Below are positions 1-64,000 of a DNA stretch of 64,000 nt, in pieces. A model generated the notes under the pieces. The model was given only the letters and a program-made list of their open reading frames with translations, searched no databases and was not told the origin of the DNA. The position numbers and the translations under genes were made by a program. Source of the stretch: Cyanophora paradoxa CCMP329 (Eukaryota; Plantae; Glaucophyta); assembly GCA_004431415.1 (NCBI GenBank), contig QPMI01000050.1:1-64000 (forward strand), read 5' to 3'. Every line of letters begins with the position of its first letter. Within the stretch, counting starts at the first letter, position 1.

Positions 1-722
1 GTAAATTACCCTGTTTATCATTATAGAAACCCATCAAAACGGGAATCTATCATGTTTATGTCTCTCAGTCTTCTCAAATGTTAAGAAATTCATTTTTTAT
101 CGATCTCATCTGCAACTGCTTGTGTTTTATTGCTGAGCTTCTTTACCACAACTGAATATATCAATTGCTAACATGCCTTCATTGGAATAACAATGAGCTG
201 CAATGGCTTTCATCTAAAGCAGAACCAATGCAAACACAGGAGGTGATAGTTTGCCATCAAATATCTCACAATGCTTATGAACAATCCTAATACCTTGTCT
301 CAATACTGCTTGTTCAAGGGTTCCCATAATCCAATTACCTAGGAAGCTAACATGCTCATAACTGTTGCTATAGCTGATTTAGCCTTGTAATCAAGCATAA
401 CATGAAAGCCTCTGTATTTAGTCTCCATTAAGAATACCTTAGAAAAATAACTAGTCAAACCTAATGCAATATCCCTATACTTACTCTGATTGATGAAGTA
501 GCTCTTTTCCTGTGTGCTTGACTCTTTCTTTTTGTTACAGCCCTGCAACCTGATCCCTTCACATGATTAAAGGGATAGGTAAGGATCACCTTATTACACT
601 GCAAACATCTCACAGATACTTTCTCTTGAGCTTTGATTGTAATGTGTCTCACTGTAATCGAATTTATCTTTACCATGACTGTCATAGCAGCATCAATAAA
701 CTTTTTTTGTTTTACTATCCAT
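1..722 (-). pseudogene. Frameshifted zinc-ribbon (DUF723-like) / PD-(D/E)XK-type endonuclease gene, truncated by window edge
   Basis: Frame-stitching from ATG 722 gives MDSKTKKFIDAAMTVHGKDKFDYSETHY..EKVSVRCLQCNKVILTYPFNHVKGSGC, matching the FIxxAxxVHGxKYDYS / CxxC..HxxGxGC repeat pattern of viral homing-type nucleases. RFPFDGFY occurs near base 30. Many indels. Confidence 0.5.
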
Positions 723-725
723 ACT

Positions 726-2422
726 CTATATATATAACATTCTTATGGAGCAGTATCCTGTCCAAAATGGGGAAATATCGATTTGTCCCATAGTATCAGC
801 ATAGGTATTCTGCTTGCAATAAAATCGGTTCTCTCTGCACATCACACACTTGTAGATACCAAACTTGGTGGCTCTCATAGAAACTGAAATCTTCCAAACC
901 GAAATTGACTCCATGATAAGCAATACCAAAATTATCATATGGGTGATCACAACAGCAAAATTAGGAGTTCCACCTCTACTTGGCAACAGCATAAACATCT
1001 GGTGGAATATCAACAACTACCTTGTAGTGGTCACCAATCTCAACAAGAGAGTCTACTACTGCTGTTTGTTCATTCACAACAATTGGAATATCTTGATTAT
1101 ATAGGGGGCATTCATGCTGGGGACATAGGTTCGAATTCTTGTGTTGGGATCAATGGGATTGGGTTGATCATTCACAAATAGAGGCGCTCCAACAGCCCCA
1201 CCAACCCTAAGACCATCACCAATATAAGCTCCCCCGATTTGCAGTTAATAGCCCGACCTAGATTCAAAAAATAAGTAGACAGAGGATCTCCATAGCTATC
1301 TGGGTCTCCATAATGAGCAGAAAAGTTTTGCATTTGTAACAAAGTAGCTTAGTTGTCTTAACTATTCCATTATTTTTATCACATCTGAGTTCCTGCAATC
1401 TCAGTTTGTGGGTGGAACCAAAGTTTCATGTAGGTTGGACCTCTGTGGTGGAGACCCTTCCACATCATCAAAGTAGCATGCTGTAAAACATGGTTTGCTG
1501 GGGCAGCTAATGATAGCTGGTGTTATAATTCGCTCTATTGGTGTGGGTGCCTCTGCATTTTACATTAAAGGGATATATCTTTTATGGGGTTGGGTCATCA
1601 ATAATATCTGGCTCTGTAAAACCCTGTAACTGAAAGAGTATCAGGAGTTACACCTCTAAGAGCTGATACAGCGGCTATATCTGTTCTCAAACGATAAAGT
1701 TATAGTATATAACCCAATATCTGTAACAAACAAGTCAAAGGTGAAATTATTATTATAACACAGTAGCCATAACCGAAATGATTATATCCCTGAACATTGA
1801 AATAGTATTTATGACCTACTTGATTGTTGTTGGCTCTACAAAGGGAAAGCATTGCAGATGGAATCGCAAGACCTCTCAGTACTCTTTTGGTTCCTTCAAT
1901 TAATTCCGAGTTTTCAAGAGTAACAGTATATCCAATGTAAAATTGAATTAATGGCTGCTGTGCAACAGGAGTATATAATCGAATTCGTTGGGGGTCTTCC
2001 ACATTTTGCTCTAGAGTATCTGGGACATCATTATACGAAATGGAGGATGAGAGTTGACCTGACACTCTGCAACCTCCCCCAATAAATGCTCCTCCTGATC
2101 TCACAGTAACAGCAGCAGTATTCTTGTCGAAATCTAGGGCTTTCAGGGCAACACTGTAAGCATCAGGACCTCCATTTGTAGGCTGGAAGAAGTTAGCATT
2201 GGTGACAAGAAGTCGAGTTGTTTTAACCACACCAGAATTCTTATCAGCTCTCAGCTCTTTTACTCGAATAATCGAATTTTTATCAAAGGAGTTACCATTG
2301 GAATTGGGTCTCTCTGTGGATTCTAAACCACGAACCTCATCATTTACTTCATGCTGGCGAAAATGCATTGCAGGGGATCCAAGGGAATATATAGGCAGTT
2401 GAACTCGATTATATTCACCCAT
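726..2422 (-). CDS. Putative virion fibre/structural protein, frameshifted; 3' end uncertain
   Basis: ORF 1700-2485 (likely ATG 2422, MGEYNRVQ) contains VRSGGAFIGGGCRVSG. A similar GAYIGDGLRVGG segment lies near 1200-1235, implying continuation through indels. Confidence 0.4.
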
Positions 2423-2471
2423 TGCTTCTTTTACTAAGAAGGAAAGAAAAATAATGCGAAATATGCATTTA

Positions 2472-5400
2472 TTATGGGATTCCATATGCTGTCCAATGGA
2501 TTGTGCAAGTAATACTTCGACTTTCAGATAGAGTAGGGGATGCTATGAATGTCACATAAATTGTTGTATAGGTAGATGTGGAGTTTGAGATTCCAATTCT
2601 AAAATCTACATCCCCAGGGTTTGTTGCAGGAGTTCCTTCAAGTGTGGCAGTTACAACAGGTGTCTTAGTGTAAAAAGCAGGATCCCAATTCAAAACCTGT
2701 GCATGCTGTGTTCTCTGACCTGCGCTTATAACACCACTTGTAGCCTGATATTTGCCTGATTTAAACCGCCTTTCCATATCATGCCATGAGGGGACTTGGC
2801 TAATTGTGTTGGTGGTTCCTGCATTCATTGCATAAAATGCCCTTGCATAAGCATTTCCTCTGCAGAGCAAGGTTTTATCATAGAAGTTTGCTGAATTGTG
2901 GAAGAACCAAGTTTCCTCATTTGTAGGCGATGCAGGGGCTACTATTTGACCTGATCCTACATACATAGTATTATTTGCAGTGATTGTATTGGCTGTGAAT
3001 GGGTCTAAACTTGGGAGATCTGTGATTTCTGATTTAGTATGAGTATGGGCGAAATCTGTAAATTTGCCTTTGTGTGAGTATGGGCAAAGTCGGTGATATC
3101 TGATTTAGTGTGAGAGTGAGGTCCGACAGTTGTAGAAGCTGTTGGTTTCCCATAAATGTTATCCCAATGCAAGAAGCCGCTATGTGAGGATACAGTGGGG
3201 TTCTTGCTCCAACCTACAAGACCCACAAGATAAATCCTTCCTATTCGCCCTTGAACACCCACTTTACTCAGCCCTTCACAATTCACTCCGACATATTGCC
3301 TATACTCTACACTTGGGTCACTACCAGGAGAATAAGCATTTACTCTCGAAAGTGTATAAGAATTCGTTGATGGATAAACTCCCACAACATCGAAGTATCT
3401 GCTATTATATTGACACACATAGAAGATATAGCATGTTTTCATTCCCGCAGGGACAGTCCATAACATCTTGTAGCCACTACAATCTTCATCACCAGAAGCC
3501 CATGTGTTTGCTCCTGAGTAAGGAGATATAAATGTGAAAAATCTCCAATCGCCTGTGCGATCTGTTGAAAGACCATTTGTGGCATCAAAGTTGATGGGGA
3601 TGTGTATGTTGGTTTATTTATCAGATCATCGTAATTTCCTGTCGTTGCAACAGTTGCAAGATTAGGTCTATCTGTGATATTTGACCAAGCATGAGTATGG
3701 GTTGCAGGAGGGAATGTTAAAGGTTTATCTGTGATATTGTTCCATGCATGACTGTGAGTTTGAAGTGCAACACCCAATTCGGTTTCATCTATATAATTTT
3801 TGCTTTGCAGGTAATCGTCTGTGACCACACCTGAAAGGGTCTCGTTGTGCAGGTTTTTAGCCGCCATTCTCTGATTGGCTTCAATAGCCCCACCTGATAG
3901 CGTTTTAATCCAAGCGATCTCAGCTTTACTGTAATTATCAGTTGGTTGCCCAACAAGTGGAATATAATTGAGTTTATCCCGAGTGAAAACTATCTTAGGT
4001 CTTGATCCATCCAAGCTGCTTACATCTGTCACATTCACATGGACAGCTGCTGAGAAGTCTTGATAACCCGCAGGATTGGAGGGAACACCGAACCCATCCT
4101 TTGGAATATCGTTTTTGTAATAGCTTGTCACATAGATATTCGGGAAAGTGTCACCCGGGTTAACATACGCCATATCTTGCACTCGGAATTGAGGCAAGCT
4201 TCGGACAAATAGAGGTCCTGTCATTGCACTGCCCGCATCAGCCCCTTTGAGGTGAACATAATGCTCATTCAAAATAGTTCTTTCCGCAATATTGCAGGAT
4301 TTATAAAGGGAAACCCCCATATTCACAGGTTCGACCTTTGAGAATTCAGGTTGGTTATTGATCTCATCCCATGTATGCTCATGGGTTGCAGGTGGGAATA
4401 TTGAAGGTCTATCTGTGATATTCGACCAAGCATGAGTGTGGTTTTGTATCCATCCCTGCACCACATTGGATGTTGTGTAGTTTGGAATTATAGCGTTTGA
4501 ACCTACTATTAAATTTTTAATGTGGACATAGTCAGAAGAAATTCGCAGATTTTCGGGATAATAAAGCGATTGCGTTTTTGGGAAGCCGTAATAATCCTGA
4601 ATATAGTATCTCACCCTTTGCTTCTCTTCAAACGTTAATGCTCTATTGAAATGATGTATTCGGCTATATCACCTATGAAATAGTTAACACCCATCCTACT
4701 GAAAGTTGAAGGTGGAAGGTAATTTGTTCCTGTAAAGGTTCCTACATCTTGTCCTCTGATTCCAAAGGTTATGCTGTTTGAAGTTATGGTGGTGTCCCAA
4801 TAATTAGCTGAATGGGAAGCATATTGGTGTTCACTCGTGGGGCTGTGTAACCCACTCCATTACTTGTGAATGAATACAAGCCAAATGATAATGACGATCA
4901 TACCAAACTCTATTTTATGGGTTCCATCAGGAGAACCAAAATCTAAATGAACTGTTTGCCAATTTGGTGCAGAGTAGTGACTACCTACATAGAACAGTGT
5001 CATGCCCTCTGACCAATCAACGGATACATTATAGTTAATGAATGCCGAGGCAGTATATCCACCTGACTTTCTTACTACTTTTTGGTTGTTGAATAAAGGA
5101 TTTGCTACGACAGCACCACTGCTCCCGAAAAATGGGAATGTTATCCCTGAAATAAACGGAACAGCTGATGTTGCCCTATTGGGGATGAACTGTGACTGAG
5201 GATTTGTATTAACAGGAAGCCCATCCATTCTCATTGTTAAAAGGCATTTCGGTGTGGTTTTGGCAGGGTCAGTGTTGGAAGTAATGGGGTAATAGGGTGG
5301 ATCATAGTAGACATCGATTTCTGTATTTCCGTCTCCTATTTTCAGCTTTCCCTTCACATTCAGGTTACATGTAACTGTAAGATTGCTACCAATCCAAGCG

Positions 5401-8400
5401 GATCCTGTGTTGCTACTGTTTATTGATTTCACTGTTCCATGCACATCCAAATTACTTGTGGTAAGATTGCTTGTTATAATAAGATTTCCATCTATTGTTC
5501 CCCCTGATTTTGGCAAGTAGTTGTTGAGCCACCCTAATGTAACATTACTACTTGTGAGAGGAGCCAAGAGTTCGTTTAATGTAGCTGCACTCACCTTCGA
5601 GACAAGCCATCCCTGAACAGTATTTGAAGAGGTTAGAGGAGCTATTTGAGCATTCACAGTTGCTGTATCAGCCTTAGTAGCAAGCCATCCCTGAACTGTG
5701 TTAGAAGAGGTTAGAGGAGCTATCTGAGCATTCACAGTCGCTGTATCAGCCTTTGGAGCCAACCAACCCTGCACACATTGGACGTAGTGTAGTTTGGAAT
5801 GGTAGCGTTTGAACTAACTATTATGTTCTCAATGGAACATAATCAGCAGCGATTCGTAGATTGTCAGGATAATACAGTGATTGCGTTTTTGGAAAACCGT
5901 AATATCCTGAATATAATATCTCACCTTTGCTTCTCCTCAAACGACAAGGCTCTGTTGAAAATTGATGTACTCGGCTACATCACCTATGAATAGTCGACTC
6001 CCATTCGATTGAAAGTTGAAGCGGGAAGGTAATTTGTTCCTGTAAATGTTCCTACATCTTGTCCCCCAATACCAAAGGTTATAGCATTAGAATTATGGTG
6101 GTGTCCCAATAATTGGCTGAGTGTGAGGCATAGTTAGTATTTACTCTTGGAGCTGGGTAACTCACCCCATTGCTCGTAAATGAATACAAGCCAAATGATA
6201 AAGATGACACATACCCAAATGCTATTTTATGGTTTCCATCAGGAGAACAAAATCTAAATGAACTGTTTGCCAATTTGGTGCAGAGTAGTGACTACCTACA
6301 TAGAACAGTGTCATGCCCTCTGACAATCAACAGTCACAGAGTAGTTTATGAATGCCGCGCAGTATACCACCTGACTTTCTTACCACTTTTCGGTTGTTCA
6401 ATGCAGCATTAGCTGCAACAGTTCCACTACTTCCCCAAAATGGGAAAGTAATCCCTGAAATAAATGGCACAGCTGCTGTCGCTCTATTGGGATGAACTGA
6501 TTGTAAGGATTTGTGTTACAGGAAGCCATTCCATTTCATTGTATAGAGGCATTTCGAAATGGTTGTAGCAGGGTCAGTGTTGGAATTAATTGGGTAGTAG
6601 GGTGTGTCATAGTCACATTCAATAGAGTTCCATAGGTTCCTAATTCGAAGTTGCTGGATACTTTCAGACTGCCTGCAATGGTGACATTATTACTTGTATA
6701 AATGTTACTTGTGTAAAGGTGCTTGTGTAAATATTACTATTAACTGTCAGGTTCCTGTGATTGTCCACCCACCAGAGGAAGATACTTGGATAATTCGGCT
6801 GCAAGTTCATTTTAGTTACATAATTTGCGAGCATAGCAAGGGTGACTATATTCACAAGAACAACAGCAGTTAAGGTAATCCTCTGTGACTACTCTCGAAA
6901 TGCTCTCATTGTGTATGTTTTTGCAGCCATTCTTTGATTGCTTCAAGAACCCCACCATATTCGTTTTGATCCATGCAAGCTCTGCCCTCCCATAGTTATC
7001 ATTTGCAGTTCCCACTATGGAATGTAGGAATATTATCTCGACTGAAACTATCATTGGTCTTGAGCCATCTAAACTGTTTACATCTGCAACATGAACTGTA
7101 TAGCAGAGTTAAATTTTGGTAGGTTGCTGGTCTGTTGGGACTCTGAATGTATCTGTGGGAATGTCAGCCTCCATGTAGCTTGACACAAAGTATTTGGTAT
7201 GGTCGCTCCTGGTTCAGGTGGTGGATTATAAGAGCCTGGTAGTGTCTAATATGAAGTGGTCCTCTCATAGCTGAATTTGCAAGTGTCCATTCACATGTAC
7301 ATAGTGTTCATTCAAAAGATTCTTTCTGGACATTACAAGTCTGATAAAGAGAAACCCCAAGTTATCAAGAGCTTACCTTTGCGAATTCTGGTTGGTCATT
7401 AATCTCATCCCAAGTGTGTTCATGTTTGATTGGTGGAAATTCTTCTGGTATTCCATCAATTTCTCCCAATCATGCCTGTGGTCCTCTGGTGGATACTTTT
7501 GAGGTTTACCTAATATCTCATCCCAGTCATGGTTGTGATCCTCTGGTGGATATCTGGCTGGTTTATTGTTGATCTGCTCCCAATCAGGGAAGAATTCCCA
7601 AATCTCTGGGCGAAATCCATCTGGTAATAGTTCCTCATGGGGTTCATAAGGTTGCTCATAATCAACAGCTGGTGGATCATGCCATCTGGCAAATACTCCT
7701 CATCAGGTTCATAGTTCTGCTCATACTCAAACTCTTGTGGATCTAAGCCATCTGGTAGTATCTCTCCTCATTGGGGTCAAACTGATCATATCATATTCTT
7801 GTGGTCAAAACCATCTGGTAAATACTCTTCCTCATCTGGAACGAATTGATATTCATCAAGCTCTAATATGTCGACTTCAGGAGGTAAATACTGCTCATCT
7901 ATTTGCTTTCTGGGTTCAATTATAGGTTTATTGCGAACTTGCTCCCAACTCACAATATGCTGCCCAAAGGCTACATCTTCAGTTGCTGTGTACTCTCTGC
8001 CTGGTTGCTTTTTCGGTGTTAAATCCGGTGGATCCCATGGAAGAGGGAAGGGAACTGGGACAGGTCCATAATACTCAAAGATCTCTCTTATGGTCTTCTC
8101 ACTTACAAGCTTCTCACCATTTGCATACACATTGCTGCCATGGATATTTCGCCATTGCCTGGTTCGAATTCCAAGGTCTTTCACATTGCTATACAAAGGC
8201 AAAAGGTGCCTATCCATTTCAACAAGATCAGGATGTAAATGGATTGCTACTGGTTGACTGGGGCTACTGTTGATTGTAATTGATGGCTTTTTTGATGGAC
8301 ATCTTTTGGAGTAAAGAACCCAAAAGGCTCATTCCTTGCAAAGTCATATGTAATATCCTTGGGGTAGACATCATTTGTGTAGGAGACCTGATTTGTGTTG

Positions 8401-8842
8401 GCAATGGACCTACTTGCAATACTTGGGGGACCTCAGCTTTTGCAGTGCTGCCCTCATTGTAAATTCGCAAACCTGTGTTCTGTTTGCCCTGCTCATCTTG
8501 AACATTGAAAATCAATCGACCACTATCAAACCTAGAAGGTATATCTGGGTGAGTGCCACTGGTTTTGAGTTTCCTAGGTCTCCTTCTTGTTGCTTTGATC
8601 TCTGCCACTTGGTTTGCTTTCACATTACCCAAGCTAAAAGCAACACTAACTTCCTCCTTATCTGGATCGGTTTGATTCACAGATAAAGCATGCTCCCTTG
8701 ATTGAGTCTTGGATGAATTATCGGAACTGTGGTCAATCGAAACTGAACCCTTTACTTTAATATTATCAAAGTTCACATGCTTGGTGCTGCTTGCATTATC
8801 ATCTTGAATGGTTTCTAGATTTGGTGGGTAATTGAAGCTCAT
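2472..8842 (-). CDS. Giant (~2100 aa) modular tail-fibre/adhesin-like protein, broken into many frames by indels
   Basis: Contiguous minus-strand ORF pieces 8264-8842, 7786-8217, 4860-5774, 3439-4614, 3005-3466 and 2472-2966. They carry phage-tail-repeat-like HxH motifs (HTHAWSNITDRP, HTHTKSDITDF), LATVATTGNYDDLINKP, YLPKSGGTIDGNL, DLGIRTRQWRNIH, and a C-terminal TPVVTAT..IHWTAYG tip-like domain. Could be more than one gene. Confidence 0.65.
3020..3125 (-). repeat. 33-bp HxH tandem repeat (HTHTKSDITDF-like, ~3 copies)
   Basis: Direct repeats visible in the DNA (gagtatgggc..) and in the translation. Confidence 0.75.
4455..6620 (-). repeat. Near-tandem intragenic duplication, domain Y: ~4455-5310 and ~5770-6620
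   Basis: Long near-identical DNA blocks occur twice, e.g. gaaggtaatttgttcctgtaaa and ggtgcagagtagtgactacctacatagaacagtgtcatgccctctgac, about 1.3 kb apart. Confidence 0.9.
5530..5775 (-). repeat. 78-bp (26-aa) tandem repeat VQGWLAxKADTATVNAQIAPLTSSNT, ~3 copies
   Basis: Visible in ORF 4860-5774 and in the DNA. Confidence 0.9.
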
Positions 8843-8885
8843 GGCTTTTACTATATGGATTTATAAAATTCCTGATAAGTAAAAG

Positions 8886-10441
8886 ATGCCCTTGAAAATC
8901 TGCCTGTCTTTATCAGGGGGAGGTGCAAGGGCATTATCATAACCAGGCTGCTAAAAGAAATCGAAAATCGAACTGGCAGGAGAATAATCGATCTTGTGGA
9001 TCTTGTGAGTGGAACTTCCACTGGTGGGATCATTGCAATAGGTTTGAATATAAGGCATCCTGATAAACCAGGTGAACCTAAACTGACAGCAAACGATTTA
9101 CACAATATTTACCTAACTCAACTGCCCTTGATTTTCGCAAATCCTCGAAATATAATCGAAAATGCCCTTTTTAATACAAAGTATGATGTGGGACCCTTGG
9201 AGACTGCAATCAATTCAGTTACTGGTGAATCACTAATACAGGATTCCCTAAAGGACATTGTGATCACATCCTTTGATACTCAGAATATGAAACCAATATT
9301 TATCACAAATGACAACAATTACAACTTTATGCCTTGTAAGATTGCTGCTAGGGCTACTTCTGCTGCTCCTACATATTTCTCTCCTGTAAGCATTGTTGAT
9401 TTCAATCGGGGAGTATATGTCTGTCTAATTGATGGTGCCATTTCGGGAAACAATAATCCCAGTGTGTGTGGTTACAGCCATGCAAAGAAAATTTACAGTG
9501 ATGATGATGATATTATAGTAATAAGTATATCTTGTGGAGAGGTGGACCCACATTTAGAGTCTGATTATGTGGGTTATGCTTATGAGACTGTCAACAGCTG
9601 GGGCATTCTCTCATGGATTGCCTCAACAGATGGAAGCCCATTGATTAACATGCTCATGGCTGCAAGTGAGCTTTCTGCCCTTGATAAGATGGAGGAGTTG
9701 TTACCCTACAACTATGATCAGGATTATGGGAGATACTATAGGCTATCAGTCCCACTTCCAAATCATATAGTAAGCTCCCTGGATGACACTTCTAAAATCC
9801 CAGACATGCTTGCATTCACTGAAACATACATTGCAGCAAACAATGATATGATTAATAAGCTTTGCAGCATTCTAGTAGCAAACTATGAATTAAAGAACCC
9901 TTCAAAGGCTTACATATCATCCACTCTCACTACATCACCTCCTTTGGATGCAAATTGGTATCAGCTTGCAGATGATGCCTTCACTGCCTCATCCTCTGTG
10001 ACAGGTAAAGAGCCTTTCATGGCTAGACCTTCAGCATTTGGCTGGGAAGCTGGAGCCTATGCTCCTGAGCAGATATGGGAAACCCCCACTGAATACCTTC
10101 AAGTTGCTTTCCCATATACTTTCGAACTCTCCTCTGTTATTGCCTATGGTTCAGGGGACACCAATGCTTTTATTAAGACTTTCAATGTGGCAACATCCAC
10201 TGATGGGATCAACTGGTCTTTTATTCGATCAGATGGGCAGAACAAAATATATGTCTGTGAGAACATTAACAATGCTCACAACTCAGGTGATGTGGCTCTA
10301 TTGAGTGGATTTCCTCTCAGCATCAAGGATGCTTTTTACATAGGTTTTTCTCTCAGAATCAAGTATATTCGCATTTATCCCCTTGTGTATGTGAATGCTC
10401 CCACAATGAGAGTGGACTTTACAGGTGCCTTTATTCGATAA
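8886..10441 (+). CDS. Patatin-like phospholipase fused to C-terminal F5/8 type C (discoidin) domain
   Basis: ATG 8886 gives MPLKICLSLSGGGARG (one G missing in a G-run near 8930 shifts the frame). Patatin motifs GTSTG, SAAPTYF and catalytic DGA are present. C-terminus EYLQV..IKTFNVATSTDGINW..KYIRIYP..MRVDFTG is typical of discoidin domains. Confidence 0.88.
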
Positions 10442-11361
10442 ACTCCAACTGAAAAGAATTGTCGATTCCATTCATATCAATCAGTTCACCAAAGTAATCT
10501 TTAAACTCCACAGTGAGTTCCCTTATCACCAGGTTTCTGTCATTTATCTGAATGAATTCGGCATGCTCACCACTATGGTAAACATAGCCGCCTATATCTT
10601 TACTCAATTGCAGTCTAAGGATTGCCCCTGGTTATGTGGTTGCGATTTCGGGATTATATTGTGTCTGCTGGCAAAGGGGGACAGCTCTTTAATATGCATG
10701 TACAGATACTGCTCAGCATTCATATCAGACATCTTCCTGCTGTCAAAATAATATTGCAAGGGCTTTGAGGAGAGTCTGGGTCCTGAGAAGGTGATTCCCA
10801 TGCTGGGTGATCAGGTGTAATAGGTTTGCCATCATACTTTAAAAGGTTCTCAGGTCGATAGGGAGATCCACCAGCAGGAGGAGTGCTATAATAACCATTG
10901 GTGTATTCAGTAGAACTCACACCCAAAAGCTTCCCTATTCTCTGGTTGCTTGCAATAAAACGAAACTCATGGTTACTGTAAAACTCCACTTTATAGGTAG
11001 TTGGGTTATAGAATATCTTGAACTCAAAAGCTACTGTTTTGCCTGCAATGGTTTGGAAGCTTGAATAGTTCAGCCCATAATTATAAGGGTGTGTTACCCC
11101 AAAATGACCCTGGTTAATGTAGCCACTGGGAAGGGGATACACTTTCTGTGTGATGATTTCATTGTATGAACCATCTTGGTAATTAAACTGAACTGTTAGA
11201 TGATCAGTTCCCACACTGTTATAGATACTGTTTGGAATCTCTGCATAGAGAACCCTGCATTCCCTTGGTCTCTCTACTGGAGTTGTGAGAGTGACCCTGT
11301 AAGAGTTTTCATTTTGTCCTTGGCTTCTATCCCTGCTATCAATATTAACAAGTCGATTCAT
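10431..11361 (-). CDS. Minor capsid (penton-like) protein 1, two frameshifts
   Basis: N-terminus VNIDSRDR..YRVTL..AEIPNSIYN. The stitched C-terminus LTVEFKDYFGELIDMNGIDNSFQLEFIE* (stop 10431-10433) matches the PLV/NCLDV penton-family pattern. Confidence 0.78.
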
Positions 11362-11390
11362 TTTAATATATAAATATAGATAAAAGAAGA

Positions 11391-12400
11391 ATGCCTGTGG
11401 ATTACATCGAGGTTAGCTCATTTAATACAATCTCTGGTGATGGTCCCACATCAAGCTTTGTGGCAAGACTCCCCAGTAGTTATGAGAATGTGAGGGCTGT
11501 GAGACTGGTATCAGCCGAATTTTATAACAGCATCCCTATGGTGAGTGGTGAAACCAAAGTTGGAGATGTGACAGTTGACAATGCATTTAGCATTTATTAT
11601 TCTGAACAAACTCCTGGAGCTGGAAGCTCAGGAATTCCAACAGTTCGCCCAGCTGCTGACTATGAACAATGGAAACAATTCATTATAAGTCGAAACACCC
11701 CATCCAAAGCCACCAACAACTGGTGAATGTAATTAACTCTAAATTCGAAGGCAGAAATCCCCAACCATCCATTCGCTGCAAATGGGATGAATCACTGAAA
11801 CGAATTATATTCCACTCAGCAGTACCATTTTACTTGGCTTTCTCAGTAGCTGTGAACCCAAGCCAACAAACAATCCAAAAGCTGTTGAGTTCAGCTAGAC
11901 TGCTGGGTCTTGATCCTGGAAGATATGGTAACTCCCCAATCCAATCACAGGTCTATGATGCTCTCACTGATGGAATCTTTACTGGTGGTCGAGTGAATGG
12001 CATTATATCTTCTTTTGAGCCTGAGAAGACCAGGGACAGTGTTTTGTTTGTGAGAGTAAAGGAGCTGGGTGATCTGGTGCAATGTGGGGATGGTCTTCTG
12101 ACTGGTTACTTTCACAAAATAGTGGTCCCTGATAAAGACTATGGTGAGCATGTTGTTTACAATTCAACAGAGGCTCATCCACTTTATAAATACTATAACA
12201 AAAAGGTTGGATTATCCACTTTCTCGGTTGATATTGTTAATGCTGTAAATGAACCAATTGATTTTGAGGGTCAACCTGTTCATCTGACCTTTGAAATTCG
12301 CTATGGTGATGAGCCAGCAGGAGACCCAGTTTATGAATACTTTAAGATGAGAATGTCGCAGCTTCACCCTTCCTATCCAGTTATTACAAGCTTCGCATAA
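11391..12400 (+). CDS. Minor capsid (penton-like) protein 2, one frameshift near 11,700
   Basis: IEVSS..FVARLPSSYENVRAVRLVSAEFYNS and C-terminal FSVDIVNAVNEPIDFEGQPVHLTFEI are the same family motifs as mCP1. Lies directly upstream of the MCP. Confidence 0.75.
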
Positions 12401-12453
12401 ATTAAGGATCATTGGTAGATTTTTTATGTTGCAGTATAATAAAAGAGAATATA

Positions 12454-13820
12454 ATGGATATCACTTCCACTCTTCAAAGACTTTCGCTGAAAGAAGCCCT
12501 AACAACCCCAGAAGAGGCGAAAGCCTTTTTCCTGGATAACTCCCTTATGCTTGGTCTCGAATCCAAATCTAAGCCAGTTCTAGTTGTTGTGAATCCCAGC
12601 AATACTTTTGAGAATAATGTTGGAAATCGCATTTCCTTCAAGCTACCTCGCTACAATTTCTGTGGAAAACTCGAACTTGCTTTCGACCTACCAGAAATCA
12701 CTTTTGCTGGTGAAGATCTAGTTCGCAATGGATACACTCGCCCAGTTGGTGCTTTAGTTCAGCGACTTGAAATTACCTATGGATCTTACACCTACCACAT
12801 TCCTTCTGATTTCCTTGCTCATTTCCCCTGGTCTATTATTCGGAGGATCAACTAGCTAAAAAGAAACGCTCAATGGGCATGGTTCATGGAATCCCTGCTC
12901 ATGGAACCAACCGACTTGGTGGCTCATTTTTCGTTGAAATCCCAGTGCCTTGGCTAAATCACTATCTTCCCCTTGGTGCTTTATCTGGTGAAATGGTTGT
13001 TACTGTTTGGTTTAAGGATGCTGGAAAGGGTTATGTTGAAACTTCCTATGGTGGTCGCTCTCTCCCTGTTGTTGGTGGGACAGCTGCTGATAAGACAGAA
13101 GATGATGGTCTTGGTGATACTGCTAATGCTACACTTGCCCATGTTGGTCAAAACATCACCACTTTCAGTCTTGGTGCAACAACCCCTGCTATTTCAATTA
13201 CTTCTCCTCGCCTTTACATGCATGCTATTAATGTTTCTGATGAGCTTTTCGCTACTGTAATTGAAAAAGTAAAGACTACTGGCATGGCTATTCCCTCCCT
13301 TGATATTGGATTTGTAGATGCCATTGCTTTCCCTGCCAAGGGCAATGCCCAGCCCAATCGAATTAACCTCTCTCAAATCTCAGGTCTTGTCTATGCTCTG
13401 CTTGTTTCAGTTCGTGATTATGAGACTGTTGACAAATCCAATGGCTCCCACAGTGTTCTTAAGACCTATGCCAACTCCAAAGAGATAACATTCACAACTG
13501 AAATAAATGGACAGCGACTTTTTGCCACTGAGCCAATTTCTCTACTCAAAGGAGCTGAGCTAATTGCTGATGCCTTCAAATGCTCTAACATGGATAAGGT
13601 TGCAGATAAATATGTCCTTTCAGGACTCCCATTCTGCCTTGATGGAGAAAAGGCAATTCGAAATATTGCTCAAAGTGGATTTGTAGACCTGACTAATTCC
13701 TCATCTTCATTCCTCACACTCTACATGCCCACAGATAAGACAATCAATGTTCAAGTTCGCGCTTTAATGCATAGTTTCCTCATTATAGACGGTTCAGGTG
13801 TTCGTAGAATCAATTTATAG
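12454..13820 (+). CDS. Major capsid protein (double jelly-roll), one frameshift near 12,825
   Basis: About 455 aa and beta-rich. ISFKLPR..KLELAFDLP, LVQRLEITYG and FFVEIPVPW..YLPLGAL..MVVTVWF resemble DJR MCP motifs. Located between penton and packaging ATPase. Confidence 0.8.
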
Positions 13821-13879
13821 ACCATATTCAGTCTCCCTGCATTATTTTTATCTGTCTTTATTTAGGAAGATCTACAACA

Positions 13880-14662
13880 ATGCAAGATTTAGAAGAGTTT
13901 AATGTTTCTGAAATGATAAAAGGTGTTTTCAGAGCCATTTTTATAGGCAAAAGTTGTACGGGAAAAAGCGAATGTGTAAAGTATTGGTTAAAGCAATTAC
14001 ATGATGCCAAAGTTATTGATGTTGTCCTAGTTGTGAGTGGGACCAGCTTTAATCATTTCTGGAGAGAGGTTGCAACAGTAGAACTTGGTAAATGGGATGC
14101 TGGTTACATTTCAAAGCTTTTGGATGAAAGGCAGGAGAAAATCGAAAAAGGTGAACCTGTGAACCACATGTGTGTTGTTTTAGATGATTTAATTGATAAT
14201 GAGATAGTCGATCTCACAAGGGATAAAATAATCGGATCCTTGTATTCCAGAGGTCGCCATTCGAAAATATCCATTATCTGCATTACACAGAAACTCAGAA
14301 AAGTCTCTTCCACTATTCGAGTTAATTCTGATTATGCTGTTTTCCTAAGTGCTGCTAATCGCAAAGAACTTGAAGCCATAGAGGAAGAATACAATATAAT
14401 GCGAAATAAAGAGGATTTCTACAAGATGTTTGAAGAGTATGTTCACTCCTATCAGTATATCGTTTGGTCCTCTGCTGGCTACTCAGTTAAATACTTTGTT
14501 GATAAAGCGGACCTTGTGAAAGATTTCCCATTCCCTCGCTTCCACAGGAAGCCCAAAAAGAAAGAAGATGAGCTGAAACCCCCAGAGAAAGAGGAAGCCC
14601 CCAAAGAAGTGAAGAGCCAAGTCCATAGCAATAAATTGATGCGATATAAACGCGGTTTATAA
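13880..14662 (+). CDS. A32-like (FtsK/HerA) DNA packaging ATPase
   Basis: Walker A GKSCTGKS, Walker B VVLDDL, family motif SRGRH followed by ICITQ. Confidence 0.93.
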   Translation: MQDLEEFNVSEMIKGVFRAIFIGKSCTGKSECVKYWLKQLHDAKVIDVVLVVSGTSFNHFWREVATVELGKWDAGYISKLLDERQEKIEKGEPVNHMCVVLDDLIDNEIVDLTRDKIIGSLYSRGRHSKISIICITQKLRKVSSTIRVNSDYAVFLSAANRKELEAIEEEYNIMRNKEDFYKMFEEYVHSYQYIVWSSAGYSVKYFVDKADLVKDFPFPRFHRKPKKKEDELKPPEKEEAPKEVKSQVHSNKLMRYKRGL

Positions 14663-14690
14663 AATTATCTCTCATTCTAATAAAGATACA

Positions 14691-15425
14691 ATGCCTCCCA
14701 AACGAAAGATAGGGATCCCAGCTGGGGCTGTTGGCTATTCAGGTGGTGGAAACAGTGGATCTATTAACACTGAACCAATGAAATTCAATGGTATGAACGA
14801 AATCAAACCCTCACAACCCCAAGAAGACCCCCTTAATGCTGCCTATGAGGAATCAGTCGATGACAAAGCCCCACAAAGTTCAACTGCTGACCAACTGAAC
14901 ATTTCCCCTGAGACAGCAAAGATGAAGTCTGTTGCTGAGGGTGCCAGGCGAATTATTGGTGCTGCTGATGATAAAGGTTTAGGCTTGCAAGATCTGTCAT
15001 TGGCTCGCAAAGGTGAAGGTCTTAGTAAGGAATCAGACAAGGTTATTCAGTCTATGGCTGGTGAAGTCACATACAAGACTGCTCCCACTCAAAATATTCA
15101 TCGAATTCCCAAGGCTCAATGGGATGAGATGACTGCTAAACTCAAAGATCTGGAAGCCAAATCCAGTGCTTTGGAGCAGTATGTTACTGAGAAGAAAGAG
15201 AGAGCCAAGCTAAAGGAGATGCTTCGAAAGGAAGTTTATAAAATGGGTATTACTGGTGTCCCAGATAAACAGTTTATTGCTAAGAAAGAGAACCAAATCG
15301 ATGAGCAGGCAGTAGATGAAATGAAAACAAAAACCCAAAAGGGAACCATTGAACCTGGTGCCACCAAAGCTGAAGTAGAAAAGGGAGTTGCCCCAACAGT
15401 ATATAAAAGACGAGTTTGGCTTTAA
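14691..15425 (+). CDS. Hypothetical Lys/Glu-rich viral protein
   Basis: Intact 244-aa ORF packed 28 bp after the ATPase; no recognised motif. Confidence 0.7.
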   Translation: MPPKRKIGIPAGAVGYSGGGNSGSINTEPMKFNGMNEIKPSQPQEDPLNAAYEESVDDKAPQSSTADQLNISPETAKMKSVAEGARRIIGAADDKGLGLQDLSLARKGEGLSKESDKVIQSMAGEVTYKTAPTQNIHRIPKAQWDEMTAKLKDLEAKSSALEQYVTEKKERAKLKEMLRKEVYKMGITGVPDKQFIAKKENQIDEQAVDEMKTKTQKGTIEPGATKAEVEKGVAPTVYKRRVWL

Positions 15426-15447
15426 TTATCTCTGTTTTATTAGAGAT

Positions 15448-15720
15448 ATGGACATAATACGAAAGTTCTTCGAGATGTTCAGTCTGCATGTGGTGAGCAA
15501 TTGCCACAGTGGATGTTGTGAGACAACAGTGGAGTTTGAGATGTCAGATAATGAGGATAATGCCTCAGAAGCAAGAGAAAGAAGGAGGTCTACAGTTTCT
15601 GTGGAGTCAATGCCAGCAGAACCCACAGAGTATACATATGAGCAACAGGAGTATCCAAGGAGAAGTTCTCTGCCAGCAGAAAACGTTTTCTCTGGGAATA
15701 TAAATGGAGGATACTATTAG
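15448..15720 (+). CDS. Small hypothetical viral protein
   Basis: In-frame ATG 15448 within ORF 15388-15720; fits the gene packing. Confidence 0.5.
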   Translation: MDIIRKFFEMFSLHVVSNCHSGCCETTVEFEMSDNEDNASEARERRRSTVSVESMPAEPTEYTYEQQEYPRRSSLPAENVFSGNINGGYY

Positions 15721-15949
15721 TTTAATCGAGTTTACCAGTGATGAACCTGTTACTGAGGGTACTATAAGACACATTCTAGCAATGCAGAAACGATATAGAG
15801 AGGACCCAGCATATAGAGAGTATAAGAAGCAGCAAGCCCTAGCATCCTATTATCGCAGAAAAGCCCAAAAAGAGGAGCAGAGACCCAGAGGAAGACCGAT
15901 TAAATATTATTTGCCAACTGAAAGTAGCAATGGACCCCCAGGTCTATAA
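15704..15949 (+). CDS. Small basic protein with AT-hook-like RPRGRP
   Basis: KRYREDPAYREYKK..RPRGRPIK; similar to ORFs at 19027 and 26970. Confidence 0.6.
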   Translation: MEDTISLIEFTSDEPVTEGTIRHILAMQKRYREDPAYREYKKQQALASYYRRKAQKEEQRPRGRPIKYYLPTESSNGPPGL

Positions 15950-16036
15950 GAAAATTGAGAAAAAGCGGTCTCAGTATGCTACTGAGGCAGCTATAAAAAT
16001 ATATACAAAGGAATTGGCTTTATACTTGCAATCAAG

Positions 16037-16258
16037 TCACAGATAACTTTTGTAAATATGCTTTTGTTGTTTTTTGTTTGCATTCTCAGACACTGAAACA
16101 GTTATGTGAATGTTTACTGATCTATTTCTCTTTGGTTTTGCTGCATACATATTGTAACCTATCAATCTCTGTGACATTTCGATATATGCTCCAATATCTC
16201 CATGCTTAATGCATTTATCTAACTCACTCATGGTCATCTCATCAAGAGTCTTTGCCAT
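16037..16258 (-). CDS. Small hypothetical viral protein
   Basis: ATG 16258 (MAKTLDEM) in ORF 16037-16306. Confidence 0.4.
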   Translation of the reverse strand: MAKTLDEMTMSELDKCIKHGDIGAYIEMSQRLIGYNMYAAKPKRNRSVNIHITVSVSENANKKQQKHIYKSYL

Positions 16259-16325
16259 TTTGTCTTCACTATACACAATCAAGTAAGCCTTAAGTATTCT
16301 TGTCAAATTTTGGTCTTTTCCGATA

Positions 16326-16428
16326 GGTGTGACAGGTGTGACAGGTGTGACAGGTCTATCCCATCGATTTTGAAGATCAACTTTTCACCAGGGCTTTCCT
16401 TGGGATGGACCTGTCACACCTGTCACAC
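16326..16428. other. Inverted-iteron element copy 1 (putative replication origin)
   Basis: (GGTGTGACA)x3 GGTCTATCCC - 39-bp spacer - GGGATGGACC (TGTCACACC)x2, the last unit one base short; 60 bp downstream of the primase-helicase stop. The structure is seen directly; the function is inferred. Confidence 0.6.
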
Positions 16429-16487
16429 AAACCATTTTCAGTAAGGCTATAAAAATATATGTAAATCTCAATCATTAATCGTTTTCT

Positions 16488-18814
16488 TTAATATTCGGCA
16501 TCATCTTCATTGTCTTCCTGAACCCTTGTTATCTTTCGAATCCCAATATATCCTCTGGCTAGAATTCCATTAACTCGTTTTCTTTCTGATTTTACATTGA
16601 AGATCTCCCTTACTCTTTTCATAACAGATACACATTCAACTTTATCATCAACACTTTTGTATGATTTGTAAATGATATCACTGGAAACAAAGTCGTTAGC
16701 ATTATGTGTAACCTCGAAATTATCTCGAAGCCATTCACCAATCTTGTCATTTTCAGCTATAAAGTTAATTCCCTGTTCAATAATCGATTGAGGGGACTTC
16801 TTAAGATCTCTTCAACCTCTTTGTTCTTCCACATATCCAGTAATATCTTCATGTGAGCCATCTTATACTCATCATCATTGTGAAGAAGTGTGAACAGAGT
16901 TGGATCAGCTTTCTTCTGACCAGCTTCTGGCTTCTCTCTGAATATATTATTGAATCTCTGATAGGAAAGTCTTCTTTGAATTGCAAAGTCTGGTTTATTT
17001 ATAGTCAAATTGTCATTAGTTGTAATGTAGACCTGAAACATTGGGGTAAGGATAACTGGGTCTTTGAACAAGGCTCTCACAGTCATTTCATTTCCACCTG
17101 TGACCTCCTTAATCTTGGAGATCTGCAGTTTATCACCATCTTCAGCCTCATTACTGAATACAAGTCGCTTTCCAAGGAGTTTGGCAAGTTCAGGAGTAGC
17201 CTCTGATGAGTTCTTTTTAGGCTTAGTCCAATAGGATATTTCGAGAGGGCTGTAATAACGACCAGATATCTGTTTGCAGTATTCCTGAACAAGTGATTTA
17301 CCATTAGCACCAGCACCAGTCCACATATAGAACTTCTGGGATTTAGTTGATCCACTAAGGGCAATTGCAATGGATGCCAGAAGATACTTTCGCTCTGCTG
17401 GATCATCCACAATCTCTTTATAAATCTGATTGAGATGCTCTATTTTCTTGGGGTCTACATTTTCAGTATAGTCATAACCCACAGTCTTGCTCACCATATC
17501 TTCCAGTTTACCCTTTCTGAAAGTCATAGTGGTCAGATCAAATACACCATTTTCGAATCCAATCACATATGGAACTGTGTCAATCTTCTCAAAGAATTCA
17601 TCATCATTCAGCAGTGGGACCAAGTCAGTCAGAAGGGATTTGCGAAATCCTGATTGTTTAAGATTTTTGGCAATGGTCATCAATGTTTTGGATCTTTCTT
17701 CGAAAGCTGCTTTGTTTTCCTCATCCTTTAAAGCTCTTTGACTATAATGCACAGCCCTTCCAAGGTATTGGGGGACAACAAGACGGCTTATATCTAGGTA
17801 AATCTTTAGGTTTGTGTCATCATGCTCCCAAATCCCAGTATCAGTATTGAGTTTGAACCATGACTTTTTGGAGTATCTCCATGTATGTTTAAGAACCTCT
17901 TTGCATACTAAACTCACATCATAATGAGCGCCACCAGAACCAGCGGATTTATCTATAAGATTGAAGATATCAGATTGCATTCCAATGCAGATGAATCGTT
18001 TTTTGCAATTTCCACTGTAGCTTGACACAATGTATTTGTTATCATCTCCTTTAGCTTTCATAACATACCAGTTATTCGATTCATGTGAACCATTGCAGCA
18101 TGGGCAATTGAGTCCCTTGTTAGCAGCATCAAAGTTAAAGCCAAGTTCAGTTTTAGAGATTATATTGGGATGCATAAATCCCATATCCACCAGCTCTTTG
18201 ATAATATTGTTTTCCAGTTCATCATGTGAGGTAGCATTAGCAGTATACTCACTCTTATAGATGTAGTTATCTATTATCCACTTTTTGAAGTCATCAGTAG
18301 GCTCATTGAAATCACAGGTATCATCCCATGGGGAGATTACCCAAGCCTTGTTCACACTGGGACACACATTGATCAGTCCAGAAGTTCCAGTTCCAGTGAT
18401 TGTTTTCAGGTCAACCTTCTCAAAGCCTTTAAAGCCAGGAGCCTTATCGGTAATTTTGAGTTTATTGAACTCCTCAGGTCGTTTAAAGTAGACATGATAG
18501 CCTTTTTTAGTTTTTGCCATGGGCTGATTGGCATCAAAGTCATCAGGAAACATATCCCGGAATTTCTCAAAGTCCTCCTCATCATCAAAGTCAATAACCA
18601 TCATGTTGTCTGAGAGCAGAATGCCCCAAGATACATACTGATTAGTTGCCAGCGCTTCCTCATACTTTTCCCAGGACCATGCACCTCCCTTATGCTTGAA
18701 AACAGGGTCTTTGCTGTCAGGTTTCACTGGGATAATCATGTTTTTGGACAGTTCCTCATCAGATCTGAGCCAGTTAGCGAGCGATTTGAGCGATTTAGTC
18801 TGTTTGGCGTTCAT
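16488..18814 (-). CDS. Primase-polymerase / D5-like SF3 helicase fusion (frameshift near 16,795 before C-terminal domain)
   Basis: N-terminal Prim-Pol motifs VIDFDD and TKKGYHVYF, Zn finger CPCC..H..C, D5_N IGFENGVFDL, Walker A GAGANGKS, Walker B FSNE, IQRRL. Frame-corrected tail ..DKIGEWLRDNF..ARGYIGIR..AEY* ends at 16488. Confidence 0.92.
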
Positions 18815-18835
18815 TTTCAGCGATCGGGGTCCCTT

Positions 18836-18870
18836 TTATATATATAGAAGATTTTTCTTTAAGTAGTTTT
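18836..18870 (-). promoter_or_regulatory. Conserved upstream motif (minus strand AAAACTACTTAAAGAAA-ATCTTCTATATATA)
   Basis: Near-identical copy at 20161-20195 and a variant at 19299-19332. Each lies immediately upstream of a minus-strand gene start. Confidence 0.7.
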
Positions 18871-19026
18871 GGGTCCCCCAATCATTTTTTGTTGGAAATC
18901 GAGAAAGTATCCCTACGAAATTTATCCACATGATATATCGAGTGGTTTAGATACAAAAAGGATGAATGGGTATTTCAGCGAATAAACAGCATATCCCCAG
19001 CCTAGTAATATGCTGGGAAAAATAAT

Positions 19027-19281
19027 TTAGACATGTTTCAATTTTCTCCCTCTATTTGAGTAAGGGACATCATACAAATACTTGACAAAGCAGACTGCAT
19101 TGGCTGCATACTTTCGCTGACATGAACTTGCTATTTTCATTGCTCTATAGGTATCATCGGTTTGATATAGATCTCTAAGCTGTGTGGCTATTTTTTCGTT
19201 AAACTTTTTGATTTGAGCCTTACCTTTTTCAGTTTGCTGGTATCTCTTCATAGCTCTCTTCTGGGCTTCACTGAGTGGCAT
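19027..19281 (-). CDS. Small basic helical protein
   Basis: MPLSEAQKRAMKRYQQTEKGK..LYQTDDTYRAMK; preceded by the conserved upstream motif. Confidence 0.65.
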   Translation of the reverse strand: MPLSEAQKRAMKRYQQTEKGKAQIKKFNEKIATQLRDLYQTDDTYRAMKIASSCQRKYAANAVCFVKYLYDVPYSNRGRKLKHV

Positions 19282-19298
19282 TTTTCCTCTGTCTCTCT

Positions 19299-19332
19299 TA
19301 ATATATATAGAGAATTCTTTAAATCATTTTTT
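19299..19332 (-). promoter_or_regulatory. Conserved upstream motif, variant copy
   Basis: atatatatagagaattctttaaatcatttt on the + strand, upstream of ATG 19281. Confidence 0.55.
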
Positions 19333-19337
19333 GTTCT

Positions 19338-20153
19338 CTAACCTCTTTGTCCAAATCGCTCAATATACATAAGTTTGAAATGCTTACCTAGCAATGCTAC
19401 AAATGGTTCGATTTCCAAGGTCTCCCATGTTTTCTTGTCCTTATTCCATCTGCAATCTAATCCTTTTGCGATATCTTTTTTAAGATAAGGCACCTGAAAC
19501 CCAGCAACCAATGTATTTGTTGTACTGAGTTCTGCATACATTTCAATCAATGCAGATCTGCCCTCTCTGAACCTCTCTATATCATCTCTGCGAAGATTAT
19601 CCATTTTCGGAATAAATTGGTTGCACCAAATCAGGAAAAGATTAACTGCATGTTTATTCCTTGCTCTTTCTTGTTCTAATTCTCTCTCTCTTCGCTCTCT
19701 TTCTTCTAATTCAAGCTGCCTCTTTCGAGCTTCCTCTTGTTTTTCAAGTTCTCTTTTTCTTTCCAGTTCTTCTTGCTTTAAAGCGATTCTGCACTTATTA
19801 CAGAAATTATCCTTTCGGTTTTTATGCCGATCTCCACATCTTTCACATATATCTTGACCTCTGGCACCCTTCGGAATAAATCGTAAAATGCAGCAATTCC
19901 CAACAATGACCACAATCTTTTTATTAACATGCAGAATATAGCATTGCTCTTTAATTGGATGATCACAGGCGCAATGCTCAGACTCTGGAGGCAGGTCATA
20001 GTCACTTAATCCATATTTTGCAAGCTTTGCCCAAAGAGGGAGCGGTTTCCTGTTACTTCCAAGAGCAACATAATCATTGAAGTTATCAGATCCACAAAGC
20101 AACATTAAAGCCGCTTTGAGCTTTTCCAGGCAATACGATTTCTTCTCTGCCAT
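19338..20153 (-). CDS. Cys-rich viral protein with coiled coil and C-terminal DUF5710-like domain
   Basis: CACDHPI..CYI..VGNCCI.RF and CxxC..CxxC, an E/R coiled coil, then VPYLKKDIAKGLDCRWNKDKKTW. Confidence 0.65.
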   Translation of the reverse strand: MAEKKSYCLEKLKAALMLLCGSDNFNDYVALGSNRKPLPLWAKLAKYGLSDYDLPPESEHCACDHPIKEQCYILHVNKKIVVIVGNCCILRFIPKGARGQDICERCGDRHKNRKDNFCNKCRIALKQEELERKRELEKQEEARKRQLELEERERRERELEQERARNKHAVNLFLIWCNQFIPKMDNLRRDDIERFREGRSALIEMYAELSTTNTLVAGFQVPYLKKDIAKGLDCRWNKDKKTWETLEIEPFVALLGKHFKLMYIERFGQRG

Positions 20154-20160
20154 TGTCCTT

Positions 20161-20195
20161 TTATATATATAGAAGATATTTCTTTAAGTAGTTTT
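20161..20195 (-). promoter_or_regulatory. Conserved upstream motif
   Basis: tatatatatagaagatatttctttaagtagtttt on the + strand, upstream of ATG 20153 and between divergent genes. Confidence 0.7.
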
Positions 20196-20262
20196 CATCA
20201 AATTTTGTGTTCAGAATTCCCCATTTAAAACCTCCCCTTTTAGTAGGAACAAGTTAGGAACT

Positions 20263-23200
20263 ATGCCCCGAATTAGCAACAGACTCATTAGAGAGAAGAA
20301 ATGGGAACTTATGGGATTACTGGGAACACTGTATGCAGCCCATGAAATCACAGAGGCTGAATATGACCGGGAAATCGGATTTATTTCAAGGGGCAGACCC
20401 ACTTTAGCAAAATTAACCAGAAAAGCCAATAACCTCTATGACAAAGTTGAGACTCTTGATGAACTCGATCGCCTGAGGCAAATAGAACCAGAGGCAGAAG
20501 ATGGAACAGCCATGAATGAATTATATCGCTGGCTCACATACAGAGCCAGAAGGGAAGTTGTGGTAGATGTGATTGAATATTTAGATAGAATTGCAACCTC
20601 TCTACCAAAACGTTTAAGAGATAGTCTGGATCAATTCAGGGCAATCAAAGTTCGCTTGTCGTTTATCTGCAAGTTCGTAAAAGTCAGCAATCCACAGGTT
20701 TGGATATCGAAATACATTTACAGCGATTATTTTGTATTAACCAAATCGAGAAATATTCGAACTGAGCTGAATAAAGCAGCCCAAATGTGTCAGGAACAGA
20801 TGAATGTTGTTGATAGCTATCGATTGGAGAGAATCGAAATGCTAAGAGTTGCTATTATGAGTTATGCCCAACTGGTGGCTGCTATGTTAAAACACCAGAA
20901 TCAATTGCAGCCAAGAGAGCCACAGTGAATATTCGAAATATTGATGATTCTTGCTTTGAAAATGCCATTTTGGCATGGATCCATAGGAAAGATGTAAATT
21001 CCCACAAGAGAAGTGAGCTTACACAATATCGCAAATGGAAATACTCACCAACCACATACAATCCTTTGGCTCTCAATTTCGACAATATCCCATTCCCTGT
21101 TCCTTGTGATGCTGAAATCATTGATAAATTCGAATCTCAAAATGCAGGCATCAGCATAAACATATTTGGAATGGATGGAGATGTTATATATCCCCTACAT
21201 CAATCCAGCAACCCAGGCAGAAAGCAAAAGATTAATCTAATGCTCATTCATGATGATGAAGGGAATGGTCACTATATTACTATCATGTCCCTTTCAAGAC
21301 TTCTCAGAGTTGCCCTTGATAAAACCAAGGATCAAAAGTTACACTACTGTGATACATGCTTATCTCGATTCAGGTCTGAGGCTAAACTCACTGCTCATGT
21401 GGACTCAAACAGATGCATTGATTGGAGACTCTCAAAGGGAATCACCCCTAAGCCTGACACCACAATAGAGTTTGGACTGAAAAACCTCAGGAAAACTGTC
21501 TGGCTTCCTGTTGTGGTTTACTGCAAGATTGAACATAGAAGCATCCCCATTGATGCATCGAAATCCAAGAGGGAAGTCTCAGCAGTCAACATTAGAATAG
21601 TCACTGGGGCAGATGTTCAGGAGTTTCGATTTGAGGGTCAGGATCCAATGGGAGGTCTGTTTGAATGCTTGGAGTCCAAAGCAAGAGAGCTAATCGATTT
21701 CCTGTTCACCAATATTCCCATGAATGAACTCACAGATGAGCAAAAGGCTATTTACAGAGCTACCAAACACTGTTACCTTTGCAGTGAGAGGTTCACCAAG
21801 GAAAACTTCAAATGCAGGGATCATGATCACCACACAGGTAATTACATTGCACCTGCATGCAGAAACTGCAATCTCCATAGGAGAATCTCAAAGCAAACCA
21901 AAGTTGCAGTTGTTGTTGACCAAATGGATGACTGTGGGACATTCATTTTCAGAAAAATAGCAGGCATGGGTGATAAAAAGCGAATCGAAATCCTTTCGAA
22001 AAACTTTGATCAATACCTTTCATTGCAATGGGGTCTTTACAAGTTCATTGATGCAAGTAATTTTATGGACTTTGGGGCTGCTGATGTAGATGAGTTAATG
22101 AGCAAATTCCAGGCTTTCAGAAGGCTTTCACACTCAGTATATGGATTGGACCCAGTTCATTATGTATCTGCACCTGGGTTATCTTGGGATGCTATGCTTA
22201 GGACCACCAAGGCAAAAATAGAGCTTATAAGTGATGTAGAGCAATACGAATTTGTTGAGAGGGGAATCAGGGGTGGCTTTGCAACAATGCCTTGTAGGTA
22301 TGCTGAGGCTGATGGTGAAAACTCCCATATAATGCTGTTTGATGCTAACAACTTGTATGGCTACTGTTTGAGTCAGCCAATTCCAGTTGGTGATTTTAGA
22401 TGGGAGACCGAATTCAACCCACAAGATAACAGATCCAGTTTCCTAGAAGTTGATCTGGATTACCCAATTAGGCTGTTTCTAGATCACAGTGATTTCCCCC
22501 TAATTATTAACAAGAAAATAGTAGAATATGCAGAATTATCACAATATCAAAAGAGCCTATTAGATCTCTCAGGAGAAGAGCTTGATAAGACCCCTAAGCT
22601 AACTGCAACCTTTGGTTCTGTGACCAACTATGTGATTTCTGAGCCTCTTCTGCAATATCTGTTGGACAAAGGGGTGAAATTAAAGAAAGTTCACAGGGTC
22701 CTATCATTTACTGTGGCTCCTGTAATGAAACCCTATATTGAGCTGAATACTGACATGAGAAGGAAAGCAGTGAATAAATTCGAGGCTGATTTCTATAAAC
22801 TCATGAATAACTCAATCTATGGGAAATGCATTGAATCTTGCAGAGGTAGATCTGTGGTTAAGATTGCAAACAGTGAGAAACTGTTTATGAAATATGCAGC
22901 CTCCCCATTGGTGAAATCAACAAGTCCCATAAACGAAAAAGCAGTTGCCTTTGAGTTTTACACAAAGCATGTGAAGCTAGATAAGCCAGTTGCTATTGGG
23001 GCTTATGTTCTGGATGCAGCCAAACTGCATAACTACAAGTTCTTCTATGATACTGTAAGGTCCCAATGGACAAAAGCAAAGTTACTATTCCATGATACTG
23101 ACTCCTTTTGTCTATATATCGAATCTAAGACCCTACAAAAAGATATAGAGAATATATCCTATGCATTAGACCTTGGAGGTGATTCCAGAATGACCCAGGT

Positions 23201-23506
23201 AAATACAAAAATGAAATGCCTGGCTCTGCTATATTGGAGTATGTGGGTCTGAGAGCAAAAGTTTACAGTTTCAGAACTGCTGAGATTGAGAGGAGTAAGC
23301 TCTCTGGGACTTCCACTGAGGAACTCCAATTTAATGATTTTAAGCAGTGTTTATTTGCAGGTATCAGCAAGACTGTGACTGCAAAGCAGAAAAGAAGGGC
23401 AGATCACACAATAATAGACACTGTGAGTAGAAGGGTTGCCCTAAACTGCTTTGATGCAAAGAGATACATCTTACCAGATGGTATTAATTCTGTTCCTTTT
23501 AATTAA
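20263..23506 (+). CDS. Protein-primed family B DNA polymerase 1 (Polinton type; exonuclease degenerate; frameshifts near 20,870 and 23,190)
   Basis: Polymerase motifs LFDANNLYG, KLMNNSIYGK, HDTDSF and LRAKVY. N-terminal NIRNIDDSCF..GHYITI region and an embedded EndoVII-like CYLC..DHDHHTG..ACRNCN. Confidence 0.93.
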
Positions 23507-23509
23507 GAG

Positions 23510-24895
23510 ATGCCAGCAACTGGAAGAATAGTTAGGAGAACCACTGAGCAACTGCAAGGAAACCTACTGCCCATCACAGTTCCAAAGGAGGAAAAGGGGG
23601 AATCTCGAATTGTAAAAAAGTCTGAAATGAAAGAGCTTGTCCCAGTAGAGATTCCAGTTGCTATTGCAGTGAAAGAAACAAGCAAGATTGCCAAGAGATT
23701 CTATGATGTGAGAACTGGTTACAAAGGGCTTCAAGCTATGAGGGCTGAGTTACCAGATGAATCCTATAAGCAGTTGCAAGAGTTCTATAAAAAACAAGAG
23801 GTAGTTCAGATCAATGCACCTGCTATATCTAGGAAGAGAGATCCCATGGTCCCAATTAGGCAACCCCTTGATACCTATGTGATTGATTTGCTCTTTTTCC
23901 CAGCTTATAAGAAACAAAACAATGGCTATGATACCTTTATGACTGCAATGGAATCTACACTGAGAACTGGGTATATCATACCTATAAGGGATAAATCAGC
24001 TCTCACTACATTAGCTGCATTTAAACAGCTTGAAATGAGAGTAGCAAGACCCATAGTAAAAGTTCAATCAGATGCTGGGAGTGAATTCCAAAATCGAATA
24101 TTCCAGGAGTATTTATCTAGTAAATTCATAGAACACCAAGTGAGTGGAACTGCTGACCATAGAAGCCAAGGTCGAATTGAAGCCTTTAACAAGCAGATTA
24201 AGAGACTGATCACAAACTATTGCATAGCTAATAACACAGCTAGATTCTTTGATGTGTTAGGTGATATTGAGTATAATTACAATAATACAGTTCACTCAGC
24301 TACTAAGATGAAGCCAGGCGAAACTACAGAGGAGCATTATAGGTATATAGTGGGATTAGAAGATGAAAGATTCAAGAAATCAATAGCTTACCTTGATACC
24401 ATGCAGCCTGGCATGTTTGTTAGAGTGAAAGTTGAGAAGAACCCCTTTGCTAAACAGGGTAACAATTGGTCTAGGATGGTTTACACTGTTGATAGTAGGG
24501 AAGGCTTTAAGTTTAAGCTAAGGAGTCCCACTGGTGAGATCATAGAAAACAGGTTTGCTTTCCATGAGCTGTTGCCTGTGAATGCAGTTGAATATCTAGA
24601 AACCCCTACAGTGGATGCCTTGGAGCAAGCTAAAGAGGAAGCCAGGGCTGATGCTGCTATAAGGAGAGAAGGCATAGAAGCTGCTAATGAAGTCCCAGAT
24701 AAGCCTTTGATAGAGGCTAGAAAGGAGAAGGCTGGGAAAGTTAACAGGGAACTCAAAAAGCTCACTATAGCAGGGACACAGAAACTTTCTGAGGTTAATA
24801 GCCAGAGATGGTATAATGACTTTCAGACTACTAAGGAGTCATATACAGCCCCTAAACCTCAGAGAACACTAAGAGAAAGGACCAAAACTAGCTAG
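23510..24895 (+). CDS. Retroviral-type (rve) DDE integrase, Polinton-like
   Basis: YVIDL (D), QSDAGSEF (D), RIEAFNKQIK (E), YNNTVHSATKMKP, FAKQGNNWS. Confidence 0.93.
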   Translation: MPATGRIVRRTTEQLQGNLLPITVPKEEKGESRIVKKSEMKELVPVEIPVAIAVKETSKIAKRFYDVRTGYKGLQAMRAELPDESYKQLQEFYKKQEVVQINAPAISRKRDPMVPIRQPLDTYVIDLLFFPAYKKQNNGYDTFMTAMESTLRTGYIIPIRDKSALTTLAAFKQLEMRVARPIVKVQSDAGSEFQNRIFQEYLSSKFIEHQVSGTADHRSQGRIEAFNKQIKRLITNYCIANNTARFFDVLGDIEYNYNNTVHSATKMKPGETTEEHYRYIVGLEDERFKKSIAYLDTMQPGMFVRVKVEKNPFAKQGNNWSRMVYTVDSREGFKFKLRSPTGEIIENRFAFHELLPVNAVEYLETPTVDALEQAKEEARADAAIRREGIEAANEVPDKPLIEARKEKAGKVNRELKKLTIAGTQKLSEVNSQRWYNDFQTTKESYTAPKPQRTLRERTKTS

Positions 24896-26037
24896 TTTGC
24901 TAGGCAAAAACTCGTTTTTTCCAAATATATGTATGACTGATATACATATATGCACATGATATACACATAGTCTTGTAGATCTTCTCAAGCGCTTCACAGC
25001 GATATGCAGAACGTTGCGTTTTGATGATCTGGTGATGAGATATAACAGTTTGAAGATGAAAAAGTCACTTGCCATAGTAGACTTGGTGAGACACTAGCTC
25101 AGGAATCGACTTGACTGAAAAGCGTTTTTGGCTCAGCGGTTAAGACGCTTGGATTTCCGAGTCGCAGTTCAAATCCGCTCGGGAACCTTTACTTCGTTCG
25201 CCGTGAAACTTGAAAAGTAAAAAAAAAACGCGGTTTTTTCTAGATTAATGCTGTACCCGTCTGGAAAATCAATATTCACGTTTGCTGCGATATCTCAACA
25301 CCAACTTATCAAATCGATGCGCTTTAAACGTCATAAAATCGAGCATTTCAAGGCGGTCTGAGCGCTTATCAGCCATATCGACATTTCGATAACCCTGACT
25401 CGAAATCGCGATGAAACCGATTTTGAATTTTGATTTTAAATTCGATTAAAATGCATTAAACGTGAGTTTTTAATATAGATCACCAGGAAGTTATCAAATC
25501 GATGCACTGGCGGTAAAATATAATCACATATATAATACATAACAATAACTTGCAATCACATATACGAATCTCGATGTGTATACATCGCTATTATGATTAA
25601 AGCGAGTTTTGAAATTCAAAATAATTAGATTAAATTCGATTATAACTCAAAAATCGCGATTTTTAACCATATACTTATCGTTTCGATCAAATTATGATAT
25701 CGAATAATCAACTATATTATAATGCTTCGATAAACGTGATCACATATATGAAAACATCAATCTAACATTGCATGTAGTAAGCATCTCCCCTTGATTCCCC
25801 CTATTATATTATATTTATATTTAAGTGGACTCAAGGTTGACTCATATTAATCGTAAAAGTAGTAATAGTATATGGATTTTGTTACGAATTCAATGCAAGG
25901 GTTGACTAAGTGGGTTGAGTTGACTCAAATTTCACAGGAAATAACAATGAATCAGAGTATAAATGCATTTTTGAATCAACTACACCAACTAACACTGAGA
26001 TTTTAACAATGAATGAGGTCCTTACTGAATATGGTAT

Positions 26038-26140
26038 GTGTGACAGGTGTGACAGGTCTATCCCGTGGATTTTCAAAATCAATTTCTCACTAGGACTTTC
26101 CTTGGGATGGACCTGTCACACCTGTCACACCTGTCACACC
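26038..26140. other. Inverted-iteron element copy 2 (putative replication origin)
   Basis: (GGTGTGACA)x2, the first unit one base short, GGTCTATCCC - 39-bp spacer - GGGATGGACC (TGTCACACC)x3; same orientation as copy 1. Confidence 0.6.
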
Positions 26141-26391
26141 CAATTATTTCAAAAATCCTAAGGGTCCCCCCTTAGAATCATTAAAACATGATAAAAACAT
26201 ATAAGTTTCATGTATAATTACGATTGGATTCAATAAGAGATCGATTTGTTTTATTTAACAAATGAATCATTTTTTACAAAATATGAAAATATCGAAAAGA
26301 ATACAAAATAATCGAAATAAATGAATATTCGATAAGATATACACAGATTATCGATTGATTGAAATAGAATATACGAGATATATCAACAAAA

Positions 26392-26892
26392 TCAATTAAG
26401 ATTAAGCCGAGGGTTAAAACTCCGCATTTTACTATGTGTCTCTTCACCAAATGCATTGTGTGCTGTTTCAATGTACGCCTTCAAAATCGCAGGCAAGCGT
26501 GAGAGGAAATGTGGTGATCCGCGTGCTTCTGTGTCAGCTCGGATAAGTGCTCGCAATGTCCTAGCGAACCTGTCAATAATTCCAAGTTTGTTACCTTTAG
26601 AAATGTGGTCATCTTTGGTAACATCAGTGTGCATTTTCAACGAGTTCTCTTCGGCCATTGCCCGAATTGCTGCTGTGTTAAAACCGTTGTCGGCGGAGAA
26701 ACCCCAGATCCCTGGTAGCTCCGCGATCATTTTTGGAAGTTGTTTGAATGTTTCTATTTTTCGCACGATAGCGAAACGGGTTGCAATCTCGACCGCTGCA
26801 AACAGACGATACCTACCAATAAATAATACATCAATTTGCCAGACACCCGGTGGAGCTGTTATCGTGTACATTCTTCTAATTGTCACACACAT
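26392..26892 (-). CDS. Minimal rve integrase core (~160 aa)
   Basis: WQIDVLF, VEIATRFA, SADNGF, GIIDRFARTLR and AYIETAHNA align to the rve core. Start at ATG 26892 or 26871. Confidence 0.75.
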   Translation of the reverse strand: MCVTIRRMYTITAPPGVWQIDVLFIGRYRLFAAVEIATRFAIVRKIETFKQLPKMIAELPGIWGFSADNGFNTAAIRAMAEENSLKMHTDVTKDDHISKGNKLGIIDRFARTLRALIRADTEARGSPHFLSRLPAILKAYIETAHNAFGEETHSKMRSFNPRLNLN

Positions 26893-26969
26893 AAAAAGTT
26901 TTTGGTGGATATCGCGTGAATATGCCTTAAAAAGATTGTGATTATGATTAATAATAAAGTGATATTGTA

Positions 26970-27260
26970 ATGGAGGCGGAAAACTGTTTGGCACGCAAGC
27001 GTGGTCGTCCTCCAAAGTCTATGTCTCCGGAAGTAATAGAAGAGATGAAGAAGAATCGATCAGCAGCGGTAAAAGCTCGTTATCATTCAGATGAGGAATT
27101 TCGTAAGCGCAAACTACAAGCGACGTATGAATATCAGGAAAGAAATATTGAACGTAAAAGGGAACAATGTCGTAATTATAGACGTCGGCAAAGACAATTG
27201 CTTCTAACTTTATTGGAAAAGTTTGGTGCTCAATCGGTTGAGGTAGTTTCAGCAGCCTAA
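26970..27260 (+). CDS. Small basic AT-hook protein
   Basis: RKRGRPPK, then KARYHSDEEFRKRK..RNYRRRQR. Confidence 0.7.
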   Translation: MEAENCLARKRGRPPKSMSPEVIEEMKKNRSAAVKARYHSDEEFRKRKLQATYEYQERNIERKREQCRNYRRRQRQLLLTLLEKFGAQSVEVVSAA

Positions 27261-27290
27261 TGTTTGGAGGTTCGCTGCAAACTTCTTTTT

Positions 27291-30200
27291 TCAAATACGA
27301 GTGCGACAATGTCCAAGCGCCATTGTTTCTACGCCATTATCGCAAAGCCAGCGTTTTGTATCTAGCGAATGTAGTGCCTGTTTTGAGGTTTCTTGCACAT
27401 AAACACGATGTTTCTTTGAGCGCATACCTCGAATTCCATTCACTTCACATGATAAGTATAGTTTCTGTCCATCTACAACTTTACCAAGAACACAATCAAT
27501 ATATCTTTCCCGTGTAAGCTGGTCGGCAAAGCTTTTAGAAATCCCTTGCATCGACGCTCTTGCTTACCACTGTCGATCTGATACCAATAACTCTTAGGTC
27601 TGTTCGCGATGAATTCTACCATTTGCTTACCATTGCACTCATCTTTGAAATTGCCAAGGGCTGTCGATTCTTTCTTCATGGTGGCAATTTCTTCGTCCGA
27701 CATTCCTGCAAAGAATCGATGTGACTCCGGATATTTGCTAACATCTAAAAGGTGACTTATATTTTTCAGATCAGCGTACAAATCATCTGTCTCAATTCTA
27801 AGGATTAGCGAGTCAGTATCCGTTGCAAGCAATTTAACACGCGGACCCCAGAGCGGTTTTAGTTGCTCGTAATACATTTTAAACATGTGTAGTTTTGACA
27901 TTTCCAAAACACTGAATCCACTGTATATCGGTTTGTTTAATTTGACTTGTGAACGCCGTTTAGAGATAAATACAAGATCCTCATCATATTTGACAATTTG
28001 CTTCAATAAATTTGGTTGTGCGGCAATTTTTGACAGTCTGACACTATCAGTCACAAGCTCCGCATCGCAATGCTTTCTCACGTTTTCCATATTTTTGCCG
28101 TATAATGCATTAGTCTTGAGTTTGAATAGATCTCGCACATGATCAAAGGTTGCGGCCTGACGCATTTCGGCATTTTTTCCACATACGGTTTCATCCAAGC
28201 AGTCTGCTTGTACGTAATAACACGATGAATTTTACTCACCACAAAACCTTGACTTCTGTAAAATTTGAGTAGTCTCCCATCAACAACATATTTCTTCAAT
28301 GGAAGCAGACTTGGAATAAGCTTTCGCGTCTTCATCTGAATGCAATCCTTTTTAATCATATCCTGTTGTGATCTAGATAGCATCGTTGGATCTACAATCA
28401 TTGATACTGGCGCAATCGGGTAATCATTAAATTTCTCGTGAAGCTCATCTGGAATGTAAGCATCAATTTCAAGCGTTGCTCCTATATCACCGTCATAATC
28501 GAAACCATCATGGTCAAAGGTTTCTGGATCAACCCATTTAAAATCTCCAATCGGATGTTTCTCTAACATCGCATATCCATACAACGAATTTGCATCTATA
28601 TAGTACAGATATACTGATGGTTTGGATGGATCATAATCAACCATGTCCTTATTGTTCGCTTTTGCATATCGATTTGACACCATTGAAATACCACCACGAA
28701 TACCTGTCTCGAAGAATCTGAACATATCCTCTTGACCCTCATGCAACAGCTGTAATTGCCCACCTGTATATTTTAGAGCAGCATCCCAACTAAAGCCTGG
28801 TAGTGACATGTAATATGCAGGATCTATGCCATCTGTAGCGCGAGATGTTTCCCGATACGCTTGAAACACATCTGATAGTAACGTTATATCAAGTTTCATA
28901 TAAGCAATCGTGTAATCTAACATTGTCTTACATTTCAGCTTTTTCCAAACCTTCTGTGCGTGCTCATAATCTTCAAGCTTGCACTTTTCGTTTTTCAAGT
29001 CATTGTGAAACGCCTCTATCGGAGGTAGCTTACGGTCTGCAAGCCGCTGCCAGGAATTTACGTAGCTGTAGGGATAGATGCCCTTTCTTGTCATCAAATT
29101 AAACGTTTCCGCATCGGGACATAACTCGCGAGTTTGCTTTTTCAGTTCATCTGGAAGCGATGCCGCTAGCTTTTCGAGCGTTGCTGATAGATGTTGCATG
29201 CTGTCGCGGAATACGTAAATGCCGTACTCAATTTGACTCATTTTCTCGGAGTTTTGGAACATCACTTCGAAACGATTTGAAAGCGGTGTCTCAGATCTCT
29301 CGAATTTGATTTTTTCTTTAACAAGCTGGTTCTTGATAAATCCTGGAACTCGTTTCTCATACTCCTCAGCATTTATGCTCAGTTTGTTCATCGTCCATTC
29401 CCTCACGCTTTGATTTTGATATGTCTTCTCAAGTCGTGTTCGGACTGATCCAAGTTTTCAATCAACTTTTTCTTAAATTCAATATGTGCGGCATGTCTAC
29501 GAACACTTCCCTTTGCAATTGCGCGGATCAGCAAATGCGAATCAAATCCTCGAGCATTGTGAGCAATCAAGAAAACACGTTTTGATTTGAATCTTCTACG
29601 GTTGCAGCCAGGACAAGCAGCACCTTTGAAATCACCATTATCGTGATCGTGGTCCCAAACCTTTTTGATCTTCTCGCTGAATTCAACGTTACAGATATAG
29701 CAACTAGTAGCTGAATCAAACGTTTGCTTTGCAACATCTGTTTTTATCGCTGGTACCGATGCATTTAGCCCTTTCTTTAAAGTTGGTTCCATTGAATCTA
29801 GCCATTCAACAAACCTCTCCTCACATCTACGTCCGCTATTTACGTGCCAATATTTTGTATCATCATTGCCTGTGATCAAACATCCAACAGCAGCTGGTAT
29901 TTGACATGCAATTTCCTCTGTCTTTCCATTTTTCACAGAGTTCGTAGACATTGCAAGTGTTTCAAAATCATAGGCTCCAACATATCGTGCCGTTATCGTA
30001 TTCGCATGGTTCAGGAATTTCAATGTTGAACGGTCGGGTTTTGGAAGCACATCACGGCCATGTTCGTCTCGTTCGAGGCATCTGTCTTCTTCGATGTGTT
30101 TCTGAAGAGCATCATCACCGCGAAATCCTTTTTGACAAGCGAGACAATAGCTGCGTGCGTTCTTGTCAATTCCAGGACGAGAAAACATTCGACTCACGTT

Positions 30201-31331
30201 CTTGATCCAAACGAAGTGGCCATAACTACCTTCGCCAGTCACGAATAGCAGAGGAATAGCATCTCGAGCCGCTGAAATATAATATGGAGTGATATCTAGC
30301 TTTTCATTATCAGCCACATACACGCATAGCTTCAGATTGTTTGCCTCTTCAAACCGACGGAATATCTTTGAATCAAGCGGGACAGGATAACTGAGCATTG
30401 ATGTGTTGATCGTACTTAGGTGCTCTCTGTACTTGGCAGCACGTTGAGCATGCCGATCGACTGGGAACTTTGCGGATAAAACTGAATACGTAAAACACAT
30501 ATTATCTGGTGCCTCCACGTTTATGACTGCGTTCTTCTTGCTAATCCATGATGGAAGTTCAAATGATGCGCCACCAACGGCGCGGACATGTTCTAGACTT
30601 TGTATGTAAAAATACGTCCACGTTTCTAACTCCCAGCTGTCATTCTCCTGTTCAGCTCTTCCATCGATCTCAACACATCTGTCACGCAGCTCAACTTCAA
30701 TGTTTGCACCGGGGAGGATACGGTAGAATTGATCTTCACTGATTTCATCTGTTTTGAAGCGGTTAGTAAAACCTTCTGTGCCATTCTGCCTATGCTTAAA
30801 AATACCTTTTGCATATACCTTTATAGATAGCCCCATTCGTGTTTCATTCGCCGCAGTCAATCGCTCAGTTATGAAACGCTCAAATTTTGCTTTGAAATCT
30901 GGGGTGTTCGCCATGTACGACGCGAGCGATGTAACTCTTAGACCGTTCGGCCTGATGATCGCAGCGCTTTCGAGTGCGTATATTCCATCTAGTGCCGTCT
31001 CGCGTGAACCATCTCCAGCAAGTTCCTCATTTGGCTGTCCAGGGAGTTCATTGAAAAGTGCTACCAGTTCAGCTTGGTTCTCAGCGATGATTATCTGCAC
31101 AGTTCGCTCTGAGGCACGTCTCGTTTGTCCGACTACAGCAGCGAGCATTGAAAGCACATCAACAGTTCGTTGCAGCGTCACAAGTCGAGTTCGAGATCCT
31201 GGTGATGAGATTCGGAGTAATTTGTTTCGATATAGTCCATGAATACGTCTACGCTCATACAAAGTTTGTGCTAGACCTACGATCTGTTGTTTTAATAACG
31301 CTATCTGACGACGACGAGCAAATTGATTCAT
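27291..31331 (-). CDS. Protein-primed family B DNA polymerase 2 (exonuclease intact; three single-base frameshifts)
   Basis: ExoI YDFET, ExoII HNARGFDSH, RKGIYPYSY, ExoIII YMKLD. Polymerase motifs YIDANSLYG, KLKTNALYGK, ATDTDSL, RPKSY. EndoVII-like insert. Frames join near 29,405, 28,175 and 27,545. Confidence 0.93.
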
Positions 31332-31449
31332 TTTGAAAGTGTCGCTAGAAATAAATTTCGGTTGATCAGCGCGATCTCTTATATCATTTTATATTGTTGC
31401 TGAAACCTCTAAGACATAGTTATAACCTGAACCTAAACTTGGACTACGT

Positions 31450-32270
31450 CATCGGTGGGAATAATTAGCGTCTAGCTAGAACCTGAACTCGAGTATGTAA
31501 TTAGATTCCGATGATATAGTAATTACGTGTAGCATAACCCTTGAAACCTCTTTGTTTTTTAGATTCGAAATACACACAATTAACGTCTAAATGATGTTGA
31601 AGATGATTCTGAGACCGGCGCTTTGGGGGTCCGCCTCAAATCATTGCTATATCTTTTGCAAGATCGATCGGTCTAGACGTTGGATATTACCTAGCGGTTG
31701 CTGTTTGGAAGGAGAGGTAGACCAGAGGGAGAGGAAGGTGGTAGACGTAAGGAGAGAGTGGACGGAAGTGGTGGTTGGGAAGGCGTTGGAGTGGGTGGGT
31801 TGGGGTGGGTTTGGAGGAGTGAGGGTGAGAAAGAGGGGGGTGGGCTGGCACCCCCACTATCTCATTTCGAAATACACACAATTAACGTCTAGAATTGAGC
31901 TAAACGTGTTTCCTCTGTTAGCTTCATTGTACTCATTAATATCGTCTAGAATTGAGCTAAACATGTTTTCTCTGTTAGATTCAAAGTACACAAAATTAAC
32001 GTCTAGCTGTATCTGAAGATTATTCTGAGACCGGCGCTTTGGGGGTCCGCCTAAAATCACTGCTATATCTTTTGCAAATCGATCGGACTAGACGTTAGAT
32101 ACTACCTAGCGGTTGCTGGATGGTTGGTTTGGAGAGGTTGTGGTGGTAGACGTAACGAAGGGATGGAAGAGAATGTGTGTTGGAAGGCGTTGGAGTGTGT
32201 GGGTTGGGGTGGTTTGGAGGAGTGAGGGTGAGAAAGAGGTGGGTGGGCTGGAACCCCCACTATCTCATTT
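31450..32270. repeat. Terminal region: two tandem ~416-bp units, each with three ~57-bp subrepeats plus a G-rich block ending CCCCCACTATCT
   Basis: cgtcta-like anchors at 31469/31526/31584 and 31886/31943/32000. The block ctgagaccggcgctttgggggtccgcct occurs twice. Confidence 0.85.
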
Positions 32271-33662
32271 TTTTCTTATGCTTTATTGGACTTCCTTGTA
32301 TATTCAAATAACGAGTTTCCCTTTCGTTCTCTTTCGGTTGCGCATTAGAAATTTACCTTCGGTTTGGGCGTATGCGCACGCGTTTCTCTCTTGATCATGA
32401 GCTTAATGTTGATCATGAATCTGCTTCTCTGCGGAATCGTTGTATTTGTGTACGTGCGATCTTGTATAATTTCACTACCTACGACGGGAGGGCCCCCCGA
32501 CTCCGGGATCCCCCTGCCGTGGTTTGACTGGTCACGACTGTTTTGAATGACGTGACTCATGGCGTCGACTAGCCTGGCAGAGCTAGCTGGGCGCCCCGGC
32601 GGGCCTCCTGGGCGCCCCGAAGCCTTGAAGGACGAGGCGGCGGCGGCCCGCGGGCCGGCCGCCGCCGCGCCGGGGCGCGGCCCCAGTACTTGTCCGACGG
32701 TCCTTGGGGCCCGTAGACGCGCGCCCCCTCCGCGCAGTCCGACGGTCGCGCGGCGCTCGAGTGAGCGGGGGCTTCTTTTCATTCCGAATTATCTTGCAAT
32801 TGAATTTAAAACTTGAAAGAAGACCTGAGCTTGCAATTGGGCTTCATGATCAACTTGCACTTGGCAGTTGCAAGGTCTCAGAGTCTACTAGGCTAAGCTT
32901 AAACTTGCCGCAGCGCCGCGAGCTGAACGGTTGCGAGCCGTCGTAATCATGATCGATATCCGATGATCATGAGTCACTGAGTCACTGAGTCATGCATCTG
33001 AATCAAATCCCGGAGTCCCGCCGTGCACGTGGCCCAGCCTGGCCCCGGGCAGTGGCATTCGATGATCCGTCATGAGCGTCTACACCGTGGCGCCGCCATG
33101 CTGCCCGGGCCGGGCAAGATGCGCAGGGCTTTTCAAGTTTGAGGCTTGGGCGAGGATATCCTCAATATTTAACTCATTGAGCGAAAAGACAGGTCATCAT
33201 CAGATACACAGAGAGCGCGCGCTACAGACTGCCGAGATGAAACTCGCTGCGGTGGGCATTTCTACGGATGTTACAGCGCCGGGCCTCTCCCCGAGGCCGG
33301 CGTCTAAAGACGCAGTTCACGGACTGCTACTACTGCTCAGGCCTGGCCTAAAATGCTGCGTGTTCGAATTCCTGGTCCTCTGCGCGAAGCATTTTTGTAC
33401 AAGCTAGCAACGCAAGTGCTACACAAGCTGAAAGATCAAACGACGATCATTAAACTAAAATCCGATCTGGGCCCCAGGAAAGTTCTTTCTCAATTTCCTA
33501 AGCGGGAAAAAGCGAGAGAGCGGGAGATAGAGGAGGAAGAAGAGAGAGAGAGAAAAAAAGCTCAAGGGGGCGCTCGGCCGGCGGCCGGGCCCGGGGCGGA
33601 GCCGGCAGCCGAGCAAGCAAGCTGGCGGGCGCGCGGGCAAGCAGGCGGCGGCGCCGCCGCGT

Positions 33663-36009
33663 CTACGACGTCATTCGGCTGTTGACGGCGTGGAGGGCGT
33701 GCAGCAGCGCCGCCTCGCGTCGGGCCTGCGCCGCCAGGAGGATGACGTGGACCTTCTCCTTAGCCGGCATCTCGTAGCCGAAGTTGACGAAGTCGTGCCG
33801 CGAGAGGTTCTCGGGCAGCGTCACCGCCTTCTTCACGTAACGCTTCAGCGCCCGGTTCAGAATCACGTTCACCTGAGCGGAGCGAACGGATCAAATTGCG
33901 ATTCAAAAATCTGAAAAAAAGGAATGAGAAAGTGGACCTGGTGGTAGTCGAAGTCGTCGTTGGAGTGGCCCATGATGAGGTGGACGTAGTACCAGACGGC
34001 GCTGCGGAAGGGCCGCGTGTCCACGTCCGGCGCGCACGCGAAGCTGTTGTCCGTGCTCTCCAGCGTCACCTTGAACTCGCGGTCCAGCAGCGGCGCCACG
34101 CCCGGGTAGAAGCGGTTCACCATCGCGTACCCGTGCGCCGCCCAGCAGAGCTCGGTGCTCCGGAGGCCCTTGTACTCGTTCGAGCGCACGTTGAAGTCCG
34201 AGTGCTGCATGCGGTACGGCCCGATGTAGCGCGAGCAGTCGAAGTGCGGGCGGTCGGACGAGGGCGGCTCCGACGGTGGCGTGCTCGTCCCGGCTGCGAC
34301 CGGGTCAGCGGAGAGCCAAGCGGACGCGCCGAGCTTAGATGAACGCACCGCCGCCGACGCGCGAGGCCTTCTCGAGGAGCGTGATCTTGTCGTCCGAGGA
34401 GCGCGTCCACGCGTCCTTGCCCAGCTTCAGCAGCCGGATGGCCTCGGCCGTGTCCACCTCCTCGCCGCCCCCGTCCGCGGGCGCCGCCGCCCCCGCCAAC
34501 GGAGTCGCCGGCGTCGCCGGGGTCGCGGGGGCGGACCGGTGGCGCGGGCTCGAGCCGGCCGGGCGCGGGCTCCCCTCGCCTCCGCTGCCGCCGCCGCCGT
34601 GTGTCGGCGAAGACGGCTCGTTCGGGTCCTCCTCGTCCGCCGCGCAGAGGTCGGCCTCGGGAAGGAGCCCGCTGCCGTGCACGAAGCCGCAGAGCGAGTG
34701 GAAGGTCGACATGAGCACGATGGCGTGCATCAGCTCCGCGATGGACCAGGCGTCGGCCCCGCGGACGAGCGCCTCCACGTGCTGCTTATTCATGCGCCAC
34801 GGCTGGTGCGCCATCAGCATGTTGAGCTCCAGGATATTCTGGATTTTGCGCGGCGCCTGGTCCGCCCCCTGCAGCCAGAGCGCATCGCCGCCGGCCGCGA
34901 GGAATTCCGCCTCCTGTCGCCTCACGAAGTACTCGCACCGGTGGCGCGCAGATGCCTGCCGGACGGCGGGCGGGTCAGCGCGCCGGCCGGACGGGGCGGG
35001 ATGCGGGCGCGCGCGGCACAGAAAAGAGTGCCGACCAAAACAGCGATGTAGTGCCTCCAGGTGACCGGGAGCGGGCCGGGGCCGCGCATCACGTAACTGA
35101 ACGTGGCGTTGAAAGCTTCGTAGATGGGCGGCAAGTAGGCCATGACGCGCTCGAAGTGAGAAACGAGCCCGGTCTGAGGGCCGCTTGCGTCAGGACCCCC
35201 GCGCGCAGGCCCGGAAAACCGGAGACCGACCTCATTGAATGTCTTCTCGAAGATGGACTGAGCGACGTCGCCACGCGCGTCGATGGGGATGACCTCGGAA
35301 TGAGGAATGTAACGCGAGACGCTTTCGCGAGGCGCCGGCAGAGGCAAGTCCAGCTCCTGCGCAGGCATCCGCATCAGAGACAAAAGAAACATTCAGATAG
35401 CAGTGGCACGCACATCGCGCGCGAAGTCCAGGATCGCCGTGCAAGACTCGCGTATGTCCTGGTAGGGGGCTTCGACAGCGAGCCGCATGATGACGGGCAG
35501 ATGGACGAGCAGAAGTGGCCGCTTGCGCGTCGCCGGCGTCAGCTTGTGCACAGGCACGACTGCGCGTGGTCAGAAGAGGCAGGGTAAGCCGGACCGCGAT
35601 CACGCACTCTTATCTTCGCAGGAGCGGATGGAATCAAGCTGCTCCAACGACTTGGTCTTGATGAACGAGACCAGCTGCTGGAGAACGCGTGCCCGCATCC
35701 CGTCGTCCGGGGTCAGAGCCTGCTTCAGAAGTTGCTGGAGCGCATCCACGGCGGGCGCAGCGGAGGCTGCAGATGGCGCGCCGCCAACTCCTACTCCAAG
35801 GACGGCGCGCGGGCCGGCAGCTGCGCACGGACACGCGCAACCGCGCGGGCAGAGATCAGATTCTCCTCATCAATCTTGCAAGAGGGGACCAGAATCTCGG
35901 GCGCACCGGAGCTGATCCCAACGCCGTACATTGCCCTGCTTCCTTGCCCAGCGACTCCCACGACTCCAGCGCCCACAACTCCACCGCCCGCGCCGACAAT
36001 CCCCAGCAT
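33663..36009 (-). CDS. SESN: Sestrin (multi-exon host gene; start approximate)
   Basis: GPGPLPVTWRHYIA, LMAHQPW, WSIAELMHAIVLMSTFHSLCGFV, VDTRPFRSAVWYY and C-terminal EKVHVILLAAQARREAALLHAL. Short GT-AG introns. Confidence 0.9.
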
Positions 36010-36712
36010 GTCCCCTACTTGCGCTCGGGAATTCCTTCACTCTAAGCCTACGATGCTATTAACCCGGCGGCATGGCTGCAGCTCCGGTCACGCCGCCATG
36101 GCTCACGGCGCGTGACTAAGGAGCGGATGATTACACAGGGGGAGGAGCGGTTCGGCGCAGCGGGCAGGGGCAAAGCGCTCTACGACACTGCTGATGAGAA
36201 CTAAAGCTGCGCGCCTTGGGCCGATGGGCCGCTTGATGCAGAGCCTTTGTCTTGCGGGGTACAACGCAAAGTCAGCAAAGTCGGAATACCCCATCCAGGA
36301 AGGCAAAGCAGACTTCTCAGGAGGACCACGGTCGAGAAGTGCGAGACACAATCAGCACGATGGTGCGTGAGAGCGGGGTTGTGAGCGCCTGCCCTCCTCC
36401 GACTCGCACTTTCTAGTTGCCCCTGTGGCTTTCCTTTAGCAAGCACATACTATCGACGAGCCTCGTGCTCTTATGACCCGCAGACGAGCCCCGCGACCTC
36501 TTCAGCAGCGAGCCGGAATAGCTTCGGCCCGCGCGCTTAGAGGGACAGACAGGCTATGCGACATCTCGTTGTTATACTTGTCGGCGGCTGTTAGGCGGCC
36601 GCGGGCAACCTAGACCAGAGCCGTGGGTGGTCCCTTCAGCAGACAGCTCGCGTTGCCGTGGCAGGCTTTGGCCTGTGCCTGGTTCTGACGCCTTTCGCAG
36701 TTTCACAACTAC

Positions 36713-37862
36713 ATGAGTCCCCAGCGAATCAGAGAAATCGTGTCAAGGTATCAGCCGCCGAAGCCGCGGAACCCGGAGGACACAGAGAGGACGAGCAGCA
36801 GGAGCCACGGGGAGATGAAGAAGGACGTCGGGACCGTGCGCGACGGCCGCGCGGGGCAGTGGACGGGCACGGAGGCGATGCCGCCGCCCAGCCGGGGCGG
36901 GACGTGGCACGGGAGGAAGGAATTCATCAAGTGCGCCCCGCGTTTCCCTCCGGCCTCCGTGCGCGGCCGACACTTTCCTCCGCAGGCGCGAGGACCGCAG
37001 CCGGCTGGACGGTCAGCGCGGGGCCGCCGCGATCGCTTCCGCCCACCCCGCCCTTGCCCCCGCCTGACACACGGCGGGGCGCAGAGCTCGTGGGGATGCG
37101 CGGCGCGCCGACGCCAGTACCCGAGGAGATCATCGCGGGGATCCAGCGCCGGAACGCGCGGAGGCTTCAGGAGTCGGAGGACGGCGCGTCCCGCGGGGCC
37201 GGCCTCGACAGCCGCAGCCCGTCGCCCCCGCCCGACGCCTACTCGCCATCCCTGTCCCCGTCTCCGCCTCCGGGGTACGAGGTTCCGTGGGAGGTGCCCT
37301 CGCGCCTGGGGGGTAGCCGGAGCATGGGCTCGCTCCCCCGCCCCTCCTCCTCCGGCGGGCTCCCGGGTATGGCATCCTCCCGCCGCCTGGGAGAGCTCGC
37401 GCGGCCGCGTACCCCCCCGATGTTCCACGTGGGGCCTACGCCCTTCCCCAGCGACGTGGAGATCAAGCTCGGGCGCACCGGCAACCGCCTGCCCACCGCC
37501 CCCTCGCCCTACCTCTCCGCTCCCTCCCCGTACCCCTCGGCCCCGTCTCCGTACCCCTCGGCCCCATCGCCGTACCCCTCGTCCCCCTCGCCGGTGCCGT
37601 CGCTCTCGGCCTCGCTCTCGGCCTCGTCGCTGCACAGCAAGACCTCGCCGCTGCGCCCCAGTCGCTACCATACCGCCCCGTACAGCTACATGGTCACGCA
37701 CAACCAGTGCCTCGGCGTGGCGCGCCCGCAGCCCTTTCTAGTACCCCCATCTTCTTGTTCCCCGTGCTGATCTGCTCGCGCTGTACCCAGGACCGCTACC
37801 TGGGGGCCTACCGCGTCACGGGCCCGCGCCAACAGCTGCGCAAGACGCCCATGATCTTCTAG
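36713..37862 (+). CDS. Hypothetical Pro/Ser-rich host protein (multi-exon)
   Basis: Exon-like frames, a 21-bp SAPSPYP repeat at about 37490-37590, and gtacccc..cag introns. Confidence 0.5.
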
Positions 37863-38002
37863 GCGACCGCGCACCTCTCGGGCTGGCGCCCCCCGGCGCG
37901 GCGCTCGCCCCATTCGGCTATCAATCAGTTTCACAAGGAACCCGCGCAGACTGCCCTAGCTAGCTAGCCCTGTACTTGCTAAAAAATGCATCTACCCCCC
38001 TA

Positions 38003-38982
38003 CTTACTCCTCGCGGTCCCCGCCGGTGGTGTCCCCCTTGGAGGAGGCCGGCGGGTCGCTCTCGCGCTCGCCATCAGGGACGAGCTCGGGGTCGGCGGCG
38101 GCGAGGCGCGCCGCCTCCTCCGCCTCGAAGTTCTTCTTCGCCTGCTCGATGTCCTTCTCGATGCGGATCTGCCGCTTCGCCTGGTCCTCCGCTTCGCGCT
38201 TCTTCCATTGTTTCTGCGCGCCGCGCGCCGCCGCGCGTAATTATAAGCTTCGATGCGGGGCGTCGGCCCGGCGACACCAAAGCGTTCGCCGCGGCGCACC
38301 GTGTAGACGAGCTTGGGGCCGCGCATGCAGCAGGAGGGCTTGCAGAGGACAGTGAAGAGCGCCGTGCCGGCGTCATGGATGCCCCCGAGGGACTGCACCT
38401 CCTTGAAGGGCGGGGCGCGGCAGCCCAAGTTGCGGTGGCTGTGCATCGTCGACTGGTAGTCCGTCCAGCCCCCGATGACGCACTGGCACGTCTCGTCGAA
38501 GCCTACCCCCGACACGTTTAGATTCGTGTACCTGCCGCGGCGTCAGCGTGCTTCACGCGCGACGCCGCCGCCGCCGCCCGTGCATTGTGCCGGCGACCCC
38601 TATGCGACCCGCGCGTACGCAGTCTCCCGCGCGCGTTGCGCGGGCGCGCGAACGAGGCGCACCCGTCGGGGTCGATGAAGCGCGGCACGATGTCGTTGAT
38701 TTGGTGCTGCATCCACTTGCGGCGATCGCCGGACTCGTCCCAGAAGTGCTCCTCCTCGCAGACGCACCGCTCCGAGTGCCCGTACTTCGCGTTGAACATC
38801 ACCTCGCGGTGGTGCCTGCGCGGGCGTCGGCGCCCAGCGCAGCCGAAGCCGCGTAGAGATCGCACCAGCGGGCGACCAGCATCACGTAGAGAGCGTAGTA
38901 GGCGAGAGGCGCGATGGCGCAACAGAAGCTGATCTGCCGCAGCGTCGCCATCTTGCTGCTTCTCGAAGTTCGCACTGGCCAC
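38003..38982 (-). CDS. Hypothetical host protein (multi-exon; start uncertain)
   Basis: Codon-biased exon segments (MFNAKYGHSERCVCEE.., GFDETCQCVIGGWTDY.., KQWKKREAEDQAK..). Confidence 0.5.
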
Positions 38983-39298
38983 CTGCTTTTGAAACAGCTG
39001 TCAGAGACGAGGGATGCGATGAGATGGTGCGAGATTTAGGCGAGCGGCGGCGGGCCGGCGGTGGGTTCGGGCCGGCAGTTTGGGCGCTCGGCGGCCCAGG
39101 ACTTAGGGAGCGCTGTTGCAGCGTGCGTTCTTGCGAACGGTACGCTTTCGAGTGGCGGGCGGCCGGAGCTGCGCGCACCTAGCCTGGCCCGACTGCTTGA
39201 ATGGCGCAAGCGGTACCCCGGAAAGCGGCGCTCCCCTCTTATGCAGGGCCGCTAGCGCTGCACGAGCTCGCTTAGCAGCTTCAAGTGATCGAGCGGCG

Positions 39299-40576
39299 AT
39301 GCCGCTCGTCATGCTCACCGGCCCGCCGTGCTCGGGGAAGTCGCGGCGGGCGGCTGAGCTCGTCAAGGCGTTCACGGAGGCCGGCGCCTCGGTGCAGCTC
39401 GTGAACGAGGAGTCGCTGCTGATCGACCGCACGGTTACCTACCGCGGTACGCGCCGCGGGGCACTCGCGCTCGCTGGCTCGTACGGGTGAAGCTCATCGG
39501 GCGCTCAGACTCCGAGGGCGAGAAGCACGCGCGGGGCCAGATCCGCGCGGCTGTCGAGAAGTATCTGAACAGGACGAATGTCGTCGTGGTGGACTCGCTC
39601 AACTACATCAAGGGCTTCCGCTACCAGCTCTTCTGCCTCGCTCGCGAGCATGAGACGCCCTCCTGCACGGTGCGCTGGCCGCACGGCTTCCGGCGCGCAG
39701 CGACCGCTTCCGAGGCTCACGTGCGGGGCTCGAAGCTGTTCTGCGACGTGGCAGAGGATGTGGCGCGCCAGTGGAACGAGATGCGCGAGGACGGCGCCAA
39801 ATACACCGATGAAGCGTGCGCGGCGCGCGGCGCGCGGCGCGGGGGCCCGTTTCCATCGGGCGCTCACGTTCCGCGCAGGATCGACGGGCTGTACATGCGC
39901 TACGAGCAGCCGGATGCGCGGAACAAGTGGGACGCACCGCTCTTCGTCGTGGCGCCCGGCGACCCGACGCCCTGCGCCGAGATCGTGGAGGCCGCGCTGC
40001 GCGGGAAGGCGGTTCGCTCCCTCCTCGCCACCAAGCCGGTGCCCTCCCTCCCGCTCGGGCTTCCCGCGCCGCTCAATCCGCGCCGCGACGCCGCGCAGGT
40101 GGTCATTCCCGACTCGAACTTCCTCCACGAGCTGGACAAGGCCACGCAGGCCCGCCCGCCCGCCCGACCGCCCGCCCGCATGGCGCCCGCCGCTCACTGT
40201 GCCGCGCAGGAGATCGTCGACGCGCTGAACGAGGCGCAGCAGAGCGGCGCGGCCGGCCCCGGGGACCTCGTCCCCGTACCCCGCACCTCGGCGAGGATAT
40301 CCTTTGGCCCGCACGCGCCCCTTCCGCACCTCTCTGCCGCCCCGCGCCGCCCTTGACGCCGGAGGGGGAACGTTCGCCTGGCGCGGCGGCTCCCGGTGCT
40401 GGAGCTCCGGCGCCTCCGCTCCGCCTTCCTCAAGATCGCGCAGGCGCGCCCCTTGTGCCCGCGCCGCGGCCCCGGCCTCTACTCGCCAGCTGACCGGGCC
40501 GCAGCTGAAGCCGCCCTCGGACATGGCCCTGCTGGGCTCCCTCTTCGTCGAGTACCTCAACACGCACGCCGACTAG
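39299..40576 (+). CDS. KTI12: KTI12 Elongator-associated ATPase
   Basis: MPLVMLTGPPCSGKS, DSLNYIKGFRYQLFC, RYEQPDARNKWDAPLF, NFLHELDKATQ, FVEYLN. Confidence 0.93.
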
Positions 40577-41186
40577 CCGGCGCGCCCGGCCCGGCCCGGC
40601 CCGGAGGCGGCGGCGGCGGCCGCGGCGCCAGGATTGCAACAGGAGGCGGAGAGCGGCAGGCAGGAGGCAGCCAGCGTCCCGGCCCGGGCGCCTGGTCCGA
40701 GCTAGTGCAGACCCTGGCCATGGCGCTCGCGTACCTCGGCCTTGCGCGAGCCCTCCGGTGCCCGGCCGGCGAGCCTGGAGCCGTCGATGTTGCACCGTGG
40801 CGTCCCAGCCGTATACGTGCACCGGCCGCTTCCCGGAGTCCAAGAGGACATTGATTCGGCCCGGCTGCACAGGCTCATCGACTCGATCACGTGCACGGCG
40901 CCGGCGATCCAGTACGCCCCGAGTGCACCAGCAACCGTCGTTGGCACCGGCGCAGATTCGATCGATCTGTGTTGTTTGTATGTCATGATCACTTCAGTGT
41001 ACCATACTTAGCATACGGCACCATAATCTGCATAGACTACTACCGGTACTGTTGGCAGTTCTAGAAAAAGCGGATCCAAAAAAAAGCTCGAAAAAGCAAC
41101 TGGTAACAACAAGCTCGGGCGAGGCAGGCCTAGGGGGGGCAGGAGGGGAGGGGGGAGGAGCCGGATGGGGGGGGGGTACGGTACTA

Positions 41187-42387
41187 CTACGCGTCCTCGC
41201 GGATGACGCCGAGGGCGGAGGGGTTGGAGAAGGGGCGGCGGGGCCCGCCCGCAGCGGCAGCGGCGGCGGCGTCCGCGGGGGCGACGCGGGATCGCCCGTG
41301 GAGAAGAGAGGCCAGCGAGTCCTTGAAGCGCCCCAGGAGGGAGCGCTCCTCCCCCCCCTTGAGGCTCGAGGCGGACGAGGAGGCCCGGGAGGAGGCTCGC
41401 CGCGGGGAGGCGCCCCCCACCGCTACGCCGCGGCCGTGCGCGTGCAGGCGCGGGTCGGCGACGGCGGCGGGGGCGGACTGGCGGCGGCCGGAGAGGAGGC
41501 GGAAAGAGAGCATGCGGGTGACGATGGCGCCGACGCTGGCGCGCTTCCTCAGCGGGCGGTGCGGGAAGCGGTACGGGTCGTCCTCGGGGTCCCTTTCCAG
41601 CGCAGCAGAGGGCGGCGCCCGCGCCGAGGCGGGGCCGCTCCGGGCCGAGTCCAGGGCATTCTTGCCTGCCTCGTCGAGGCCGACGGCCGAGCTCCGCCGC
41701 ACGCCCAGCCGCTGGAACGCAGAGACGAGGATGCCGCGCTTCAGCGCCGGCCCGGCGCCCGTATGCTTCACCTCTCTGCGCGCGCCGCTCAGGAGGGCGC
41801 GGGGTTCCAAACGGCGCCCGGACCGGCGCACCTCCTCTCCACGCGAGCGCCGCAGCGCTTGAGCTTGGAGCGCACGCCCGTTCTCGTGAGCGTCTTCGAC
41901 TCCAGCTTCGACGGGCAGACGGCGGCGTAGACGCTGCAGAGGACGCGGTTGGCGCCCTCCCCTTCGAACTCCTCGTTCGCCGTGTACTGCCCCGTGACAA
42001 ACTCGTATCCGCACTTCCCGCAGGTGAACTGCCTTTGAGCCTTGACCACTCGCTCCTCGAGCGCCTGCCGGTCCAAGATTAGGCGGGTTGACGTCCAGGC
42101 AGAGCGCAGGGCGCAAGTGCAGGTAAGAGCGCATAGCGCACCTGCAGATCGAAGGGAATTCCGGCTCGTGGTGCCTCTTGTGCGACTGATGCGGACGCCT
42201 GGCTGGCGTCTCTCGAACTCGCATCGCCGGACTCTCTCTCGCTGTTGCTGATGGTGTACACCTCGTCTTTGAGTTGCCTGTGTGTTGCAGCGGGTTCTAA
42301 CGCCAAGGGGCTCACGCGCGCCGGAGAGGGAGCGACATTTTCGGGTCTAGGGCTGGGCGCCGGCTGTCCGCCCCCGTGCCGGCTCAT
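41187..42387 (-). CDS. Hypothetical host protein with CxxC zinc-ribbon-like segment
   Basis: Three exon-like frames; FTCGKCGYEF..LC. Confidence 0.5.
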
Positions 42388-42675
42388 CGAGAAGACTATC
42401 TACTGTACTCCGCAGGCGCTATAGGCGCTCTGCTGTTCCGCTGTTCCGCCCTCGCGTCAAGCAATGCTTCTTTAGTCTGACGGGACAAGCTGGAAGGGCG
42501 AGATTCTCTGGGATTGGCGGCGGTGGGAAAGCGCCAATGCCGTTGTGTTGATTCAGCTAGCTCCTGGAGCCGTGCTGCGCGCGCTCGCGACCTCTTATCA
42601 GCTTCCGAGCGAGCGACACCTCACTATGCGCGTACCCCGCCAGGCTGGCAGTCGAAAAGGGGAAGCGCGGCTCGA

Positions 42676-45039
42676 ATGAAGCGCTCGCTCGATCCTTTCG
42701 CGTTCGATGATGACGATGAAGATGATAGCCCGCGCTTGCCCCGGCGCCTTTCCCCGTCGCCTCCAGCTGCAGCTCCCGCGCCGGCTGCCATCCCGCCTCC
42801 AGCTGCAGCTTCCGCGCCAGCTCCAGCACCCGCGGGTCTTCAGCCGGCTGCATCCGCGCAGGAGGATGCGTCCGCTCGCGCAGATGAGCCCGCGGAATTC
42901 GAAGCCAAGGACCACCGCGGCCTCATTGGCGATGGGAGCACGCGGCTGAGCTGGGTCGATCCATGCAGCGATCAATATATCCAACTTGCGCGTCGCGCGC
43001 CCGGTCCTGGCATGGCCGAGCGGGTCTCGCTTGTCCCTGCCCTCATTCGCGCGTATCGACTGGACCGCCATTTTCGGTGCGTACGTGTGCTCATGTGCGA
43101 TATAAGCGCTCGTAGCTTACATCCGCGCCCGTGCAGCGTCCTGAACGACCCCCGGATGGCCTCGAGCTCGGATTTGAAGAGGTGCGCGAACTTGCGACCG
43201 GGGGAGCGGTCTGGGAGCTCAGAGAGCAGTCAGGTTCCACAGCGTGCAGTACGTGGACGCGCTTCGGCGGGGCGCGAACGGAAGCGCCCGCGCGGATGAC
43301 GAGGCGAGCCTCAACACACTGACAGACGACACGCCGCTGTTTCCAAAGCGCGCCGCCGCCGCCGCGTTCTTTCAGCGGCGCCGAGCTGAGGCGCCGCAGC
43401 CTGTGGCTGTACGTGCTGGCGCAGTGCGGGGCCACGCTGGCGGCGGCGGAGCAGCTCATCGCCGAGTCGCTGGCGACGGACGGCGCGCGCCGCGCAGTGG
43501 CGGTCTGCTGGGAGGGCGGGCGGCACCACGCGCGGCGGGACGGCGCGGCGGGGTTCTGCTACGCGAACGACGTCGTCCTCGGAATCATGTCCCTCCTAGA
43601 TCGCTTTGAGCGCGTCCTGGTGCGCCTTTCCGCCCGCTGGTCGCGGGCTCAGCGTACCCCGCTCAGCCTTCCTTCCGCCGCAGTATATCGACATCGACAT
43701 CCACCACGGGGACGGTACGGGTTCTTCCTTCCCTCCTTCGCCTCCGCTGGCCCACGACCGTACCCGCAGGGGTCGAGCGGGCCTTCCAGTGCTCGGACAA
43801 GGTCTACCCCCCTATCGCCACCCCCCCGCGGCCCGCCTCGTTGGCGTCGCGCTGAGGGTCGCCCGCCGCCGCGCCTCAGGTGATGACGCTCTCAATCCAC
43901 AAGCGCGCCTCGGGATTCTACCCAGGTACCGTACCCCCCGCCGAGGACGGGGCCGCTCAGGTGAAACCGCTCCCCTCAGGAACGGGCGACGTCACCGACG
44001 TGGGCACCGGTGCGCCCGCGCCGCGGCCGCCCCTCCACTCGCGCCCCGCTCACAGTTCGAGGCAGGGCCCGGCAAGTACTTCGGTGCGGGCGCCGCCTCG
44101 GCCCCGGCCCCGGCCCCAGCCCCGGCCCGCCGCCCTCGCCGCTGAGCCAAGGGCGCCGGGCAGCGGTGAACGTTCCCCTGCGGGACGGCTGCGGCGACGC
44201 GCGCTACTGCGACGTGTTCGAGCGGGTCGCGGAGGCGGCGCGGGCCGCCTTCCGCCCCTCCGCCGTCGTCCTTCAGTGGTTCGTACCCCCCGCGCTTCCT
44301 CCATTCAATCCCTCAGGCCCGAATCTCAACCTTTCGCCGCAGCGGAGCGGATGGGCTTGCGGGGGACCCCATAGGCGCCGGCTTCAGCCTGACGCCGGCG
44401 GTGCGGGCCCGGAGCCTGCCCGACGCCGCCCGCCGCCGCCCGGCGCGCGTTGCGGCCTGAGCTCGGCCCTCACCTGTACCCCCTCGCAGGCCTACGTCGC
44501 CTGCGTGCGGCGGGTCGTCTCGTGGAACCTCCCGACCCTCGTGCTCGGCGGCGGGGGGTACAACGCGCCGAACGCGGCCCGCTGCTGGGCGCAGGTGATG
44601 GCCGACCTCGCCGGAGTCGAACTCGCGGATCGAATCCCGGAGCACGACTTCTTCGATTCCTACGGGCCTGACTTCCTCCTTCGCGCGCCGCCGAGTCAGC
44701 GAAACTCATGTACCTCCGCATCGCCCCCCCCTCGCCTAAGCGTGCGGCGTGGCAGGGGTACGGCCCGACCTGAACGACGAGGGGTACGTCTCGTCCGTCG
44801 TGGGCGCGGCGCTGGAGGGCGTCGCGCGGGCGGGGCAGCAGCTGTGGGGGCCGGACGCCCCCTGCCCCCCGGGCCTGGCGGGTCCGCCGCCGCCCGAGCC
44901 GCGGGCCCTCGCCTCGCCCGTCCCGGCGGCCGACCTCGAGGCCCTTGGCGACCGCTCCGACACCCCCTCCCTGCCCCTTGATCCCCTCCCGCCCCCGCCC
45001 CCGCCCCCGCCCCCCGTCTCCTTCGGCCCCCCTCCGTGA
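42676..45039 (+). CDS. Class I histone deacetylase (HDAC8-like)
   Basis: WEGGRHHA..GFCYAND, YIDIDIHHGDG, LSIHK, VNVPLRDG, GADGLAGDP, LGGGGYN; many short introns. Confidence 0.92.
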
Positions 45040-45094
45040 CTTCGTGAAACCTTATCTCAGATGAGCGTTAGCTAGCTAGAGAAAGCTCTCCGAA

Positions 45095-47036
45095 TCAGAT
45101 GTTGAGCATGAGGAACTCGTGGGCGATGGTGCGCATCTCGGGGTCGCTCTTGTGGGGCAGCATGCGCCCCAGGCCCGCCAGCTTCTCGCCCGGGCCCTGC
45201 CCTGCGGGAGCCTTCATCATGACCCGCACGACCTCGCCCTCCTCCTCCTTGGCGGCCGCCGCCTGCCCCTCCCCCTTCCCGGCCTCGCCCGCCGCCCCCG
45301 CCGGCGCATCCTCGGGCTCGGGCTTTGGCTCCCCGAGCTCAGCCGCTGCAATCGCCTCCTCCTCGTCGCTGTTCGCCGCCTCGCGCTCCGCTTCTTCCCC
45401 CGCTCCGTCCGCCGGGGCGTCCTCGGGCTCCAGGGCCGGCAGCGGCTCCGGGCTGGGCAGCGTCGCCGGGTCCGGGAACGCGAGGTCGGTCCCGAACCAG
45501 GCCGGCTCCTCCTTTCCCGTGACGTTGCTGAACTTGATGTCCAGCTTCATTCCCTTCCTCCAGAGCCGAACTTGCGCCTCGTTCAGGTGGACGGCGCGGA
45601 AGAAGCGGAAGGGGGCCTCGGGGAGGTGAAGGGCGAAGTCCGTGCTGTTGAGGGCCTCGCCCTGGACCGCCTCGCTGAGGTGGAAGCCGTGCGAGAGCAC
45701 GCGCTGCAGGGAGGCCAGCGTCCCGCCCGTCCCCAGCAGCCGTCCCATGTCCCGGGCCTGTTCGAGGTTCGAGGTTCGAGTTCTTCCAGGGGGAGGGGGG
45801 CGGGGCGGGGGGCGAAAATCGGCGCGCACGATGGAGCGGATGTATGTGCCCGGGCCGCACGTGACCGTGACGTCGACCTCGGGGTACTCCCCCTCGCGGA
45901 AGGCGTCGATGCGGAGGTGGTAGACGAGGACGTCACGCGGGGGAAGCTCCGGCAGCTCCTTCCCCGCCCTCGCGAGCTTGTAGAGCCGCTGCCCGTTCAC
46001 GCTGATGGCGCTGTACGCCGGCGGGATCTGCTTCAGGTGGCCCACGAAGCGGGGTACGACCTCCTCGACCGCCGCGCGCGTCACGTGCGGGCACGGCTTC
46101 TCCTTCACCACCTTTCCGTCCAGGTCGTCCGTGTCCGTCACCACGCCTGCGCAGGGCGTACCCCTGGCTCGGACGGGAAACGGGGGTACGGCAGGATAGG
46201 GGACGGCGAGTGGGTACCGAAGCGGATGGTGGCGCGGTACGCCTTCTCGGAGGGGAGGAAGCTGCGGGGGGGTCAGGGGGCGTCTCCGGCGGGGCCGGGC
46301 CGGGCGGGGTAGCGCACCGCAGCATTTTCGTCGCGCGGCCCACGGCGAGCGGAAGCACTCCCGTCGCCGCGGGGTCGAGCGTGCCGCCGTGGCCGACCTA
46401 AGAGAGCAGCGTCACCGATTAGATTAGATCCCGATTAGATCGAGGCGCGCTGCCGCACCGCCTTCGTGCCGAGCATGCGGCGAACGAGCGAAACGCAATC
46501 GTGCGATGTCATGCCCTTCGGCTTGTCGAGATTCACGAAGCTGCGGCGCGAGGGCGTGAGGGGCACTCGCGATCAGGCGGGGCGGGCTGCCGCACCCCAT
46601 CTCTGTCTCGCCGAGCTTCGGCCTGCGCACGCAGACACGGGATCAGGGCCTTCGCGTCGCCCTGCAGCGCTGGGAGGCGTAGCTAAGCCGCGCACCGGAC
46701 CGGCTGCATCCCGAACAAGGCCTCCGCGGCCTCCGACTTCGGGGCGCGCTCCTTGCCCTTGCCGCCGCCGCCGCCACCGCGTCCGCGACCGCCGCGACCC
46801 CGCCCCCGCTTGCCACCGCTGCCCTCGCCGTCATGAAAGCGGCGCTTCTTGACGCCCTCCTCGCCCTCGCCGCCCATCTCCGATCGCGTCGTGAACAGCG
46901 ATCGCCTGAAAGCGCTCTCGCGCGTTTGCGCGACGCCGAAGGACTGCCAGAGGGGCCGACAGCTAGATTCCGAGAGGAACCGAAGTGCGGAGGAGGAGCG
47001 CCCGAGGATGCAGGGTGCGCTCAGCCAGGCGAGCAT
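45095..47036 (-). CDS. truB: tRNA pseudouridine-55 synthase, bacterial type, with N-terminal extension
   Basis: [53 protein letters not shown]. Confidence 0.92.
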
Positions 47037-47239
47037 ACGAGTGAGCTCGCTCACGCTAGTTGAGCTAGCCGTCAGCTGGGGTCCCGTCCTCGGCTTCCAG
47101 GCCGCTTGCTGTAAGGGGGGTATAGCCAAACCTTCGCTGTGGTCCGAAATACAAACGGTTGAGTCAGCCACCTCAGTAGGCGTCGGCCACCTCAGCAGGA
47201 GCTCGGGCCAGCTAGCTACAGCAGCCAGCGGCGTTCATC

Positions 47240-49171
47240 ATGGACCTCGCCGGCTACGATGCACTGAACCGGGCGCCCCCAGCAGTGCGGAAGGGACTCG
47301 ACCCGCTCGGGGGCCCCAGGGACCCTCTACGTGATCCTCTGGGTCCAAGAGACCCTCTGGCGCCCCGGGACCCGTTGGCGCCCCGTGCTGCAGGCGATTT
47401 GGCGGGGCTGCCTCCGGTTCGAGGCCAAACGGGGGGCAGCGGTGGCAATCGCCTCCCAGCGCTGGGCGGCGATTTCGACGATGTCAGGCCACCGCGCCCA
47501 CAAGCATACGACGATAGCTACATGAGGGCGCCAGCCGCGAGTGATCCGCGATCCGTTTCTCCCTCTCGGCCGTCTCGCCCGGTAATCGCCCATCTTTCAC
47601 GAGACACGTTCATCCCCAGTCGCTGACAGTGTGATCCGTGCAGCAGCAGGACTTGATTGCGGGCGACCGCAGAGCGCCGCCGGCCCCCGTCCCGCCCGCG
47701 CCGGCCCCGCACGCGGGGCACAGCAGCCAGGACGCGTACTCGCGGCCTCTGGACAACAGCATCGGCGGGCGCGATTCGAGAGACGCGTACTCGCGCCCCG
47801 ATCCGATTCCCGTCCGCGACGCGAAGGACGCCAGCGCCCTGCGGATCAAATGCACGGCACGCGCCCGCCCGCCCCCGGCCCCGCGCGCCCGCCCTCGCGC
47901 CCGCTCGCCGCGGCTCAAGCCCGCTCGCTTCAGGTGTCGGGCGAGTTCGACCGGACGTCGGTGGGCGGCCCCGAGGCGAAGCACATCATGGGGGTCAACC
48001 CGCAGTTCCTGCTGCGCGCGCGCATGCCCACCAAGATCGCAATCCACCTGTGCTACCCTTCCTTCCCTTCCCATATTCGTGGACCCAGGCTTATCCGAGA
48101 CCGCGCTCGCAGGAAGCTGAACCGGCGGGCGACCAAGGTCGGGCTCATCCTCCTCCGCGCCACGAACCGCGTCATGATCCTCGACGACGACATGTGCGCA
48201 CATGTCGTACCCCCCAAAACTTCAACCCCCCTCTGATAAATTAACAACGGAACAGCACGCTGGATGCCTTCATGGGCTCCGGGGACTCGGCGACGCTGGA
48301 GTACAGCGTGCGAGACCAGGACAGGGACCACCTCGTCCTCCTCCCGCTCGCCACGGAGGAGGCCTCGTTCTCCCTGACGATCCTCTCCGAGGTAGGGCCG
48401 GGTCCCACCTGCTCCGCTTTCTCTCGCGGTTTCAGCGGTTCTTAAGCAGCCGTGCGGCAGGTGCGCGTCGAGGTGGAGCCGATCCCAGAGGTCCAGCCGC
48501 CCCCGGCCCCCGCCTCGCGGGCCCCCGCCGGGTTCGACGCGAACGCGGAGGTGCTCCAGCCGGTGGGCCAGAACCTCTCCAGCGTGTACAATTCGGGGTA
48601 CCGCGTCGAGCTGCCCCCGGCCGACCCGCGCGCGGACGACTACCGGCAGCAGGCGCTCCAGGGCGTCCAGCAGCAACAGAGGGGCCACTCGTACGCCCCG
48701 CCGGCGGTGCACAGCCTCCCGGAGCCCGGCGGCGGGCACGGCGGGCCGAGGCCGCATGAGGCGCACCCGCAGCCGCAGCCGCACGGGGACGCCTCGGCGA
48801 TCGCCCGCATGGAGGCGGAGATCCGGCAGCTCCGCGAGGTCGTCTTCAAGCAGAGCGAGCTCATCGGGGACCTGGCGAAGAGCCTGAAGCACAGCGACGC
48901 CTCCGGCGGGGGCGGGGGCGAGCAGTCCCGTCGCTGGTTCAAGGGCTCCGGGGGCAACCGGACGGCGCCCTCCTCGGAGGGCCACGAGCGGCACGAGCAC
49001 GAGCGCGAGCACAGCCGGGAGCACAGCCGCGACCGCGGGCACGATCGCGACGGCCACGGGGGCGGCCACGGGCACCACGGGCACCACAGCAAGAACGAGG
49101 ACAGCCGGCACGGCAACGAGACGCCGGCGCCCTCCTCCAAGGGCGGCTCGAAGGCCTGCGTCATCTCCTAG
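47240..49171 (+). CDS. Hypothetical protein with calpain domain III (C2-like) similarity
   Basis: GEFDRTSVGG..NPQFLL..IAIHL..VGLILL..LVLLP..FSLTILSE; His-rich tail. Confidence 0.55.
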
Positions 49172-49519
49172 GGATCGAGCCAACTAGATCTAGATCTAGC
49201 TAGCGCTCTGCAGCCGCGGCTGCAGCTGGTGGTAGCTTATATCCGGGCGCCGCCCGGGCCCCGGCCCGACCCCGCGCTCGCGCGTGCGCGCGCGCGTCTT
49301 TTACTTTATTGTAACGTGTGTGCATCCCCGTACCGGTATGTCTCCATGCAGTGTACGACATTCGAATACGCGAATTCGAAATTCGCATTGCACACACTCA
49401 GAAAAATGACCCAAGCACGCAAAATTAAACTAGAACGTGTACGTATACGACATCGATGATGATTGTGCGGGGATACAGAACGAGGGCTCCGCTCTAGCCG
49501 CAGACAGCTACGGCCACGC

Positions 49520-51977
49520 CTACTTGAGGAGGTGCTCGCGCATGGGGATGACGAGCTGGTCGTCGTCGGTGATGGAGACGCGGTGGAGGCGCCCCTTGAA
49601 CTTGTACTCCACGACGAGGAACTTCGGCTTCTCGGGCGCCGGGTCGTAGAAGCCCAGCAGCGAGGCCTTCGAGCCGGGGTACAGGTGCAGCTGGCTGTTC
49701 TCCACGAGGTTCATGCAGGGGACCGTGACGTCGATGCGCTCCTCGGAGGCGCCGGCGGCGGGGTCGTTGAGGTCGCCGTGGAGGTGCCCGTAGATGGCGC
49801 GCTCGATGACGAGCCCGCGGACGCTCTCCTCGCGCCGCCGCTTCTGCTCCACCGAGTCTTCCATGAGCTTTACCGCGACCTGCGCCTCCCGCTTCGCCTC
49901 GCCCGACGAGGAGGGCGCCGGCTCCGCCGCCTTCGCCTTCTTCGCCATGTGCGCCCGCTTCATCGGCTGCGGGGCGCGCGGATCGGACGGAAGAAGGCGC
50001 AGCGGCGGCGGAGGCGCGGGCGCGCGCACCGCCAGCACTGTCTTCTTGACGAGGGCGGCGAGGGCGGCGGGGACGAGCAGGCCTCCCGCGATCGCCAGGG
50101 GCGCCAGCTGGCTCGAGATGTAGACCTGCGGGGGGTACGTGAGGCTCGGGCGGGGAGGCGTTGGCCGGGGGGTACGGGGCGCACGGGGAAGATGAACCGA
50201 GAGCCGCCCCGGACGAACCTGCGCGGGGCGGGCTCGGCTCGGGGCGAGCAGGGGGCGGGGAGGGGTACGGCGGCGGCGCACTTGAGCTTCGCGGAGACGC
50301 CGCCCATGCCGCAGACGAGGGAGTAGGAGACGGAGGTGCGGGGGCTGAGCTGCCGAGAGCCGCCCGTCTCGATCTCGACGCCCCGCAGGTTCAGCTTCAG
50401 GCCTGCCGGGGCGCGAGCGCGTCGGTCGGTCGGTCGGGATCGCACGCCGGTCCCGCGGGAGGCGCCGGAGGGCGGGGGCGGGCGGGCGGGCGGGGGAGCC
50501 GGACCGATCATGACGGCGGATAGCCGCGAGATCAGCCTGTTGTATTTGAACGCCGTACCCATCGCCAGCGCGCCGAGCTGCCCCGCGCTCGAGTGAGCCG
50601 TGCGGGGGGCGGCGGCGGCGAGCGTGCGGCTCGGTCGGGTGGGGCGCGCGCCTTCATCACAGCGTTGAGCTGGCTCTGGATGGATCGGCGCGAGTACGAG
50701 AGGGAGAGGCCTGCGCACGGAGCGCGGGGAGTCCTTCAGAGGACGCCCAATCCAATCCCAAGCGCCAGCCAGCCGGCCGGCCGGCCAGTCGAGCGGGGCG
50801 CACCGGCGCCGTTGCCGACGGTGAAGGACCAGGTCCCCGAGGTGCTCTCGCCCAGCTGCCGGATGGCCACGACCGTCATGCCGATGCCGTTGCCGAACGT
50901 CACGAGGAACTGGCCGACGCTGCGGGGCGGGCGGGGGCGGCTCAAATCAAATCACAGGTACGCGAGGAGCGGATGCGGGCGGGCGGGCGGGCGGGCCTGT
51001 GGAGGGACAGGTTGCGCTGGCCCTTAAAGCTGAAGCCACTGGCGAGGCGGGACCACGTGACGGTGACCTCGCCGTGCGAGCTGCGCCCGAACTGCCGCCG
51101 GTACGTCGACTGCAGGCTGTGCATCCCGTCCGAGTTCTTGTCGTTCATCACGCCCGCCCCGAGGATCAGCAGGTCCCTCCTAGAGATCGGCATCTGGACG
51201 TCGAGCTCCGCGCTCGAGCGGGTCACGATCGGCGCCCCCTTCCTCGCGTCCAGACTCAGCGTGAAAGTCCCGTGCTGGTTGAGCCGAGCCTCCAGCTGTT
51301 GCTCCGCCGCCTTCTGCTCCTTCTCGAGCCGCATCTTAAGGAAGTCGTCCACGCTCAGGTGCGGTCCGACTGCGCGGGCGGCGCGACTGCGTCAGCTTCG
51401 GCGGGCGGACGCGGCTGGCGGCGGGGGCGGGGGCGGCGGCGGCACCTTCCATGCCCGCCTTCAGGCCGTCTTCACCGAAATGATGTTAGCTACGTCAGCA
51501 TCTGTGGGGCGCGGCGGTCCGCACCGTGGCCGAAGCGGTCGTAAAGCTCGCGGCGGTTGGCTAGCGCAGGCTTTAGCTGAGGGAGCAAGCTCGAGGGGGC
51601 GCACGCACGATCGGAGAGCACGCCATACGCATACTGGATCTTGTGGAACTCCGCAGTGGCGAGCTCCTTCTTCTGCTCGTCTAGGTGCCTGCGCGAGGAT
51701 CGACCAAGAGGCATGTATACAGAGCGAACCGCGCTTCACCTGTCGGGGTGGTGCGACAGGACGATCCTCCTGTACGCAGCTTTGAGCTCGTCCGCCGTGG
51801 CTGCGCGGAGGCGCGCCTCGTTAGCTAGGAGCGCTCGAGCAGTGGAGCGGCGCACCATCCTTTCGGACGCCGAGGACGTCGTACAGATCCTTTGGGTGCG
51901 CGCCGGGCTCAGGCAAAGCGATTCGCAGTGATCCGCGGCGCGGACTGACGCACCTTCTCTTGCGCAGCGCCCGTCAT
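49520..51977 (-). CDS. DNAJC11: DnaJ homolog subfamily C member 11-like
   Basis: J domain DLYDVLGV..ELKAAYRR..HHPD..YDRFG. C-terminal DUF3395-like LVIERAIYG..IDVTVP..SKASLLGFYDP..LVVEYKF. Confidence 0.88.
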
Positions 51978-52513
51978 ATCGCGGGTCCGCGCCGCGTCTC
52001 CTCAACGAGCAGCCACGGCAGCGAACTCCGATTCTGCAGCTACACAGCCAGAAAAAGAAAACCGAGGAGGCCCGCTTGATGACTCGAGGTCTGCTCTTCT
52101 CGCTCTGTACCCGGCCAAGCTAGACCCCACAACTTGCCGCAGTGCCAATTGCAAGCTTTGAAGGCGCTTAAGCTTTAATTTGCAACGTTAACGTTAACGC
52201 CTGAGCTTATTGTCAACTCCGTGACATTGTAGCGAGCTTCTCACGTCAGCTCTGAACCTTAACACCCTCAGTTCGAACTGAAAGTCAGTTCGAACAATTG
52301 CAAGGTCAGCAAGATGTTACCACAACATCGAATCAAAGAATTGAACACGTTAGAATCGAAGTGAGAGCGGGAGAGTTAAAGCAACATTTTTTAGCATTGA
52401 ATACATGCATGTACAATCAATCTTCTTAACTGCAATCTAAATACTGCCAACTAGTACTCTCTGCGATTGGGTGGATGCGGGAAAAATGAGAAAAAGCTCA
52501 TGATAGCGGATGC

Positions 52514-53859
52514 TCAAAGCATCGAATCCTCAGAGAATGAAACACGAGAGAAGTCTTCTAGCAAGATCTGGGTCAACAGAAAGGTCAGAGATGCACTGAA
52601 AGTCAGGGGGTGGAACAAAGGCACCTCCTCATCAGCTTCAGCAGAGCAGTCGCAATGTATGCTGGGCATCTCGTCGGAATACGTGGCTGTGTGCACATCC
52701 TCTGCCCACTCCTCTTGCAAGGATATTGCTGCTGCAAGCTGCTTGCTGATAGCACTCGACAGCTTGACAATGCCTGCTCTTTGTGCTACCTTCACAGCAT
52801 CCTGAGGAGCCGGAGGCTGCGGGCCTTCTTCCACCGCCTTGCTGACTTCCTGCGAGCAGCAAACATCAAACCACGTTATTGATCATGCATTGCTATAGTC
52901 CTGTGTAAAGAGTTCGCACCGCTACTGGTGCCGGAGCGGCAGCCTGCAACAGATCAAAGAATCAGTGCACCTTCAGGATACTAAGACAATGAAAAGACGA
53001 AGACCGACCGCTGCAGGCTTCGGCGGATTCGCTTTTGCTGCCTCGGCTGCTGCTAGTTCATGGTAGTGTGGGAAGTATGACTCTTCCTCGAACAGGTACA
53101 GCATCGCCTTCTTGTACTCATCACACGATATCAAGCCATCTGAAGTCGTCATGTCGGGGTCGGGCGAGTCTGTGCGGGCGTGAGCGAACTTCCACGGGCA
53201 AGCGTGGCAAGGCACACCAAACATGTTGCCGAAACTCTTTGCCGTCTCCGCCGCATCCTCGGCGGAGAGTTTGTGCGCTGCAGGATGTCTGAGCGATGTC
53301 GCTCACAGGCAAGCTGAGCGCAGCGCACCCTGCAGCAGCTGGAGGAGCGTCTCCGGCATGAAGGTCTGCACATGATTCTCGAAGACCTCGCCAGCGTGCT
53401 CCTCGAGAAACTCGCGAGCAGGCCGCCCTGCGCAGGCCGCGCGCGTGAGGCCGCCGCAGTCCGCCCGCCGAGCTGCAACCGACGGACGGGGCACGCGAAC
53501 CTCGCGGGTCGGCCGGCATGTACGACGCCTCATGCGCCTCTAGCTTGCCAGCGTCGAACAGCCCTAAGCAGCACTGGATAAACTGCGGCGCCGCGCGTCA
53601 GCAAAGACCTGGCGTTACCTTGGAGCTCGGTCCGCACCTCGCCCTTATCCATAATGTTCACCTCGCCGCTGGAGTTCAGGGCATTATCGGCCGCTAGGTC
53701 TGACGCCTCATCCGCCGAAAAGCCAAACGCCGCGACCAGCACTTCATCAAGCTCGTCCACGACGATGGCCTTGCCGCCGGCAGTCAGGCAGTCACGCTCC
53801 AGATCGGCCTCGAACATCTCCAGCGCCGTCGGCGTCGTCTTCGGTGCCGCCGCCGCCAT
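52514..53859 (-). CDS. Hypothetical host protein, possible EF-hand-like segment
   Basis: Exon-like frames from ATG 53859; DMTTSDGLISCDEY loop. 3' end uncertain. Confidence 0.45.
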
Positions 53860-54348
53860 GTCTGCTGTCAGAGACTGCTGAAGGAAGGGGGGTACGCTGA
53901 CGTCGACGTTATCACTTCGCGAGGGCGCCGGCTGACTCAGTGAGGAATTCGAAGTTGACGTCGGCGGCCCGGCTAACGCTTTAGTGATAGCTATGTATGG
54001 GCTCCGCTATGGCTTCAAATTCGGCTGTATACGTACATGCATCGTGAACTTTACGGCAATATTGCTGGCTGGCAATATTAATGGCGCTGGCAATATTAAT
54101 GGCGCCGCCGCGCGCGGCGCCGGCGCCCGCGGCCGGGCCGACTGCGAACGTCGGAACGTCGGACTCTCCGGGACGGCTCAGCGGCTAGTCGCCTCATGAT
54201 CAGGGTCTGGGCATGGCGCGGACGAGCACCCCAGGGCCCCGGCCCCGGCCCCCGGGCCCGCGCGGCGGCGCGGCGGCCTGATAGGAATTATATTATTTAT
54301 TTATATAATTATATAAATACTTATAACTATGGGCCTCGGCGGCCTGGC

Positions 54349-56494
54349 CTACAGGAGTGCCTCGTGGTGGGCCGCCGCCGCCCCCTCCACGGCGGCCGCC
54401 GCGTCCATCTCGAACGAGTACGCCGCCTCCGCTCCCTGCGCGCCGTCCGCCTCCGGCCCCTGCGGGCGCGAACGGGCCCCTCGGGTTCGGATCGGGCCGG
54501 AGAGCTTAAGCGGGGGTACAGGGGCGCACGTCGACGGCGAACGCGGCGTCGTCGGCGCCGAGGGTGTCGGCCTCCGCGGCGGTGTAGGCGCTGACGGCGA
54601 CTGCGTTGGAGTCCTCGTCGACCTGCCGGCGGCGGCGGCGGCGGGGGGGCGCAGGGGGACGGGTATCGCGTCACGTCAGCGAAGGGGGGTGGGCCGGCCG
54701 AGGGGTACGTAGCCCTGGGCACGCGGCTCGCCTGGAACACGACCCTGAGGCCGCCGGAGTTGCCGCCAGCATTCCCGCCCTTAATAAGCTGCACCGGAAC
54801 TTCTCAGTGAGCGCCGTACGATGGTCCCGGAGTCCTCACTCAGGGGGGGGGGGGCACCTTGCCCTGCTCCTCGTAGTCCCTGATCCTGTCCAGGACGCGC
54901 TGGGCCGCTTCCTGGGCCTTCTGCAGCTGCTCCGGGTACGACCCCGCCGGCTGCTCCACGGGGGGATGAGCGCCCGCTTCTCGGTGGTGGTGGGGGGGGG
55001 AACCGCACCTTCGAGAAGCGATCCCACTCGCGCCCCACGTCGCTGTCGCCGCCGACCCCGCGAGTGACTGCGCCGCGCTCTCTCTTCAAAAGATGCACGC
55101 TTGTGCCGCGCCGGGCGCTGGCGCTGGCGCACGGTTGCCCCAATTGGCCTTCAGAGCCAGAGGCTGCACGTCCTTCTTGAGAGTCGCGCTCATCATGTTC
55201 ATTTTCTGCGATCAAGTCACGGTCACACATACGGCGGGTCTACACATTGCAGGCCGCGCGCACGTCGGAAATCCACTTCGATGCCGCCATATTTTCCATT
55301 ACAACCTGGGGCGGCGTGAGCATGGGGCGAATCCGCGGGGGTACGCTAGTCCTCACCTTCTTCAGTTCACCCGACAACACGTTCTCCGCGTCCGCTTGCT
55401 TCACCGTGAGGCCCGTCGACGGGTCCTTGGGGTTCACGAGCGTGCCGTAGCTGCGGGCCGGGGTACATCGGCGCAGGAGGGCGAAGAGGGGGTACGTGAA
55501 CGCACTTGGGGTACTTGCCCTGGATTGCAGGCTTGTGCGGGGCCCTGCAAGGGAGCGGGCGTTCGACGGTTCGCGATCTGGACGGAAGAAAGGCCCGGGG
55601 CGGGGGCCAGGGGCCAAGTCCACGCACTTGCCCCACAGATACATCTTGTTGTTCGAGACGGCATTGTCGTAGCTGGTCGCCTCGGGGACCGGATCTGCCC
55701 CATAGGTTCGGCATCCCCGAGAGGAGCGTGAGCGAAGGGGAGGCCCGCACCGAGGATTGAAGTGCTGCCGCCGCCTGGCCGCGCCCTCGTCAGGCTGGAA
55801 GGATCCAGGGGGAGACAGGGCAGCCTCGCACCGGTGTGGATCTCGTAGCTCGAGTGCTTCCCGCCGTTTTGGGCAAACCAGTCCTGAGAGGGCCGGTCAG
55901 GTTGGGGCCGCAGGGCGCGGGCAGCAGCACACTGCGCACGGCAGTGGCCTTGCGGGCGGGCTCCGCCTGGCCCATTAGCCGGTCGTCCACCGAGATGCAG
56001 TGGAACTTGCCGCCCAGCTTCACGGCCTGCGAGGCGCCGGCGCTTCAACGCCACAGCATCCGCGCCTGTGGCAGGGAAACTTTTGCCTTCCACGGATAGC
56101 CGTCGTCGAGAGGGCAGCACATCTGCGAGGCGCATTCGCGGCGAGCCCGGGTCGTTCACGGTGCAATCCGCTCACCTTGCCCTGTTCAACGTCGACGCCG
56201 GATTGCGACTCGTAAGCAGAAACCAGCTTGTAGATCTGCGCAATCATTAGGCGGAATCAACGCGTACGATTCCAGGTTAGACGGGATGCGAGTGGGACGC
56301 GCATGCTGGACAGGCGGTGCGAGAATGTCCGTCTTGGGCAAGCACCCGGAGACCTCCAGATTCCCGTGCGTGCCCGCCGAGCGTGGCATCTCGACGCGTG
56401 CGAGCGCGCCATGCCGAGGGCGCTGCATGTCGAAGTCGCCATTGCCACCCATGCTGGGAGCCGGCGCCTCTGGCAAACGGTGCATGCTTAACAT
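54349..56494 (-). CDS. Hypothetical multi-exon host protein
   Basis: Codon-biased exons separated by short introns. A spliced EIHTGGGSTSIL weakly resembles an ASKHA phosphate-2 loop. Confidence 0.45.
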
Positions 56495-57340
56495 CTTGGC
56501 GTAGCCTCGGGATGGCTATACGGGAACCCGGCTGCAACCGGCAAAGTCAGCTCATCGAACGGCAACCCAGACAACACGGCAACACTCTGGTCACGGTAAA
56601 ATAGAGTCCAAGGAGTCTCCGAACCTGGCGAACTTGGCGCGCGGCCTGCGAACTTGGGGTAAAGTTTTGATTACCACATGAGGGGTACACGCCGTGACGT
56701 CATGCCACGGTGCATGCACATGCAATATGTACAGCTCTAGATCTAGAAGTACTAGTTGCCGAAGTTAACGTGCTATATATAAGCCTTGAAGTTTTTTAAA
56801 ACGTTACGGAGTCAAATTTTAAAGCCTTGCCGGGCCCGGGGTCTTTTGAAGTCTCAGCTAGCGCTGCATGCGCATACGCAGCGCTAGCTGCAGCCTGGCA
56901 GCTGCAGGCCTATAGCTAGCTATAGGGGTCTCACGGTCTTAAGCTTTATAAGCTTGAAGCCTTGCCGCAGTATATCGATATCATATCATAGTATCGATCA
57001 GTGTGTGCATATGCATATATGATCATGCATACGCATGCTCATGCATATGATCAAGCTTGAGCTTGAGCTCATTCGCATGCGCATGTAACTTTGGAAGAAA
57101 ATTGCCTAGCTATAGTAGACGTCGACGTTAACTGTCGAATTCGAACTAATTTGCAAACAGATTCCATATTGCAGCTTTAATCCCCCGGGGCCCTCTAGAA
57201 CTGCTGCAGCAGTGCCACTGTGGGAAGCGAGAGAGAGAGAAACAATCAACATTTCAATTCTCACAAGACTTGGGGAGAGAGATTCTGAGAGAGAGGGAGT
57301 GAGAGAGATGTACACTATACATGAAACGCGCGAAGAGCAG

Positions 57341-58708
57341 CTAGTGTGCAGGTGTGCTAGAACCAGCCTGCTGGAGGTTGGAGCCATAGAAGAGACTGGA
57401 CAGGGAGAGGCAGGCGTTGAAGGTGGAGTCTTGTAGATAGTTCAGGCGAGCATCAACCGCCTTCATTTCTTGTTCCAGTTGCTGCACAATAGCATGTATC
57501 TCTGCTTTCCTTTGTCGAAGGGAAAAGACCTCCTGCTGAAGGGAGACAAGGGCTATTGCTGGATCTCCAGAGTCTGCAGCTTCTCCAGTCTGGCCAAGAG
57601 AAGCTATGTGACTATCTCCTGAGATGCCGCTGGCATCCTCAAATGAATGTGTTCCAGAAGATCCCGGCTCTCCTGCGTCCCCTCCGCTGCTCGATGGCTC
57701 TGCTCCATCTGGCTGGCTGGATGTGCTATAAGAAAGCTTCGACGTAGATTCGCGTCCATTGCCGGCCCCAGAGCTCGAGGCTGCATCGTCCTTCTTCTTC
57801 TTATCGCCAGTGCTCTTCTTCTTTTTCTTCTCCTTGTCAGCTGAAGCTGCTGGCTTGGAGTCGTTGATGAACGCCAGCACCTCGTCGACAGGCCTGAGCT
57901 GGATGTCCTTTGGTTCGGGCGCTGTCAGCTGCGGTCGTTTGGAATCCTCCAGCTCCCGCCGCTTCTTTGCATAGAGCTGGTTGAGCAGCCGGACCCTCGC
58001 ATCCTCCAAACCGAACGGGATTGGCGCGTACTGCTCCTCTAGAGAGAGATCATTCTGAATGTTAAAGGTCTCGCGGATCTCTGCTCGGGCGCGCGTAAGC
58101 GGCCTTGCTCACGAGGAGCACGGCGGGAGAGCGTGTGGGGCGGACCGTCTGGATTCTTCCCTTCGATCCTCCGCGCGATTGCTCGGCAAGTGAGGTGGAT
58201 GAGGGCCTTGATGTCCAGCGCATGGGCGCTCGACGCAAGCTCGCAGAGTCGCCCAGTGTCCATCCTCGTGTACTTCTCGTTGAACTGCTTCCTGTGCATC
58301 TCAGAGAGATCCTTCTTTGCGTGGAACTCCAGGAACTCGATGATCTTCTCGAGCGTGCTAGCGTTCACCTGTAGCGGCAGCTCGCGCTCAGCTCCTGCGC
58401 GAACGCCCAGAAGCCAGACGCGAGGCGCACCTTTGGCAGATCAATGCGCTTAGTTGGAGAGCCGTTCTCGAATTCATTGCGGATGTAGGCGGATGCGAAC
58501 GCGGTGCTCGCCGGCAACGTGAAGTCCTGCACGAGGAAGCGGTCGCGCTCGCGCGTACGCGCAAGAGGAGAGTGCGACACACCTTTCCATCGGACGTGCG
58601 CACGAGCACGCTCACGCCTTCGAGGTCGGCCGACTTCGGCACCAGCTCCTTGCACTTCGGCGACGGGCTCCTGCCCGCAACCAGCTCCTTGCACTCGCTA
58701 AGCGCCAT
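57341..58708 (-). CDS. Type II SKP1-like protein (ASK20/21-like)
   Basis: RTSDG, LEKIIEFLEFH, LCELASSAHALDIKALIHLTCRAIARRIEGK, EIRETFNI, DARVRLLNQLYAKKRREL, RPVDEVLAFIN. Confidence 0.88.
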
Positions 58709-58871
58709 CCCGGGCCAAGCTGTGCAGGCGCTGAGCTGCCGCAATGCTCTTTGAGGGGTACACAAACACGAGCCAATTCGAGCCGGAAAGCATACGGACC
58801 AGCTGGAGGCCTAGCGACCGGCTCGGGACGATTTGCTAGCATCGCAGAGTCGCAAAGCGTAGCCGGGCGCG

Positions 58872-61800
58872 ATGCCGCCCAAGGCCGACAAGAAGGCCAA
58901 GGCGGAGGCGGTGGAGGTGCCGGTGGAGCTGCCGCCAATATGGGACGATCCTCACTTCCAGGCGAGCCCGTGCCGCCCTGTCCGCCGCCCTGCCGCCCGC
59001 CCGTGACTAAGGCAGCCCGCTCTGCGCCTGCGCAGGTTCCGTGGCATGCGTACACGTGCGTTGTGGAGGCAGACGATGGTTTTGATAAGAGCGTGTTGTC
59101 GGCCTTCACGCACATGCCGGAGGAGAGCGTCTATGTCTTCAGCTTGATGGCCCTGCACCAGGAGGTGGGCAGCGGCATCCCGCGAGTGCGAGAATCCCAG
59201 CGCCCGCGCTGAGCGATGCGGCAGGTCGCAGCATCGACGGAGACTGACCCAGTGACGGTCGCCATCAAGCAGCAGATCAACTCGGGGCAGGAAGTGTCCT
59301 ACGAGAACGTGCTGCGCTGGCTGCGCTCCAAAATCACGGCCATCAAGGCCGTGAAGAAGGCCAAGCTCGACGAGGAGGCTGCTGTCAAGGCGGTGAGCCG
59401 GCCGCGAGCCCGCGCGGATGGCCCGTGCGCTGAGGCGGCCCGCGCAGCAAAAGGAGGCGGAGGCGGCGGCCGCAGCGGAGGCCGAGGCGCAGAAGAAGGC
59501 GGCGGAGGCGGCGGCGGCGGCGGCGGCGGGGATTCCCGACGGGGCGGCGAACCCCGACGGGATGGACCTGGCGGGCGAGGAGGCCGGCATGCCGCAGGAG
59601 GGCTTCGACGCGGCCGGCGGCGCGGGCCTCGGCGGGGACGGCGAGGACGGCGAGGAGGGCCGCCCGCCCGCCAAGAAGGAGCTCCCCCTCGGTGCGCGCG
59701 CGCGCGCGGGCTCGCGCGCGGCCCTGCACACGAGTCCGCGCCGCGGGCTGAGCGCGGGCCGGGCCCGTGGCGCAGAGGGCGAGCCCGTGGACGCGTTCGT
59801 GTTCCTCGTGGGCTTCCCGCGGGACGCCGTCCAGCTTCAGGCGATGGCCTTCAACAACCTGCTGGTGGACGCGATCCTGCACGTGCGGGGCAAGTTCGTG
59901 GACCCCCTGGAGGCCGAGCTCCTCGCCTCCCAGGAGGGGGCGAACGAGGATGAGGGCGGCGAGGGCGAGGGCGGCGAGGCGAGGCTGAAGAAGAAGGCGG
60001 CGGCCGAGCCGCCGCTGCCGGCGTTCCTGCGGGGCGTGCAGGAGGCGATGGCCGGCTCCGAGCGCTCGTTCATGCACGACATCCAGTGGCTCTCGGTCGA
60101 GGCGGCGAAGCACGCCGACGTCGCCGAGCTGATCCCCTCGCTGCTCCGCGAGGCCCGCGTCGGCGCCCACCTCCGCCGCCTCTACGGCGGCTGGCTCGCC
60201 GCGACGACGCCCCTGGTCGTCCCGTCGTACAGCGGCCCCGAGGCGGCGGACCAGCGGGAGTACGGGCGCGTCCTGGACGCGCTCCCGGCGGCGGCGGTGG
60301 ACGTGCAGGCCGTCGTGCACGCCCTCGTGGCGCAGGTCGCCCGCTCGGCCGCCGGCGCCGCCCTGCCGCCTCGCCAGCTCGGCCCCGAGGAGGAGGCCGC
60401 CGCCGCCGCCCGCGAGGTCGCCGCCGCCTTCGACGCCGCCTTCTCCCGCCTCGCCCTCGCCCCGGCCGGCTCCGCCAGCCCGCCGCCGGCCCCCGGGGCG
60501 CCGGCGCCGGCGCAGCCCCCCGCGCAGGCGTCGCCGCGGGCGGCGGAGCCTCCGGAGCCTGCGGTGGTGCGGCACGGAGACCGCATCGGGGAGCGGCTCT
60601 GGCACGCGGCTCTGGGCCACCGGGCGGCCGGCCAGGAGCTGGCGGCCGAGGCGGCCCGCCTGCGGGACCTCCTGCCCTTCCCCGGCGTCGGCGGCCGCTT
60701 CGAGCCAGGGGAGCCGCCGCGCTCCCTGCAGGCCCGCGGGGCGCACCTCGCGGCCCTCAAGCACGCGCTGGAGGCGGCCGGGGGGCCCGGCGCGGCGCGG
60801 CGGGCGCCGCTCCTGCTCCTGGAGGAGCTGGTGCGGGGGGCGGACCCCGGGTACAGGCACGGCTTCGCGGACCGGGCGCTGGTGGAGGCGCTCTCGCCCG
60901 AGGTGCTGCCGCAGGCGCTGACGGAGGCGGCGCGGGCGGCCGGCGAGTGCGGGCAGCTGCTCGCCCGCTACGACGACGTGGAGGACGCGCTGCTCCTCGC
61001 GCTCCACACGCCCGTGCCCCCCGAGCGCGTCGCCGTCGCGGCGCGGGCGATCACCATCCCGCGGCGCCTCTCCTGCGGCGAGTGGCACGCCGTCGTCGGC
61101 GCGCAGCTCAAGGCCGCCTCCACCGGCGAGGAGGGCGACGAGGCGGGTGGCGCCGGCGCCGGCGCGGGGGCGGAGGACGAGGGCGACGGGGACGGCGAGG
61201 CGAGCAGCGCGGTCCCGGGCTTGGAGCCGCCGGTCTTCGTGCGGGCCAGCATGCTGCCCCGCGCGGGCACTGTCTTCGGCATCTCCCGCCGCGAGGGGCG
61301 CCTTGAGCCCAAGACGACTGCGCTGTACCCCGCCGACGCGGGCCGCATCCTCCTGAGCACGCTCTCGGACGCGCGGGGCGCGCTCGTCTCCTCCAGCGCG
61401 GCGGTGCAGCGGGACGGCCACACAATCAGCGTCCACGTGGACCCGGACGCGGTGCCGCCGCCGCCGCCCTTCGACGCGATCGTGCTCTCGGGCCCCTCGG
61501 GCGCCGGCAAGTCGACGCTCATCCGGCGCCTCGTGTCGGACTTCCCCGACACGTTCGCCTTCGCCGTGAGCCACACGACGCGGCCGCCCCGCCACGACGA
61601 GAAGGTCGGCGTCCACTACAACTTCTGCTCCCGCCAGTTCTTCGAGCAGGGGGTGCGCCCGCCTCTGCTTCCCCTCTGCTTCCCCTCCTTCTCCTGAGCC
61701 TCCCGCCCCGCCCCGCTCCGCCTCAGATCGCGTCCGGGCTCTTCTTCGAGCACTCGGAGGTGCACGGGCACCTCTACGGCACGAGCGTCGTCACCCTCGA

Positions 61801-64000
61801 CCGCATCCTCCACGACCGCAAGGTCCGCTCTGCTTATCTCAGCTTAAATTAGCTTGGATAAGACTGTTAATAGAGCTTATAGAGCTTATATTAGCAAGAT
61901 TAGATTAGCGAGGTAGATTAGCTTGGATAGCTTAGCTTAGATTAGCTTGGATTAGCTTAGATTTGATTAGCTGACGAGCCTCCTCGGCCCAGGTGCCCGT
62001 GCTTGACATCAACCTCCACGGCGTCAAGTCGCTGCACCGGACGGAGCTGCGGCCCTTCTGCGTCTTCGTGCAGCCGCCCTCGCTCCAGGCGCTCGAGGAG
62101 CGCATGAAGGCCGCCGGCGTGGACGCCGAGCAGGTCGCCAGGCGCCTCGCCGAGGCCGAGGCGGAGATGAAGTGGATCGAGGAGCCGGGGCTCTTCCAGT
62201 CCTCCGTCGTCAACGGTGCGCGCGTTCGCAAAGCCCGGCCCGGCCTAGTCCGGCCTAGCCTTCTGTCTAGCCTTCTCTTCATTCCTGCTAAGATTCTTCT
62301 TCTTCGTCCCCCCAGACTCGCTGGACGTGGCCTACGAGCACCTGAAGGAGGCGGCCTTCGAGCACACGCTCGCGGCGCGCCGCCCGCTCGTCGTCTCGGG
62401 GCCCTCGGGCGCGGGAAAGTCCGCCCTCATCGAGCGCCTCATGGCCGCCATGCCGGTCCGCTTTCACCTTACTACCGACCTTCTATCTAATGTTAATCTC
62501 TATCTATCTTTCTTACCTTTATCTTTCTTAGGGCCGCTTTGGGTTCTGCGTGAGCCACACGACGCGCGAGCCTCGCCAGGACGAGAAGGACGGCGTCCAC
62601 TACCACTTCCGCAGCCGCGCCCAGTTCGAGAAGGATGCGGCGGAGGGGAAGTGCGCGGCGGCCTCTTCTTTCTCGCTTGCTCGCTGCTTTTCCTACTGAA
62701 GTTCGGGTCCTCCAGGTTCGTGGAGACGTCGGAGGCCCACGGGGAGCTGTACGGCACGAGCCTCGCAGCGATCCGTGCCGTCCTCGGCGGCGGCCGCACC
62801 TGCATCCTCGACCTCGACTCCCACGTGCGCTATTTATAGACGCTCCGACGGGCCCGGCCGTCCTTCTTAGCCGGGCGGGCGGGCGGGCAGGGCGTGAAGA
62901 GCTTGAAGGCGCGGACGGAGCTGCGGCCCTTCTGCGTCTTCGTGCAGCCGCCCTCGCTCGAGGTGCTGGAGCAGCGGCTGCGGGCGCGCGGGACGGACTC
63001 GGAGGAGGTCGTCGCCCGGCGGCTGGCGGCGGCCCCCGCCGAGCTGGAGGCGGCCGAGGAGCCGGGGCTCTTCGACCGCGTCATCGTCAACGACGACCTG
63101 GAGCGCGCCTCGGCCGAGTTCGCGGAGGCGGCGAAGGCCGTGGACGCGCCGGCGCGCCTCGCGTGGGCCTCCTTCGCGGACGACTCGACGCTGGCGGTCA
63201 CGGACCGGGGGGGAGAGACGACCGCGACGCTGACGCTCCCCTCGGGCCTCGTCCTCCGCGCCCACTCCAACGGCGCCCTGGACCAGCACTACCCGGCGGG
63301 GCACCCGCTCGCGCCGCGGCCGCCGGCCGCGCAGGGGCAGCTCCCGGCGGCGCCCGCGGCGCCTCTCACGACCCGCCCGGGCTCCCGCATGCCGGGCTCC
63401 AGCTCCCGGTACCGCTCGGGGGCCGGCGGGCCGGCGGGGACGACGCGCGGGCGCCCCCGAGGTCGGCCGCCGCGTCGTCGGCGCCGGGACGGTCGTGCGG
63501 TACATGGAGGACGGCTCCGCCAGCTGCTCCTGCCCGACGGCAACGTCGCCATCCAGACCGCCCGGGCGCCCGCGCCGCCTCGGCGCCCCCGCCGGCACAT
63601 GGACGGTCACCAACTCGGCCGGGCGCCGCTCGGCGCGGCCGCCGGGGGCCGAGGCCGGCTCGGGCTGGCGCTTCGAGGCGGACCTCGGCGTGGCGGCGGT
63701 CACGGACGCGGAAACGGGCGTGACGCTGACGACGCGGGAGGACCTCGTCCTCACCGTGACGGGCGCCACGGAGGACGGCGGCGCGGTCGTCGAGTTCGCC
63801 GACGGGACGCGGCTGACGCGGAGCGGCGACGGCGCGACGACGACGATCGAGGCGGCGCGGTACGCGCGCGTGCGGGTCGAGAACGGCGGCGGGCGGCGCG
63901 TAGCGGAGCTGCCGGACGGCACCCGCATCGGCGTCGTGAGCGCCAGCGGCGAGGTCTTCGTGCAGAAGCCCGACGGGAGCCTCCTGCGGGCCGTCCGCGG
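58872..64000 (+). CDS. SPAG17/PF6-like axonemal protein with two internal guanylate-kinase domains (runs off window)
   Basis: GK motifs twice (SGPSGAGKS, VSHTTRxPRxDExxGVHYxF, YGTS, VFVQPPS..LExR). Downstream repeats [30 protein letters not shown] and VEFADGTR resemble PF6/SPAG17. The GK call is firm; the SPAG17 call is moderate. Confidence 0.7.

Follow-up and report, generated by a model that had tools for sequence, protein, structure and literature searches.

Two pPolB-integrase sets and a shared predicted origin at one Cyanophora paradoxa locus: possibly stacked Polinton-like elements in replicon turnover

Two pPolB genes and two rve integrases face one another across a sharp CpG boundary at ~25.0 kb in a 64,000-nucleotide stretch of the Cyanophora paradoxa CCMP329 genome (contig QPMI01000050.1; the window). 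Does this arrangement represent a helper virus with its satellite, a single genome with two replicons, or separate elements that came to lie side by side? A preliminary description favoured the first answer, in which the right-hand segment (module B) is a satellite that uses the helicase and capsid of the left-hand segment (module A). The reading preferred here, which is given about an even chance, is that A and B are unrelated Polinton-like elements that lie stacked at a single chromosomal site, caught in replicon turnover. B is then most likely a one-ended remnant, or the outer arm, of a second pPolB-integrase element and not a working satellite. The inverted orientation of the two sets stands as first described, with Pfam DNA_pol_B_2 matches for both polymerases and weak rve matches for both integrases.

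Module A has the following features.

12454..13820, + strand: candidate major capsid protein, in two frames (Atlas neighbours)
13880..14662, + strand: A32-type packaging ATPase (Pfam Pox_A32, E 1e-11)
16488..18814, - strand: Prim-Pol and D5/SF3 primase-helicase (Pfam Prim-Pol, D5_N, DUF5906), last ~100 codons in a different frame
18832..18870, - strand: 39-bp TATA-containing promoter-like sequence, second copy at 20157-20195 (38/39 identical)
19027..20153, - strand: two accessory ORFs, an 84-aa basic protein and a 271-aa Cys-rich protein (weak DUF5710 match)
20263..23506, + strand: pPolB1, three overlapping frames (Pfam DNA_pol_B_2), the first piece (20263-20928) joined on the basis of overlap only
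23510..24895, + strand: full-length rve integrase 1, 461 aa (weak rve match, E 3e-4, below Pfam's cut-off; integrase-family match)

Of the features that define a PLV, A has the A32-type ATPase together with a replicase and an integrase (pPolB, primase-helicase and rve). The nearest Atlas clusters of the capsid candidate are viral (0.98) and Capsid_NCLDV/Capsid_N (0.96-0.97), at a low recognition score; Pfam gave no match, and a single-sequence fold was uninformative (model pLDDT 33). The helicase runs through a frame break to 16488, as its C-terminal piece matches profile positions 756-848 (E 2e-8). pPolB1 retains polymerase motifs, has altered exonuclease motifs and lacks ~100 residues, and is predicted to work without proofreading. 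A would be a capsid-coding virus with a D5 primase-helicase and a predicted origin, integrating by means of its full-length rve integrase.

Module B is 7281 bp long, and its three genes occupy 4857 bp.

26392..26916, - strand: integrase 2, catalytic core only (first ATG 26892, 166 aa; weak rve match, E 3e-3, below Pfam's cut-off)
26970..27260, + strand: 96-aa basic protein with an AT-hook-like motif (weak: Pfam E 0.05; Atlas 0.90)
27291..31331, - strand: pPolB2, full length in four pieces (Pfam DNA_pol_B_2), exonuclease and polymerase motifs retained
31551..32270, no strand: two direct repeats of ~310 bp (82%) with a period of ~410 bp, likely B's terminal region (repeat search)

The initial account held that B lacks capsid, ATPase and helicase genes, and this is what was found: a search of all six frames with a helicase profile gave no match, and A's capsid and ATPase proteins had no counterpart in B. 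The same account considered B a complete replication and integration set, which is true of the full-length pPolB2 and not of integrase 2. The latter is a family member without both of its terminal domains, not a "mini-integrase". It spans profile positions 44-218 of 369 with three acidic residues retained in the alignment, and nothing else of it was found in six frames of 24900-27300. A mere frameshift is ruled out, because the C-terminal part is absent from every frame. Among closed single-ORF integrase relatives, 30/31 reach profile position 275 or more, whereas integrase 2 stops at 218. Integrase 2 retains these residues and B-type non-coding DNA comes directly after it; its short form may therefore be native, which speaks against a remnant. 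The AT-hook protein proposed for B exists as a basic protein, its AT-hook being a weak lead, and it has no detectable relationship to A's 81-aa ORF.

The right side of B ends in the repeat region, and GC climbs to the level of the GC-rich host by ~32.5-33.5 kb. A comparison of 24896-26020 with 31332-33300 revealed no terminal inverted repeats of B in the window; the best left-versus-right inverted match scored 24, which was equalled by 38 of 60 shuffles. Because there is no second end in the window and both outer integrase domains are missing, B is predicted to be unable to excise or replicate as a unit in its present form, even though its pPolB looks complete and one terminal region is present. 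The second arm of B, along with any capsid genes, may lie to the left of the window, with A nested in B, or may have been deleted. A's left end falls outside the window, and such nesting is not visible within it. The 7.3-kb size of B is that of a transpoviron, which counts against a remnant.

Are the two modules related by descent? With X placed at the breaks, pPolB1 and pPolB2 share 23-28% identity over their read-through sequences (25-36% for separate pieces), and each is nearer to outside proteins (35-37%). This supports B as a lineage separate from A. A recent duplication of A's replicon is ruled out by the 23-28% identity and by the lack of DNA similarity between the genes. Polymerase trees, proposed at the outset as a check, do not reject a sister relationship of the two polymerases (p-AU 0.28) and leave the deep placement open. 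The two integrases show no significant direct match (E 0.06), though both match the same integrase family.

Further evidence of separateness comes from CpG usage, for which the difference between modules first described was confirmed. Observed/expected CpG is 0.26 (16757-24895) and 0.32 (1-16300) in A versus 1.14 in B (26392-31331), with the change point at 24894-24999. Two features lie at the boundary.

24894..25120, no strand: A/B junction zone, likely A's right end (CpG change point; 24896-25110 intermediate, o/e 0.79)
25121..25240, + strand: Pol III-type A and B boxes plus closing stem and T6 (1 match versus 0.01 expected), not a tRNA

For the second of these, ARAGORN reported no tRNA, no Rfam family matched, and the fold was no better than those of shuffles. 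CpG has been lost at silent sites in A and not in B: NNC codons precede G in 20/316 versus 38/141 cases, and NCG codons number 23/884 versus 74/321. Decay of A after its death is an unlikely cause, since the loss is concentrated at silent sites of long open frames; stop counts in them are uninformative, as the ORFs were picked as open. A fourfold difference in CpG speaks against A and B having spent a long time together.

Could the juxtaposition be an assembly artefact that joined two multi-copy viral elements? The viral ORFs are often interrupted: pPolB2 has three frame breaks, pPolB1 one that was demonstrated and one that is inferred, and the helicase one. Repeats that are poorly polished look like this, and Hackl et al. 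describe elements of this kind whose apparent lesions were unconfirmed on re-sequencing. However, no repeat common to both sides of the junction was found that might mislead an assembler, and the two origin copies described below differ by 9% and are rearranged, which shows that they are two sequences and not a collapsed one. An artefact is considered very unlikely, and the sharing of the origin would stay real even if the junction were false.

The link between the two stacked elements is a short element for which three features are relevant.

16326..16428, no strand: A's predicted origin, a 37-bp spacer flanked by opposed 9-bp repeats, three plus two (repeat and fold analysis)
26038..26140, no strand: B copy of the predicted origin, inner spacer in the same sense as in A, outer arms and flank inverted
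25886..26220, no strand: CpG-poor, A-like island within CpG-rich B non-coding DNA, one CpG in 336 bp

A's predicted origin lies 60 bp beyond the stop that truly ends the D5 primase-helicase gene. The earlier claim that an iteron element beside A's helicase is copied in B was borne out, as a 93-bp opposed-repeat element is present at 16336-16428 and 26038-26130 (91% identical, E 1e-31). It folds with a z of about -8, unmatched by any of 200 shuffles. Its short opposed repeats adjoin the 3' end of the primase-helicase gene in A, which is not the case for B's copy, and the same motif as in A's origin marks primase-helicase 3' ends in 11/22 viral loci. Chance or simple repeats are ruled out as the source of the two copies because the non-repeat spacer is 30/37 identical, and a known RNA is ruled out because Rfam miRNA matches reach 25-35 bits against cut-offs of 100 and merely reflect the hairpin. 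A helicase 3' remnant to the left of B's origin was suggested by eye, and the resemblance is not significant (P 0.13-0.5). A simply truncated A-like virus might have left a detectable helicase remnant there, which is a point against the remnant reading.

How did B come to hold this element? The spacer matches between A and B at 30/37 positions in direct orientation versus 12/37 inverted, whereas the flank matches at 16/20 inverted versus 8/20; the core is thus flipped relative to its flanks. The 336-bp island is the widest span so CpG-poor in B (0/200 shuffles equal it; flanks o/e 2.1 and 3.4). Because the island is A-like and CpG-poor and the core is flipped, B's copy was likely captured by recombination. 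The evidence supports the view that A's predicted origin has a genuine copy in B, shared recently, which could be fired only by an A-type helicase. A patch this neat, centred on the origin, looks selected and not random; it suits a satellite or a working chimera better than a remnant.

A model of stacked elements in turnover would proceed as follows. A likely initiates replication from an internal site: its primase-helicase would load on the opposed repeats that lie just beyond the helicase stop codon, much as happens in SaPI/P4-type replicons. B likely acquired a 0.34-kb patch of A-type origin DNA through recombination, and the flipped core shows that the inverted arms of the origin crossed over. 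The captured origin would allow A's helicase to fire inside B. In this order of events, the locus may capture one moment of replicon exchange by accretion and deletion, a route that has been proposed for these viruses. Gene content, divergence, the CpG boundary, the island, the flip and the truncation are observed directly, whereas the function of the origin, the direction in which it was captured and the sequence of events are inferred from them.

Relatives in sequence collections bear on this model. An A32 ATPase or capsid protein is present in 13/23 viral loci with related pPolBs, which weighs against a working satellite; the proportion is biased upward because IMG/VR favours contigs with virion genes. 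The pPolB-integrase cassettes of relatives often lie near contig ends, 86-490 bp past the integrase ORF (L024, L025, L032, L036, L045, L050), which matches A's right end and B's layout. Neither a stand-alone B-like element nor a close copy was found in the collection scans. Scans of viral contigs by single protein (pPolB2; helicase) found nothing, nor did a longer-protein search with the N-terminal piece of pPolB2. Helicase relatives occur mostly on large, giant-virus-sized contigs; 1/79 carries a tandem array of GTCAC type, and A's other proteins had no match on any of them. A phage protein search returned distant primase-helicases only.

One possibility is that B is a true capsid-less satellite of A-type viruses, which captured the helper's origin, is amplified in trans by the helper's primase-helicase, is packaged in the helper's capsid and inserted beside the helper, its left end being lost or not an inverted repeat. 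The 7.3 kb without capsid, ATPase or helicase, the resemblance in size to transpovirons, the A-type origin on a foreign CpG-poor island and the existence of capsid-less pPolB elements all fit. So do two metagenome contigs of the same integrase family, L060 and L061, in which scans of 3 and 5 ORFs gave no match to a capsid protein or ATPase. However, these two contigs have full-length integrases, no inverted ends and no origin-type repeat. B itself has no inverted ends in the window and an integrase stripped of both outer domains, and the CpG profiles oppose long co-residence with A. As is established for pPolB replicons, a protein-primed polymerase normally initiates at the termini and does not require an internal origin. 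Scans of metagenome contigs did not find the origin with its inner arm, and scans of genome and viral contigs did not find the opposed arrangement. The satellite proposal of the preliminary description is thus strengthened by the separate lineage, the missing virion and helicase genes and the shared origin copy, and weakened by the ends, the core-only integrase and the want of a stand-alone copy in the collection scans. It is judged unlikely. The alternatives offered alongside it, a truncated arm of another element or the capture of a new replicon, account for the locus at least equally well. A stronger version makes B an origin-pirate satellite of a PLV, amplified by the helper's D5 helicase and carried in its capsid; B's proofreading pPolB would complement the exonuclease-dead one of the helper, and the helper's whole integrase the cut one of B. 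This is quite unlikely.

The same complementary defects, with exonuclease motifs missing in pPolB1 and kept in pPolB2, and integrase 1 whole and integrase 2 cut, would suit a single working genome of at least 32 kb. Here B would have been gained as a new terminal replicon, proofreading pPolB2 replacing exonuclease-dead pPolB1, with integrase 1 integrating and the second origin a by-product of joining. Terminal-style repeats occur only at B's end, and single elements with a second replicase have been reported. Yet bases 1-1700 are still A-type and match neither end, the sharp CpG step means that any fusion is recent, and integrase 1 would probably have difficulty in accepting B's end sequence. 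A single genome is judged unlikely, and stacked elements remain the preferred reading.

The locus bears on how PLVs with a D5 primase-helicase start replication and how replication modules are swapped. It offers a specific candidate for the origin of a eukaryotic PLV, whose repeat motif is also found where primase-helicase genes end in other viral contigs. A natural second copy of this candidate sits in an unrelated pPolB cassette, and its CpG signature points to the likely direction of transfer. New here are A's origin copy 60 bp past the helicase end, the motif at 11/22 loci and the B copy with a flipped core in a CpG-poor, A-like island. The shared origin also makes helper-dependence of B testable. 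An independent satellite would be a PLV parasite that borrows both helicase and capsid, for which no description was found in the literature searched; the origin-pirate version would amount to a replicon of two parts that depend on each other, ranking one level below the parasites of giant viruses.

How does the locus compare with known systems? Defective-interfering or origin-retaining satellites are non-autonomous DNAs, derived from the helper, that keep its origin for replication in trans. B differs in coming from an unrelated element and in having its own polymerase. Tandem, nested and multi-replicase (double-replicase) polisuviruses and PLVs have already been described in 2026 preprints (Barth, Ha, Aylward, bioRxiv 10.64898/2026.10.13.758929; Halocafeteria elements, bioRxiv 10.64898/2026.07.28.741278). 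Main-text passages of these preprints give no account of divergent pPolB-rve sets, two in number, with an internal origin in common, of an origin island of foreign composition or of a flipped core; their figures and supplements may show such cases. B resembles transpovirons in its ~7 kb and lack of virion genes. The broad usage of Barth et al. asks for a pPolB plus a DDE integrase, of which B has a full-length pPolB and the catalytic core of an integrase. Classical transpovirons end in inverted repeats and encode an SF1 helicase fused to a polymerase that is inactivated (PMC5499653), whereas B has a Polinton-type pPolB with intact motifs, no helicase Pfam match and no inverted ends in the window. 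The predicted origin is like those of SaPI/PICI and P4-type elements in its opposed short repeats just 3' of a primase-SF3 helicase gene (bioRxiv 10.64898/2026.10.17.759575). Its spacer, however, is short (37 bp) and similar in composition to the element overall (15/37 G+C, ~41% GC), in contrast to their long AT-rich tract. SaPI/PICI and P4 satellites encode their own primase-helicase and borrow only a capsid, whereas B would borrow the helicase too.

The window is virus-like in composition (35-45% GC) from base 1 to about 32.3 kb, and host sequence with 68% GC starts at about 33.5 kb. The viral part consists of module A, a candidate capsid-encoding Polinton-like virus (PLV) whose left end falls outside the window, and module B, which a preliminary description proposed to be a satellite of A. 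The anatomy described there is real and richer than noted. The whole analysis is based on the window and distant relatives. The main features are as follows.

12454-13820: capsid candidate of A, based on a lead from the protein cluster resource Atlas
Left of about 25.0 kb: other genes of A, namely A32 ATPase, Prim-Pol/D5 helicase, pPolB1 and rve integrase (461 aa)
About 25.0-32.3 kb: B, with genes for pPolB2, a 96-aa basic protein and integrase 2
16336-16428 and 26038-26130: A and B copies of the origin-like element
Right of about 33.5 kb: host genes for sestrin, KTI12, TruB, DnaJ-C11 and guanylate kinase

Short GT-AG intron candidates are present in the sestrin gene and would point to a protist host. 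The host guanylate kinase sequence occurs in more than one copy at 61975-63723, and a 100-bp repeat lies at 62038 and 62912.

A and B have not long shared a mutational environment. The claimed difference in CpG usage was confirmed: CpG observed/expected (o/e) is 0.26-0.32 in A vs 1.14 in B, with a change point at 24894-24999. That the juxtaposition of A and B reflects misassembly is very unlikely. CpG loss in A is strongest at silent positions and is accompanied by a CAG/CTG excess (1.58 in A vs 1.03 in B), a pattern that would fit a lineage long exposed to CpG deamination while under selection. Related viral contigs span CpG o/e values from 0.14 to 1.04, and therefore the CpG level is a lineage trait. 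The loss in A (1-24990) also depends on context (ACG/CGT 0.12, CCG/CGG 0.21, GCG/CGC 0.28, TCG/CGA 0.58). The two polymerases are 23-28% identical, and each is nearer to outside proteins (35-37%) than to the other. An 18-row quick tree grouped pPolB1 with the outside sequences P0001 and L047 (support 98), with pPolB2 elsewhere, but an AU test on this tree did not reject their sisterhood (p 0.28); a 58-row FastTree placed neither.

The helicase ORF of A has an apparent stop at 16757. When a profile was built from 16 relatives with the window's own protein excluded, it detected the final domain in the next frame (E 2e-8), which places the gene end at 16488, 60 bp from the origin-like element. 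pPolB1 keeps its polymerase motifs. It is predicted to lack proofreading because, in an alignment with six full-length relatives, its ExoI and ExoII motifs are altered and about 100 residues up to ExoIII are missing (exonuclease region about 21500-22100, + strand); pPolB2, aligned likewise, retains all three exonuclease motifs.

Several further features were observed in A. A 39-bp TATA-containing sequence occurs twice (18832-18870 and 20157-20195, 38/39 identical), upstream of the helicase and of a 271-aa ORF, and an 84-aa ORF is preceded by a TATATATA stretch resembling it. The gene at 8879-10441 (+) encodes a fusion of a patatin-like phospholipase and an F5/8 type C domain. The tail-like genes carry an 860-bp internal duplication (4450-5308 and 5763-6613, 84%), and their region also has shorter repeats and many frame breaks.

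Is B a satellite of A? Its three genes occupy 4857 of 7281 bp and, as claimed, no capsid, ATPase or helicase gene is detectable in it. The second replication/integration set held up for pPolB2, which is full length though split into four pieces, but not for integrase 2, which spans only positions 44-218 of the 369-position family profile; the remainder is absent from every frame of 24900-27300. The three acidic residues of integrase 2 fall in alignment columns that are invariant or nearly so. Among single integrase ORFs closed at both ends in loci L023-L071, 30/31 reach profile position 275 or more; ten loci whose ORFs were cut, split or fragmentary are excluded from this count, which includes some near-duplicates. 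Among the best 150 protein hits, 87 have a length of at least 300 aa. The right end of B consists of two ~310-bp direct repeats (31551-32270), and neither the left part of B nor bases 1-1700 contain an inverted partner for this end. With no partner end and a core-only integrase, B fails the tests run for a stand-alone element. This failure argues against a true satellite, an unlikely reading that ranks after that of stacked elements in which B is a remnant that captured an A-type origin. The stacked-remnant reading is favoured, with about an even chance of being correct. A working chimera of A and B, in which the polymerase and integrase defects complement each other, is as improbable as a satellite.

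Right at the A/B junction (25121-25240, +) is a stretch that has A and B boxes of Pol III type, a closing stem and T6. It is neither a tRNA nor a member of an Rfam family, and may represent a small viral RNA gene, a SINE-like relic or an integration target. A looser Pol III-box pattern has two matches in 399 kb of related loci.

The origin-like element, reported in B and beside A's helicase, is real in both places and consists of three plus two opposed 9-bp repeats flanking a 37-bp spacer. The exact 19-base pattern of the array matches 22 viral contigs (L001-L022). In 11/22, the array sits at the 3' terminus of a Pfam-confirmed primase-helicase gene, or within it. A twelfth contig, L015, shares the layout of L005 and is left out of this count of Pfam-scanned contigs. 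The primase-helicases whose 3' ends carry the GTGTGACAG array belong to several unrelated types (D5, VapE, RepA-type and NrS-1-type). Another eight arrays fall within other ORFs, several of them encoding Val-Thr-Pro or Val-Thr-Gly repeats, and the remaining two belong to neither group. SaPI origins, as described in one preprint (bioRxiv 10.64898/2026.10.17.759575), have the layout of A's element, with opposed iterons downstream of the primase-helicase. Because of this likeness and the arrays at primase-helicase 3' ends, the predicted origin function is well supported by analogy. Against generality, of the 79 loci that carry the closest helicase relatives, only 1 has an array of this kind. Scans with exact patterns had 0 matches to the origin with its inner arm among metagenome contigs, and 0 to its opposed arrangement among genome and viral contigs.

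How B may have come by its origin-like element is suggested by the copy itself. Its spacer matches that of A in direct sense (30/37 vs 12/37 inverted), whereas its repeat numbers and helicase-side flank match in inverted sense (flank 16/20 vs 8/20 direct). Therefore, one of the lineages has undergone a flip of the core between its arms. B's copy lies within a CpG-poor, A-like island (25886-26220), 336 bp that contain a single CpG. No other span of this kind in B is as wide, and 0/200 shuffles reached its width (maximum 264 bp); the island was chosen after the data were seen, and shuffling all of B takes account of that choice. Outside the repeat arms it has 0 CpG, where about 6 would be expected; in the non-coding DNA on either side of the island, CpG o/e is 2.1 and 3.4. 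The shared origin region is 81-91% identical at the DNA level vs no such identity between genes of A and B, and thus the transfer was recent. The island can be aligned with A's flanks only over about 40 bp, and therefore a sibling of A is the likely donor. A GTTGAC/GACTC repeat cluster at the island edge, just left of B's copy (25826-25930), is possibly a second binding array.

B's trio of pPolB, core-only integrase and origin is repeated in no comparison locus. An A32 ATPase or capsid protein occurs in 13/23 viral loci with pPolB2-type polymerases, counted from 76 selected ORFs scanned by Pfam in flanks up to 10 kb of a collection biased to virion genes. The integrase 2 family was found in 25 metagenome loci, mostly short contigs. 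In L050 and L052, pPolB is followed by a 382-aa integrase close to the end of the contig, and a tail-type gene is present. L060 and L061 are candidate capsid-less elements, with whole integrases, no inverted ends and no virion gene among the ORFs scanned. Both (1-11632 and 1-16677) are very AT-rich, with a 1200-1300-aa ORF and tandem repeats. The 9.8-kb contig L044 (1-9821) has inverted ends of ~500 bp (86%), and its Maverick-like genes are heavily broken.

In the abstracts and text passages searched, no PLV satellite sharing its helper's internal origin was found; Figure 6 of Barth et al. (10.64898/2026.10.13.758929) marks palindromes and small repeat arrays, and similar cases may be present there. 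In that work (bioRxiv), Barth, Ha and Aylward report integration in tandem, elements that have a second replicase and the entry of transpoviron-like pPolB+DDE modules into PLVs, and propose accretion and deletion as a route to mosaicism. Other papers note complete pPolB elements without virion genes (PMC13215967), define a transpoviron as a linear element of ~7 kb that has inverted ends and an SF1 helicase (PMC5499653), and caution that apparent lesions in such elements were unconfirmed on re-sequencing (PMC8547959). The element class is already known, and the new part is the origin island with its flipped core.
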